NCBI GenBank assembly: GCA_029775875.1
Contig: JARVKD010000004.1
Span: 1 to 50,301 of the forward strand
Length of the DNA stretch: 50,301 nt
Origin: Nitrososphaeria archaeon
GTDB lineage: Archaea; Thermoproteota; Nitrososphaeria; Nitrososphaerales; JACAEJ01
Direction of reading: 5' to 3'
In this document: in pieces, positions 1 through 50,301 of the stretch
How the letters are laid out: every line of letters begins with the position of its first letter
Position numbering within the stretch: position 1 is the stretch's first letter
Translations under genes and position numbers: made by a program
Notes under the pieces: model-generated
Database searches by the model: none
Told to the model about the DNA's origin: nothing
The model's input: the letters and a program-made list of their open reading frames with translations, nothing else

Positions 1-477
1 CTTGGGATCAAGATCAATCTTTCCAGAGACAAGATTTACCAAAATGGTCATGTCTGGCTTGTGAAAGTTGACCCTTTTACCAGTCTTAGAAGCTATGATC
101 TTACCTATCTCTCTCGTTATCTCACTCTTTATCGCTTCTCCTCCTCTCAGCTTAAATTTAGCCCTTAGACTGTCCTCTCTTTCCATGAAGTCTTTTGGAA
201 GTTTTGCACCTATAAGAAAGTCGTCAAACTCATAATCCTTTAATTGCTCTAAAATCTTGACAGAATTTTCTTTTAAAGACTGCATTGAATCTTGGCAGAT
301 GAAGCATGAACCTTTCTTTGCCTTCACTTTGACTTCTTTTCTTATCATCTTTCCCTTAACTTCATTACTATCTCCTTTGATGCTCGGGAACTGCCTTCCA
401 AGGCACCAATTACATAATGGATAATCGGCAAGTATAATCCCAGCCAGATTAGCTATGCTTTTTCCAATAGATGGCAT
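1..477 (-). CDS. pus10: tRNA pseudouridine(54/55) synthase Pus10, N-terminal part (runs off window start)
   Basis: Not in ORF track. Manual translation from ATG 477 (AGGTG SD upstream): MPSIGK...PLCNWCLGRQF...SCFICQ...FLIGAKLP...EREDSLRAKFKLRGGEAIKSEITREIGK...KPDMTILV, the Zn-site/THUMP-like N-terminus of Pus10. Confidence 0.85.
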   Translation of the reverse strand, partial: MPSIGKSIANLAGIILADYPLCNWCLGRQFPSIKGDSNEVKGKMIRKEVKVKAKKGSCFICQDSMQSLKENSVKILEQLKDYEFDDFLIGAKLPKDFMEREDSLRAKFKLRGGEAIKSEITREIGKIIASKTGKRVNFHKPDMTILVNLVSGKIDLDPK

Positions 478-616
478 CAAGACACCTTAAGAGCGCTAAA
501 GCTATTAAAATAAAGTAATTAATAAGTTAGCCATAACGAATAATCCGATTTGCTAAAGTATTGTGATAAATTCTTAAGGTAGATTATCATAATTATAATT
601 TAGAAGGGGGATTTAA

Positions 617-856
617 TTGACTATAAGTAAAACTATTGAAAAAAGCAGAAGAGTAACATTCACAATACCCTACACGGGTTGCATAGACTGCCACATATCC
701 AACATAAAGTCTAACCTAAAGAAATTGGAAGGAGTGAGAGATGTAGAGATGAAACTCTGGACTGCTCAAATAGAATACTACCCATCAAAAATCAGCTTAA
801 AAGAGATCAAGAAAGCCATAACTGATTTGGGCTACGAAATTTCTGAGCGAAACTGA
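617..856 (+). CDS. Heavy-metal-associated (HMA) domain protein, CopZ-like copper chaperone
   Basis: GCIDC CxxC motif, LKKLEGV...V...IEY.P...[13 protein letters not shown] pattern; directly upstream of copA; TTG start after GGGGG SD. Confidence 0.85.
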
Positions 857-867
857 GGTGGGAGCTG

Positions 868-2922
868 ATAGCAAAAGACCCCGTATGTGGCATGTATGTA
901 AATGAGAAGACCACAAATCTTAAGGCAAAAGTGAGAGGAAGAGAGTACTATTTCTGCAGCACAAATTGTATGGAAACCTTCCTTAAGCCAGAAATCGAAC
1001 TGCGCAACCTAAAGATACTTACATCATTTTCCATAATTTTCGGAGCGATAGTATTCTTACTAGCCTTTACTCCGTTGAACTTTCCTATCTTTGCAAGTCA
1101 AATATGGCAGTTCCTTCTTGCTACCCCAGTTCAATTTATAGCAGGGATAAGGTTCTACAGGGGCACTTTAGATGCTATAAGAAATAGATCGGCTAACATG
1201 GATTCTCTGATTGCAATAGGAACAAGCACAGCTTGGCTTTATAGCACTATTGTAACTTTCTTTCCAGGTTCTTTACCCGGCTCAGAAGTATATTTCGATA
1301 CGGCTGCGCTAATAATCGCTCTGGTGCTAGTTGGAAGGACTCTTGAGCATATAGCGAAAGGAAAGGCGTCAGAAGCTGTAAGAAGGCTTCTAGATCTGCA
1401 ACCTACTCTTGCAACAATAATTCGTAATGAGAAAGAGGAGCAAGTCCCTGTCGAAGAAGTGAGAGTAGGAGACATTATCCTAGTCAAGCCTGGAGAGAAG
1501 ATACCTGTTGATGGGGAAGTTATAGAAGGTCATTCCTCTGTTGATGAAAAGATGATAACAGGAGAGAGCATCCCTGTGGAGAAGAAGGTTGGCGATGAGG
1601 TGATAGGAGCAACGATGAACAAGACTGGAGTTTTGAAGTTCAAGGCTACAAAAGTTGGTGCAGACACTACTTTGTCTCAGATCATCAATCTTGTAGAGGA
1701 GGCACAATCCACAAAGGCTCCTGTTGAGAGGTTAGTTGACAGAATTTCTTCTTATTTCGTCCCGATTGTAATCTTGGTAGCAGTAGGAGCTTTTGCGGGC
1801 TGGTATCTTCTACTTGGAAAACCCTTTGGCTTTGCTTTGCTGGCTTTCATAGCCGTGATAATAATAGCTTGTCCTTGCGCTCTAGGCATCGCAACTCCAA
1901 TAGCCCTTGTAACAGGAACAGGAAAGGGCGCAGAGAATGGAATTCTAATAAAAGGAGCTGAATATCTAGAAAGGTCTCGCAAGATTGATACGATAGTCTT
2001 CGATAAAACAGGCACTTTGACAAAAGGAGAGCCTTCCGTGACAGATTTGATTCCTCTAACAAACTCAAAGGAAGAAGAAATCCTCAAGATAGCGGCAATA
2101 GCTGAGAAGGGGTCTGAACATCCTTTGGGAGAAGCGATAATGAGAAAGGCTGAGGAAGAAGGGATTGAAATAAATGACCCAGAATCCTTTGAGGCAGTTC
2201 CTGGGCATGGTGTAAAAATAACTTACAATGAAAACGAATACCTTCTAGGCAACAGAAGACTCATGGTGCAAAATGGAATAGAAGTTCAAGAATATGAAGA
2301 TCAAATCAAAAAGCTAGAGAACGAAGGAAGGACTGTCATGATTCTAGCTTCTAAGCAAAGAGTTATGGGTTTAATAGCGGCTGCTGACTTGCCAAAGGAA
2401 GAAGCGAAAGAGACTATTGAAAGCCTTAAGAAATTGGGCTTGGAAGTTATAATGCTATCTGGTGATAATAGAAGGACAGCTGAGGCTGTAGCAAAACAGC
2501 TGGGCATAAAAAAGGTCTTTGCTGAAGTTTTGCCTGGAGAAAAGTCCGAAGTCATCAAGAAGCTTCAAAGTGAAGGAAAGTCTGTAGCAATGGTCGGAGA
2601 TGGAATTAACGATGCCCCAGCTTTGGCTCAAGCAGACTTAGGGATAGCTGTAGGGAGTGGGACAGACGTTGCAAGAGAAACTGGGGGCATAGTCTTGATA
2701 AAGGATGATTTGAAGGATGTAGTCACTGCCATTAAGTTGAGCAGAAAGACCTTATCAAAAGTAAAGCAAAACCTGTTTTGGGCTTTTGCCTACAATACAG
2801 CATTAATACCTGCTGCTGCTCTAGGAATAATAAGCCCGATAATAGCTGCAGGAGCTATGGCCATGAGCTCCTTTACAGTAGTGATGAACACTCTCTTCCT
2901 TAGAAGGTTCAAGCCGGAATGA
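868..2922 (+). CDS. copA: Cu(+)-translocating P1B-1 ATPase with N-terminal YHS/TRASH domain
   Basis: [22 protein letters not shown] and MxxSS motifs. The reading frame extends upstream of ATG 892 through (L)IAKDPVCGM, completing the DPVCGM...YYFCS..C motif, so the start is placed at ATA 868 (or CTG 865). Confidence 0.95.
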
Positions 2923-2935
2923 TGTTGAGTTAGGA

Positions 2936-3172
2936 TTGGTTGATTTAAAAGATAAGCAAAGGATAAGAGTCAGAATAGTGGGCATGGACTGTTACTCTTG
3001 CTCTCTACTTCTAGATAGAACGCTCAAACGTGTGAAGGGAGTAGAGAAAGTCTGGGTAAACTATGTTTTGGATACAGTTTTCGTTGAATTCGATCCTAGC
3101 ATAATAAGTGAGAACGATATTCTTCAAATGATAAAAAAGAAGACGGGATACGATGCCTTCATACATCATTAG
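2936..3172 (+). CDS. Second HMA domain protein (CopZ-like)
   Basis: GMDCYSC metal-binding motif, VKGVEKVWVNY...VEFDP...GY; follows copA. Confidence 0.85.
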   Translation: MVDLKDKQRIRVRIVGMDCYSCSLLLDRTLKRVKGVEKVWVNYVLDTVFVEFDPSIISENDILQMIKKKTGYDAFIHH

Positions 3173-4497
3173 GAAGGTTGAGTTGCCATTCTCTTTAATA
3201 ACTGCCTCATCTCTCTGCCCTTCGATGCCTTCATGATGGCTTTGGACTGCCGATACTTTGCCAGCATTTCCTTGACTTCTTTTTCACTCACGCCAGAGCC
3301 CATGGCTATTCTCTTAATCCTTGAAGAATTAAGAATCTCAGGATTTTCTCTCTCAACTTTCGTCATGGATTGAATTATGACTTTCCACTTCTTCATCTTA
3401 GCTTCTAATTCTTCTAAGCCCTCTTTTGGAACCAATGAAGATAGACCAGGGATCAGGTCTAGAACCTTTCTTAATGAACCCATTTTCTTCACTTGCTCAA
3501 GTTGATAGTAAAGATCATCTATTGTCATCTTGCCAGAAATTATCCTCTGAACCTTCTTCTCATCAGCCTCTATCTCTAGCTCTTTTGCTCTTTCTATAAG
3601 GGCTCTTATATCTCCTAACCCTAATAGTCTGCCAACGAACCTTGTAGGAGAAAAAGCCTCTAAATCATCGACTCTTTCTCCTGTTCCTATGAATAGTATC
3701 TTAGCTCCAGTGGCTGCAGCAGCTGCTAATGCGCCACCACCCTTGGCTGCACCATCTAACTTCGTTACTATTATCCCTCCAACAGGCACCGATTTATGGA
3801 AGGCTTCAGACTGAGCGTAGCACTGCTGTCCTATGGTTCCATCAATTACAAGTAATGTCAAATCAGGGTTTATTTCACTAGATATTTTCTTCATCTCCTC
3901 TAAAAGACCCTTCTCCTCTTTATGCCTTCCAGCCGTATCTACGATTATGACATTCTTCTTATCTTCAAAATACTTCAATCCTTCACTGGCAACTTTTATC
4001 GAATCATCGAACTTTTCATCCCCAAAGACTTCTATTCCTATATCCTTTGCATAAGTTCTTAATTGGACAAGAGCACCAGGCCGAAAAGTGTCTGCACATA
4101 CTAAACCTACTTTGTATCCTTTCTTCTGAAAGTATCTTGCCAGCTTTGCTGAAACCAGAGTCTTACCAGAGCCTTGAATGCCCATTAGCAATATTACATT
4201 AACTTTATTGGTAGGAAGCTCTAACTTGCTCTCAGTTCCTAATATATTCGTTAGTTCATCGTATAGGATTTTTATTATGTAATCCTTTCTTGATAAGCCT
4301 GGAGGAGGATTCTCTTGAAGGGCTCTTTTTTCTATCTTAGATGATAGTTCAAGAACTAGTTTCACATTGACATCGGCTTGTAATAAAGCTCTTTGAGCAT
4401 CTTTTACGAATTCTTTTATCAGTTGCTCATCCACAGTGCTTGCTGATAAAATCCTCTTTATTGCTGCCTGTAATCCTTCCTTTAACCTATCTAGCAT
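3169..4497 (-). CDS. srp54: Signal recognition particle protein SRP54
   Basis: [37 protein letters not shown], Met-rich M domain with [11 protein letters not shown]. Confidence 0.98.
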
Positions 4498-4501
4498 CTT
4501 A

Positions 4502-5188
4502 TCACCCTTTGTCCACCATCATCAATTCTTGAATTTCAATAGCACCAGAATCTTTCTCCCATCTTTTTATAACTCTTAAAGGTATCAGCCTTTTTTTATA
4601 AAGTGGTGCATCGAGTACAAATGAATCATAATCCCCTCCTTCGCCTGTAGGGTTAAAATGATACTTTTCCGACAATCTTAACAGTTCATCAACGCTCTGC
4701 TTAGTTAAATGCCTTCCTAACCAACTTTCATCCAACCCGTAGGCTGCTACAGCAACTATCATAACATCCATCCCCATTGATATTATTTCTTCAAGAACAT
4801 CGCTAGGTTTCATATTCCAAAGAGGTGCTAAATGCTTCATATTAACGGATTCAGCGATCTTGTCGAATCTATCCTTCTGGTAATTCGACGCTATGCCACC
4901 ACTGATGATCAGATCAGCCTTTAATTTCTTAAGGGCTCTCTCTAAAGAACCTTCTTCATCTTCTTTTTTCGCTTCAAATCCATACCAATCTATACCGATG
5001 CTCTCAGCTATCTTTTTTACATGTTTAACGTTATGAGCATGATATAACATGCTATAAGGGTCTTCTGGCAACATTGTAACAATTCCTACAATTCTTAATC
5101 CTAGAGCCCATGCTTTATGAAGAGCCAGAGTAGAATCCTTTCCACCAGAGGATATAACTAAAGCTCTATCGCCTTGAATCGAAGCCAT
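4502..5188 (-). CDS. dph6: Diphthine--ammonia ligase (Dph6/MJ0570 PP-loop family)
   Basis: SSGGKDS PP-loop, GGIASNYQ, APLW, GEGGDYDSFVLDAPLY. Confidence 0.88.
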   Translation of the reverse strand: MASIQGDRALVISSGGKDSTLALHKAWALGLRIVGIVTMLPEDPYSMLYHAHNVKHVKKIAESIGIDWYGFEAKKEDEEGSLERALKKLKADLIISGGIASNYQKDRFDKIAESVNMKHLAPLWNMKPSDVLEEIISMGMDVMIVAVAAYGLDESWLGRHLTKQSVDELLRLSEKYHFNPTGEGGDYDSFVLDAPLYKKRLIPLRVIKRWEKDSGAIEIQELMMVDKG

Positions 5189-5329
5189 TCAAGTTCATTT
5201 TATTTGAAGATGGAATTAAGTATAACGGGTTAAAAGAAGATTTAAAAGTGCTTATTTCATCATAAGGTCTTCGATGATTTAAAGTTGCTTACCCTAGCTA
5301 TCGCCAAACTCTAACTTTAGCATAAGTCG

Positions 5330-5391
5330 ACCCATCAGCACTTATAATCCTCGTCATCATTCAGATGCTCTTCCTTAATATCATCAAGGTT
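5330..5391 (-). ncRNA. Box C/D 2'-O-methylation guide sRNA
   Basis: Minus strand reads acc-TTGATGA(C)-TATTAAGGAAGAGCAT-CTGA(D')-ATGATGA(C')-CGAGGATTATAAGTG-CTGA(D)-tgggt: all four boxes in canonical order within about 60 nt, short terminal stem, intergenic. Confidence 0.85.
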
Positions 5392-5414
5392 AGCGATTAT
5401 TACATCTTGAGAAG

Positions 5415-8102
5415 TTATGAAGATTTGGAACGTCCTGACTTTTTTCTAAGATGCTTTTCGACTTCGACCATGAGTATGGAGGACGCAACTAGTAAAACCC
5501 ACATGAATGTTTCTAGAGGTATAGGCTCGGTTCGTAAGATAAATTGCAAAGCCGGGTGGTAGATAGCCAGAATTTGAGCTACGAAAGCCGCAGCTATGCT
5601 GATGAGGAGGAACCTATTAGAGAAGGGATTAATAGAAAATACCGTCCGTCTTTCAGAACGGCTCATGAAGGCATAGAAAAATTGGAAGAAAACCATGGTC
5701 GTTAAAGCCGCTGTTCTCGCCTGCCCTAAGGTCGCTCCAGAATTTATTTGCCATGAGAAGATTAGCAAGGTTCCCAGCATTAAGACTATGCCGGTAATTA
5801 CAAGTCTTGGAATGAGTCCAAAGAGAACACCTGCCTTAGGATCTCTTGGAGGAATCTTCTCCACTCCCTCCTCCTCACGCTCAAAAGCCAAAGCTACATC
5901 TTGCAAGCCGTTAGTAACCAAATTCAGCCATAGTAGTTGTGTAGGAAGGAAAGGAAGAGGCATCCCAAGAAGCAGGGTCGCTGGAATTGTCATGGCCAAT
6001 CCTATGCCAGTTGCCACTAGGAAGAGTGTTACTTTTCTGATGTTTTCAAAGACTATTCGACCCTCTTTTACTGCTGAATATATGCTGGCAAAATTATCAT
6101 CAGTCAAAACCATATCACTGGCATCTTTAGCAACATCAGTACCTGATATTCCCATGGCTACGCCGATTTGAGCAGCTTTCAAAGCGGGGGCATCGTTTAC
6201 TCCATCTCCTGTCACCGCAACGATCTCGCCATGCTTCTGAAACGCCTTCACTATTCTGAACTTATGGTGAGGAGATACCCTTGAAAAGATCGAGACATCC
6301 TTAACCTTTCGATATAACTCTTCGTCGCTCATCTCCTCAATCTCTCTTCCTGTTATGACTTCAGCCTCCTTCCCGACTATACCAATCTGCTCAGCTATCG
6401 ATCTTGCAGTTAAAGGATGGTCACCAGTCACCATAACTACCCTTATCCCAGCCTTTTTAGCTAATGCAACGGCCTCTACAGCCTCAGGCCTAGGCGGATC
6501 GATCATGGCCTGATATCCAGCAAAGATCAAACCCCCTTTCTCGATTTCTTCATGCGTAATCTCTTGGGTCTCAGGCGGCATCTCCCTATATGCCATAGCT
6601 AAAACCCTTAACCCTTCAGAGGCTAGGGAATGGGCTACATCCAATAGTTGTTCATGGGAGCAAGCTTCAACTCTCCCATCGATGTGACATGCCGACTTGA
6701 ACATCACAAAGATCTTTTCAGGCGCTCCTTTTACAAATACGATCTTTTTACCATCGTGTTCATGGAGAGTAGCCATATAGCCTCTCTCAGATTCAAATGG
6801 TACAATATCTATAGTTGGATATTCCTGACTTAACGTTTCAGGGTCGAAGCCCCTCTTCATCGCAGATATTATAAGCGCGCCCTCAGTCGGGTCGCCATCA
6901 ACCTTCCGGATATCATCTTTCAAGTAGACCTTAGATTCGTTGCATAGCATGCCTATTATCAGCGTCAAGTCTAGGGATAAATCTGCACCGCTCAAGACAG
7001 AGCCATTTATGAGGAAACTACCTTCAAGGTCGTATCCTGTTCCCGTAACTTCGTATAACCGCCCGGGAGTGTAGACCTTCTTTACCGTCATTTCATTCTT
7101 TGTAAGTGTGCCAGTTTTATCAGAGCATATTACAGTAGTGCTTCCCAGAGTCTCTACTGCAGGCAGCTTTCTGATTATTGTGTTACGCTTGGACATCCTA
7201 TTCACACCGATGGAGAGAGTTATCGTAATTACTGCAGGAAGTCCTTCAGGTATGACACCTACAGCCAAAGCAACAGCGGTAAAGAACATGTCCACAATGC
7301 TCTCACCCAAAGCTACTCCATACACTACTACTATGGCGCCTAGAAGAATTATCGCAATTCCTATCCTCTTGCTAAAATGGTCCATCCTAACTAGCAGTGG
7401 AGTCTTGGTAACTTCTGTCTTTTTTACCTCCTCGGATATCTTACCCAATTCAGTCCTTGTACCAGTTTCAACGACGACCCCTCTTCCCCGACCTGTTGAC
7501 ACAACCGTGCCCATGAAAGCCAGATTCAACTGGTCGCCAGGAACGAGGTTCTCATCGGCTATTCTTTCTACTTGCTTTTCAACAGGGACAGATTCGCCGG
7601 TCAATGCGGACTCATCTATCTTGAGCTCTTTAACCATGAAAAGCCGCATGTCTGCTGGAACTCTTACACCTGAAGTTAATACCACTACATCCCCGGGCAC
7701 AACATCACCAGCATCGACCTCAACCTCTAAGCCGTCACGAAGGACTCTTGCTTTGGGTGCTACCATCTGGGCAAGTCTTTTCATCGCCTCCTCTGCCCTG
7801 TACTCTTGAACAAAGCCTATAGTGGCGTTCAATGCTACGACTGACATGATGACTATTGTATCGATATAATGGGCAAGAGCAAGAGTTATTATCCCAGCGA
7901 AGAAGAGAATGTATATTAAAGGATTTCTAAACTGGTTGAAAAATATGACCATCGGAGATGGACCTTTATCTTCTTCCAATCGGTTATGGCCGTATTTTTC
8001 CAAACGCGCTCTAGCCTCAGAGGTAGTGAGACCTTCTTCCCGAGTTGCTAAACGAATAAAGACATCTTTTACATCAAGTTGGTACCATTCTTCTTTTGAC
8101 AA
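5415..8102 (-). CDS. Cation-transporting P-type ATPase (P2A-like/PacL-like)
   Basis: [41 protein letters not shown]; about 10 TM segments. Confidence 0.93.
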   Translation of the reverse strand: MSKEEWYQLDVKDVFIRLATREEGLTTSEARARLEKYGHNRLEEDKGPSPMVIFFNQFRNPLIYILFFAGIITLALAHYIDTIVIMSVVALNATIGFVQEYRAEEAMKRLAQMVAPKARVLRDGLEVEVDAGDVVPGDVVVLTSGVRVPADMRLFMVKELKIDESALTGESVPVEKQVERIADENLVPGDQLNLAFMGTVVSTGRGRGVVVETGTRTELGKISEEVKKTEVTKTPLLVRMDHFSKRIGIAIILLGAIVVVYGVALGESIVDMFFTAVALAVGVIPEGLPAVITITLSIGVNRMSKRNTIIRKLPAVETLGSTTVICSDKTGTLTKNEMTVKKVYTPGRLYEVTGTGYDLEGSFLINGSVLSGADLSLDLTLIIGMLCNESKVYLKDDIRKVDGDPTEGALIISAMKRGFDPETLSQEYPTIDIVPFESERGYMATLHEHDGKKIVFVKGAPEKIFVMFKSACHIDGRVEACSHEQLLDVAHSLASEGLRVLAMAYREMPPETQEITHEEIEKGGLIFAGYQAMIDPPRPEAVEAVALAKKAGIRVVMVTGDHPLTARSIAEQIGIVGKEAEVITGREIEEMSDEELYRKVKDVSIFSRVSPHHKFRIVKAFQKHGEIVAVTGDGVNDAPALKAAQIGVAMGISGTDVAKDASDMVLTDDNFASIYSAVKEGRIVFENIRKVTLFLVATGIGLAMTIPATLLLGMPLPFLPTQLLWLNLVTNGLQDVALAFEREEEGVEKIPPRDPKAGVLFGLIPRLVITGIVLMLGTLLIFSWQINSGATLGQARTAALTTMVFFQFFYAFMSRSERRTVFSINPFSNRFLLISIAAAFVAQILAIYHPALQFILRTEPIPLETFMWVLLVASSILMVEVEKHLRKKSGRSKSS

Positions 8103-8339
8103 ACTTCAAATTATACCGATCTATCAAGTAAAAAAGCTATCGATCATCAAATCTTTTCAAGGTTAATTATCTAGTTAATCTGTCAATAAACAAATTTATT
8201 GCTACATTTCAAAAAGATACTATCGAATAAGTTCACTTCCGTTAGATCTCTTCCTACATAAAAAGTAAATCCTATTGTTAGAGGCACTATTAAAGAACAA
8301 AATGCTAATATATTAAAAAGCTCTTATAATTTAGAGGCA

Positions 8340-8540
8340 ATGTTATTGTCAAGTATCAGATACGCTCGTCTAACCGAGTCTCAATTAAAGAAGATTCAGG
8401 CTCTTGAGAAGGAATTAGGAAATGTGCATCTTCTTGCTGTTGAGAAGGCTCCAACTATTGCAAGCCTTTCAAAAGAAGATTTAGCAAAAATACAGAAGTT
8501 AGAGAAAGAGCTTAGCGTGATTTTAGTAGCCTATAAGTGA
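8340..8540 (+). CDS. Small protein made of two tandem ~28-aa repeats
   Basis: YARLTESQLKKIQALEKELGNVHLLAVEK and IASLSKEDLAKIQKLEKELSVILVAYK; TATA-like sequence and GAGG upstream. Confidence 0.75.
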   Translation: MLLSSIRYARLTESQLKKIQALEKELGNVHLLAVEKAPTIASLSKEDLAKIQKLEKELSVILVAYK

Positions 8541-8602
8541 GAATCAAGAATTAAATTTACCTTATATACCACTTAGATGGTCAAAATCATGGGGAGTTAG
8601 GG

Positions 8603-8998
8603 TTGAGCAAGCCTGTCGATCTTGGTAGCTTGAAAGAAGGGTCTTATATAATAATCGATAACGAAGCTTGTAGGATAGTATCTTATGATAAATCCAAACC
8701 AGGAAAGCACGGTTCTGCAAAGGCAAGAGTTGTAGCCATAGGATTGTTTGATAATGTAAAGAGAAGTATGGTGTCTCCTGTCGACAGCATGGTTCAAGTT
8801 CCTATAGTAGAGAAAAGAGGAGGGCAGATAATATCGATAATGCCAGACAAGGTTCAAATCATGGACCTTGAAACTTTTGAGGTTTTTGAAGCTCCAAAGC
8901 CTGAAGAGCCTGAAATTAGGGAAAAATTATCCCCAGGGAATGAAGTAGAGTATTGGAAAGTTTTAGGGAAGAGCAAGATAATGAGAGTAAAGGGCTAA
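8603..8998 (+). CDS. eif5a: Translation factor aIF5A
   Basis: [13 protein letters not shown] hypusination motif; QIMDLETFE. Confidence 0.98.
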
Positions 8999-9057
8999 TA
9001 ATTTAAAAAAGAAAATCTTAAAAGCATAGTAAAACGCAAATTCAAAGGTAAGAATAG

Positions 9058-10419
9058 ATGGTTCATCCCAAAGACTATGACGTAATCATCTTTGGTGCAG
9101 GTCCAGCAGGCATCTTCACTGCCCTTGAACTTTGTGAAAGATCAGATCTAAGAGTATTAGTTTTGGATAGAGGAAAGGACATATCCGAGCGCACTCGCTC
9201 TAAGTCCATTCTTTTTGGCTGGGGAGGAGCAGGAGCTTTTAGCGATGGTAAGCTGACATTTTCCACAGAAACTGGAGGATGGTTAAAGGATTATGTGAGT
9301 GAAAAGAGGCTAATGGGGCTTATGCAAGAAGTTGAAAATATTTACATAAAGTATGGTGCTCCTGCCAAAATTTATGGAGACGACGAAGATGCCATCTCTA
9401 ATATATCAAGGAAGGCTGCCATGGCTGAGTTAAGGCTGATTCCAAGTAAGGTAAGGCACCTAGGGACTGACCAATGCCCTGAATTGCTGAAGAAGATGAG
9501 AAGAACGATAGACGGCAAGGTGGAGATAATGATGGAGAAAACTGTGAGCAATCTTTTGGTTCAAGGAGAAGAAGTGAAAGGTGTAAGAATGGTTGATGGA
9601 GAAGAGATTCTTGCAAAGTATGTGGTAGTAGCCCCTGGGAGAAGTGGAGCAGAGTGGCTTAGGCAAGAGGCAAATAGGCTCGGCTTGAAAACCATCAACA
9701 ACCCTGTGGATATAGGAGTAAGAATTGAAGTTCCAGCAGTTGTAATGAACCACTTGACAGATGTTCTTTATGAACCAAAGTTTGTCTATTATTCCAAATC
9801 CTTCGACGATAAGGTTAGAACTTTTTGTGTCTGTCCTAGAGGATACGTGGTAACCGAGCATTTAGATGATGTTATAACTGTAAACGGTCATAGCTATGAG
9901 GAGAAAACTTCTGAAAACACGAATTTTGCCGTTCTTGTAAGCACGTCTTTTACAGAGCCCTTTAAGGAGCCTGTCGCCTATGGGAAATACATAGCAAAAC
10001 TTGCCAACTTGCTAGTTGGTGGTGTAATAGTACAGAGGCTTGGAGACCTTGAAGTAGGTAGAAGGTCTACACAAGAGAGGATGGAAAGGAGTGTAGTAAA
10101 GCCTACTCTGGGAGATGCTAAGCCAGGAGACCTGAGCTTTGCCTTGCCAGGACGATATTTGATAGACGTTAAAGAAATGTTAAATGCTCTTGATAAGATT
10201 GCCCCTGGTGTGTATTCAAGGCATACTCTTCTCTATGGTGTTGAGGTGAAGTTCTATTCATCAAGGCTAGAGCTAAATAATGTTCTTGAAACTAAGATAA
10301 GAAATCTGTTCACTGTTGGGGATGGTGCAGGCATAACTAGAGGTTTAGTTCAATCATCAACCTCTGGGCTTATAGTTGCTAGAGAGATACTGAAAAGAAC
10401 AGGTTATCTTGCGTCATAA
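9058..10419 (+). CDS. FAD/NAD(P)-dependent oxidoreductase (COG2509-like uncharacterised FAD-dependent dehydrogenase)
   Basis: IFGAGPAG Rossmann motif, GWGGAGAFSDGKL, VRTFCVCP.G.V, VNGHS, GDGAGITRGL. Confidence 0.88.
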   Translation: MVHPKDYDVIIFGAGPAGIFTALELCERSDLRVLVLDRGKDISERTRSKSILFGWGGAGAFSDGKLTFSTETGGWLKDYVSEKRLMGLMQEVENIYIKYGAPAKIYGDDEDAISNISRKAAMAELRLIPSKVRHLGTDQCPELLKKMRRTIDGKVEIMMEKTVSNLLVQGEEVKGVRMVDGEEILAKYVVVAPGRSGAEWLRQEANRLGLKTINNPVDIGVRIEVPAVVMNHLTDVLYEPKFVYYSKSFDDKVRTFCVCPRGYVVTEHLDDVITVNGHSYEEKTSENTNFAVLVSTSFTEPFKEPVAYGKYIAKLANLLVGGVIVQRLGDLEVGRRSTQERMERSVVKPTLGDAKPGDLSFALPGRYLIDVKEMLNALDKIAPGVYSRHTLLYGVEVKFYSSRLELNNVLETKIRNLFTVGDGAGITRGLVQSSTSGLIVAREILKRTGYLAS

Positions 10420-10602
10420 TCTTGAATTGACTCGAAACAAGATCAAAGTATTCATTTTTCATGTGTTAAAAATCCCATGTTAAAATTAACGGCAGATTGT
10501 TAAATATCTCTATATTTTTGATAAGGAATAATGTTGTCTAAAGATGTAAATTAATAAAACATTAATATAAGGAAGTAATTCCAAATCGCAGAAAGTAATA
10601 AA

Positions 10603-11229
10603 ATGAAAACTTTGGAGATAATAGACAGAGTTACGAAGAAGATAGAGCCAGCGCCCTTTCCCTCTTTTACACCTGCTCATGTTTTTATGATTATAGAGAT
10701 TGTAGGCTCTAGCGCGCCTATAGGGAGGGTGAGATTATCAAGTATATTAGAACTTGGAGAAGGTGCAACTCGAACTTTGATAAAGCGTTTGCAAAAAGAA
10801 GGAATAATAAAATCTACAAAGTCTGGCTGTGTACTGACCAATTTTGGCAAAGAAATATTCTCAGACTTAAGTTCAAGAGTATCGGAAGGATTGGAGATTC
10901 CGCCATCTCCATACACACTGGGCAAATTTAACATAGCAATATTAGTCAAGAATTCTGCCAAAATGATAGGATATGGAATAGAGCAAAGAGACGCAGCCAT
11001 AAAGGCAGGAGCTTTGGGAGCTACAACAATGATTTACACCAAAGGAAAGTTTGTCATACCAGGATCTCCGGAAGATGCCTTCAAAGATTCACCTGAAATT
11101 CGTAAAATGCTGATAAAAAAGCTAAAACCAAAAGAGGGAGATTCTATCATAATAGGAAGTGCAGACGATGAGAAATCTGCAAAACTTGGTGCAAAGGCAG
11201 CAGCCTTAGAAACTTTAAGAAAGATTTGA
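10603..11229 (+). CDS. Winged-helix protein, DUF4443-like putative transcriptional regulator
   Basis: PIGRVRLSSILELGEGATRTLIKRL wHTH; C-terminal GIEQRDAAIKAGALGA motif. Confidence 0.75.
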   Translation: MKTLEIIDRVTKKIEPAPFPSFTPAHVFMIIEIVGSSAPIGRVRLSSILELGEGATRTLIKRLQKEGIIKSTKSGCVLTNFGKEIFSDLSSRVSEGLEIPPSPYTLGKFNIAILVKNSAKMIGYGIEQRDAAIKAGALGATTMIYTKGKFVIPGSPEDAFKDSPEIRKMLIKKLKPKEGDSIIIGSADDEKSAKLGAKAAALETLRKI

Positions 11230-11320
11230 TTATGAAGCCAATCATATATAATCGATAGTTTACAAAGAAAATTCTATGCAATGTTAACCTTAAATTTATC
11301 GATGTATCGAGGTTCGAAAG

Positions 11321-12703
11321 ATGAATCTTCCTAGGATAACAATAGCAGGTCCCTACAGTGGGGTTGGAAAGACCAGCATTTCAGTAGGTCTAATGGGTGC
11401 TCTTAAAAAGAGAGGTTTAAAGGTTCAAGCCTTTAAGATAGGTCCTGATTACATAGACCCAAGCCACCATTCAGTAATGCTGAACAGACCCTCTCGAAAC
11501 CTTGATGCTTGGATGGTGCACCAAGATGGTATTTTAGAGATATTTCAAAGAGCAACTCAAGATGTTGATATAGCTGTTATAGAAGGAGTGATGGGTCTAT
11601 TCGATGGCTTCGATGAGAGTAATGAGAATGGCAGTACAGCCCACATAGCAAAGCTTCTGAAAAGCCCAGTCATACTTGTGATAAACGTTCATGGGATGGC
11701 AAAGTCTGTAGCTCCTATAGCTTTAGGATACGAGAAGTATGATAGAAATGTTAGACTATCTGGCTTCATCTTGAATGAAGTTGGTAGTGAGAAGCATATA
11801 GATTGGTGTAAAAAAGCCATAAATTCTGTAACGAAACTGCCTGTCCTTGGGGCTCTTCCCCATAATAAAGACATAGAAATGCAAGAGAGGCACCTTGGCT
11901 TGATTCCTCAACGTGAGAAGGCTCATCCAAAACCCTTTCTAGATATGCTCACAAATTTTATAGAAGAGAATGTAGATGTGGATAAAATAATAGATATAGC
12001 AAGGTCTGCAGAGGATCTTCCTAAATCAGGTAATATAGTCTATCCTAAGCATCCATATAAGAAGAATTTGATTGTAGGTGTTGCCCTTGATGAATCCTTC
12101 AACTTCTATTATCAAGACAATCTTGATATTTTAAGGGCTTATGGTGCTGATATAAGGTTCTTTAACACAATAAAGGATAAAGAAATACCATCAGATGTGA
12201 GTGGTCTTTACATAGGAGGAGGCTTCCCTGAAATGCTCCCAGAAAGGCTAGGAGCAAATACAAGCATGCTAAAGAGTGTAAAGAGGGTGGCTGAAGACGA
12301 AATGCCCATCTATGCAGAGTGTGGAGGGTTGATGTATCTAACTGATTCTATAACAGATTTCGAAAATCGATCTCATAAAATGGTTGGGCTATTAAATTCA
12401 AGGACTGTTATGACAAGGGGTCTAACTCTGAACTATACTCTTGCTGAAGTTATTGCTGATAATCCTCTATCTAAGGTTAATGATTTGCTAAAGGGGCATG
12501 AATTCCATTACTCAAAGATTTTAGAGATACCAAGAGATGCAAGGTTTGCCTATAGAATGAGAATAGGTATAGGGATAGACGGCAAGCATGATGCTTGGCT
12601 CGAGCATAAAGTACTGGCATCTTACATGCACATGCATTTTGCCTATCAACCAAAATTGGTAAAAAACTTTTTAAGCGCTTGTGAAGATTACTCTCATTCT
12701 TGA
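11321..12703 (+). CDS. cbiA: Cobyrinate a,c-diamide synthase family (CbiA/CobB; CfbB not excluded)
   Basis: SGVGKT, FKIGPDYIDP, RNLD, EGVMGLFDG, ERHLGL, FNFYY, GGGFPE, AECGGLMYL, GHEFHYS. Confidence 0.9.
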   Translation: MNLPRITIAGPYSGVGKTSISVGLMGALKKRGLKVQAFKIGPDYIDPSHHSVMLNRPSRNLDAWMVHQDGILEIFQRATQDVDIAVIEGVMGLFDGFDESNENGSTAHIAKLLKSPVILVINVHGMAKSVAPIALGYEKYDRNVRLSGFILNEVGSEKHIDWCKKAINSVTKLPVLGALPHNKDIEMQERHLGLIPQREKAHPKPFLDMLTNFIEENVDVDKIIDIARSAEDLPKSGNIVYPKHPYKKNLIVGVALDESFNFYYQDNLDILRAYGADIRFFNTIKDKEIPSDVSGLYIGGGFPEMLPERLGANTSMLKSVKRVAEDEMPIYAECGGLMYLTDSITDFENRSHKMVGLLNSRTVMTRGLTLNYTLAEVIADNPLSKVNDLLKGHEFHYSKILEIPRDARFAYRMRIGIGIDGKHDAWLEHKVLASYMHMHFAYQPKLVKNFLSACEDYSHS

Positions 12704-12744
12704 TCTTTTAGATTTCATTATGGTATTAAGGAGTAAGTTTAGAT

Positions 12745-13467
12745 ATGAAGATACAGTTTGAGAAGGCTAAAGAGCTGATAAAAAATGCTCTATCAACTGG
12801 AAGGTATTCACTGCTTGAACCTGAGGCTATGGCTTTGATGGCTATGATAGGAATTCCAACACCGAGCTTTCATCTATCAAATTCTATAGAAGAAGCCCAA
12901 AAGATAGCCCAGGATCTAGGCTATCCTGTAGTTCTAAAGGTTGTATCACAAGACATAATTCACAAGAGCGATATAGGAGGAGTGAAGTTAAACATACTTA
13001 ATCAAGATCAAGTTTCAGAGAAGTTTAAGGAAATTCAAAAAAGTGTGCATGAAAAAGCTCCTAAAGCAAGGATTTCTGGGATAATGGTTCAGAAGATGGT
13101 TCCATCAGCAACAGAAGTTGTAATAGGAGCTTTAAGAGATAAACAATTCGGTCCAGCAGTAATGTTTGGTCTTGGCGGCATCTTCATAGAGATTCTTAAA
13201 GATGTATCCTTTAGAATAGCCCCTGTCGATAAGAATGATGCCAATGAGATGATTAAGGAGATAAAGGGCTATCCTCTATTGCTTGGATATAGAGGCTCTC
13301 CAAGATTGGACATAAATGCCATAGCTGATTCCATAGTGAAAGTATCTGAATTGATGATGAATATCGATGAGATAGATCAGCTCGACTTAAATCCTATTTT
13401 GGTTTATCCATCTGGTCTTGTTGCTGTAGATGTGAGGATCATTCTTAGTCATGAGGTTAGTGAATAA
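12745..13467 (+). CDS. ADP-forming acyl-CoA synthetase beta subunit (ATP-grasp)
   Basis: GYPVVLKVVSQDIIHKSDIGGV, FGPAVMFGLGGIFIE, GYRG, LDLNP. Confidence 0.9.
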   Translation: MKIQFEKAKELIKNALSTGRYSLLEPEAMALMAMIGIPTPSFHLSNSIEEAQKIAQDLGYPVVLKVVSQDIIHKSDIGGVKLNILNQDQVSEKFKEIQKSVHEKAPKARISGIMVQKMVPSATEVVIGALRDKQFGPAVMFGLGGIFIEILKDVSFRIAPVDKNDANEMIKEIKGYPLLLGYRGSPRLDINAIADSIVKVSELMMNIDEIDQLDLNPILVYPSGLVAVDVRIILSHEVSE

Positions 13468-13468
13468 A

Positions 13469-14320
13469 ATGGATGAAAATCTCGATCAGATTGAACAGAA
13501 GATTTCTTCATTAATTGCCTATAGATTAAGCTTGGTCAACGAGCTGAAGAAGCTAAGCCAAAGAAGGCGCGAGTTAAGAGATGAAATCAAGGGGATCACG
13601 AATAAGATGATAGAAGGGAGAAAAGCCGTTTTAGAGCAATACTCATTGATGGGGCAGCTTAGAGATTCTCACAAATACATTTTATCAAAGATAGACGAAA
13701 TAGAAATGAAGGCAAAAGAGATAGAGAAGGTCTTAAGAAAATTCGAGAAGGAGGTTCCTCATGAGTCTGAGAGAGCTCTTAAGAAAGATCTGGATCGTAT
13801 AGAGTGGAGGCTTCAAACGGAGCGCCTATCAAGAGAAGAGGAGAAGCGACTAGTAGAATACATAAAAAAGCTTGAGATTAAGCTTCATCTCTGGGAGAAA
13901 GCTTACAAGACTAGACAAGAATTGAATGGGCTTTTGGTCGAGGCAAAATCCCTTAAGGACGAATTGGATGGAATGAGGGAGATAAAGAAATCAGCCATAG
14001 CAAAGTTGAGAACTCAAAAAGAAGCTTTGCATAACATCTTTATAGTTAAGCATCAACTAATGCAAGAAGATAGAGAGATACAGCAAGATATAGATGAAAT
14101 CAAAAAGAATTTAGACAACACAGACGCTGAATTGTCCAAGCTAAAAGAGAACAAGAGCAAAATCTTACAGAAGAAAAGACTGGATGAGGAAGCTTCCATT
14201 AAGGCGAAAGAAAAGAGCTTGCTAGAAGAGGCTCGATCAAAGGCAAAAGACAGGCTCATAAAAGGAAAGAGTTTGAACTGGGACGAATTCAAGATTTTAT
14301 TAGAAGATAGGGATGAATAA
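13469..14320 (+). CDS. Archaeal coiled-coil protein (COG1340-like)
   Basis: Heptad-rich E/K/L composition; IEWRLQTERLS.EEEK and GKSLNWDEFK motifs; start moved to ATG 13469, just after the upstream stop. Confidence 0.75.
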   Translation: MDENLDQIEQKISSLIAYRLSLVNELKKLSQRRRELRDEIKGITNKMIEGRKAVLEQYSLMGQLRDSHKYILSKIDEIEMKAKEIEKVLRKFEKEVPHESERALKKDLDRIEWRLQTERLSREEEKRLVEYIKKLEIKLHLWEKAYKTRQELNGLLVEAKSLKDELDGMREIKKSAIAKLRTQKEALHNIFIVKHQLMQEDREIQQDIDEIKKNLDNTDAELSKLKENKSKILQKKRLDEEASIKAKEKSLLEEARSKAKDRLIKGKSLNWDEFKILLEDRDE

Positions 14321-14357
14321 TTTAAGTAATACTCATGATCTTTATTAATGCAGAGAG

Positions 14358-15443
14358 TTGGGCGCGGAGCATAAGCCTTCTAGGCTACTTGTACTATGTG
14401 TGGATAGAGACGATGATATAGAGGTTAAGGCGAAGGTCAACACACCCATAATTGGAAGAGATAACTGCATAGAAGCTGCCAAGAAGTTAGCCATCTCAGA
14501 CCCTGAGGAAGCCGATGCCAATGCCATCTTCGCAGCAGTGAAGCTATACGATGAACTTTTGAGCAAGAAGAACGAATGTGAAGTGGCGATTATAGCTGGA
14601 TCTTATGAAGGAGGAGTTGTAGCCGATCAAAAATTAAGGGCTGAGTTGATGAAGGTAATGGGCGAATTCAATGCAAATGGAGTTGTCTTAGTATCAGATG
14701 GTTATGAAGATAGAGAAGTTTTACCAATATTGATGAGTACTATACCAGTAATATCTATCAGAAGAGTTGTAATAAAGCACAGTGAAAGAGTTGAAGAATC
14801 TTACGCTGTTCTTGGGCGATATTTTAGAATGCTCTTTACAGATCCTAGGTACTCTAAATTTTCTTTAGGAATTCCAGGCTTGCTATTCCTTGCCATTGGC
14901 TTGCTCAGCATCTTTAATTTAATTCAACTTGCTATTCAAGTTGTTTTGATAGTCCTAGGCATAGTTTTGATCGCATGGGGCTTTGACTTGTTCAAATATA
15001 TTGTAGCGATAAGGCATATGAAGAAAATGTCTTCATATATCAGATTCTTTTCTATAATAGCAACCCTTTTGGTAATATCCGTAGCCTTTTATCAGGGTCT
15101 TCACTTTAGTATAGGAAAGGAGACTATCCCTCTCTTCTTAAGCTCGTTCATAGAAAGGTCTCTTCCATTAATCTGGGTAGGGCTGTCGATATACTTGGGC
15201 TACTCTTTGATCTTTCACTGGATAAGGAAAAGCATCAAGATATGGAGAACAATATTAGCCCTTGTAATACTAGCTTTTCTCTACATACCTCTTCTTGAAT
15301 TCTCTCAAATTCTGATAAACCCTGGTAAGAATCCTCTTACTCTCGTATCACAACTATTGCTAGGGCTCGGGGCTACTTCGATAGTAGCAATCATAGCCTA
15401 TCGATACATTCGCTCTCATAAGAAGGTGGCAGAAGGGGTCTAA
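14358..15443 (+). CDS. DUF373 family membrane protein
   Basis: LVLCVDRDDD, DPEEADAN, VSDG.ED, RRVVIKHS..VE..Y followed by TM helices; adjacent to uppS. Confidence 0.88.
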   Translation: MGAEHKPSRLLVLCVDRDDDIEVKAKVNTPIIGRDNCIEAAKKLAISDPEEADANAIFAAVKLYDELLSKKNECEVAIIAGSYEGGVVADQKLRAELMKVMGEFNANGVVLVSDGYEDREVLPILMSTIPVISIRRVVIKHSERVEESYAVLGRYFRMLFTDPRYSKFSLGIPGLLFLAIGLLSIFNLIQLAIQVVLIVLGIVLIAWGFDLFKYIVAIRHMKKMSSYIRFFSIIATLLVISVAFYQGLHFSIGKETIPLFLSSFIERSLPLIWVGLSIYLGYSLIFHWIRKSIKIWRTILALVILAFLYIPLLEFSQILINPGKNPLTLVSQLLLGLGATSIVAIIAYRYIRSHKKVAEGV

Positions 15444-15444
15444 A

Positions 15445-16227
15445 TTGCTCGATTCATTGCTGAGGATAGCAGGAGTCTACAAGATTTACGAAAAATACCT
15501 GAGCAATCAAATAAGCAAGGCTGAAGCTCCTAAGCACGTTGGCATAATACTGGATGGAAACAGAAGATGGGCTGAAGCCAACTCTTACCCAAGGTGGATA
15601 GGGCACTGGTTTGGAGCTAAAAAGGCTGAGAAATTATTGGAATGGTGCAAAGAACTGGGTATTGAGACTTTGACTTTGTATGTTCTATCAGTAGAGAACC
15701 TTCAAAGATCGCCTGAAGAAGTTAAAGAGATTCTAATCCTTATCGAAGAAAAGCTAAAAGAGTTGATACAAGATGAGCGTATACACAAGTATCATATTCG
15801 TGTGAAGGCCTTAGGAAAGATAGAATTACTCCCTGATTCGATAAGAGAACTTTTAGCCAAAATAGAAAAAGCCACCGAAGATTATGATGAACATTTTCTT
15901 AACATCGCCGTTGCTTACGGTGGAAGACTGGAAATAGTCGATGTAGTTAAGAGTATAGCTGAAAAGGTAAAGAATAGAGAGATCAGTCTATCGGAGATAA
16001 CCTCTAAGACTGTTGAGGAACATCTCTACACTTCACATCTTCCATACCCAGAACCTGACTTGATCATAAGAACTTCTGGCGAGGAGAGGCTAAGCGGATT
16101 TTTACTTTGGCAGAGTGCCTACTCTGAGCTTGTTTTCCTTGATGTATTCTGGCCTGAGTTTAGAAAGATCGATCTGATGAGAGCAGTGAGGACTTATCAA
16201 AGAAGGATTAGAAGGTTTGGCAAATAA
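15445..16227 (+). CDS. uppS: cis-prenyltransferase (polyprenyl diphosphate synthase)
   Basis: HVGIILDGNRRWA, LS.EN..R, YGGR.EI, RTSGEERLSGFLLWQ, RRFG. Confidence 0.96.
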   Translation: MLDSLLRIAGVYKIYEKYLSNQISKAEAPKHVGIILDGNRRWAEANSYPRWIGHWFGAKKAEKLLEWCKELGIETLTLYVLSVENLQRSPEEVKEILILIEEKLKELIQDERIHKYHIRVKALGKIELLPDSIRELLAKIEKATEDYDEHFLNIAVAYGGRLEIVDVVKSIAEKVKNREISLSEITSKTVEEHLYTSHLPYPEPDLIIRTSGEERLSGFLLWQSAYSELVFLDVFWPEFRKIDLMRAVRTYQRRIRRFGK

Positions 16228-17227
16228 ATTGATTATTATTCGCCCAAAGTTTCCAAAGTTCATCTATCACGCTTTCTTTTATTATATTCTCTGAACCATC
16301 TTTCTTTATGAGTATTCTCTTGCCTTTTTTGAAATGTCCTATTTGACTAACTCGAACTCCTATCTTCCTTAGTTCATCAAATACTAAATCGACTCCAGAT
16401 GGTTCTACAGCTAAAAGCAAGACTCCAGAGCTTATCAGTTTTAAAGGATCTATTTTAAGGGCTTCACAGATTATATCAGTTTCTAACGCTATTGGTATAG
16501 CCTTTTCATGAACCAAAAATCCTAAATTTGATGCTACACTCATCTCATAAATCCCTCCCAAAACTCCTCCTTCTGTTGCATCATGCATAGCATGAACGAA
16601 TCCAGTATTGAATGCTTTTAATGCTTCCTTTACTATACTTATCCTTCTCATCATTCTTAAAGCCTTCATAATTAATTTATCTCCTATTTTTGACAATCTC
16701 TCTTTGAAAACATCTGCTAGTATAGATGTTCCTTCCAATCCTGCTGTCTTTGTCATCAGTATAGCATCATTCTCTTTTGCATCTGCTGCTGTAACATACC
16801 TTTTTGCTAGGCCAAAGGCTGTAGTTATTACTATTTTACGCTCTAACTTTGGGGTAAGTTCTGCATGCCCCCCGATTATGGATATTCCTAAAGCTTTTGC
16901 TGCTCTATGGATCTGCTTTGATATGCTTATCACATCTTCAGCCTTGCTTTCTTGAGGTAAAAGTATAACAGATTCTAGATACATGGGCTTTGAGCCACTG
17001 GTGGCAACATCGTTAGCGCTAACATTCACAGCATACCATCCTACTTCTTTTTCTGCTCCTGTAACTGGGTCGGAGGATACTATCATATACCCTTCATCAA
17101 GCTTTACCACAGCAAAATCTATACCAAACTTTGGACCTTGAACAACATTCTTCGATCTTTCCCCAGTTAATTTCAGAACATATTTCTCAAGAATCTCTTT
17201 CGGAATCTTACCTAAGGGTAGGCTCAA
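16208..17227 (-). CDS. AIR synthase-related (PurM/HypE/ThiL-fold) protein
   Basis: LGKIP, SSDPVTG, NDVATSG, IGGHAE, HDATEGG, DPLKLISSG. Confidence 0.85.
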   Translation of the reverse strand: MSLPLGKIPKEILEKYVLKLTGERSKNVVQGPKFGIDFAVVKLDEGYMIVSSDPVTGAEKEVGWYAVNVSANDVATSGSKPMYLESVILLPQESKAEDVISISKQIHRAAKALGISIIGGHAELTPKLERKIVITTAFGLAKRYVTAADAKENDAILMTKTAGLEGTSILADVFKERLSKIGDKLIMKALRMMRRISIVKEALKAFNTGFVHAMHDATEGGVLGGIYEMSVASNLGFLVHEKAIPIALETDIICEALKIDPLKLISSGVLLLAVEPSGVDLVFDELRKIGVRVSQIGHFKKGKRILIKKDGSENIIKESVIDELWKLWANNNQFICQTF

Positions 17228-17304
17228 CTATGCTCAATAATAAAATCAAGGGATAACTATAAACGATTATATCGATAATCTTTCCATTTGATAAAGGTGA
17301 TTGG

Positions 17305-17559
17305 ATGCTAATCGCTGCCATATTAAAAGCAGGAATAGGCAAGTCTGATGCTTTATCAGGTTTGATAAAGAGGCTAATATTTTCAGATGTAGAGCCAGGA
17401 ATTGAAATCGTATCTGCATATATGCTCATAGGCTCCTATGATGCTGTGATAATACTGTCGGCAATAGATGAAGAATCTGCTAGGCACTTTATATCAAAAG
17501 TTGAGAATGTATTAGGGTCAAGAGCTTTAATTCATTTTGCTTCTCCTATCAAGCCATGA
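17305..17559 (+). CDS. Small protein, possible GYD/AsnC-ligand-binding-like ferredoxin fold
   Basis: YMLIGSYDAVII motif; AGGTGA SD before the ATG; fills the gap between two minus-strand genes. Confidence 0.55.
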   Translation: MLIAAILKAGIGKSDALSGLIKRLIFSDVEPGIEIVSAYMLIGSYDAVIILSAIDEESARHFISKVENVLGSRALIHFASPIKP

Positions 17560-18568
17560 TTCTTAATTGACTTCTTCTATCAATAGTATCGAAGACTTCT
17601 GGTCCAGTGCTGATTATCGATAAAGGCACTTTTAATGAATTCTCGATATCTTCGATGAACTTCTTAGCGTCTTTTGGCAAGGCTTCAAAGCTAGTTTTAC
17701 CTCTGGCATCAGGGAAGACTACATCCAATTTTGTTAAAGCTATCTGGGTTGCACTGTTCAACATAACAGCCCTCTTTGCCAGTTCGAAGTTAAAAGGAGC
17801 TGATCTTCTCACTCTACCAGTAACAGTGGCTACTTCTCTCCATCCTCTCTTAATCGTCTCTTCTTCGCTGAGTTCTCCAGGTAAAAATCCTTCTCCAACT
17901 CTTGTGACATAGGATTTAAATACGATTAGAACATCTTCTACCTTCTTGGGTCCTATTCCAATATCTGAGCATATAGCAGATGCAGTCACATCCTTAGATG
18001 TAACATAAGGATAAGTTCCATGATAAAGGGATAGAAAAGTGCCCTGAGTTCCTTCAAGTATTATTAATGCTCCATCATCTATCAATTTATTTACTTCAAA
18101 AGCCACATCTCCAACATAATCTTTCAAAGAATCAATATCCTTAGCCATCTTTGCTATTCTTAAAACTCTGTCAGAATTTGCTGGACCAGTTCCAGAGCCT
18201 GTAGTGCCAATTCTTTCCTTCAAATAGCCCCCTCTGTCACGCTCTATATGAGTATTCTCTATTATTGCACATTGTGAATCTATTAGAACTCTTGATCCAG
18301 CATTGAAGGTCTTTATCTCATCTAATAATACATTAGGATTTACCAATACTCCAGCGCCTATCATTAGTTTTGTTTGCTTGTTCAATATTGCGCTTGGAAG
18401 CATTCTAAGCTTGTAGGATTTTCCTTCATAAACTACTGTATGACCAGCGTTTGGACCGACTCCTCCTCTAACCGTTGCAGAAGGATTGTCCTTCATCGCC
18501 AAGTAAGAGATTATCTTACCCTTTCCTTCATCGCCGAAGAATCCGCCAACTATTACCATTGCAGGCAT
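17549..18568 (-). CDS. purA: Adenylosuccinate synthetase (short archaeal type)
   Basis: GGFFGDEGKGK, GPNAGHT, IGTTGSGTGP, EGTQG, YPYVTS, TVTGR.RR, TKLD; start taken as second ATG (MPAMVIVGG). Confidence 0.97.
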   Translation of the reverse strand: MPAMVIVGGFFGDEGKGKIISYLAMKDNPSATVRGGVGPNAGHTVVYEGKSYKLRMLPSAILNKQTKLMIGAGVLVNPNVLLDEIKTFNAGSRVLIDSQCAIIENTHIERDRGGYLKERIGTTGSGTGPANSDRVLRIAKMAKDIDSLKDYVGDVAFEVNKLIDDGALIILEGTQGTFLSLYHGTYPYVTSKDVTASAICSDIGIGPKKVEDVLIVFKSYVTRVGEGFLPGELSEEETIKRGWREVATVTGRVRRSAPFNFELAKRAVMLNSATQIALTKLDVVFPDARGKTSFEALPKDAKKFIEDIENSLKVPLSIISTGPEVFDTIDRRSQLRIMA

Positions 18569-18674
18569 CTTTATCGCCATCGCTTTTGATTTGCTGGTAA
18601 TTAAAGGTAAAATAGAAAGTTAAATATGTTTAAGTTAGCAATGTTAAAAGTCAAAATTAAAGGGATGATGAATT

Positions 18675-18959
18675 TTGAAACTTCTACTCGATGAAATGTA
18701 CTCAGGTTTGAAAGAGTATTTTGAGACTCTAGGTTGGGATGTGCTTACTGTCCAAGATGTAGGGTTACAAGGAGCAAAAGACAAGGAAATAATAGATTAT
18801 GCAAAGAATAACAACTTGTTGCTCGTGACTCAGGATCTAAAATCAGCAGATTTGGCAGATCTTAAAGGAGTAAAATATGTATTGATCTCAAATGCTATGA
18901 TTGCAAAAATGGCTGATGCCAAAATAAGAGAGAAATACCAGAATACAAAAGAGAAATGA
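18675..18959 (+). CDS. DUF5615/Mut7-C-like PIN-domain protein
   Basis: MKLLLDEM...LGWDV...D..II.YA....LLVTQD, the acidic PIN-like pattern. Confidence 0.8.
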   Translation: MKLLLDEMYSGLKEYFETLGWDVLTVQDVGLQGAKDKEIIDYAKNNNLLLVTQDLKSADLADLKGVKYVLISNAMIAKMADAKIREKYQNTKEK

Positions 18960-19027
18960 CGCCATAGAAAAACTGGCGAGGAGATAATAAGAATACATAT
19001 TAATGGACTTCTTTTTGATGCTAAGGT

Positions 19028-19303
19028 ATGGTAAAGATAGAGCTAGGAGACCTAAAAGACAAAAGTGAAGATCTGGCAGCTTTCTTAGAGAAAAGATTGA
19101 TGATCAAGCCATCCATAGAAGGAAGCACGATAATTCTTGATGATACAAAATCAAAGGTTAAGCTGAAGAAGAGCCTCTTAAAGGCTTATCTCAAAAGATA
19201 TCTTCACATAAACGAATTAAGGAAAAATCATAGAGTATTGGTAAAAGAAGATGAATTTAGGCTCGTTGCATTAAAGGTTGAAGAAAAGGAAGAAGAGGGT
19301 TAA
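19028..19303 (+). CDS. Ribosomal protein eL22-like
   Basis: L..FLEKR...K..LKAYLKRYLH...LR..HRV......FRL plus acidic tail, resembling the eL22 pattern KRYLKYLTKKYLKK..LRD.LRVV. Confidence 0.65.
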   Translation: MVKIELGDLKDKSEDLAAFLEKRLMIKPSIEGSTIILDDTKSKVKLKKSLLKAYLKRYLHINELRKNHRVLVKEDEFRLVALKVEEKEEEG

Positions 19304-19671
19304 AGATTACCCTTTTCAATTTGAGATAAAGCCAATTTCAGTGCGTCTCTAGCCGATCTTGAATTCATAAGAACTTCATGAAGATCAGAATCCATCTTGT
19401 TAAGAGCGTTGACTAAATTATCTGATGCTTTAACTAACAATCCTCCAACATCAGAAGGGTCTTCTAAAGACTCTTGCCTTTGGCTGAATTCAACGCCGAG
19501 ATCAAGCTTGAGAAGAATTATGGCATGCTCTAATTTACTGTATGCTTCCCATACCATATCAGCTATACTCATTGGATTACTGCTTTTTGAGAATATCATA
19601 ATAGCTTCATCGTTTATCCTAACGGCACTATTTATCAAAGCCCTTGCTTTATCAACTCTTTTACTTTTCAA
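19300..19671 (-). CDS. Hypothetical alpha-helical protein
   Basis: Overlaps the DUF72 stop (likely co-transcribed); amphipathic helices, VWEAY..LE.AI..LKL. Confidence 0.7.
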   Translation of the reverse strand: MKSKRVDKARALINSAVRINDEAIMIFSKSSNPMSIADMVWEAYSKLEHAIILLKLDLGVEFSQRQESLEDPSDVGGLLVKASDNLVNALNKMDSDLHEVLMNSRSARDALKLALSQIEKGNL

Positions 19672-20635
19672 ATAGACCAGCCTTCATTAAATTCAATAAT
19701 TCATCAAACGAATTGAATTCTTTCGAACTTATCATTTTTATGATTTCAGCAAGAGTTAGGGTCTTACTATTAACTCTTACCAAAAGATAGCCCCTCTTAT
19801 CTGATAGCTCTTTTGCCTTGATAGGAAATCTTATCCCTTTTAGAATTATTCTTAACCTATCTTCTAAATTCTTTCCTTCAAGGGCTGATACAAATCCGTC
19901 TTCTACTAACCCTTTAAACCTTATAGCATCTTCGCGCATAGATAAATTGTTGAACATGACAAAATTCTCTTCACAACCTATCTTCTTGACCTCTTCCAAG
20001 AGTTTCAGAAGATCATCATCACGATACTGATATCTATAATCAAGCCTTTTGCTCAAGCCATGCAAGCGATAATAGCCCATTTTGTTCTTCAGAAAAGGCT
20101 TCTTTACTAGAGGGTCCACGATATGGATAACTTCTATTTCTTTTAACGAATGCTCTAGCATCTCTTGATTTTCATCCCATGATCTGTGCCTTAATTCTAT
20201 CGCTACAGCAAAAGGCTTCTCAACATTTTTGAAGAATTCTGTAATATTCTTGGCATTTTCCTCATTACATATAAAGGATGGTGGGAGTTGAACAACACAA
20301 ACTTTAGCCTTTAATGCTTTACAAATCTTGACAGTATTAATCCAGCATTCAAAGTTCTGCTCATTGGGCTTTAGATGACCATAATTCTCAACTTTTTCTA
20401 TAGGCTTTTGGCTACTAGCCTTTCTCCAAGTAGGGCTATTTATTGGGTGAGTTATTCCTTGAAAGGCTTTCATGGTGAATATGAAATCTCTTCTAACTTG
20501 CTGGCGCCAATTCTCTGCTGTATTTATCGATGGTAATCTGTAAAAGGTAGATTGAATCTCTATTGCTTCAAATTTTTCAGAATAATCTCTGAGGCTTAAA
20601 CCAGCATTACCACAGCATCCCACAGTTATCTTCAA
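19661..20635 (-). CDS. DUF72 (YecE-like) protein with C-terminal extension
   Basis: VGCCG, EIQSTFY..P, FTMKA...ITH, QLPPSF, ELRH.SW, YYRLHG, MFNN. Confidence 0.9.
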   Translation of the reverse strand: MKITVGCCGNAGLSLRDYSEKFEAIEIQSTFYRLPSINTAENWRQQVRRDFIFTMKAFQGITHPINSPTWRKASSQKPIEKVENYGHLKPNEQNFECWINTVKICKALKAKVCVVQLPPSFICNEENAKNITEFFKNVEKPFAVAIELRHRSWDENQEMLEHSLKEIEVIHIVDPLVKKPFLKNKMGYYRLHGLSKRLDYRYQYRDDDLLKLLEEVKKIGCEENFVMFNNLSMREDAIRFKGLVEDGFVSALEGKNLEDRLRIILKGIRFPIKAKELSDKRGYLLVRVNSKTLTLAEIIKMISSKEFNSFDELLNLMKAGLFEK

Positions 20636-20711
20636 TTGCCCACCCTCAAATCCTATTCTAAACCACTCATGTTAGTAAATGTATTAATATAGAGAGTTTT
20701 TAACAATAACT

Positions 20712-21413
20712 ATGTCTACTAAAGTAGGGCTAAGAAGGATAAAGCCGCCTTGCTTTGTCGAGCTTTCAGATTTAAAGGACTTGGCAAGGTTAACCTGTGC
20801 CTTTGAGAAGATGCCCATACCTATCTTCTCTTTTCATTATGATAATGAAATTTATCTCTCTACTCAGTTGGACATATTCATGGGAAGACCTATATTCTAT
20901 TACGTTAAAGCAAAGGAAGAAAAGCAGTTTCTTGGCTACAAGAACTCTGGGGGCATTGAAGAGACTATCTCAGTAGATTCTCCTCTCTTCCCTACATATA
21001 TTTATGCACCAGTGATACGTCTGGAAAAGCTTCCAAAGCTATTTCAGAAAGGATTTGAGTCCATCAAAGATAAAATGGAAAAATCCCTCTCAATTCAAGT
21101 CAGAGATTTGGCTAGCTTAGCAAAAGTAAGTTCTTATAAGGTTCTGTTTGAAGAGCCACCTTTACCCCTCTTTTCATTCAAATCCGATGATAGCAATATC
21201 GTAGGAGCGTTCACTCGTATCGACGAAATTGATGAGAATTCCATCTTCTTCTACACAACTTTACAGGAGATGCCAATCTACAACTTCCTCAAATACTCTG
21301 CTTCAAAAGTTGGAGAGGTTGGTTTTACGAATAAAGTTGATGAGCATGGAAACATCTACATCAAGACAATAAAATTAGCGAGAAAACATCCTTTGGTAGA
21401 ATTAGAGAAATGA
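20712..21413 (+). CDS. Conserved hypothetical protein with internal domain duplication
   Basis: Two similar halves (VELSDLKDLARL..PIPIFSF..FYY..FLGY and IQVRDLASLAKV..PLPLFSF..FFY..FLKY); ATGA overlap with pyrF. Confidence 0.8.
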   Translation: MSTKVGLRRIKPPCFVELSDLKDLARLTCAFEKMPIPIFSFHYDNEIYLSTQLDIFMGRPIFYYVKAKEEKQFLGYKNSGGIEETISVDSPLFPTYIYAPVIRLEKLPKLFQKGFESIKDKMEKSLSIQVRDLASLAKVSSYKVLFEEPPLPLFSFKSDDSNIVGAFTRIDEIDENSIFFYTTLQEMPIYNFLKYSASKVGEVGFTNKVDEHGNIYIKTIKLARKHPLVELEK

Positions 21414-22171
21414 AAGAGAAAAGCTTTGCAGATAGAATCATAACTTCATCAAAAGAGCATTCTAGCAAAGTAGTCTTAGCCCTTGACGTAGTTGCTTATA
21501 AAAGGTCTCAATTGATGGAGAGAGCTTTATCATTATTGGACAAATTATCATCTAATGTTGCTGCAGTGAAGCTAAACTACCATCTTCTTTTACCCCTAAA
21601 CCTTTTCACAGATGTTAAAAGAATAGTTAATAATGCCCATGATTATGGATTGCAAGTCATAGCTGATTTGAAGCTCAACGATATAGCATCAACAAATCTG
21701 GTAGCTTGTGATTATCTATGGAGAGTTGGCTTTGACGCTATCATTGCTAATCCATTCATCGGTTACGAGGAAGGACTTGAGCCTGTAATAAAGAGAGCCC
21801 ATGATATGAATAAAGGAATAATACTATTAGCGTATATGAGCCATAAGGGTTCAAAAGAAGGCTATGGATTGACAGTTATTAATCAGAATTTAAGGCAAGA
21901 GAAGGTTTATGATCTGTTTGTTAAAAGAGGCATTGATTGGAATGCAGATGGGATAGTTGTAGGAGGCACGAATTTACAAATACTATCATCAATAGCATCG
22001 AAAGTGAAAGGGAAGTTATTGATATTCTCCCCTGGAATTGGAGTTCAAGGTGGAGATGCTATGAAAGCAGTAAAGGCAGGGGCTGATTTCATAATAATTG
22101 GAAGATTAATAATAGAATCAAAAGATCCTTTATCTAATTTGGTTGAGATAAATAGGATAACTTATTCATAA
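21410..22171 (+). CDS. pyrF: Orotidine-5'-phosphate decarboxylase
   Basis: LALD, AVK, DLKLNDIAST catalytic motif, SPGIGVQGG, IIGR. Confidence 0.95.
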   Translation: MKEKSFADRIITSSKEHSSKVVLALDVVAYKRSQLMERALSLLDKLSSNVAAVKLNYHLLLPLNLFTDVKRIVNNAHDYGLQVIADLKLNDIASTNLVACDYLWRVGFDAIIANPFIGYEEGLEPVIKRAHDMNKGIILLAYMSHKGSKEGYGLTVINQNLRQEKVYDLFVKRGIDWNADGIVVGGTNLQILSSIASKVKGKLLIFSPGIGVQGGDAMKAVKAGADFIIIGRLIIESKDPLSNLVEINRITYS

Positions 22172-22320
22172 TTAGAATTTGTTACAATTATCAGTCATAT
22201 TTTCATATATGAATCATCAAAATTTTGACCCTTGCTTCATGAACAATTTCCAATATGAAAAATTTTTTATGATGCTATCTAAGTAAAGGTTATTATAATC
22301 TATGAATAGAGTTAAAGGAT

Positions 22321-23385
22321 ATGAAGGCTAAGGTAGCTATAGTTGGAGTAGGCAACTGTGCTTCAGCATTAGTGCAAGGAGTTCATTACTATAAGAATTC
22401 TAATCCAGATGAGGCTATAGGATTAGCAAAGTATGATCTAGGAGGTTTAAAGCCTTATGACATAGAATTTGTAGCTGCCTTTGATGTTGATGAAAACAAA
22501 GTAGGCAAGGATTTGAGTGAGGCTATATACGAATATCCAAACAATACTATAAGAATATCTGATGTTCCTAAACTAGGAGTTAGAGTTGAGAAAGGAGCGG
22601 TCATAGATGGCATTGGCAAGTATGTGAGAGAAGTAATAAAAGTATCTGACAAGGATTCTGTGGATGTTGCATCTGTATTAAAGGATAGTGGTGCAGATAT
22701 AGTTGTTAATTACGTTCCAGTGGGAAGTATAAAAGCCACTCACTTTTATGCAGAGCAGGCTCTAAAAGCAGGGGCAGCCTTCATAAACGCTATGCCAGTC
22801 TTCATAGCATCAAATCCTAATTGGCAGTCAAGATTCTGTGATTATGGATTACCAGTGGCAGGCGATGATGTCATGAGCCAGATAGGAGCTACTGTTCTTC
22901 ATAAGACTTTGATAAAATTACTAGTGGATAGGGGTGTAAAAGTTGATGAGACCTATCAATTGAACATTGGAGGAGATACTGACTTTCTCAACATGCTAGA
23001 AGAGGAGAGACTGATGGATAAGAGAGAAAGTAAAACAAGCGCAGTCAGAGCGATGATTCCTTATCAAGTTCCAACAAGGATTGGGCCTAGCGATTACGTT
23101 GGATTCTTAAGAAATGAGAAGATATGTTACGTTTGGATAAAGGGAAGATACTTTGGCAATTCTCCTGTTACTATGGATGTTAAACTAAGTGTTGTAGATG
23201 CTCCCAATAGTGCAGGAGTGATGATAGATGCAATCAGAGGTACGAAGATAGCCTTGATGAGAAATGTTAGCGGACCCTTGATAAGCTTATCTGCCTACTG
23301 CTTTAAGCATCCTCCAGTTCAGATGCCCTTTGATGAAGCAAAGATAGCCTTCATGGATTTCATAGAAGGAAAGAGAGACATGTAA
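22321..23385 (+). CDS. ino1: myo-inositol-1-phosphate synthase
   Basis: GVGNCASALVQG, NYVPVGS, GDD..SQIGAT, QLNIGGDTDFLNM, SKTSAV, DAPNSAG. Confidence 0.96.
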   Translation: MKAKVAIVGVGNCASALVQGVHYYKNSNPDEAIGLAKYDLGGLKPYDIEFVAAFDVDENKVGKDLSEAIYEYPNNTIRISDVPKLGVRVEKGAVIDGIGKYVREVIKVSDKDSVDVASVLKDSGADIVVNYVPVGSIKATHFYAEQALKAGAAFINAMPVFIASNPNWQSRFCDYGLPVAGDDVMSQIGATVLHKTLIKLLVDRGVKVDETYQLNIGGDTDFLNMLEEERLMDKRESKTSAVRAMIPYQVPTRIGPSDYVGFLRNEKICYVWIKGRYFGNSPVTMDVKLSVVDAPNSAGVMIDAIRGTKIALMRNVSGPLISLSAYCFKHPPVQMPFDEAKIAFMDFIEGKRDM

Positions 23386-23429
23386 ATTCGTTTTAATACC
23401 ACCATCATTAACTAATAAGATGACATAAG

Positions 23430-24272
23430 ATGCCCATAGAAGTTTCAGCAAAGGATTTGCAACAAGTATTAAAGTTGATAGAAGAGGAAGTTAAACCAGA
23501 AAAGATTTCCCTCATTTTGTTTGAGAGGAAGATAAGAACCAAGGGTAAAAACATTCCTGCTGAAATCCTCAACGATATAGTAAAGGGAGCGAAGAATTTA
23601 GTGACTCCTCTAAAGCCTGTATTAGGAAAGTTTCTAGTTGTGAGTGGTATAGACAAATCTGGTAAAGAGACTCAGTGCTTCAACCCAAAAGGGATTAAAG
23701 AGGTATTATCAATATATGACTATTTAACACAATCGTCTCATAAAGTGAAAAAGGTCTCTTTGCCATCTTATGATACAAACCTTGGAGCACTGGTAGCGTC
23801 TTACCTAAAGAGAAAATCAAACATAATCATAAAGGGCGAATTATCAAAAGATTACGCATGGATTCTATGGTCTTTGGATAGGGCTCAGCACAACGATGCT
23901 ATAGTGGATTGGTTAAAAGCTAGTCCAAAGAATGTAGTTCTATCAAGAAGATGGTTGGAGAGCAATGTTGCTTATCAGAAGGCTAATGATGTAGATGTAA
24001 AGAGAATATTGAATTTGGAAAAGAACATAATAAAGCAGGATTACACATTCGTAATAGACTTACCTGCAGAAATAGCGATAAAAAGAGTAGATAAAATTGA
24101 GAGTGAAAAGGATCTTTATGAAGATGTAGCCTTTATGGGAAAAGTTAGGAAAATCTTCCTTAATCTACAAGAATATTATCCCTTCGGTAAAGCATTCATA
24201 GTAAATGGAGCAAACCCTCTTCATGTTGTAAATAAGCAAATCTTAGACTTATTGGGAGAGTTAGGATTCTAA
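23430..24272 (+). CDS. tmk: Thymidylate-kinase-like protein with N-terminal extension
   Basis: SGIDKSGKET P-loop, LPSYDT..G, LDRAQH, SNVAYQ, DLYE..F..KVR..F. Confidence 0.7.
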   Translation: MPIEVSAKDLQQVLKLIEEEVKPEKISLILFERKIRTKGKNIPAEILNDIVKGAKNLVTPLKPVLGKFLVVSGIDKSGKETQCFNPKGIKEVLSIYDYLTQSSHKVKKVSLPSYDTNLGALVASYLKRKSNIIIKGELSKDYAWILWSLDRAQHNDAIVDWLKASPKNVVLSRRWLESNVAYQKANDVDVKRILNLEKNIIKQDYTFVIDLPAEIAIKRVDKIESEKDLYEDVAFMGKVRKIFLNLQEYYPFGKAFIVNGANPLHVVNKQILDLLGELGF

Positions 24273-24464
24273 AGATTTGAGGATATCTTCCACGTTCTTT
24301 TTTCCTAGTATTTTTATCAACTTATCTCTAGATTCTTCTCCCTTCCATGATTCAAGAATGCCTATAACAGTATCTCTTATACTAGGGCTTAGATCATGAA
24401 GAGCTTCTTCTATGAACCTTCTTCTTCCTTTAAGAATGTCTTTAGGTCTGAAGACTTCTCCCAT
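24261..24464 (-). CDS. Small hypothetical protein
   Basis: ATG start with TATA-like sequence upstream; fills the gap between tmk and the HD gene; typical composition. Confidence 0.55.
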   Translation of the reverse strand: MGEVFRPKDILKGRRRFIEEALHDLSPSIRDTVIGILESWKGEESRDKLIKILGKKNVEDILKSLES

Positions 24465-24528
24465 TTGATTTATCTATGATATAACTTTAAGATAAATATA
24501 TAGCCATAGCATAGATACTAATGTCAAA

Positions 24529-25818
24529 TTGAAGTTTATAGCAGAGATAAGGGACCCTGTCCATGGGTATATCCATATAACAGATGTAGAAAGAGAAATA
24601 ATAGATACGAGCATCTTTCAAAGATTGAGAAGGATTAGACAACTTGCAGGAGCAAATCTAACATATGCTGGCGCTCAGCATACTCGCTTTGAGCACTCTT
24701 TAGGAGCTATGTATCTTGCTGGTTTAGCAGGCTCTTCCCTCTCATCAAAAATTGATGTTACTGATGATGATATTCAAGAGTTGAGACTATCAGCATTACT
24801 ACATGACGTTGGTCATGGTCCTTTCTCCCATCTCTTTGAAGAAGCCTTAACAGAAAAGAGGAACATAACTCATGAAGATATCTCGAAAAGGATCATAAAA
24901 GAAACCGAGATCAAAGACATAATAGAGAAGAATGGATTCGATTCCAATGATATATCTGAACTAGCTTTAGGATTATCATCAAAGAGACCCAAGTTCATGA
25001 ACGAGATAATTGCAGGAGGCTTGAGCGTCGATATAATGGACTATCTTCTTCGAGATTCTTACTTCACTGGTGTAGAGTATGGTAGAGTGGATGTTCATAG
25101 GCTTATAGATTCATTTGAGATAGTTGATGAGAGACTAGCTATAGATCAAGCAGCTATTTACGCCTTCGAAGCTTTTACTATAGCCCGTTATGAGATGTTC
25201 AAAGCAGTATACTTTCATAAAACGGTAAGGGCTGCTCAGGCTATGCTGGCTCGCTCTATAATTCTTGCTGATGATGAATTGAAACTTACAGATGTTAGTA
25301 ATTTGAAAAATTACCTTCAGCTTACAGATGAATTGACTCTTGCAAAGCTTATCGATTTAGAGCCTAAGAGTAAAGAGTTGAGTAGAGCCAAGCAACTTGC
25401 CATAGGATATAGAGATAGAAAGCTGATAAAGTGTGTTTTTGAGAAGATAGTTCAAAGAGAGGATAGGTTCATAGAGAAAATTCTCAACCAAAAGAGCATA
25501 AGAGATAAGATAGCTATAGAGATTGCCAAGGAAGCTGATATTGATTCTGATCTGGTATTCTTCGATGTTCCAACAACGCCTTCTGTACCTTACACATCCT
25601 CGCGTCAATCTTTATCATCTATAACCCTAGTCTACAAGACTATGGAGGGTAGACACTATGAGATCATTCCTATAAAGAAACTTGCTTTAGTGGGAGCCAT
25701 CACAGGATACATGGACATAATAAGAATATACACACAATCAGAGTATAGATCAAGAGTTGAAAAGGCTGTAGAGGCTTTCTTTGGTAGAGAAGGATATGCC
25801 ACTAAAGTTTCTATGTAG
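24529..25818 (+). CDS. HD-domain phosphohydrolase (COG1078, SAMHD1/dNTPase-like)
   Basis: DPVHGYI, FQRLRRIRQL, HTRFEHSLG, LLHDVGHGPFSH, DYLLRDS, VYFHKT. Confidence 0.93.
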   Translation: MKFIAEIRDPVHGYIHITDVEREIIDTSIFQRLRRIRQLAGANLTYAGAQHTRFEHSLGAMYLAGLAGSSLSSKIDVTDDDIQELRLSALLHDVGHGPFSHLFEEALTEKRNITHEDISKRIIKETEIKDIIEKNGFDSNDISELALGLSSKRPKFMNEIIAGGLSVDIMDYLLRDSYFTGVEYGRVDVHRLIDSFEIVDERLAIDQAAIYAFEAFTIARYEMFKAVYFHKTVRAAQAMLARSIILADDELKLTDVSNLKNYLQLTDELTLAKLIDLEPKSKELSRAKQLAIGYRDRKLIKCVFEKIVQREDRFIEKILNQKSIRDKIAIEIAKEADIDSDLVFFDVPTTPSVPYTSSRQSLSSITLVYKTMEGRHYEIIPIKKLALVGAITGYMDIIRIYTQSEYRSRVEKAVEAFFGREGYATKVSM

Positions 25819-25826
25819 ATATTATT

Positions 25827-26489
25827 TCAGTAAACTTCTATCCCACCACAAAACTTTGTTATGTATTCTACCGCTATATTTTTGGCATTTATCAAACTAT
25901 CTTTGCTTATTCCAGGAACGCCACATACCATCAGTAAAACATTCCTTGTTTTCTCATTCAATTTAGATTCATCGGCATCTCTGTATGGGTAAATTGCCAC
26001 CAACTTCACATCATCTGAGACTACTATCTCCCCACCTTGTAATTCTTTTGGTTCATTCATACCTATACCAAAGAATTTCTCTCCCTTTCTTGCAAATCTC
26101 ATGACCAAGTTGCCTTGAACTTTATCTTCATCGAAGGCTGCTAACGCTATTTCAGTCTTTATAGATGCAAGATTATAAGCATCTACTACATTGTTTATGC
26201 TAGGTATGGATTTTCCTCCAAGAATCCTTCTTATCAACGCTTCAGCAGCAGGTCTAACCTTAGTAGGATCTATGCCAACTCTCCAGAAGAAATCTCTGTA
26301 AGCTCTAAGAATTGGTACATCTTTCAATCTCTCAATATCGTACTTTTCTTTTACTTCTTTTATGATCTTATCCTTGAAAACTTCTAAATCAGTATTGCTT
26401 TTCTCAACTTTTATCCCTCTTATACTGGTTATAAGGGCTTGTAAACCAGTAAAGCGCTCTGCTAAATCTGGCGAGATTTTTAGTTCCAT
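25827..26489 (-). CDS. B3/4 domain (PheRS-beta editing-like) protein
   Basis: AYRDFFWRVGIDPTKVRPAAEALIRR, IN.VVDAYN, YPYRD, GVPG. Confidence 0.9.
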   Translation of the reverse strand: MELKISPDLAERFTGLQALITSIRGIKVEKSNTDLEVFKDKIIKEVKEKYDIERLKDVPILRAYRDFFWRVGIDPTKVRPAAEALIRRILGGKSIPSINNVVDAYNLASIKTEIALAAFDEDKVQGNLVMRFARKGEKFFGIGMNEPKELQGGEIVVSDDVKLVAIYPYRDADESKLNEKTRNVLLMVCGVPGISKDSLINAKNIAVEYITKFCGGIEVY

Positions 26490-26524
26490 AGAATTCTAGC
26501 ATTAATGATAAAATAAAAACTTAT

Positions 26525-26923
26525 TCAATATATTATTACAGAACCGTTGCTTCCATTCACCATAAGAAAATCTCCTTTTCTGATAAGAGATAATCCTTCA
26601 ACCATGTCCACAAGAGGTATCTTGGCAATGGCACAGCCAGAGACAATAACATTATCAGATTTTAAGTTGATGATAGCAGAAGGAGCCTTACCATTCTCCT
26701 TCAATTTGTATAGTACATAAGCTCCAACACTACTACCAACGCTATAAGGGAATATGAGGACTTTTCCATCTATGCTCAACCCAAAAAGTTCATGGGATTT
26801 ATCTATGATCTTACCTTGCTTTGGGTCTACACCTTCTAAAAAGGATATAGGAGATTTTGAGATTAATGCTTTTCCCCATCCTAAACCATCAACAAGCCCC
26901 CTTGCTCTAAACACTCCCTTCAT
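26525..26923 (-). CDS. Phosphomevalonate dehydratase small subunit (aconitase X swivel domain, DUF126)
   Basis: ISFLEGVDP..G.I.D..H...G, GSSVGAYVLY, AP.AII; follows the large subunit. Confidence 0.9.
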   Translation of the reverse strand: MKGVFRARGLVDGLGWGKALISKSPISFLEGVDPKQGKIIDKSHELFGLSIDGKVLIFPYSVGSSVGAYVLYKLKENGKAPSAIINLKSDNVIVSGCAIAKIPLVDMVEGLSLIRKGDFLMVNGSNGSVIIY

Positions 26924-26924
26924 A

Positions 26925-28088
26925 TTATCTACAACTCTCCTTTATGATTTCATTAGAATCTTTAAGGGATATGCTTACTTTATGGACTCTTTTAATGTAA
27001 TGGGCTGCTTTGCACGAATTGGTAGCAATATTATCGACTCCAAGGCTAGGGATTATAGGCGTGAACACAGCACAAGTATTACAAACGAACTTTCCCCCTG
27101 CTTTTTCGACTCTATCAGTATAGCCTTTTCTCCTTGCCTCTTCGTAAGTCCTTCTTGAGCAGAATATGAGGCACTTTTTACTGAATTTTCTATCCCTAAT
27201 AGATTCAGAAATTTCGTTTATCTCATTCACATTAAGATGGGGGCAGCCTAAAATTATTGCATCTCCTTTTTCAGCATCGTTGAGTTCATCGTAAATATCC
27301 TTAAACTCATTATCGGTAAAATCTACTCTTTCAACTTTATCTATTTTTTCATTTATCATGAACATTCCAGAAGCTCCAGAAGTCCCAATAGCGGCACAGA
27401 TAGCTTTAGCCTCAGATGGATTTGGATTCTTTATGTTCTGAAAAGTCATAGGTCCTCTTGTAATCTTCCCAGCGAAATAGCCCAAAACGCCAAATTTTAC
27501 CGAGTTAGAAAGATTATTAATTTTATTTTGAATTGAGAGAGTTGGCTTTCTAAATTCTTCAATATGTAACTCAGAGTAAGGAGTTTTACCAGTAATCGCA
27601 CTTGCTAGAGCGCTTAAAGCACTCTCACGATTAGTCATCAAATTCAGAATGGAATTTGCATAGACAGATGCTGAACTTTCAGCCCAACTAACATGGCTAC
27701 CTTTTGGTGGTAGATAAAACCCTTCGTATGGTGTGCACGTAAAAGAATCGGTTACTCCTAATCTCTTATAGGCTTCGATTATCTTCATCTGCCCTAAAAC
27801 ATAATTATCGTTAATATTGAAATCGTGAGGATTTTGATAATCCAATCCAGCAGGGTTTACAGTCGTAGGGACAGAAACTTTAGCATTAAGGCTGATTTTC
27901 TCCAGAAATTCTTTACCATAATCACCAATAGTTGAATATGAGACTCCTGATACATGGGCTGATGAGATTTCTATCAGATGACTTGCATCTGTCAAGCGAC
28001 CTATGGAAGATAATATTCTGTAACTTATCTCAAGGGCTTCTCCATACTCTCCTTTAAGGGCTTTCTCTTCATCGTTGGTAAGGTACAA
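26925..28088 (-). CDS. Phosphomevalonate dehydratase large subunit (aconitase X catalytic domain, DUF521)
   Basis: MYLT..E...L.GE.G, HVSGVSY, TCTPY, WAESSA..YANS, GCPH, TC, TNS.KAAHY. Confidence 0.92.
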   Translation of the reverse strand: MYLTNDEEKALKGEYGEALEISYRILSSIGRLTDASHLIEISSAHVSGVSYSTIGDYGKEFLEKISLNAKVSVPTTVNPAGLDYQNPHDFNINDNYVLGQMKIIEAYKRLGVTDSFTCTPYEGFYLPPKGSHVSWAESSASVYANSILNLMTNRESALSALASAITGKTPYSELHIEEFRKPTLSIQNKINNLSNSVKFGVLGYFAGKITRGPMTFQNIKNPNPSEAKAICAAIGTSGASGMFMINEKIDKVERVDFTDNEFKDIYDELNDAEKGDAIILGCPHLNVNEINEISESIRDRKFSKKCLIFCSRRTYEEARRKGYTDRVEKAGGKFVCNTCAVFTPIIPSLGVDNIATNSCKAAHYIKRVHKVSISLKDSNEIIKESCR

Positions 28089-28199
28089 CTCTTATCTCCA
28101 AAGTTGGATAATCTTTCATTAATTAAGCATAAATTCTTTATCACTTTTATATAGGTCTTTGATTAAACTTGAACAACATTAATGCAATAGGGTGATGGT

Positions 28200-29552
28200 T
28201 TGGATAAAACTATAGTCTCATCAGATCAAAGGAGTTTCTTGAAAATACTGGAAAGAAGTGGTCAGATGATAAGAATAAAGAAAGAGGTGTCTTATTTATA
28301 CGAGGCAGCAGCCATAATGAAAAAGTTTGATAAAGGTCCAGTTTTATTCTTTGAGAAGATAAAAGATTCAGACTATCCTTTAGTTAGCGGTTTATGTAAT
28401 ACGAAGGAAAGAGTCTGTTCAGCCATTGGCATAAGTTCAAATGAGCTTAACGAGAAGATATCCTCATCAATAAAAAATCCGATGAACCCTAAAATCCTTG
28501 AAGATGCTCCATTTAAAGAATATTCAAATAAGCCGAAGCTGAGCAAGTTACCAATAATCAAGCACTATGAGAAGGATGCTGGAAGATACATAACATCAGG
28601 GGTAGTCTTTGCAAAAAATATAGAGACAGAGACTCAGAATGCATCCATACATAGATTGCTCCTTTTGGATGATGAGCATTTAGCCATAAGAGTAGTAGAA
28701 GGAAGGCATTTATGGAGATGCCTAAAATTATCAAAGCAAGCAAGAAAGCCCCTTGAAGTGGCAATAGCAATAGGAATTCATCCAGCTGTATCTTTGGCAG
28801 CTGCTTGCCAAGTGCCCTATGGTGTCGATGAGATGAGCGTTGCTAACTCTCTTTTAAATGGCAATCTAACTGTTTCAAAGTGCAATAGTGTAGACTTATT
28901 CGTTCCATCTTATTCTGAGATGGTTTTGGAAGGAGAATTTATGATGGATAGAGAAGAGGAAGAATTCATGGCAGACATGCTGGGCACTTACGATTATCCT
29001 AGAAAGCAGCCAGTAATCGAAGTAAAAAATATTTCCCATAGAAAAAATGCCTTTTATCAAGGATTGTTGCCAGCTGGTAGCGAGCATCGCTTGCTCATGT
29101 CCCTTCCAATAGAAGTAAAGCTATTTCAAGGAGTAAAGAATACAGTTCCATCCACTAAAGCTGTTCATCTTACTGATGGTGGTTGTAATTGGTTACATGC
29201 AGTAATTCAGATTAAAAAAACTTATGAAGGAGAGCCAAAGAATGCAATACTATCAGCCTTTGCCAACCATCCATCCTTAAAATTGGCAATAGTTGTTGAT
29301 GATGATATAAATCCCTTTGATATGAAAAGCGTAGAATTCGCCATTGCTACTCGCTTCCAAGGTGATAAGGGTTTGGTAATAATACATAATGCAAAAGGCT
29401 CTAGTTTAGACCCATCGAGTGATCAAGAAAACCTTCTCACTACAAAGGTTGGGATAGATGCAACTATAAGCCTCTTCAAGAAAAGAGAAAGGTTTGAAAT
29501 AGCTAAGATACCTGGCGAAGATTTAATTGATGCTAAAGAATATATTGCTTAA
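28200..29552 (+). CDS. UbiD-family decarboxylase, probably anhydromevalonate phosphate decarboxylase
   Basis: DAGRYIT, NASIHR, VEGRHL, GGCNWLH, VVDDDI, GSSLDPS, KVGIDAT; divergent from the aconitase X genes. Confidence 0.88.
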   Translation: MDKTIVSSDQRSFLKILERSGQMIRIKKEVSYLYEAAAIMKKFDKGPVLFFEKIKDSDYPLVSGLCNTKERVCSAIGISSNELNEKISSSIKNPMNPKILEDAPFKEYSNKPKLSKLPIIKHYEKDAGRYITSGVVFAKNIETETQNASIHRLLLLDDEHLAIRVVEGRHLWRCLKLSKQARKPLEVAIAIGIHPAVSLAAACQVPYGVDEMSVANSLLNGNLTVSKCNSVDLFVPSYSEMVLEGEFMMDREEEEFMADMLGTYDYPRKQPVIEVKNISHRKNAFYQGLLPAGSEHRLLMSLPIEVKLFQGVKNTVPSTKAVHLTDGGCNWLHAVIQIKKTYEGEPKNAILSAFANHPSLKLAIVVDDDINPFDMKSVEFAIATRFQGDKGLVIIHNAKGSSLDPSSDQENLLTTKVGIDATISLFKKRERFEIAKIPGEDLIDAKEYIA

Positions 29553-29887
29553 GTTTTGCAAAGTTCTTTTATTTCTTCCAATAACCTTTTTGCTATATGA
29601 GCATCTATAGGAGTTATTGTGTATAAAGATGCTATTACAATACCATCTATTATCATAGATATACTCTCAGAAAATATTCTTGAGTAGACATCCTCAAACT
29701 TGCTCGGAATGATGATGCTAGAACTTGCTCTATTTTCAATCTTCACTGATAATGCCATAGAGCCTAACTTCATCTCCTCTCCTTCACAAACGATTAAGAA
29801 ACAGCCATTCTTGGCTCTTATAATATGAATGTTAAAGAGTCTTCCATTTACTTCTATTTTCTTATTCAAAAAAGAGTTCAAAGCCAA
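29549..29887 (-). CDS. Hypothetical protein, possible proteasome assembly chaperone (PAC4-like)
   Basis: NGCF..V.EG...KLGSMALS beta-rich pattern; last gene of the psmA-exosome string. Confidence 0.55.
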   Translation of the reverse strand: MALNSFLNKKIEVNGRLFNIHIIRAKNGCFLIVCEGEEMKLGSMALSVKIENRASSSIIIPSKFEDVYSRIFSESISMIIDGIVIASLYTITPIDAHIAKRLLEEIKELCKT

Positions 29888-29897
29888 CTTTAATCAT

Positions 29898-30191
29898 CTA
29901 TTCTTTTAAGTCGCTAATAGTATTCTTTACCACGTTTATCAGCCTTAAATAAGAATTTATCCCAGCCCTTAACTGAGATATATCATCCCCTCTTAGATTT
30001 ATGATTAATTTGTCTTTATCATGAGAAATGTTAACTAATAAGCTTGATTTCGGGGCTTTGTCTATATCAGGCTTCAGAGCAAAGTAAGCAACTTTAGCCA
30101 AATTTTCTAAGCTAACTTCTATCTTGGCTTCTAATCCTTTAATTATTCTTCCTTTCCTAACCTGGGGAGATCGGCGTTGGAGTGATGTCAT
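29898..30191 (-). CDS. pcc1: KEOPS complex subunit Pcc1 (start uncertain, possibly ATA 30146)
   Basis: ALKPD...L.INL...DISQLRAGINSYLRL; conserved position after rpl37ae. Confidence 0.85.
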   Translation of the reverse strand: MTSLQRRSPQVRKGRIIKGLEAKIEVSLENLAKVAYFALKPDIDKAPKSSLLVNISHDKDKLIINLRGDDISQLRAGINSYLRLINVVKNTISDLKE

Positions 30192-30390
30192 AAGCCCTTC
30201 CTGCTATGACTAAGCCACAGGATTTACACTCCCATATTCCCTTACTCTTTCTCTTCAACTTCCATGAGCCACAGTTAGGGCATTTTCTCTTCATCTTTAA
30301 AGCAGTGAATATCATACCATACTTCTTTCTCAGAGTTGAGCCGTACTTGGCGCCGAGTCCTTTTAAGCCCTTATCCTTAGCCTTTGGCAT
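30157..30390 (-). CDS. rpl37ae: 50S ribosomal protein L37Ae (eL43)
   Basis: GAKYGSTLRK, CPNC...GIWECKSC..IAG.AY. Confidence 0.96.
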   Translation of the reverse strand: MPKAKDKGLKGLGAKYGSTLRKKYGMIFTALKMKRKCPNCGSWKLKRKSKGIWECKSCGLVIAGRAYDITPTPISPG

Positions 30391-31210
30391 ACTTCGTTAT
30401 CTCTCCTTTTATGATCTCTCTTATCTCCTTCGCTTTGACTTTAGCTATGTTTGTTGCTAATTTAACTTGGTCGAAGGTAAGAGTTCCAGGCTGACCTTTC
30501 TGACCAGCGCATAGATTCCCATCCTCATCTAATACAAGAGTTATTCTAGCATCCATAACAGCCTCCTCCTCAGAGGTTGGATCCACTATGAGCGCATCTC
30601 CTATTCTAGCCATAGTCACAGATACAGGAATACCATTTATTGGTAAAGGGATGATCTCATCTGATTGCTTTATCTGTCCGTTTTCATCAACATAATACCT
30701 TGGCATTTTACTTGTAGCGATAGAGGCAACGGTAGCATATGATGTTGCATCAAGTAAGTTGCCATCAGTATTCAAAACATTCACGTCGACGAATACAGCA
30801 AGTACTTTTTTCCCAGGGATAAGTGCAAGCTTTGAAAGGTCTATCATGTGAGATTCTCTAACTCCTCTGTCTACAACTCTAGCCAGCTCTATAGCATCTT
30901 CATCAGGAGGACCAGGCTCTGCATATGCTGAAGCAAGAGGCAAGACTTCTGTGTTTACCACTAAAAGCCCCTTATCAGGTGTATCAGGGAATGGATCTCC
31001 TATCTCTATCTTCACGCCTGCTATGACTTGAGTATTTCCAACTTGAACACGAGCTGAGCCATTAGCCTTCTCTATTACGCCGGTCTCTATAGTAATAGGG
31101 CGAAAGTCCATTAAGCCCCTATTATCGAGCCTCTTTTCTTTTGATAATAGCTCTATCATCTGAACTTTTCTTAACTGTTCAACCACTATGGATTTTTTAA
31201 CAGCAGACAT
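30377..31210 (-). CDS. rrp42: Exosome complex component Rrp42
   Basis: RLDNR...FR, KANGSA, PFPDTP, GPPDE.AIELARVVDRG.RES, DPT.EEE. Confidence 0.97.
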   Translation of the reverse strand: MSAVKKSIVVEQLRKVQMIELLSKEKRLDNRGLMDFRPITIETGVIEKANGSARVQVGNTQVIAGVKIEIGDPFPDTPDKGLLVVNTEVLPLASAYAEPGPPDEDAIELARVVDRGVRESHMIDLSKLALIPGKKVLAVFVDVNVLNTDGNLLDATSYATVASIATSKMPRYYVDENGQIKQSDEIIPLPINGIPVSVTMARIGDALIVDPTSEEEAVMDARITLVLDEDGNLCAGQKGQPGTLTFDQVKLATNIAKVKAKEIREIIKGEITKYAKG

Positions 31211-31936
31211 TCATTCCTCACCAACTTCAGCCTTACCAAAGTACTTATCCATCAAGGCTTTTCGCTGAGCATCATAGATAGTCCGACAAGCGTTGATAGC
31301 CATATCAAAAGCCTTTTCAAACTCTTCAGGGGTCAATATACCATCCAGCTGAAATAGAGTTAGTTGATTCAGGTTTGGCATTATGGCAATGGGCATATCA
31401 GCTTCTCCTTCCTTATCCTCTACATCGTTCAGGTCTATTACAACCTGACCTGATGCCTTACCAGCAGCGCAAGCCACGACCATGTCACGCATAGATATGC
31501 CAGCATCAGCCAAGGCAACTGCAGAAGCAGTAATACCAGCACATCTTGAGCCACCGTCTGCTTGCAATACTTCTAGATAGACATCTATAGCCGTTCTTGG
31601 ATATTCTTCCAGCATTAGAGCCGGTTCAAGAGCTTCCCTTATCACCTTTGATATCTCTATTTCACGCCTTGATGGTTGGGGAGGTTTACGAGTATCTGTA
31701 GAGAAGGGAGCCATATGGTAGCGACACCTTAAAACGGATCTATCAGGTAGGGCTTGATGCTTCGGATGAACTTCTTTAGGACCATAGACTGCAACGACTA
31801 TCTTATTCTTACCCATCTCTATGTAGGAAGAACCGTCAGCGTTCTTGAGAACTCCGACTTCTATCTTTAAAGGCCTCAGCTCATCAACTCTTCTCCCATC
31901 TATCCTTAAACCCTTTTCATCTATCAATTCTTTCAA
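31211..31936 (-). CDS. rrp41: Exosome complex exonuclease Rrp41
   Basis: [46 protein letters not shown]. Confidence 0.97.
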
Positions 31937-32619
31937 CTTTGTTCCTCCTTATACTTTGACAGGAAACTTTGAATATTTTTAGTCAAGCCTGCCAGATGGG
32001 CTTCCGATTCCACCATCTTTATGGCTTGAGTTGCCAGCAAGATACCATCAGGCGGACCTACTATTAAAATGATTCCATTTTGACCTATTATAAGTTTACA
32101 ATTTGTAGCAGTCTCTATCGTCTTGATCATGGACCCTTTCTTGCCTATCAACCTAGGGACTTTGGCAGGGCTTATCCTCACCACTTCTCCCTTTGGTATG
32201 CGCCCTAATCCTGGTCCGGACACACTCAAAAGAGGGTTCCTAGTTCTATCATAAGCAACAACCTTTGCATATATCAGATCACCTATGGAGAATTTCTTTA
32301 AAAGAGATTCACGATCGGGAGAGAATTCTTTACCAAAAACGCTTTGAGCAGAAAGATATGCAAAGAAGCATGAGTTTATATCTACTTCCCATGAAAAGGC
32401 TGAAAAATCGACTATCTTTCCTATTACCAAATCATCAACTCTAGGGATGTAAGGTCCAGTCAAGGGAATAACACGAATTCCCTCATGGCTGATCTCAGCT
32501 AAGCCTACTTTTGTTGCATAGAACTTGTTGTTGATTCTAATTACATTACTTATGGACTTATAGTTTCCCTCAGCGATTAGCTCGCCAGGGGTTACATATT
32601 TTCTTTCAACTTCAGGCAT
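31933..32619 (-). CDS. rrp4: Exosome RNA-binding protein Rrp4
   Basis: V.PGE, YIP..DD.VIG S1 domain, [14 protein letters not shown] motif, GQNG. Confidence 0.96.
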
Positions 32620-32626
32620 ATTTCTC

Positions 32627-33316
32627 TCACTTCATCAAAGTTATTTCAGAGGTTCCCTTTGTAATAGAACCCAATTTATCTATCAAAGAAGAATGAACTC
32701 CAGCAGGAATCTCTACAATCGCGCTTAAAGAGCCGTCTGACAACCATTCTTCTTTTTGAATCGTCCCATAACTCTTTAACGTTCCTAAAGCTTTAGGAGC
32801 AAATTGAGGTTGAATTTTCACCATGAGCTTTATCTTCTCATGCTTAAGGGGGAGAACTGTCCTTAACTGTTCCACAACAGTCTTTGCTTGCTCTTCAGCA
32901 CTCTTGAAAGGATCGATGGAAACATGAACCTGAGAAAGTGCTTGCTCGACCCTTGTTTGAGGATGTGGCAAGCCTGTCCTAGGATCTACAAAGTTTTTGC
33001 TTATGATGGAGATTATCTGCTTCCTTTTTTCTTCTATCAAGGAGCGCCTCTGTTCAGAGGTAAGCTGAAGCTCTCCCTTTTTCAGTATGATTTCAGCCAC
33101 TTCTGGAGCATAAGTTGTATTGAAGAACTTTTTCAACTTTTCCACTGGAATGCGTAGCCCTTTTGATGCATCAGAAAAAACCTCATCGATGGCAATTATC
33201 TTTGATGGTTCGATTTGGCGACCCATCTTGTAATCTAGAGCGCTCTTGGGGTCTACTAGTATCTCAAACCTCTCGCCATCTAACACTAGCCTAACTACAG
33301 TGAATTTGCTACTCAA
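32627..33316 (-). CDS. Ribosome maturation factor SBDS/Sdo1
   Basis: GERFEILVDP, F.DASKG, GELQLT.EQR, DPRT..PHP..R; true start probably TTG 33316 (MSSKFTVVR) with GGTG SD. Confidence 0.95.
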   Translation of the reverse strand: MSSKFTVVRLVLDGERFEILVDPKSALDYKMGRQIEPSKIIAIDEVFSDASKGLRIPVEKLKKFFNTTYAPEVAEIILKKGELQLTSEQRRSLIEEKRKQIISIISKNFVDPRTGLPHPQTRVEQALSQVHVSIDPFKSAEEQAKTVVEQLRTVLPLKHEKIKLMVKIQPQFAPKALGTLKSYGTIQKEEWLSDGSLSAIVEIPAGVHSSLIDKLGSITKGTSEITLMK

Positions 33317-33332
33317 ATTAAGAAAGCACCGA

Positions 33333-34073
33333 CTAAGCTTTGCCTGTAGTAGAAAGCCTCTCCTTCGCCTTCTCCGCAAATTTGGCTATCTCTTCGTCTG
33401 TGAGACGTTTCATCTTCTTGCTCTCTGTATCTATCAGAGCTATCTTTATGTGCTTTGTACCCACTTTGTCCTCACTCACTAGATATACACACTCTATGGC
33501 TAATATACAGGCTTCTTCTAGGCTCATGTTAGGATCGTATCTTTTCTCAAGGTATTCTGTCACCTGATCACTCCCAGCCCCAATGGCAGCACCATCATAG
33601 CCCAAGTAAGTTCCACTAGGGTCTGTAGAGAAGAGCATTGCTCCATTTCTATCCACGCCAGCGATGATCAAGGAGACGCCGAAGGGTCTCACTCCTGCAT
33701 ATTGAGTGTATTGCTGATTCAAATCTCCTATTCTTTTTGCAACAGCCTCAACTTCGACAGGTTCATCATATATCAACCTGTTTGTTTGAGCAAAAACTCT
33801 TGAGACATCTACTTGAATTCGAGCATCTGGTACGTAACCAGCAGCAGCTATACCTATGTGGTCATCGACTTGAAATATCTTCTGGCTTATGTTCGGGTTC
33901 TGTAGTTTTCTTGTTCTCTCTTCAACTGCCAATACTACACCATTCTTTACCTTTAAGCCTAAAGCTAGTGTTCCTCTCCTAACGGTCTCTATAGCGTATT
34001 CAACTTGGTAGAGTCTACCGTCTGGAGAGAATATCGTTATCGCTCTATCGTATCCAGCGCTTGGGGCAAACAT
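33333..34073 (-). CDS. psmA: Proteasome subunit alpha
   Basis: GYDRAITIFSPDGRLYQVEYA signature, YTQ..GVRPFG, TDPSG. Confidence 0.98.
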   Translation of the reverse strand: MFAPSAGYDRAITIFSPDGRLYQVEYAIETVRRGTLALGLKVKNGVVLAVEERTRKLQNPNISQKIFQVDDHIGIAAAGYVPDARIQVDVSRVFAQTNRLIYDEPVEVEAVAKRIGDLNQQYTQYAGVRPFGVSLIIAGVDRNGAMLFSTDPSGTYLGYDGAAIGAGSDQVTEYLEKRYDPNMSLEEACILAIECVYLVSEDKVGTKHIKIALIDTESKKMKRLTDEEIAKFAEKAKERLSTTGKA

Positions 34074-34104
34074 AACTACTCACTTCTACAATAATTATCA
34101 AACT

Positions 34105-34121
34105 AAGGGTTTAAAACCCTT
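34105..34121 (-). promoter_or_regulatory. BRE/TATA of the psmA-exosome operon embedded in a perfect palindrome
   Basis: AAGGGTTT-A-AAACCCTT; minus strand reads AAAAGGG-TTTTAAA about 40 nt upstream of the psmA ATG. Confidence 0.5.
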
Positions 34122-34235
34122 TTCTAATAAAAAAGTGACATATTTATTATTTGTGTTATTGATCTGAATCTTACTTAGGTTCTATGTGAAAATAAAAGCT
34201 TATAAATTGAAGCTATAATTTAAAGATGAGTCAAA

Positions 34236-34601
34236 ATGGAAAGGAAGACTATAACGAAGGAAAAAGTCGTTGGTATGCAAGTTGTTGATGGCGATGCCCG
34301 CTTAATTGGAGTGGTCAAAGATGTTTCTTTTGCAGTTGGAGAATCAAGAATGTATTTGGTTGTCGAGTTGAAGGATGGAAAGATTCAGGAGTTTCCTTGG
34401 GAGGATATTCAAGCAGCAGGCGATTTCGTTCTTTTAAGACCTAAGCCCAAGATCGAGGCTGTAGCCCCAACACCAACTGTTACTCCAACTCAAGCCCCAG
34501 CAGCTCAAGCCCAGACTCTTTGTCCTACATGTGGAAAACCATTAACCTACATTCAACAGTACAAACGCTGGTACTGCTATAACGAACAGAAATACGTATG
34601 A
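34236..34601 (+). CDS. PRC-barrel protein with C-terminal zinc-ribbon-like motif
   Basis: VVGMQVVD.DA..IG.VKDV...PWEDIQAAGDFVLL; P/T/Q/A linker; CPTCGKPLTYIQQYKRWYC. Confidence 0.85.
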   Translation: MERKTITKEKVVGMQVVDGDARLIGVVKDVSFAVGESRMYLVVELKDGKIQEFPWEDIQAAGDFVLLRPKPKIEAVAPTPTVTPTQAPAAQAQTLCPTCGKPLTYIQQYKRWYCYNEQKYV

Positions 34602-34689
34602 AACTTTGCACAAATGCTTTAACATCGTAATTTATGCTTATCATCCTAGAGTTATGTTTAAGTTATTCTTTAAATGATCTTGTGATGCC

Positions 34690-34887
34690 ATGCCTAAACA
34701 GATCGTTAACATTGAGGACTTCAAGAAGCTTTTGGAAAAGGCAGTAGAATGCCGTGTTTTGAGGATGGATGATAAGACAAAGTTAAAGCTTAGGACTAAG
34801 AAGATGCTCTATGTCTTTATTACATCAAAGGAAGAAGCAGATAAAATTCTAAAGGATATTAAGATTGAAGTAAAAGAAATAAAGTAA
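34690..34887 (+). CDS. rpl38e: Ribosomal protein eL38 (L38e)
   Basis: MPKQI..IEDF...A..CRV....KTKLKLRT...LY......EEA.K. Confidence 0.85.
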   Translation: MPKQIVNIEDFKKLLEKAVECRVLRMDDKTKLKLRTKKMLYVFITSKEEADKILKDIKIEVKEIK

Positions 34888-34934
34888 CAATGGCTCATAA
34901 GAAATGAATGAAGCAAGTATAAGGAAATCTTACA

Positions 34935-35480
34935 TCAAGTTTGACCTTTGATTTTACTCAAGCAATCTGAGCATAGCATAGGCAATTTTCTATCAACATC
35001 GTATATGCTATTGGCAAAGCTCATTATACAACTAGGTTCGTAGCAATGGGCCAAGCCGAAAAGGTGACCGAGTTCATGAGCAACTTCCTTGAATACCCTC
35101 TCGTTGATCAGGCTTGGCTCTAATCCAAACTCTAGCTCGAAAGATGTTAATCTCGCTGTTGAGAGAAGGGCTACACCTCTACTCATATCAGCCAATCCGA
35201 ATACAAAGTTCAAACTTGGTACAAATATATCAGCCAAAGTCACGCCAATTACCTTGTTATCTTTTGTTTTAAACTCTAAAAGTCTAGAAAGAATCCTTGT
35301 AGCATCGTACTGCTGCCTTGAGGAAACGTAATCTTCATTATGGAGAGGAACTCTTTCTAAAGATAGCTCAGGCTCACATCCGTACAGTCTAACAGCTGCT
35401 TCTAATTGGTCTGAAAAACGCATCAGGTAAAAGTCTCCTAAAGGCTTGACCAAGACTCTAATCTTTGGCTTTGAAAGCAT
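34935..35480 (-). CDS. amzA: Archaemetzincin (zinc metalloprotease)
   Basis: R.QY.A, LNFVFGLA, KEVAHELGHLFGLAHC...CIMSF.NS..DVD.K...LC..C. Confidence 0.93.
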   Translation of the reverse strand: MLSKPKIRVLVKPLGDFYLMRFSDQLEAAVRLYGCEPELSLERVPLHNEDYVSSRQQYDATRILSRLLEFKTKDNKVIGVTLADIFVPSLNFVFGLADMSRGVALLSTARLTSFELEFGLEPSLINERVFKEVAHELGHLFGLAHCYEPSCIMSFANSIYDVDRKLPMLCSDCLSKIKGQT

Positions 35481-35541
35481 TCCTTTCCACTATGCTTCTA
35501 TCATTAATTAGAACAGAGACTGATTATAAAGGTTCTTTGAG

Positions 35542-36798
35542 TTAAATCGAATAAGTATCACCAGTCTTAGGCGCCAAAGCATCTAGCCCAAGTTCACTCC
35601 TTAAATCTTCAGCGAATTTTATACAGCTCTCTTTTTCTCCATGCACTGTGTAGACTTTAGGAGAACCTTTTATCCCCTTGAACATATCGAAAAGCTCCTT
35701 TCTACCACTGTGAGATGAAAAGTCAAATTGGCGAACTTCAGCCTTGACCTTTCTTGGCCTGCCATTTATTATAGCCACCTTTTTCTCTAACAGCGTCCTT
35801 CCTGGAGTTCCAGGTATCTGATAAGAGACTATGGCTATGGCATTCTTGGGTTTCTTTGATACTTCACTATTGTAAAAGACAGCTGCTCCTCCAACTAGCA
35901 TGCCTGCAGGAGAGATTATCACTGATGGCGTCTTGACCATCCTCCTTCTCTGACTCCAACTCGTTATGAATTCGATGCTTTCCATGCTTCTTCGGAAAAG
36001 AGATGGATCTCTAAGATATTCTTGGTATCTGAACAGTATCTCATTGACCTTCAGAGCCATACCATCCATAGCCACTGAGTAAGGAAAGTTATGCTTTTTT
36101 AGCACACATGCCATTTCTTGAGCCCTGCCTACTGAGAAGGCTGGGACTAACAGGGTACCTCCTCTCTCTATAACCTCTTTAGCAAAATCAATAAACTCTT
36201 TTTCTACATCCTCGCTTTTTGGATGGTCACCCATTGCATAAGTGCTCTCTGTTATTACCGCATCTAGCTCACCAAATTTCGTGTCAGCGTCTCTAAGCAG
36301 TAATGAACCACGCGCGTTTATGTCTCCTGTATAGAGAAGCCTTTCTTTATTACTCTCCAATATGATACTTGCACCTCCAGGAATATGACTAGCTTCCAGA
36401 AAAGTAGCAGTGAATCCCTTTACATCGACTGTTTCGTTTAGTTTGAGTCTATGAGAACTCTTCATCATGGATAATAGGTCTATATATTCAAAAGGCAGGT
36501 AAAAGCCAGAAATGTTCAAGAAATCTTCTATAAGAAGTTTGGTCAACTCTAATGTCACTTCTGTGGCGTATAACTTCATATTTCCAGATATGTAGAATAG
36601 AGGGATTGCACCACTATGGTCTAGATGAGCATGTGAGAGAAGGATTCCATCCACTTCTTTTGGTGAAACGTGCATAGGAAATGTGGGCTCTCTTGTAAGC
36701 TGAACTCCAAAATCCAGCAAGACCTTACTGTCCATACTCTTGACTAAGAAAGCTGATCTTCCTACTTCCCTTGCAGCGCCTAGAATTTTTATTTCCAT
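35542..36798 (-). CDS. MBL-fold beta-CASP ribonuclease (aCPSF2-like)
   Basis: LGAAREVGRS, SHAHLDHSG, HIPG, YTGD, ESTY, PAFSVGRAQE, FSSH, VHGE; no KH domains. Confidence 0.92.
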   Translation of the reverse strand: MEIKILGAAREVGRSAFLVKSMDSKVLLDFGVQLTREPTFPMHVSPKEVDGILLSHAHLDHSGAIPLFYISGNMKLYATEVTLELTKLLIEDFLNISGFYLPFEYIDLLSMMKSSHRLKLNETVDVKGFTATFLEASHIPGGASIILESNKERLLYTGDINARGSLLLRDADTKFGELDAVITESTYAMGDHPKSEDVEKEFIDFAKEVIERGGTLLVPAFSVGRAQEMACVLKKHNFPYSVAMDGMALKVNEILFRYQEYLRDPSLFRRSMESIEFITSWSQRRRMVKTPSVIISPAGMLVGGAAVFYNSEVSKKPKNAIAIVSYQIPGTPGRTLLEKKVAIINGRPRKVKAEVRQFDFSSHSGRKELFDMFKGIKGSPKVYTVHGEKESCIKFAEDLRSELGLDALAPKTGDTYSI

Positions 36799-36891
36799 TT
36801 CAAAAACAGGATAAGAATCCGAGTGATAAGTAATATATAAGATGTGCTATAAATATATAAAGTGATTTAAATTCAACTGTATAGAATCCAT

Positions 36892-38493
36892 CTACACCCG
36901 ATTCTGGCCTTTAGCAACATTCATCAGAATTTCTTCTGCTATTTCATCAAAATTGTTATTAGTGCTAGTTACATCGATTATATCACAATTTCTTATCGAT
37001 CTAACCATCCTCTTAAATATGGGGTTGTAAGCTTCTAAATTATTAAGAAGAATTATCTTCTCAAAAGGATGTTTTCTTATGAATTCTTTTGTGCGCTTTA
37101 AGATTTCTCTAATAACATACCTATCTGGTTTAATCGCACTTACGTATTGTGATAAAGGATAAACGTCTGAGAGTTCAACTGGTATTATCCCAAAAGGTAA
37201 GGCTAAGAAGCAGATTTGAATTTCTTTTAGAGCATTGCCAAGAGCATTAACTAATTTTATGTAGAATGGAGATTTATAGAAGGGCTTTACATCAGACTCT
37301 GGAAGGATTAGAAGAGTCTTCTTCTCTAATGGTATCGATATATCCTCTAATATCCTTTTGTGGTACCTTAAAGCTTCAGGCCTCATCAAATCATAGTGTT
37401 CATAAAAGAAAAGTGCCCTTGGTTTGAACAGTGGAGTACCATCTTCTAAAAATTCGTAACGATCTATCAGTAATTTAAAAGCCTCCCAAAGCTTTGGGTG
37501 AGCCCTTGCTTTTATGCCAAGATACTCCCAGATTCTTCCATCCTCTATTGCCTGCTTTGTCGCTTTGAGTTCTTTTGATAAAACGTTTAGGTTATGAATT
37601 GCTATCTTCTTTGTTCTTTCTTCAGATTCAAGCTCTTTTATTTCCTTTAATGTATATTCTGAGCATACAGGGCAATTACATGGTAAGTATGTTAATTCGT
37701 CAAATCTTAAAGTACCGTAATCTGTCATGTATCGCCCTTCTCTAGCATATAGCATATAGGAGGCTGAATCGAAAAGATCACAGCCAAGAGCAACAGCGAG
37801 AGGTATTGTTAATGGATGCCCAGCACCGAAAAGATGAAGAGGCTTATCTATAGGAAGAGACTGCTTTACTGCTATTATCATCTTAGCCAAAAGATCAAAA
37901 TCGTAAGATTCCATGACTTCAGTAGGGCTTCCAAGGGCGAATAAATCGAAACCCATCTTGCTAGTCAGCTTCGCAGATTTTTTTAACAAATCGATATAGC
38001 TACCTCCTTGAATAGGACCGACCCATAGAGTTCCTTCAGCTTTTATTGCCTTCAGAGTTTCTTCTGCTGCCTTTAAAGTTATTTCGACAGTCTCACTGGC
38101 TCTTTTTTTATCTACACCTATCCCTGTTGGTGTATCAAGAACCAAAGCCATATCAGAGCCAATCTTTTCTTGAAAGATAGCCATCTCTACAGGATCAACC
38201 TCTATGCTCCCATACTCAAGAACTTGATAGCCTCCTGAGTCTGTCATGATAATTCCATCGTAATCTATGATTTTGTGTATTCCTTTCTCCTCTGCCTTTT
38301 TGCCAAAAACTTTCAGTGTTATGTAGGCATTTGTCATGACAGCCTTGAAACCCATTTTCTTCATCTCTTTTGGTGCTATACTCTGCCTTACAGGATGTAT
38401 AACAGGTAAGATGCAAGGCGTCTCTAGTAATCCGCTCTTTGTTCTTATCTCTCCTATTCTACCCGCTAAGTCTGTAGCCTTTATTTCGAACAT
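36892..38493 (-). CDS. tgtA: tRNA-guanine(15) transglycosylase (archaeosine synthesis)
   Basis: DLAGRIG, MTNAYI, MTDSGGYQ, GPIQGG, HLFGAGHP, DLFDSASY, CNCPVC, HNL. Confidence 0.96.
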   Translation of the reverse strand: MFEIKATDLAGRIGEIRTKSGLLETPCILPVIHPVRQSIAPKEMKKMGFKAVMTNAYITLKVFGKKAEEKGIHKIIDYDGIIMTDSGGYQVLEYGSIEVDPVEMAIFQEKIGSDMALVLDTPTGIGVDKKRASETVEITLKAAEETLKAIKAEGTLWVGPIQGGSYIDLLKKSAKLTSKMGFDLFALGSPTEVMESYDFDLLAKMIIAVKQSLPIDKPLHLFGAGHPLTIPLAVALGCDLFDSASYMLYAREGRYMTDYGTLRFDELTYLPCNCPVCSEYTLKEIKELESEERTKKIAIHNLNVLSKELKATKQAIEDGRIWEYLGIKARAHPKLWEAFKLLIDRYEFLEDGTPLFKPRALFFYEHYDLMRPEALRYHKRILEDISIPLEKKTLLILPESDVKPFYKSPFYIKLVNALGNALKEIQICFLALPFGIIPVELSDVYPLSQYVSAIKPDRYVIREILKRTKEFIRKHPFEKIILLNNLEAYNPIFKRMVRSIRNCDIIDVTSTNNNFDEIAEEILMNVAKGQNRV

Positions 38494-38604
38494 GTATTAA
38501 TCACTCTTTTAAGTCTAAGCGAAGATTAAAACATATTTGCCATTAAGATGACTTGCTATCTATCAATTTTCAAAAGTTCCATAGTAATTCTTTGGAGGGT
38601 TATA

Positions 38605-40353
38605 TTATTCAGTTGCTACAATCTTGTTGAAAATCTTGGAGTAGTGATCTAAGGCTGCTTTCATGTAGTTCTTATCGATCAATCCACGAAAGCTTGGAAC
38701 TTCAAAGATTCTTTCAGGAATTCTAAGTTCACTAGGTCTGAAGCCTTCCGAAGCCTTCAAGGCTTGCTTTTCCCTGTAGATGCATCTCCCTAGCTCTTTT
38801 AACCTTTCTTCATCAAATTCATATCCTAGAACATCAAGAGCCTTTTTGACTATGCTAGGTTCATAGATTCCTCTGGCGAAGTAGCATATTACAAGGCTTG
38901 AGAGGATTTGCCTCCATTGCTCTTCTTCTATTAACTTATCCACCATCTCTTCAGGCGATAAACCCTTCATCTTCTGATCTATAGAGTAGCCAGCTGCATC
39001 AAGATGGCTATGGCGAGAACCTATTAGATAGCCAATATGACTTGCAGGACCTGTATGATAGCCGGGCATCTCATTTCCACCAAAGGATAGAGCGAAATCT
39101 CTACCACCATAAATTTTAGATGAGTGATCAACGCCCATGGCTAAGGCTTTATAGAATTCGTTGGGCTGGTCTACTATCAACTTGACAGCCTCTCTATAAG
39201 CATCTGCCTTTCCCCAGTCTAAATCTACTACTAAATCATTTAATTTGATCAAGCCTTTTTTGTAAGCTTCTGTAGCCCAAGCCAATGCCACGCCAGTGCT
39301 TATAGCATCTAATCCTCCTATTTCCACTTCATCCATCAGCTTTAAGAGACCGTTTATATCAGAGATGCCGAGCATACTTCCTAGAGAGTATAGAAGTTCA
39401 TAATCATAAGATACAAAAGTAGTCTTGTAAAAGTAAGGCTCATCGGGATAGGGTTCTCTTATAGTTGCTAGGTGTATACAAGCCACTGGACAATGGCTAC
39501 AGGCTACTCTTCTACCAAGCTTTTTGGCAGCTAAATCTTCGCCACTAATATTCTCAGCCCCTTCAAATCTAGCTTCTAAGAGGTTTCTCGTTGGCAAGGC
39601 TCCCAAAGCATTAATGGGTAATATATTCATGGGTGTACCCAATTCGTGGTACTTTTTCATGGAGCCGGACTTTACTGCAAGATCATATATCTCATCATAA
39701 ACATCTCTATAAGCCTTAATCTTGGGCATACGCATACTTGATTTACCATGAATTACCAAAGCCTTAAGCTTCTTAGAGCCAAAGACTGCTCCCAATCCCA
39801 TTCTGCCAAAATGTCTGTAAGTCTCCGATACAACGCAAGCATACCTAACTAATTTCTCACCAGCCCTGCCAATTCTCATTATCGTCCTTACACCAGTTCC
39901 AGGTGAAGCTTCTCTAAGAACTCTACCAGCAGTGAAAGTGCTTCTCATCCCCCATAGGGTGGCTGCATCTTTAAACTGAACTCCTTTTTCACTTATTACC
40001 AAGTATATGGGTCTATCGCTAACTCCTTTGATCAATATAGCACCATAGCCGGCAGACCTAATGGCTGTAGCACTTCTTCCACCAGCATGACTCTCGCCAT
40101 AATTCCCTGTCAAAGGACTTTTGAAGACAGCCACAACCTTTGATGCTAAAGGGTAAAGGGCTGTTAGTGGTCCTACAGCAAATACGATGACATTTCCAGA
40201 ACTAAGAGGGGCAGAACCTTTGACTGCCTCTTCCTTATAGAGCTGAAGAGCTACTCCAACTCCTCCAAGCCACTCATTAAAGAGATCGGATCTATTCTTT
40301 ACGTAGAAGCTCTTTCTCTCAAGATCTACGTATAGAACATTGTTTTGATTCAT
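38605..40353 (-). CDS. Aldehyde:ferredoxin oxidoreductase family (W/Mo-pterin) large subunit
   Basis: KSPLTG.YGESHAGG, GPA-like GRAGE, GR.GLGAVFGSKKLKA, LPTRN, CSHCPVAC, DAISTG, E.PGY. Confidence 0.92.
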   Translation of the reverse strand: MNQNNVLYVDLERKSFYVKNRSDLFNEWLGGVGVALQLYKEEAVKGSAPLSSGNVIVFAVGPLTALYPLASKVVAVFKSPLTGNYGESHAGGRSATAIRSAGYGAILIKGVSDRPIYLVISEKGVQFKDAATLWGMRSTFTAGRVLREASPGTGVRTIMRIGRAGEKLVRYACVVSETYRHFGRMGLGAVFGSKKLKALVIHGKSSMRMPKIKAYRDVYDEIYDLAVKSGSMKKYHELGTPMNILPINALGALPTRNLLEARFEGAENISGEDLAAKKLGRRVACSHCPVACIHLATIREPYPDEPYFYKTTFVSYDYELLYSLGSMLGISDINGLLKLMDEVEIGGLDAISTGVALAWATEAYKKGLIKLNDLVVDLDWGKADAYREAVKLIVDQPNEFYKALAMGVDHSSKIYGGRDFALSFGGNEMPGYHTGPASHIGYLIGSRHSHLDAAGYSIDQKMKGLSPEEMVDKLIEEEQWRQILSSLVICYFARGIYEPSIVKKALDVLGYEFDEERLKELGRCIYREKQALKASEGFRPSELRIPERIFEVPSFRGLIDKNYMKAALDHYSKIFNKIVATE

Positions 40354-40757
40354 CGGCTAATCATCCCCTCAACACCTAAAACTCTAAAGTTGCAATAGCC
40401 AACACAGTAACCGCAGTGCACACAAATTACAGGCTTGTTCATGCTGTCGTCCCAGAATACAGCCCCAATGTCACAAGCCCTTTCACAGAATCTACATCCT
40501 ATACATTTTGATAAATCTAGTATAACTCCTCCTCCATCTCTTGCTCTTAAAGCATCAACAGGACAGGCTCTAAGGCATGGAGGGTCTATGCATGCTCTAC
40601 AGACAACGACTGTGAATCCCCTCTCAAATCCTCCTACGCTCTTAACATGAAGGGCTGATTTGTCTAGACCTGCGAAGCCAAGCCTTCTTGAGCATGCAAA
40701 CATGCAGAGCTGACAACCAACACAGCGCTCCGCATCCATTATGACAAGTCTCTTCAA
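40350..40757 (-). CDS. 4Fe-4S multicluster ferredoxin-like subunit (DmsB/HycB-like) of the AOR
   Basis: CVGCQLC..AC, CRAC..PPC...CP, CIGCRFC..AC, CVHCGYC...C; ATGA overlap with AOR. Confidence 0.92.
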   Translation of the reverse strand: MKRLVIMDAERCVGCQLCMFACSRRLGFAGLDKSALHVKSVGGFERGFTVVVCRACIDPPCLRACPVDALRARDGGGVILDLSKCIGCRFCERACDIGAVFWDDSMNKPVICVHCGYCVGYCNFRVLGVEGMISR

Positions 40758-40891
40758 TTTAGTATCTAGCCTCCTATGATCACTATATATTAAACCTTTG
40801 GCAGATAAAAGTGCTCGTTGTGTTAATGCTATGATAATATCATGAGTTTACAAAGATCAAGAATAAAGTATCTTATTTGTTTGAGGAAATT

Positions 40892-41479
40892 CTAAGAATC
40901 GGCAAGGTCAAAACCGATGAGCATTATCCCCAGTTTTGAATCCCATCCCATAATATGTCTTAAGTATATGTCTGTAGGAGCGCATGGTGAAGCAGAGATC
41001 ACACTGCAAATCTCATCGAGGCATTCAAGCTCTGGAAAGGAGAGAGGTGGAAATAGAATTATAAAGTCCGTCAATGGCGAACCCTTAAGCCTGTCTCTAT
41101 GTATGACAAATGTTTCGCCCATGAGCAGAGCATCCTTTTTTCCTTTCAATTCTTTCAATGTGTTAGCATCCCAGACCTCTTCACCAACATCAACTCCTCC
41201 TAGCCTCCATTTCACAAAAGGTTCAGGTGGGTGACGAAAATCGTTATTATGCGCTAGAACCAGAACTTCCTGTCTATCAAGAACTTCTCTGATTCCTTCA
41301 TTGTAAAAGCGCCGAGATTGCATCGATGTTTCCTCTTCAAAAGTCTTCTCTAGTTCAAGAATTTTGGCTCTATGATCGAGTGATAGCCGCTTGATATCCA
41401 AAGTGCCTTTTATACTCTTTAGAATTGCCTCCACTTTTTCGAGGGTCTTATCTTTTTCCACTTTAACCTTAATATCCAC
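40892..41479 (-). CDS. Hypothetical protein, paralog A of 43971-44567
   Basis: Shares colinear motifs with 43971-44567 (NxGxREVLxR, PPE, GEE, TFVI, LFPxLSxPEL, LIGF). Confidence 0.85.
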   Translation of the reverse strand: MDIKVKVEKDKTLEKVEAILKSIKGTLDIKRLSLDHRAKILELEKTFEEETSMQSRRFYNEGIREVLDRQEVLVLAHNNDFRHPPEPFVKWRLGGVDVGEEVWDANTLKELKGKKDALLMGETFVIHRDRLKGSPLTDFIILFPPLSFPELECLDEICSVISASPCAPTDIYLRHIMGWDSKLGIMLIGFDLADS

Positions 41480-41550
41480 AATCTAGTATATCAATTTTCT
41501 TTTCGACTTAAGACAATTCCAAATATTTCATAAGCAAGGTTAGCAAGCTC

Positions 41551-42600
41551 TCAAAAGTGTGAACCATGCTCATTCTCTTCTAAGCTAAAATCAAGGCGAT
41601 ACTGTGACAAAATCTTCTCTACTTTGCCTTCTAAAATATTCTCCAATACTTTATCCTTTAAATCTTTGACGACAGCGTATATCGTCATTTCACCTTCTCT
41701 CGCAGAGCCTTTGAAATTTCCAGAAAAATCCACTCCATGCTTAACATCCAAAAGACTAGCCTTAAAAGAGCCTGATGAAGTCTTTACATAAGCCTTTACA
41801 TGCCCTATCAATCCACTCCCAGAATTTAAAGAAGCATTGGCAATTTCATTGAATATTTCGCTAATAACCACCTTAAGTTTTGCTTCGCTTACATCTTCCT
41901 TCGCTTTAAACGACAACTTAAGGGCGGCTCTTCCCATGCCAGAAAGCATTACTGAATCTCCATCATCGCTTAGGGATGAAACCTTCATGTTACTTTGCAG
42001 AATTATATCTATCAGTTCGTTCATTCCATCTCCTCTTTTCGCTGACATACTAAATATGTAAGCACTTGGATTAAGCTCTCTCACGGCTGACTTTAGCAAG
42101 TCTATATCCCATCTCGATTCTATAAGGTCGACTTTGTTTATGGCAATAACATCGGCTTCTTTGATCTGCTTGATGAGGAAGTGCTCCATTTCTTTGAACA
42201 TATTTCTAAATCTTGCACCATCCACCAAAGCTATCACTGGCGCTTGTTCCATTGGCAAATCTATCAAACCATCTACGATTTCCTTAATTTTTGAAGGAAA
42301 GGCGATACCCGTTGGTTCAATCAAAACGATGTCAGGTCCATAATTTTCATAAAGAATTTTTAATGTCGATTGTAAATCTCCTTTAAGTGAGCAACAGATG
42401 CATCCTTGGACAATCTCTTTAACTTCAAACCCAAAGTCACGAATAAAAGAACCGTCTATACCTACTTCTCCTACTTCGTTAACGATAATGCCTACCTTCT
42501 TCCCATGCTTTGTGGATAGTTCCTTTCCTAATTGAATCAGTGTAGTAGTCTTCCCACTACCAAGAAAACCAGCAATTTGGGCAATTCTAGTCAATCTCAA
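41551..42600 (-). CDS. G3E (CobW/HypB/UreG) family GTPase metallochaperone
   Basis: GFLGSGKTT, NEVGEVGID, GCICC, EPTG, NKVD, SAKRG; C-terminal domain with GHVK and EHGSHF. Confidence 0.9.
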   Translation of the reverse strand: MRLTRIAQIAGFLGSGKTTTLIQLGKELSTKHGKKVGIIVNEVGEVGIDGSFIRDFGFEVKEIVQGCICCSLKGDLQSTLKILYENYGPDIVLIEPTGIAFPSKIKEIVDGLIDLPMEQAPVIALVDGARFRNMFKEMEHFLIKQIKEADVIAINKVDLIESRWDIDLLKSAVRELNPSAYIFSMSAKRGDGMNELIDIILQSNMKVSSLSDDGDSVMLSGMGRAALKLSFKAKEDVSEAKLKVVISEIFNEIANASLNSGSGLIGHVKAYVKTSSGSFKASLLDVKHGVDFSGNFKGSAREGEMTIYAVVKDLKDKVLENILEGKVEKILSQYRLDFSLEENEHGSHF

Positions 42601-42674
42601 GTCACGCGGATTATTTCAATTCCCTTGAGTGCCATATTTTATAAACTTATTTACAATCATTCTACACACACTTA

Positions 42675-42685
42675 CAATATTCATG
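42675..42685. promoter_or_regulatory. Candidate operator CAATATTCATG
   Basis: Copy 1 of 3 in the island; part of a perfect 16-bp palindrome AATATTCATGAATATT (42676-42691); about 30 nt upstream of the TATA of the GTPase gene. Confidence 0.45.
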
Positions 42686-42788
42686 AATATTTTTGGCGAC
42701 TTGTGTAAAATCCTCTTACTTGCCAATTTAGGTTATGTTTTATAACCACATTTTTAAAGTTTCTATAGCATATTCTGCTATTGTAAAT

Positions 42789-42805
42789 AATAAAAAAGTG
42801 TGGGG
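42789..42805 (-). terminator. Oligo-T terminator after the channel gene
   Basis: Minus strand CCCCACACTTTTTTATT about 35 nt past the stop. Confidence 0.5.
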
Positions 42806-42840
42806 TTTACCGGAACTTTTTGATCACAAGGATTCTTCTT

Positions 42841-43347
42841 TTATGGGACTAACCATCCGAACTGCCATGTAATAGCTAGGATGAAGTTTATTACAGAGCA
42901 TATGGCTATGAGTCCTCCTCCAGCCTTTGCGCCCATACCAAATGCAGGAAGACTTCCTCCTAAGCATGCTATGCCATATAGAAACACAACCAGACCTAGA
43001 GACAGAAGAGCCATATTTGCGAAGAATGTGCCCATTATGTAGAGTCCATAAATCAATAGGAATATTCCAGCGAAAAGAACTACAAGACTCAATGTCTTTG
43101 CCTGAACTGTCCAAAAACCAGCTATGCCTACTAATGTGAAGGTCATGCCAGCTATGCCTAGTATGGTAGCTCCTAAGTAATCTCCCGTATTATATAGTAT
43201 GAGGGCGATGAGTATGGTGACTATTCCAGGGAGAATTCCTGCTTTGAAGGCTGTTCCAGCATCACCTTTGCCTAGTAGTGCGTATGCAATTGGGAAGAAA
43301 CCGAACGCGTAAGCTATTACGGCCCAAGAGTATATTTCTAGAGCCAT
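42841..43347 (-). CDS. Six-TM membrane protein, AmiS/UreI-like channel
   Basis: 168 aa, almost entirely hydrophobic, about 6 TM helices; LLGKGD after TM1 and GMTF..VG in TM3 resemble AmiS/UreI LLGKxDxK and FxxTYLxV. Confidence 0.6.
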   Translation of the reverse strand: MALEIYSWAVIAYAFGFFPIAYALLGKGDAGTAFKAGILPGIVTILIALILYNTGDYLGATILGIAGMTFTLVGIAGFWTVQAKTLSLVVLFAGIFLLIYGLYIMGTFFANMALLSLGLVVFLYGIACLGGSLPAFGMGAKAGGGLIAICSVINFILAITWQFGWLVP

Positions 43348-43407
43348 AAGCGTTCTTCGCTCTCAAAACTATTTAACGATTATGGGTAATTTTTCCTAAG
43401 TGCTTAT

Positions 43408-43418
43408 CAATATTGATG
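43408..43418. promoter_or_regulatory. Candidate operator CAATATTGATG
   Basis: Copy 2; overlaps palindrome ATCAATATTGAT (43406-43417); about 32 nt upstream of the TATA-like sequence of the channel gene. Confidence 0.45.
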
Positions 43419-43593
43419 ATTTCGCCTTTTTATTTACAAAAATATTGAAATAAAGCCTTAAAAAGATTTTAAGACGGTATTTGTCAAAGTCAGAAAAATA
43501 TTACATTACATTTAAAAATAGGTAAAATGAGTTTGCTTAGTATCCCCAGATTAGATAACTCTTAAATAAAAATAATGCGAAATATAACATGTT

Positions 43594-43950
43594 ATGAGCG
43601 AAGAGTCAGAAACAGAATACAAGCATTTAATCCTCACGCCAAGGAACTTTGATGAGATAATAAACTCAGAAAAGCCTGTAATCGTAGACTTTTGGTCTAG
43701 TTCATGCTTTTCATGCAGGTTCATGCTACCAGTCTTTGAGAAGTTGGCAAACAAATATGGTGAAAAGATGATCTTTGGTAGGTTGAATGTGTTGGAGAGT
43801 GTTGGGAATAGAGATATAGCAGCACGTTACGAAATTTTCTCAATACCTTCTTATTTGGTCTTTGTAAAGGGAAAGCCGATGGACAGAATAACAAGCTCAG
43901 CGAGAGAGGAAGATCTCGAAGAACTTATCAACAAATACATAAATGCCTAA
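43594..43950 (+). CDS. Thioredoxin-family protein (CFSC active site)
   Basis: KPVIVDFWSSSCFSCR...PVFEKLA, SIPS cis-Pro loop, F.KG. Confidence 0.88.
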   Translation: MSEESETEYKHLILTPRNFDEIINSEKPVIVDFWSSSCFSCRFMLPVFEKLANKYGEKMIFGRLNVLESVGNRDIAARYEIFSIPSYLVFVKGKPMDRITSSAREEDLEELINKYINA

Positions 43951-43970
43951 GATAATATCTTCATGAAGAA

Positions 43971-44567
43971 TTATTTATAACAAATATTAAAGCCTATGAG
44001 TTCTGTGCCTAAATCTCTTCGATCAACTTCTATCCCAAGCTTTTTCATCTTCTCTTTGATAAGCGTATCAACAGGTGGGGAAGGAATGGCTGCTACAACG
44101 CCATAGATTTCATCAATATCCTTGAGTTCAGGGACTGATAACGTAGGGAATAAGAAATAAGATATTCGTGATAAGACTTCAGATACTTTATCCTTGTAGA
44201 TTACAAATGTATCGCCAATGAGAACAACGTCTTTCCTTCCTTTGAAATCTCTTAATTCATCTTCAGTCCTGATCTCCTCTCCTATAACTTCTCCCATGGA
44301 GATAATCTGGATCTTCTCAGGAGGCCAACAATACTCGTTGGTATGAAGGATAGCAAGGATGACTTCTCTCTTAAGGACTTCTCTCATGCCTGCATTGAAG
44401 CCTCTACCCATTCCTCCAAGGACGCATTTTTCTGCCTCCATCTCACGTTCTAAGAGGACTTTACACTCTTCCTTCTCTAACTCACAAACCGCACGGATGC
44501 CCTTTACGTTCTTAAGGATTGAAGTAACTTTTTCTATCACAGCTTTTCTGCAAGCAAGACTGCTCAC
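43971..44567 (-). CDS. Hypothetical protein, paralog B of 40892-41479
   Basis: Colinear motif sharing with 40892-41479; GTG start with AGGTG SD; divergent from ramA. Confidence 0.85.
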   Translation of the reverse strand: MSSLACRKAVIEKVTSILKNVKGIRAVCELEKEECKVLLEREMEAEKCVLGGMGRGFNAGMREVLKREVILAILHTNEYCWPPEKIQIISMGEVIGEEIRTEDELRDFKGRKDVVLIGDTFVIYKDKVSEVLSRISYFLFPTLSVPELKDIDEIYGVVAAIPSPPVDTLIKEKMKKLGIEVDRRDLGTELIGFNICYK

Positions 44568-44729
44568 TCTATTACACCTTGTTTAATTTGATGTCTTTAG
44601 GCATTACACGATATAAAATTCTTTTCTTTGTTAGGAAAGGAATCTATCAAATAGTTGTAAGCGTTATTGAGAGTTTTGAAAATTGGCATCATAAAACTAT
44701 TATATCATAATGATGTTATAATATAGTGT

Positions 44730-46373
44730 ATGAGTGAAGAAAGGTATGGCATTGCTCTAGACATCGGGACAAGTGGCCTAAGGGCACAGGCAATAGATTT
44801 GAACTCTGGTAAGCTCATTTCAACAGCTATAACCTTGAGGCATCCGTTGCCTGGAGCAAACATTATGGATCATTTACACTTTGCGGTAGAAACAAGCATA
44901 GAGACAGCGCATGCTGTGGTTATTGATGCAGTGAATAGAATAATCAGAGCGTTAGACATCAACCTTAACAGAGTAGAGCGACTAGCAGCCAGCGGAAATC
45001 CTACTCAATTGTCCATCTTTCAAGGTATAGAGATAAGAGACCTTGCGTATTGGGGAAAGCATGCACTTGAGAGGTATGGTGTCAAGCCACCAACTAGGGA
45101 TGCAACCATAGTTGAAGCAGGAAAACTGGGAATCTTAGTAAGGGATGGAGCTGAGGTATACATTCCACCTTCCGTTAAGCATGAGATAGGGGCTGATGCA
45201 TTAGCCATGTTGTATGAAGCAAAGATATTTGAGAAGGGAGAAAATGCTTTCATTACAGACTTTGGGACCAATGCAGAGATGGCTCTATGCTATAATGGTG
45301 AGATATATACAGGCTCCGCAGCTGCAGGTCCTGCCATAGAAGGGCAAAGAATAGAGAAAGGTATGTTGGCTGCTCCTGGTGCCATCAGTGATGTAAGTGC
45401 TTCTACCCTTGGATGGAAGAATTATGTCTTGAACGGGGAGCTAATAGCAAGTGAAGGGGATGTAGTATCGCCATCATCGGGCAAAGTTCTGGAACAAGGT
45501 GAGATGCATGGTAGAGCTTTGGGAGTGACTGGAACGGGTGTAATAGCTGTTACGAGTATAGGAATAGATCTAGGTCTTATAACTCTACCAAGGATCAATG
45601 CAGCAGAGAAAAAGATTCATCTTCAGGATGGGATTTATGTTACTGAGAAGGATGTAAAGGAAGCTGGAAAAGCACTGGGCGCCTTTAGAGCAGGGTACTT
45701 TACTCTAGCTGAAGAGGCCGGAATAATGCAAGACGATGTGAATGTGGCATACATGGCAGGGGCATCAGGCTTTTATGTTGATGCTCTTAAGTCTTTGAAC
45801 GTTGGTCAGATACCAAGATGCTGTGATACCATCTACCAAGTAGGCAATACCTCTCTTGCACTAGCAAGGGATATAGTTCGCAAGCCTGAATTGATGGATT
45901 TCTTGCAAGACATGGCCAAGCAGATAAGGGGCAAGCATATACTATTTCCAGAGTCTCAAGTATTCATGCAAGTTTACCCCCTTGAGCTTGCATATTGGGA
46001 AGAAGGAATGCCTTTATGGGAGTATGAACAGTGGTTAAAAAGATACAATTATCAAGGTTTTCCAATAAAAGCCAGAAACCCAAAGGTCTACAAGATCTTT
46101 AAAAGAGACATTCCTGATCTAGGCGAGAAAGGTCTGAAAATAATAAGAGATATAGGAGTGATGCTAGCCGGTGAATTTCCTGGATGCACTGCTTGTAGGT
46201 CATGTGAAACAGAATGCCCTGAGGGGGCCATAACAGTGGAGGAGAGAGATGGAACAGGTAAGATATTAATTAGATCAGACCTTTGCCTTGGGGTTGCATG
46301 TTTGAGATGTGAAAGAGTATGTCCCGAGAAAGTATTCAAATTCAAAGAACTCTTGCATGAGAAGTTTGGATAA
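44730..46373 (+). CDS. ramA: Corrinoid protein reductive activase (RamA/RACo, ASKHA fold plus C-terminal 2x[4Fe-4S])
   Basis: YGIALDIGTSG.R, RHPLPGAN.MDHL.FA, HEIGADALAM, DFGTNAEM, GSAAAGPAIEGQ, CTACRSC...CP and CLGVACLRC...CP. Confidence 0.93.
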   Translation: MSEERYGIALDIGTSGLRAQAIDLNSGKLISTAITLRHPLPGANIMDHLHFAVETSIETAHAVVIDAVNRIIRALDINLNRVERLAASGNPTQLSIFQGIEIRDLAYWGKHALERYGVKPPTRDATIVEAGKLGILVRDGAEVYIPPSVKHEIGADALAMLYEAKIFEKGENAFITDFGTNAEMALCYNGEIYTGSAAAGPAIEGQRIEKGMLAAPGAISDVSASTLGWKNYVLNGELIASEGDVVSPSSGKVLEQGEMHGRALGVTGTGVIAVTSIGIDLGLITLPRINAAEKKIHLQDGIYVTEKDVKEAGKALGAFRAGYFTLAEEAGIMQDDVNVAYMAGASGFYVDALKSLNVGQIPRCCDTIYQVGNTSLALARDIVRKPELMDFLQDMAKQIRGKHILFPESQVFMQVYPLELAYWEEGMPLWEYEQWLKRYNYQGFPIKARNPKVYKIFKRDIPDLGEKGLKIIRDIGVMLAGEFPGCTACRSCETECPEGAITVEERDGTGKILIRSDLCLGVACLRCERVCPEKVFKFKELLHEKFG

Positions 46374-46410
46374 ATAAATTTAAATTTATGGATTCTTCCT
46401 AAAAAGGATT

Positions 46411-47478
46411 ATGAAGCCCATTAAAGAGATATTAGAAGAAATTTCAAGTCCTATCTCTCCCTTAGAGAGAATCAATATGGCTCTGAGACTTGAGAAACCT
46501 GATAGAGTTCCTATCGCTCCTGTTATAACTATCCACACACCACCTGATCTGAGAAAGGCTGAAGAGTATTTCGAGAAGATATTCATAGATTTGGGAGGAT
46601 GTGATGGTTTTTTCTTCTGGCCTTTGACTTTGATGACTGGTAGAAGTTATACACCAGGCAAGCTTGGTGCCCCTGAAGCTGTAACCATCATGAAGGACTC
46701 AACGGGTTACGACGAACTTATGGAAGAGGGGTTTATGAGTTATCTTTCTCGAGTCTATAGAGAGCAAGACCTTGATGAAGATATAGAGAAAGCCTTGACT
46801 TATGCTGCAGAACAAACAAGGGCATTTGCTCAAAAATGGGAGGAAGAGAGAAAGGTGCCTCTTTACGCAGGGGCTTTGGGTATAGTGCCTTTTGGTTTTC
46901 TTGCCTACGCTAGAGGATTTACAGAAATTGTCAAGGATATCATAAGATATCCATGGAAGATCAACCGAACATGTGATACAATCGTAGATGAGATGACAAA
47001 GCTCTTCATAAAGCTCTGTGAAATATCCAATGTGAGAAGGTTATGGCTGAGTTTTATAAATTCGACTCCTGAGACTGTAGGTCCTCCTCATTTTTCTTCA
47101 TTCGTGTGGCCAACAGCAAGAATTATGATCGAGCAGCTAATAGATGCAAAGATAGTGCCTATATTGCAATTCGATGTTGATGCATCGCCAGTATTCAACT
47201 ACCTTAAAGAACTCCCAAAGGGGGAGTGTATTCTTCATCTAGACAGTTCCACGAATATCATCAAGGCAAAAGAGAGTATCGGGAACCATATGTGCATCAT
47301 GGGCAATGTATCATTCTTGAAATTAGCCACTGAAGAAGATGTCAAGGTCTACTGCAAAGATCTAATCAATCGAGTAGGCGAGAAAGGAGGTTTCATCCTA
47401 AGCTCTGATAATCCAATCGTTATAGATGAAGAGCCCATAGAGAAAGTGAAGGCTATCATAGATGTGAAGAAAACATAA
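46411..47478 (+). CDS. Uroporphyrinogen decarboxylase / MtaA-superfamily protein (divergent)
   Basis: ERI..A...EKPDRVP, PF...A.ARG, F..FVWP, CIMGNV, EEDV..YC..LI.......GGFILSS. Confidence 0.85.
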   Translation: MKPIKEILEEISSPISPLERINMALRLEKPDRVPIAPVITIHTPPDLRKAEEYFEKIFIDLGGCDGFFFWPLTLMTGRSYTPGKLGAPEAVTIMKDSTGYDELMEEGFMSYLSRVYREQDLDEDIEKALTYAAEQTRAFAQKWEEERKVPLYAGALGIVPFGFLAYARGFTEIVKDIIRYPWKINRTCDTIVDEMTKLFIKLCEISNVRRLWLSFINSTPETVGPPHFSSFVWPTARIMIEQLIDAKIVPILQFDVDASPVFNYLKELPKGECILHLDSSTNIIKAKESIGNHMCIMGNVSFLKLATEEDVKVYCKDLINRVGEKGGFILSSDNPIVIDEEPIEKVKAIIDVKKT

Positions 47479-47548
47479 GGGATCTGATTAAGCGTAGATA
47501 TAACATTGGAAGGGTAAAACTAATCGCCATTATGGCATGATTTATTAA

Positions 47549-47582
47549 GCCCAAAGTGCAAGAATATTTTTGCATTTCGGGT
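47549..47582. terminator. Inverted repeat between convergent genes (possible bidirectional terminator)
   Basis: GCCCAAAGTGCAAGAAT/ATTTTTGCATTTCGGGT, near-perfect 17-bp arms when G-U pairs are allowed. Confidence 0.5.
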
Positions 47583-47685
47583 AAGATCTTTAAGAGGGTG
47601 AAATCAAAGCCAAAGACCCATGCCTAGTCTCTTTTTAGAGTAAAAAGCGTTTTTGCGCAGAAATTATAGATTTGAATATTTGTTA

Positions 47686-48342
47686 TCAATAAGAAACTTT
47701 TCCACTGGTAAGAGCCATAGTCCGATAAGCATCATCATCAATAGCTGCAGATATTACTGCTTCCCTTGCCTTCCAAGCCCTAGGTGCAAAGGCAGATATG
47801 AGCAAGTCACCTTCGACAAGAGGAAACTCTTTATTCAATTTCCCAGCCAATGGAGGAAACAAGGCTGAAAGGTCTTCGTAGACTTTAGGGAGGATAAGTC
47901 TGCCCTTCTCGTAAGATATCATCATACATGCTGAAGCACCAGCTCTTACAGCCTTGTCCCTTAGTGCCAATACGTTGAAATTTTTTCTTTGTGGTACATG
48001 TGCGACTGCACAGCAACTATCCAAAGCCAAGAACTCAAAATCGAAGTTCTTGATACTTTTGATCTTGAGTTTTTCCAATATTTTTGATAAAAGATCCGTG
48101 CCAGCCTCAGTTAGCAGTGCACCTTTTTTTGTAGCACGAACGATACCTATGTCTGTAAAATAAGATAAAGCCCCTCTTATGATGCCTTCTGGAATCTCTA
48201 GCTCCTTGACTATTTTATATCTCCCCACAGGCCCCTTCTCCTTTATCAGAAGAAATAACGCTACAATCTTGGGAAACTTGATTTTTCTTTCACGCATAAG
48301 ACCGCCGATAAAATCATCAAGTTCAGAAGAATGAACTAGCAT
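47686..48342 (-). CDS. Second DUF4443-like winged-helix regulator
   Basis: GPVGRYKIVKELEIPEGIIRG wHTH, GALLTEAG, LALRDKAVRAGASA; paralog of 10603-11229. Confidence 0.75.
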   Translation of the reverse strand: MLVHSSELDDFIGGLMRERKIKFPKIVALFLLIKEKGPVGRYKIVKELEIPEGIIRGALSYFTDIGIVRATKKGALLTEAGTDLLSKILEKLKIKSIKNFDFEFLALDSCCAVAHVPQRKNFNVLALRDKAVRAGASACMMISYEKGRLILPKVYEDLSALFPPLAGKLNKEFPLVEGDLLISAFAPRAWKAREAVISAAIDDDAYRTMALTSGKVSY

Positions 48343-48421
48343 CTTTGGTCTTCAATAGTATAACGTTGTGAAATATAAATATTGATATTTTTTCTTTAGT
48401 TATATAACACTGCAAAGAATA

Positions 48422-48432
48422 CAATATTGATG
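48422..48432. promoter_or_regulatory. Candidate operator CAATATTGATG
   Basis: Copy 3, 80 nt upstream of the regulator start; a degenerate copy AAATATTGATA at 48377-48387 overlaps its TATA region. Confidence 0.45.
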
Positions 48433-48540
48433 CCACTGTGACTTTAGGTGAATGGGATTGGGCGAGCTTAGTCCAAGGCTAAGCGGGGCTTCGAAAATAC
48501 CAAAATTATCTGATGTTGAACATTAAAAAAGGTTAGAACC

Positions 48541-49560
48541 TTAACTTGGTAATTTATAGTATTCTTTGACAGCAGTGACTATTGCCTTTATGTTTTCTAA
48601 AGGAGATCCTGGTGCAAGACCGCATGCTGGAGCCAATAGATCTACCCCTGCATCAAGTGCCCTTTTAGCTTCTTCTTTGACTTTTTCAGGATTGCCCAAG
48701 AAAATCGTTCTGCTAGTAGATACATTACCAACAATTCTAGACTTACCTGCTGCAGCCTGTTTAGCCATTTTTATGTCGACTTTATCTTCTATGCTTATAG
48801 CATGCGCCCCTGTTTCTGCCATATCCCTGACTATCGGTGCTGCCTCACCACAAATATGAAGTATAAAGTATCCTTTGACAGACCTTATAAGATTCCTTAG
48901 AACTGGTTTCACCAACTCTCTAAAGTCTAGTGGGCTAAGCAGGTTAGGCGATGATGTTGGGTCACATGGGTTAAGGACGTCTGCTCCTGCTTCTATTAGT
49001 GCATTCGCATAGATAATGTTCGCCTCGGTAGTTTTATCTAACAACTCTCTCACATCGTTCCTTCTACTTATCAACCATCTCATGAGATTTTCAGTTCCAA
49101 TTAGATGTCCTGCAAGTGTTATAGGCGCCTCAAATCCCACTATTATCGGTAGTGTATCACCATATTTTTCCTTCAGAATCTTAGTAGCTTCTAAAACAAC
49201 TGGTATGCGACCACGCTTAAGGAAGTCATCGGGAATTTCAAGTTGATCAACAGAAGTAATAGGATGCTCCTTCACCATTGGTTGCCTATCGATCTTGCCT
49301 ATATCTACTCCACCACCTAAAGCTTCAACTTGTACAGTCAAATCAAAGGGGACTCTAGCAGTTTCAAGGCCTGTAAGTTTATAGAGCGAGACTCCTAAAG
49401 TAGCCATCAATTGAGGGTCTTTATGAGCTTCTGGCCATCTTGCATTTACAGCTTCCATTCCTTCGACAATCCCAACTTGTGTTACGCATGTTGGTGGCGT
49501 ATAGTCTTTGGGTTCTCCCAACATCGCGCGAATGAATCTTTCTTTAGGATTCAATTTCAA
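48541..49560 (-). CDS. mtaA: Methylcobamide:CoM methyltransferase (MT2, MtaA/MtbA family)
   Basis: WPEAH.DP..MA, RVPFDLTVQVEALG, GRIPVV, P.TLAGHL.G.E, DPTSSP, Zn ligands LHICG and APACG. Confidence 0.92.
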   Translation of the reverse strand: MKLNPKERFIRAMLGEPKDYTPPTCVTQVGIVEGMEAVNARWPEAHKDPQLMATLGVSLYKLTGLETARVPFDLTVQVEALGGGVDIGKIDRQPMVKEHPITSVDQLEIPDDFLKRGRIPVVLEATKILKEKYGDTLPIIVGFEAPITLAGHLIGTENLMRWLISRRNDVRELLDKTTEANIIYANALIEAGADVLNPCDPTSSPNLLSPLDFRELVKPVLRNLIRSVKGYFILHICGEAAPIVRDMAETGAHAISIEDKVDIKMAKQAAAGKSRIVGNVSTSRTIFLGNPEKVKEEAKRALDAGVDLLAPACGLAPGSPLENIKAIVTAVKEYYKLPS

Positions 49561-49612
49561 TTCAAATCTCCATATAATACAATTAATAGTTTTCGCTTTC
49601 TAAAGAATTCAT

Positions 49613-49648
49613 AAAATAAAAGGTGGGGCATAGCGAAATACGCTATGC
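49613..49648 (-). terminator. Hairpin plus U-tract terminator after the corrinoid protein gene
   Basis: Perfect 8-bp stem GCATAGCG-N5-CGCTATGC (49628-49648) followed on the minus strand by CCCACCTTTTATTTT. Confidence 0.7.
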
Positions 49649-49654
49649 TTCTTC

Positions 49655-50301
49655 TTACCAGCCTTTACCTGTAGCGTACTCTCCGACTACTTCGCTGTAT
49701 TTGATCCTAAGATCCTTCCAACCCATGCCCTTGAGGATGGCATCTGCAAGCTTTGGTGCGTGGTGGGCTTTAGCTCCGAAGAATCCAAGATCGAAGGTTT
49801 CTACCCACTCCTTCGATAGAGCTCCTCCACCACAACCAAATGGAATGTCGATGCCTGCATCCTTGAGCTTTGCAGCTATCTTCGGGAAGTTGGACATGGT
49901 TGTAGTCATTAGAGCAGTTCCTGTGAGCCATATTGGCTTCTCTTTCTTAACAGCATTTACTACTGTCTCTATTGGTACATCTCTTCCTAGGTCTGTCACA
50001 TCATAGCCTGCTGCTCTCAGAAACATTACAACTAGGTTCTTTCCAATATCGTGAGGGTCTCCCTCAGCAACATGGCAGACTACTTTGCCCTTCTTTTCCG
50101 TTGTCTTGCCTAACGCTTTCTCACATTCAGCAATACCAGCCATCATGGCATCAGCAGATACCATGACGTTTGGTAGGAAGTATGTACCACTTGCGTATAG
50201 TGCACCTACTGCATCCATGCCTTTAGCCAATCCCTTCTCGATTACGTCTAGTGGCTTTGTCGTTCTTAATGCATCTTTAACCTTTGATAGGACTGTGTCT
50301 G
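49655..50301 (-). CDS. mtaC: Methyltransferase corrinoid protein (MtaC-like), 5' end off window
   Basis: Frame stays open to the window end (..DTVLSKVKDALRTTKPLDVIEKGLAKGM); YFLPNV, EGDPHDIGKN B12 motif (DxHxxG), DLGRDVP, GTALMTTTM, CGGGA. Confidence 0.9.
   Translation of the reverse strand, partial: DTVLSKVKDALRTTKPLDVIEKGLAKGMDAVGALYASGTYFLPNVMVSADAMMAGIAECEKALGKTTEKKGKVVCHVAEGDPHDIGKNLVVMFLRAAGYDVTDLGRDVPIETVVNAVKKEKPIWLTGTALMTTTMSNFPKIAAKLKDAGIDIPFGCGGGALSKEWVETFDLGFFGAKAHHAPKLADAILKGMGWKDLRIKYSEVVGEYATGKGW

What the first reader, a model, noticed from the sequence alone, without database searches (positions are those of the whole stretch)
38605..50301. Methyl-corrinoid:CoM island with several uncharacterised accessory genes in a TACK-type archaeon
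Seen: within 11.7 kb are MtaC-like, MtaA (intact Zn ligands), RamA, a G3E GTPase, thioredoxin, AOR plus ferredoxin, an AmiS/UreI-like channel, a URO-D-fold protein without Zn ligands, a wHTH regulator and two paralogous unknowns. Known: MtaC/MtaA/RamA form the methanol/methylamine-to-CoM module of methylotrophic methanogens. Inference: the rest of the window looks TACK (possibly basal Nitrososphaeria), so this could be a non-euryarchaeal methyl-reducing methanogen or methylotroph. The accessory genes may form an undescribed system for substrate uptake, metal loading, redox repair and regulation. No mcr or mtaB is visible here.
Basis: partly seen in the sequence, partly recalled or inferred. 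Interest (0 to 1): 0.8.

Follow-up and report, generated by a model that had tools for sequence, protein, structure and literature searches.

The report
Methanol methyltransferase island with unnamed activase partner
This is the methanol-to-coenzyme-M methyl-transfer gene cluster of an already described non-euryarchaeal methanogen lineage, and its most interesting part is an unnamed small protein family that travels with the corrinoid-reactivating enzyme RamA across archaea and bacteria.

Summary
The genome (G000) carries mcrA. Its McrA is 79-80% identical to 'Ca. Methylarchaceae' MAGs, a Nitrososphaeria lineage already published as methyl-reducing methanogens (PMC9478090).

The window is a whole contig that ends inside mtaC. 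In 3 of 4 other same-genus genomes, mtaB lies directly upstream of the orthologous mtaC, so the missing mtaB is an assembly break.

- **G3E GTPase:** its link to mta/ram genes has been known since 2009 (PMC2770081).
- **Zn-less URO-D protein:** resembles CdmB, a zinc-free substrate:corrinoid methyltransferase (E 7.6e-23).
- **Membrane protein:** has a UreI/SatP-like six-helix fold.
- **AOR, ferredoxin, thioredoxin:** linked only in close kin.
- **Two paralogous unknowns:** they belong to an unnamed ~190-aa family (301 representative clusters), always annotated 'hypothetical', including in Methanosarcina. The family co-occurs with RamA/RACE activases in three phylum samples (45 both, 2 family only, 3 RamA only, 251 neither; 2/0/0/299; 39/1/61/150) and often adjoins them.

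Its function is inferred, not shown.

The parts
49655..50299 (-). MtaC-type corrinoid protein. It is truncated at the contig end and lacks about 55 N-terminal residues.
   Evidence: Pfam B12-binding and B12-binding_2. NCBIfam MtaC2_Meth 314.6 bits over profile positions 57-267. A D-x-H-x-x-G motif is visible in the translation. It is 92-96% identical to same-genus MtaC orthologues that follow mtaB, and the alignment starts at residue 56 of 269.
48541..49560 (-). MtaA, the zinc-dependent methylcobamide:CoM methyltransferase (MT2)
   Evidence: NF040654 MtaA_Meth 434 bits against a cut-off of 400. H-x-C and the downstream Cys are present (A3).
47686..48342 (-). wHTH + DUF4443 putative transcription regulator
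   Evidence: PF14544, PF22167 and PF21715. It is conserved next to the island in relatives L089, L093 and L107-L109. A DUF4443 regulator also lies near the family gene in 16 of 29 Methanomassiliicoccales-type loci.
46411..47478 (+). Zinc-ligand-less UroD-superfamily protein (UROD2), a probable zinc-independent substrate:corrinoid methyltransferase (MT1). It lies 38 nt downstream of ramA.
   Evidence: PF01208 at only 67 bits. The best solved relative is CdmB, 9rui, E 7.6e-23 over residues 137-347. Zn ligands are absent. Orthologues at 61% identity or more occur only in this lineage.
44730..46373 (+). RamA, the ATP-dependent reductive activase of corrinoid proteins
   Evidence: TIGR04270 735.9 bits against a cut-off of 500. 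RACo_C_ter, Raco_middle and a C-terminal 2x[4Fe-4S] domain.
43971..44567 (-). Unknown C, a member of the unnamed ~190-aa RACE-activase-associated family. It is head-to-head with ramA across a 162-bp spacer.
   Evidence: No Pfam or NCBIfam match. Family alignments A1 and A2. 301 representative clusters. AF2 model pLDDT 91. Nitroreductase-like fold lead, Z up to 8.1. Co-occurrence and adjacency with RamA/RACE.
43594..43950 (+). Thioredoxin with a C-F-S-C active-site motif
   Evidence: PF00085 66.7 bits. Motif read from the translation. It is adjacent to unknown C only in the close relatives L089-L093.
42841..43347 (-). Six-helix membrane protein with a UreI/SatP-like channel fold (unkB)
   Evidence: No Pfam match. 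16 homologues, all in this lineage. Model pLDDT 74.5 with six helices. Foldseek hits SatP 5zug (E 5e-3) and UreI 6nsj (TM 0.75/0.70, rmsd 2.9).
41551..42600 (-). G3E/COG0523 (CobW-like) GTPase metallochaperone
   Evidence: PF02492 137.5 bits. P-loop GSGKTT and the C-x-C-C motif GCICC are in the translation. A G3E gene lies beside MtaC or MtaA in L096-L101. The association was reported in PMC2770081.
40892..41479 (-). Unknown A, the second member of the ~190-aa family (36% identical to unknown C)
   Evidence: tblastn, alignment A1, profile hit 1.3e-63.
40350..40757 (-). Multi-cluster 4Fe-4S ferredoxin-like protein. It overlaps the AOR start by 4 nt.
   Evidence: Fer4 family hits. A paralogous Fd+AOR pair lies on C18.
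38605..40353 (-). Aldehyde:ferredoxin oxidoreductase family protein. Whether it belongs to the island is doubtful.
   Evidence: AFOR_N and AFOR_C. It is far below the NCBIfam equivalog cut-offs. It is linked to the island only in L089 and L092.

Best explanation
The island is the methanol:coenzyme M methyl-transfer module of a 'Ca. Methylarchaeales'-type Nitrososphaeria methanogen, together with its maintenance genes. MtaB is lost at the contig break and is inferred. It would methylate the Co(I) corrinoid of MtaC with methanol, and MtaA (a Zn enzyme) would pass the methyl group to CoM for Mcr. RamA uses ATP and low-potential electrons to return oxidised Co(II)-MtaC to Co(I). The accessory genes read as follows. 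(i) The two paralogous unknowns belong to an unnamed ~190-aa alpha/beta family that works with RACE-type activases (RamA and RACo types), most likely as an auxiliary subunit for electron input or corrinoid-protein handling during reactivation. (ii) The COG0523 G3E GTPase loads metal, either Zn for MtaA/MtaB or cobalt/corrinoid. (iii) A UreI/SatP-like six-helix channel may admit the small uncharged substrate. (iv) UROD2, a zinc-free CdmB/O-demethylase-like UroD-family protein translationally close to ramA, is a second substrate:corrinoid methyltransferase for an unknown methyl donor. (v) A DUF4443 wHTH protein regulates the set. Shown here: gene identities, synteny and co-occurrence. Inferred: every biochemical role assigned to the accessory genes.
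For: Core module: curated-cut-off matches for MtaA and RamA, and an MtaC-type corrinoid protein. mcrA is in the genome. In same-genus genomes G001, G003 and G004, MtaB (630-635 bits to PF12176) lies directly upstream of the MtaC orthologue, followed by MtaA, wHTH, UROD2 and RamA. Lineage: McrA is 79-80% identical to 'Ca. Methylarchaceae'-labelled and Nitrososphaerota-labelled MAGs, and the lineage is published as methyl-reducing (PMC9478090). Family and activase, adjacency: a RamA-type gene is directly adjacent in 12 of 14 fetched loci spanning Nitrososphaerales, Archaeoglobales, Desulfobacterota, Dehalococcoidales and others; one locus is cut by a contig end and one lacks it. Family and activase, co-occurrence: in the Halobacteriota sample of 301 genomes, 45 have both, 2 only the family, 3 only RamA and 251 neither; 18 of 68 family genes lie within 500 bp of RamA. 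In the Desulfobacterota sample of 301, the same 2 genomes have both, adjacent, and 299 have neither. In the Thermoproteota sample of 251, all 13 RamA-positive genomes have the family; 39 of 40 family-positive genomes have a PF14574 activase; 31 of 56 family genes lie within 1.5 kb of one. The third paralogue on C4 is 13 bp from a DUF1638 gene, a family genetically tied to a RamA-like protein in B12 reactivation (bioRxiv 10.1101/192971, passages). G3E: beside MtaC or MtaA in L096-L101 and reported in PMC2770081. Channel: fold match, and unrelated-in-sequence AmiS/UreI-like genes sit next to the G3E gene in L098 and L100. UROD2: CdmB match and loss of Zn ligands; CdmB is zinc-free (PMC13222342).
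Against: mtaB is not in this assembly, so methanol specificity rests on MtaC typing and on relatives. The family is not tied one-to-one to RamA. In the Thermoproteota sample, 27 of 40 family-positive genomes lack a TIGR04270-type RamA, and 61 genomes have a RACE activase without the family. Only 5 of the 30 best-scoring Halobacteriota loci have RamA within 1.5 kb; the others sit beside ELP3-like radical SAM, histidine kinase or aldolase genes. In Methanomassiliicoccales-type loci the family gene lies near mcrA, not RamA. Relatedness inflates all the co-occurrence counts, and one of the two Desulfobacterota positives was the search centre. The nitroreductase-like fold is only Z<=8.1, with no sequence support, and the family has no conserved Cys or His (A2: invariant E42 and G96 only). 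UROD2 has no corrinoid gene beside it in this window. AOR, Fd and Trx linkage is limited to close kin. No expression data were found.
Confidence: 0.7

Rival explanations
1. The ~190-aa family is a corrinoid-handling chaperone: a B12-binding or B12-processing protein on a nitroreductase-like scaffold, as recalled for CblC/MMACHC and reductive dehalogenases. It would load or exchange the cofactor on MtaC-type proteins rather than assist electron transfer by RamA.
For: The fold search returned almost only nitroreductase/BluB/IYD-type folds in the top 39 rows, Z 8.1-5.1. The family lies in operons with corrinoid proteins, a G3E chaperone and cobalt transporters CbiMQO (L096). It has no conserved Cys or His for a metal cluster.
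Against: No CblC or dehalogenase chain appears among the 50 listed rows. There is no sequence match to any PDB chain at E<=10. Z values of this size can be chance arrangements, as the tool's own note says. That this fold binds B12 is recalled, not tested here.
Confidence: 0.2
2. The accessory genes are mere neighbours kept together by shared descent in one lineage, with no functional tie to the methyltransferases. The island is just mtaC-mtaA-ramA beside unrelated genes.
For: AOR and Fd are linked in 2 of 14 loci and Trx in 5 of 14, all close relatives. A second AOR+Fd pair exists elsewhere in the genome on C18. UROD2 and unkB orthologues are confined to this lineage. Most best-scoring Methanosarcinales-type copies of the family sit in unrelated contexts.
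Against: The family and the G3E gene recur with RamA and Mta genes in different phyla and both domains, with different gene orders. Genome-level co-occurrence holds in three phylum samples. An analogous small channel sits beside the G3E gene in two bacterial mta loci.
Confidence: 0.15
3. The family is a stand-alone FMN oxidoreductase of the nitroreductase type used in general redox or oxygen-stress defence of strict anaerobes. It is found with RamA only because both are common in methylotrophic anaerobes.
For: The top structural matches are FMN nitroreductases. A thioredoxin is adjacent in this lineage. Many copies are not next to an activase.
Against: No PF00881 or other Pfam match at E<=10. 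None of the 251 RamA-negative Halobacteriota genomes without the family, nor the 150 Thermoproteota genomes lacking both, suggests a general anaerobe function. 31 of 56 copies physically adjoin an activase in Thermoproteota.
Confidence: 0.1
4. The module handles a methyl donor other than methanol, such as methylamines or methylated sulfur compounds.
For: RamA was first characterised with methylamine methyltransferases (recalled, cited within). The genome has a non-Pyl MttB-family gene on C11. mtaB is not in the assembly.
Against: The corrinoid protein scores best against methanol-type MtaC models: 314.6 and 254.1 bits, against 133.5 for MtbC. MtaA passes the MtaA equivalog cut-off and fails MtbA (264 against 600). 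Same-genus orthologues follow mtaB. MtmB and MtbB were not found.
Confidence: 0.07

Closest known systems
MtaCB/MtaA methanol:CoM methyltransferase system with RamA-type activase (Methanosarcina)
   Same: The MtaC-type corrinoid protein, Zn-ligand-bearing MtaA and TIGR04270 RamA are all present above or near curated cut-offs. mtaB-mtaC order holds in same-genus genomes.
   Different: The host is a Nitrososphaeria-type archaeon. mtaB is not assembled here. ramA is paired head-to-head with an unnamed family member and is followed by a Zn-free UroD protein.
COG0523 subfamily 13 G3E GTPases clustered with mtaA/mtaB/mtaC/ramM (Haas et al. 2009, PMC2770081)
   Same: It has the CobW/G3E domain, the C-x-C-C motif and the same gene neighbourhood.
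   Different: No CobW_C domain was detected by Pfam. The metal and the client are still unknown for the whole subfamily. Subfamily assignment was not tested here.
DUF1638, a genetically defined partner of RamA-like (DUF4445) B12 reactivation in bacteria (Price et al., 10.1101/192971)
   Same: It is also a small protein of unknown function whose phyletic pattern follows a RACE-type activase. The third paralogue of the family here is adjacent to a DUF1638 gene.
   Different: No sequence relationship by hhalign, probability 0.6%. The present family has no Pfam model and no genetic data.
CdmB, the zinc-free chloromethane:corrinoid methyltransferase of Acetobacterium (PDB 9rui; PMC13222342)
   Same: UroD-superfamily TIM barrel, no Zn ligands, and the best PDB sequence match, E 7.6e-23 over 211 residues.
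   Different: UROD2 is shorter (355 against 429 aa), and only the C-terminal two thirds align. There is no corrinoid or MTII gene directly beside it in this window. The substrate is unknown. The paper reports close archaeal homologues only in Asgard archaea.
UreI/AmiS urea-amide channels and SatP acetate channels
   Same: Six transmembrane helices and about 170 aa. TM-score 0.73-0.75 to UreI and 0.62 to SatP.
   Different: No Pfam PF02293 match even at E<=10. The family is restricted to this lineage. The transported solute is unknown.
'Ca. Methylarchaeales' methyl-reducing methanogens (Ou et al. 2022, PMC9478090)
   Same: McrA is 79-80% identical to members. The genome is small, with mcr, methyltransferases, MtrA and Mch but no full set of substrate methyltransferases.
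   Different: The accessory genes of the methyltransferase island are not discussed in the passages read. The supplementary gene tables could not be opened.

Membership tests
MtaA (methylcobamide:CoM methyltransferase) | Score above the curated equivalog cut-off | tested here: met
   NF040654 434 bits against a cut-off of 400.
MtaA (methylcobamide:CoM methyltransferase) | Zinc ligands H-x-C and a downstream Cys (motif recalled from the literature) | tested here: met
   LHICG and PACG occupy the conserved columns of A3.
MtaC (methanol corrinoid protein) | B12-binding cap and Rossmann domains with D-x-H-x-x-G | tested here: met
   PF02607 and PF02310. D-P-H-D-I-G is in the translation.
MtaC (methanol corrinoid protein) | Curated equivalog cut-off, and an mtaB partner gene upstream | tested here: inconclusive
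   314.6 bits against a cut-off of 450, but the protein is truncated by the contig end. mtaB is absent from the assembly yet directly upstream in 3 same-genus genomes.
RamA (archaeal RACE-type corrinoid activase) | TIGR04270 cut-off, ASKHA domain and a C-terminal 2x[4Fe-4S] domain | tested here: met
   735.9 bits against a cut-off of 500. RACo_C_ter and Fer4_7 at residues 486-534.
COG0523 / G3E metallochaperone GTPase | CobW nucleotide-binding domain, P-loop and C-x-C-C motif | tested here: met
   PF02492 137.5 bits. GSGKTT and GCICC are in the translation.
COG0523 / G3E metallochaperone GTPase | CobW C-terminal domain | tested here: not met
   No CobW_C family is among the Pfam hits at E<=0.01.
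AmiS/UreI channel family (PF02293) | Sequence match to the family profile | tested here: not met
   No PF02293 hit for unkB at E<=10. BLASTP against the AmiS/UreI-like protein of L100 gives E 0.069.
AmiS/UreI channel family (PF02293) | Six-helix channel fold | tested here: met
   Six helices in a model with mean pLDDT 74.5. TM 0.75/0.70 and rmsd 2.9 A to 6nsj.
Zinc-free UroD-superfamily MT1 (CdmB / O-demethylase type) | Sequence similarity to a characterised member, and absence of Zn ligands | tested here: met
   9rui E 7.6e-23 over residues 137-347. Q-F-D and S-S-D replace H-x-C and C.
Zinc-free UroD-superfamily MT1 (CdmB / O-demethylase type) | Cognate corrinoid protein gene adjacent; methyl transfer to Co(I) | tested here: inconclusive
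   No corrinoid gene is adjacent in the window. A second corrinoid gene lies in the island of same-genus genomes, and its 75% orthologue is on C6 of G000. Activity cannot be tested here.
Nitroreductase/BluB flavoprotein superfamily (for the ~190-aa family) | Sequence match (PF00881 or PDB sequences) | tested here: not met
   No Pfam hit at E<=10. There are 0 PDB sequences at E<=10 with profile A2.
Nitroreductase/BluB flavoprotein superfamily (for the ~190-aa family) | Shared fold; FMN site at a dimer interface | tested here: inconclusive
   VIA-align Z 8.1-5.1 for about 39 superfamily chains, 105-127 residues aligned at rmsd of about 4 A. Foldseek found nothing. The FMN site and the dimer were not tested.
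'Ca. Methylarchaeales' (organism) | Marker-gene phylogeny within the order | tested here: inconclusive
   Only McrA identity (79-80%) and 'Nitrososphaerales' labels on close homologues. No marker tree was built.

The most novel reading that the evidence does not exclude
The unnamed ~190-aa family is a general, so far overlooked component of ATP-dependent corrinoid reactivation. It would be an auxiliary subunit of RACE-type activases (both RamA and RACo types) in methanogens, methanol-using sulfate reducers and Dehalococcoidia, supplying or gating the electron or the corrinoid protein. That would fill the open question of how RamA is fed in vivo. In the same island, the zinc-free CdmB-like UROD2 would give a Thermoproteota methanogen a second methyl-donor entry, conceivably halomethanes, and the UreI/SatP-like protein would be a first candidate methanol channel.
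Probability: 0.35. Interest if true: 0.7.

Novelty: new variant of a known kind. Interest (0 to 1): 0.5.

Why it matters
Methylotrophic methanogenesis and anaerobic methanol use depend on keeping corrinoid proteins in the Co(I) state. RamA/RACE activases are known, but their in-vivo partners and electron supply are not. A small family that tracks these activases across both domains is a concrete genetic target, because it is present in cultured, genetically tractable Methanosarcina yet is annotated only as 'hypothetical'. The organism-level claim (a TACK methanogen) is already in print and adds little.

Tried and rejected
- **Contig join:** joining contig C44 to C11 (MttB near its start) was rejected, because C11 begins with a TYW2-type tRNA-modification gene.
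- **DUF1638 homology:** hhalign of the family against the neighbouring DUF1638 protein gave probability 0.6%.
- **Foldseek PDB** for the family model gave no match at E<=0.001.
- **Profile A2 against PDB sequences** gave 0 hits at E<=10.
- **ESM Atlas** gave only weak leads (GGGtGRT, DUF169; score 0.90, recognition 1097), which I did not follow.
- **The search for related loci with the broad alignment A2** failed for lack of a conserved stretch. I used the genome search instead.
- **Complex prediction of RamA (A5) with unknown C (A2)** returned 'no answer', score 0.00. This is no evidence either way.
- **RNA evidence:** no RNA holder is listed among the public runs.
- **Rfam and tRNA scans** of the window found nothing.
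- **Earlier scan notes** had nothing for this sequence or genome.
- **Literature searches** found no description of the family or of a UreI-like channel in mta clusters: 'RamA corrinoid nitroreductase', 'mtaB mtaC cobW', 'RamA mtaB hypothetical protein methanol Desulfobacterota', 'UreI methanol mtaB', and 'RamA reductive activation corrinoid electron donor methanogen'. The library lacks most subscription journals.
Gene tables in the supplements of PMC9478090 and PMC2770081 might list some of these genes.

Full report
**1. What is there.** The window is the whole of contig C44 of genome G000 (1,227,868 bases, 54 contigs, 94.3% complete). Twelve genes lie between 38605 and 50301:
- AOR and an overlapping 4Fe-4S protein
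- unknown A
- a G3E/CobW GTPase
- a 168-aa membrane protein
- a thioredoxin
- unknown C
- RamA
- a weak URO-D protein (UROD2)
- a wHTH/DUF4443 protein
- MtaA
- an MtaC-type corrinoid protein cut by the contig end

MtaA (434 bits against 400) and RamA (735.9 against 500) pass NCBIfam's curated cut-offs. MtaC matches the methanol-type model from profile position 57 onward. Unknowns A and C are 36% identical, with a third paralogue on contig C4. MtaA and its paralogues keep the H-x-C...C zinc ligands (one C6 paralogue has N-x-C). UROD2 has Q-F-D and S-S-D there instead.

**2. Organism.** mcrA is on contig C53. The closest McrA sequences (79-80% identity) come from MAGs titled 'Candidatus Methylarchaceae archaeon', 'uncultured Nitrosopumilales archaeon' and 'archaeon H03B2'. 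Close homologues of island proteins are labelled 'Nitrososphaerales archaeon'. Passages of Ou et al. 2022 (PMC9478090) describe 'Ca. Methylarchaeales' as an order sister to Nitrososphaerales with mcr, methyltransferases for methyl-reducing methanogenesis, a Wood-Ljungdahl pathway, and only MtrH plus MtrA or MtrX. In line with that, G000 has MtrA and Mch. MtmB and MtbB were not found, and there is one MttB-family gene without in-frame stops. So the 'TACK methanogen' reading is right, but it is already published. An earlier paper by Hua et al. 2019 is recalled only and was not seen.

**3. The missing mtaB.** PF12176 finds nothing in G000, and neither does tblastn with a same-genus MtaB. Three of the four other same-genus genomes have MtaB (630-635 bits). 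There the order is MtaB (467-476 aa), MtaC (92-96% identical to the window's), MtaA, a second corrinoid gene, wHTH, and, in G003, the one locus that extends that far, UROD2 and RamA. Contigs from four public runs of one study cover all 30 bins of 34000-50301. They bridge TGT/AOR (38118-40360), 40097-44228, 44245-47754, and the wHTH/MtaA and MtaA/MtaC junctions. One contig runs about 340 nt past the window end. These runs may include the source sample, so they show consistency rather than independent support. The contig is not chimeric, and mtaB is most likely just beyond the break. In G000 the island MtaA is a different paralogue from that of its congeners (43-45% identity). The second corrinoid gene's 75% orthologue sits on C6.

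**4. The unnamed ~190-aa family.**
- *Annotation.* It has no Pfam or NCBIfam match, even at E<=10.
- *Size of the family.* A word-indexed search found 11 relatives, all 'hypothetical'. An exhaustive profile search found 301 representative clusters at E<=0.001 and 181 at E<=1e-10, nearly all stand-alone proteins of about 190 aa. Members in Methanosarcina sp. MTP4, M. flavescens, Methanohalobium evestigatum, Archaeoglobaceae and Syntrophobacteraceae are all named 'hypothetical protein'.
- *Adjacency in fetched loci.* Of 14 loci fetched with alignment A1, 12 have a RamA-type gene directly adjacent. It is head-to-head in the Nitrososphaerales relatives and co-directional downstream in Archaeoglobales, Desulfobacterota, Dehalococcoidales and others. 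One locus is cut by a contig end, and one (L092) lacks it. The Archaeoglobales operon reads DUF6951-MtaB-MtaA-MtaC-G3E-RamA-family-CbiMQO.
- *Halobacteriota sample (301 genomes).* 45 have both the family and RamA, 2 the family only, 3 RamA only and 251 neither. 18 of 68 family genes are within 500 bp of RamA, in 18 of 47 genomes.
- *Desulfobacterota sample (301 genomes).* The same 2 genomes have both, adjacent, and 299 have neither. One of the two was the search centre.
- *Thermoproteota sample (251 genomes, G000 included).* 40 have the family. All 13 with TIGR04270 RamA have it, but 27 family-positive genomes lack that RamA type. With PF14574, which also detects the longer RACo-type activases, 39 have both, 1 the family only, 61 the activase only and 150 neither. 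31 of 56 family genes lie within 1.5 kb of the activase domain, in 22 of 40 genomes.
- *Conclusion and limits.* The family accompanies both activase types but is not obligatory for them. Kin are not independent, so the Fisher value overstates the case.

**5. Results against a strict RamA tie.** Only 5 of the 30 best-scoring Halobacteriota loci have RamA within 1.5 kb. The rest sit by ELP3-like radical-SAM, histidine kinase or DeoC genes. In 29 of 80 McrA loci, all of the Methanomassiliicoccales type, a family member lies within 3 kb downstream of mcrA, and 16 of those also have a DUF4443 regulator. These facts fit a protein of methylotrophic methane metabolism more broadly.

**6. Structure of the family.** The AlphaFold2 model from A1 is confident (pLDDT 91, pTM 0.86). 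Foldseek finds nothing in the PDB. VIA-align against 48,161 representatives lists about 39 chains at Z 8.1-5.1, almost all FMN nitroreductase/BluB/iodotyrosine-deiodinase-type proteins, with 105-127 residues aligned at about 4 A. The tool warns that Z under 8 can be a common arrangement, so this is a lead, not membership. The broad alignment A2 keeps only E42 and G96 invariant, with G23, N58, G60 and G192 at 90% or more. No conserved Cys or His argues against a metal cluster. I recall that CblC and reductive dehalogenases bind B12 on a nitroreductase-like scaffold, which motivates the chaperone rival, but I did not test it. The third paralogue (C4) is followed after 13 bp by a DUF1638 gene. 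Price et al. (10.1101/192971, passages) showed that DUF1638 and a RamA-like protein are both needed for B12-dependent methionine synthesis and share a phyletic pattern. This is an independent hint that small partners of RACE activases exist. The two families are unrelated by hhalign.

**7. Other accessory genes.**
- *G3E.* The CobW domain, P-loop and GCICC motif are present. A G3E gene lies beside MtaC or MtaA in L096-L101. Haas et al. 2009 (PMC2770081, passage) already reported COG0523 subfamily 13 clustering with mtaA, mtaB, mtaC and ramM. The association is known; the function is not.
- *UROD2.* Its best solved relative is CdmB (E 7.6e-23), the zinc-free chloromethane:corrinoid methyltransferase described in 2026 (PMC13222342, abstract and passages). 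Orthologues at 61% identity or more occur only in this lineage, and all others are 35% or less. It is most simply a zinc-independent MT1 for an unknown donor.
- *Membrane protein.* Its 16 homologues are all in this lineage. It has six helices in a moderately confident model and matches SatP and UreI. AmiS/UreI-like genes of unrelated sequence lie next to the G3E gene in the Dehalococcoidales and Desulfobacterota mta loci. That is 2 of the 6 distant loci L096-L101.
- *AOR, ferredoxin, thioredoxin.* They are linked only in close kin, and a second AOR+Fd pair exists on C18. I do not count them as part of the system.

**8. Verdict.** The finding is real and its organismal reading is right but already known. 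The island is a variant of the Mta/RamA system. What deserves follow-up is the activase-associated family, with the CdmB-like MT1 and the UreI/SatP-like channel as secondary leads. No function of any accessory gene was shown here. The complex prediction gave no answer, and no RNA data were available.

Noticed in passing
window 10603-12703: A second wHTH/DUF4443 paralogue (10603-11229, +) sits directly upstream of a CobB/CobQ-type cobyrinate a,c-diamide synthase-like gene (11321-12703, +). Both DUF4443 regulators in the window therefore neighbour corrinoid-related genes.
   Followed up: partly
G000 contig C6:1-7000 (L087): A URO-D protein, a corrinoid protein, a 673-aa RACo-type activase with an N-terminal 2Fe-2S domain and a further URO-D protein. 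[quoted passage not shown]
   Followed up: partly
G000 contig C7:600-6100 (L086): A short G3E GTPase, two unknown ORFs, a URO-D plus corrinoid pair and four DsrE/DsrF/DsrH-like genes in a row. This is possibly a methyl-sulfur methyltransferase locus.
   Followed up: no
G000 contig C11:789-2261 (L084): An MttB-family gene with no in-frame stop (a non-pyrrolysine type), near a LysE-type exporter gene.
   Followed up: no
L019-L078 (McrA loci): In 29 of 80 McrA loci, all of the Methanomassiliicoccales type, a member of the ~190-aa family lies within 3 kb downstream of mcrA on the opposite strand. 16 of the 29 also have a DUF4443 regulator nearby.
   Followed up: partly
L023, L027, L033, L074, L075: McrA-bearing contigs sit in records titled Anaerovoracaceae, Ruminococcus, Bifidobacteriaceae, Eggerthellaceae and Bacteroides salyersiae. 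These are probably methanogen contigs mis-binned into bacterial bins.
   Followed up: no
G000 contigs C22:40350-40838 and C2:21448-22383: MtrA and Mch are present, so at least part of the H4MPT methyl branch exists in this methyl-reducing-type genome.
   Followed up: no
window 26525-29552: Aconitase X large and small subunits lie next to a UbiD-family decarboxylase. I recall this gene set as belonging to the archaeal mevalonate pathway.
   Followed up: no
L107:17458-17731: In same-genus genome G003 the DUF1638 gene next to the third family paralogue matches in two frames. This suggests a frameshift or a sequencing error.
   Followed up: no
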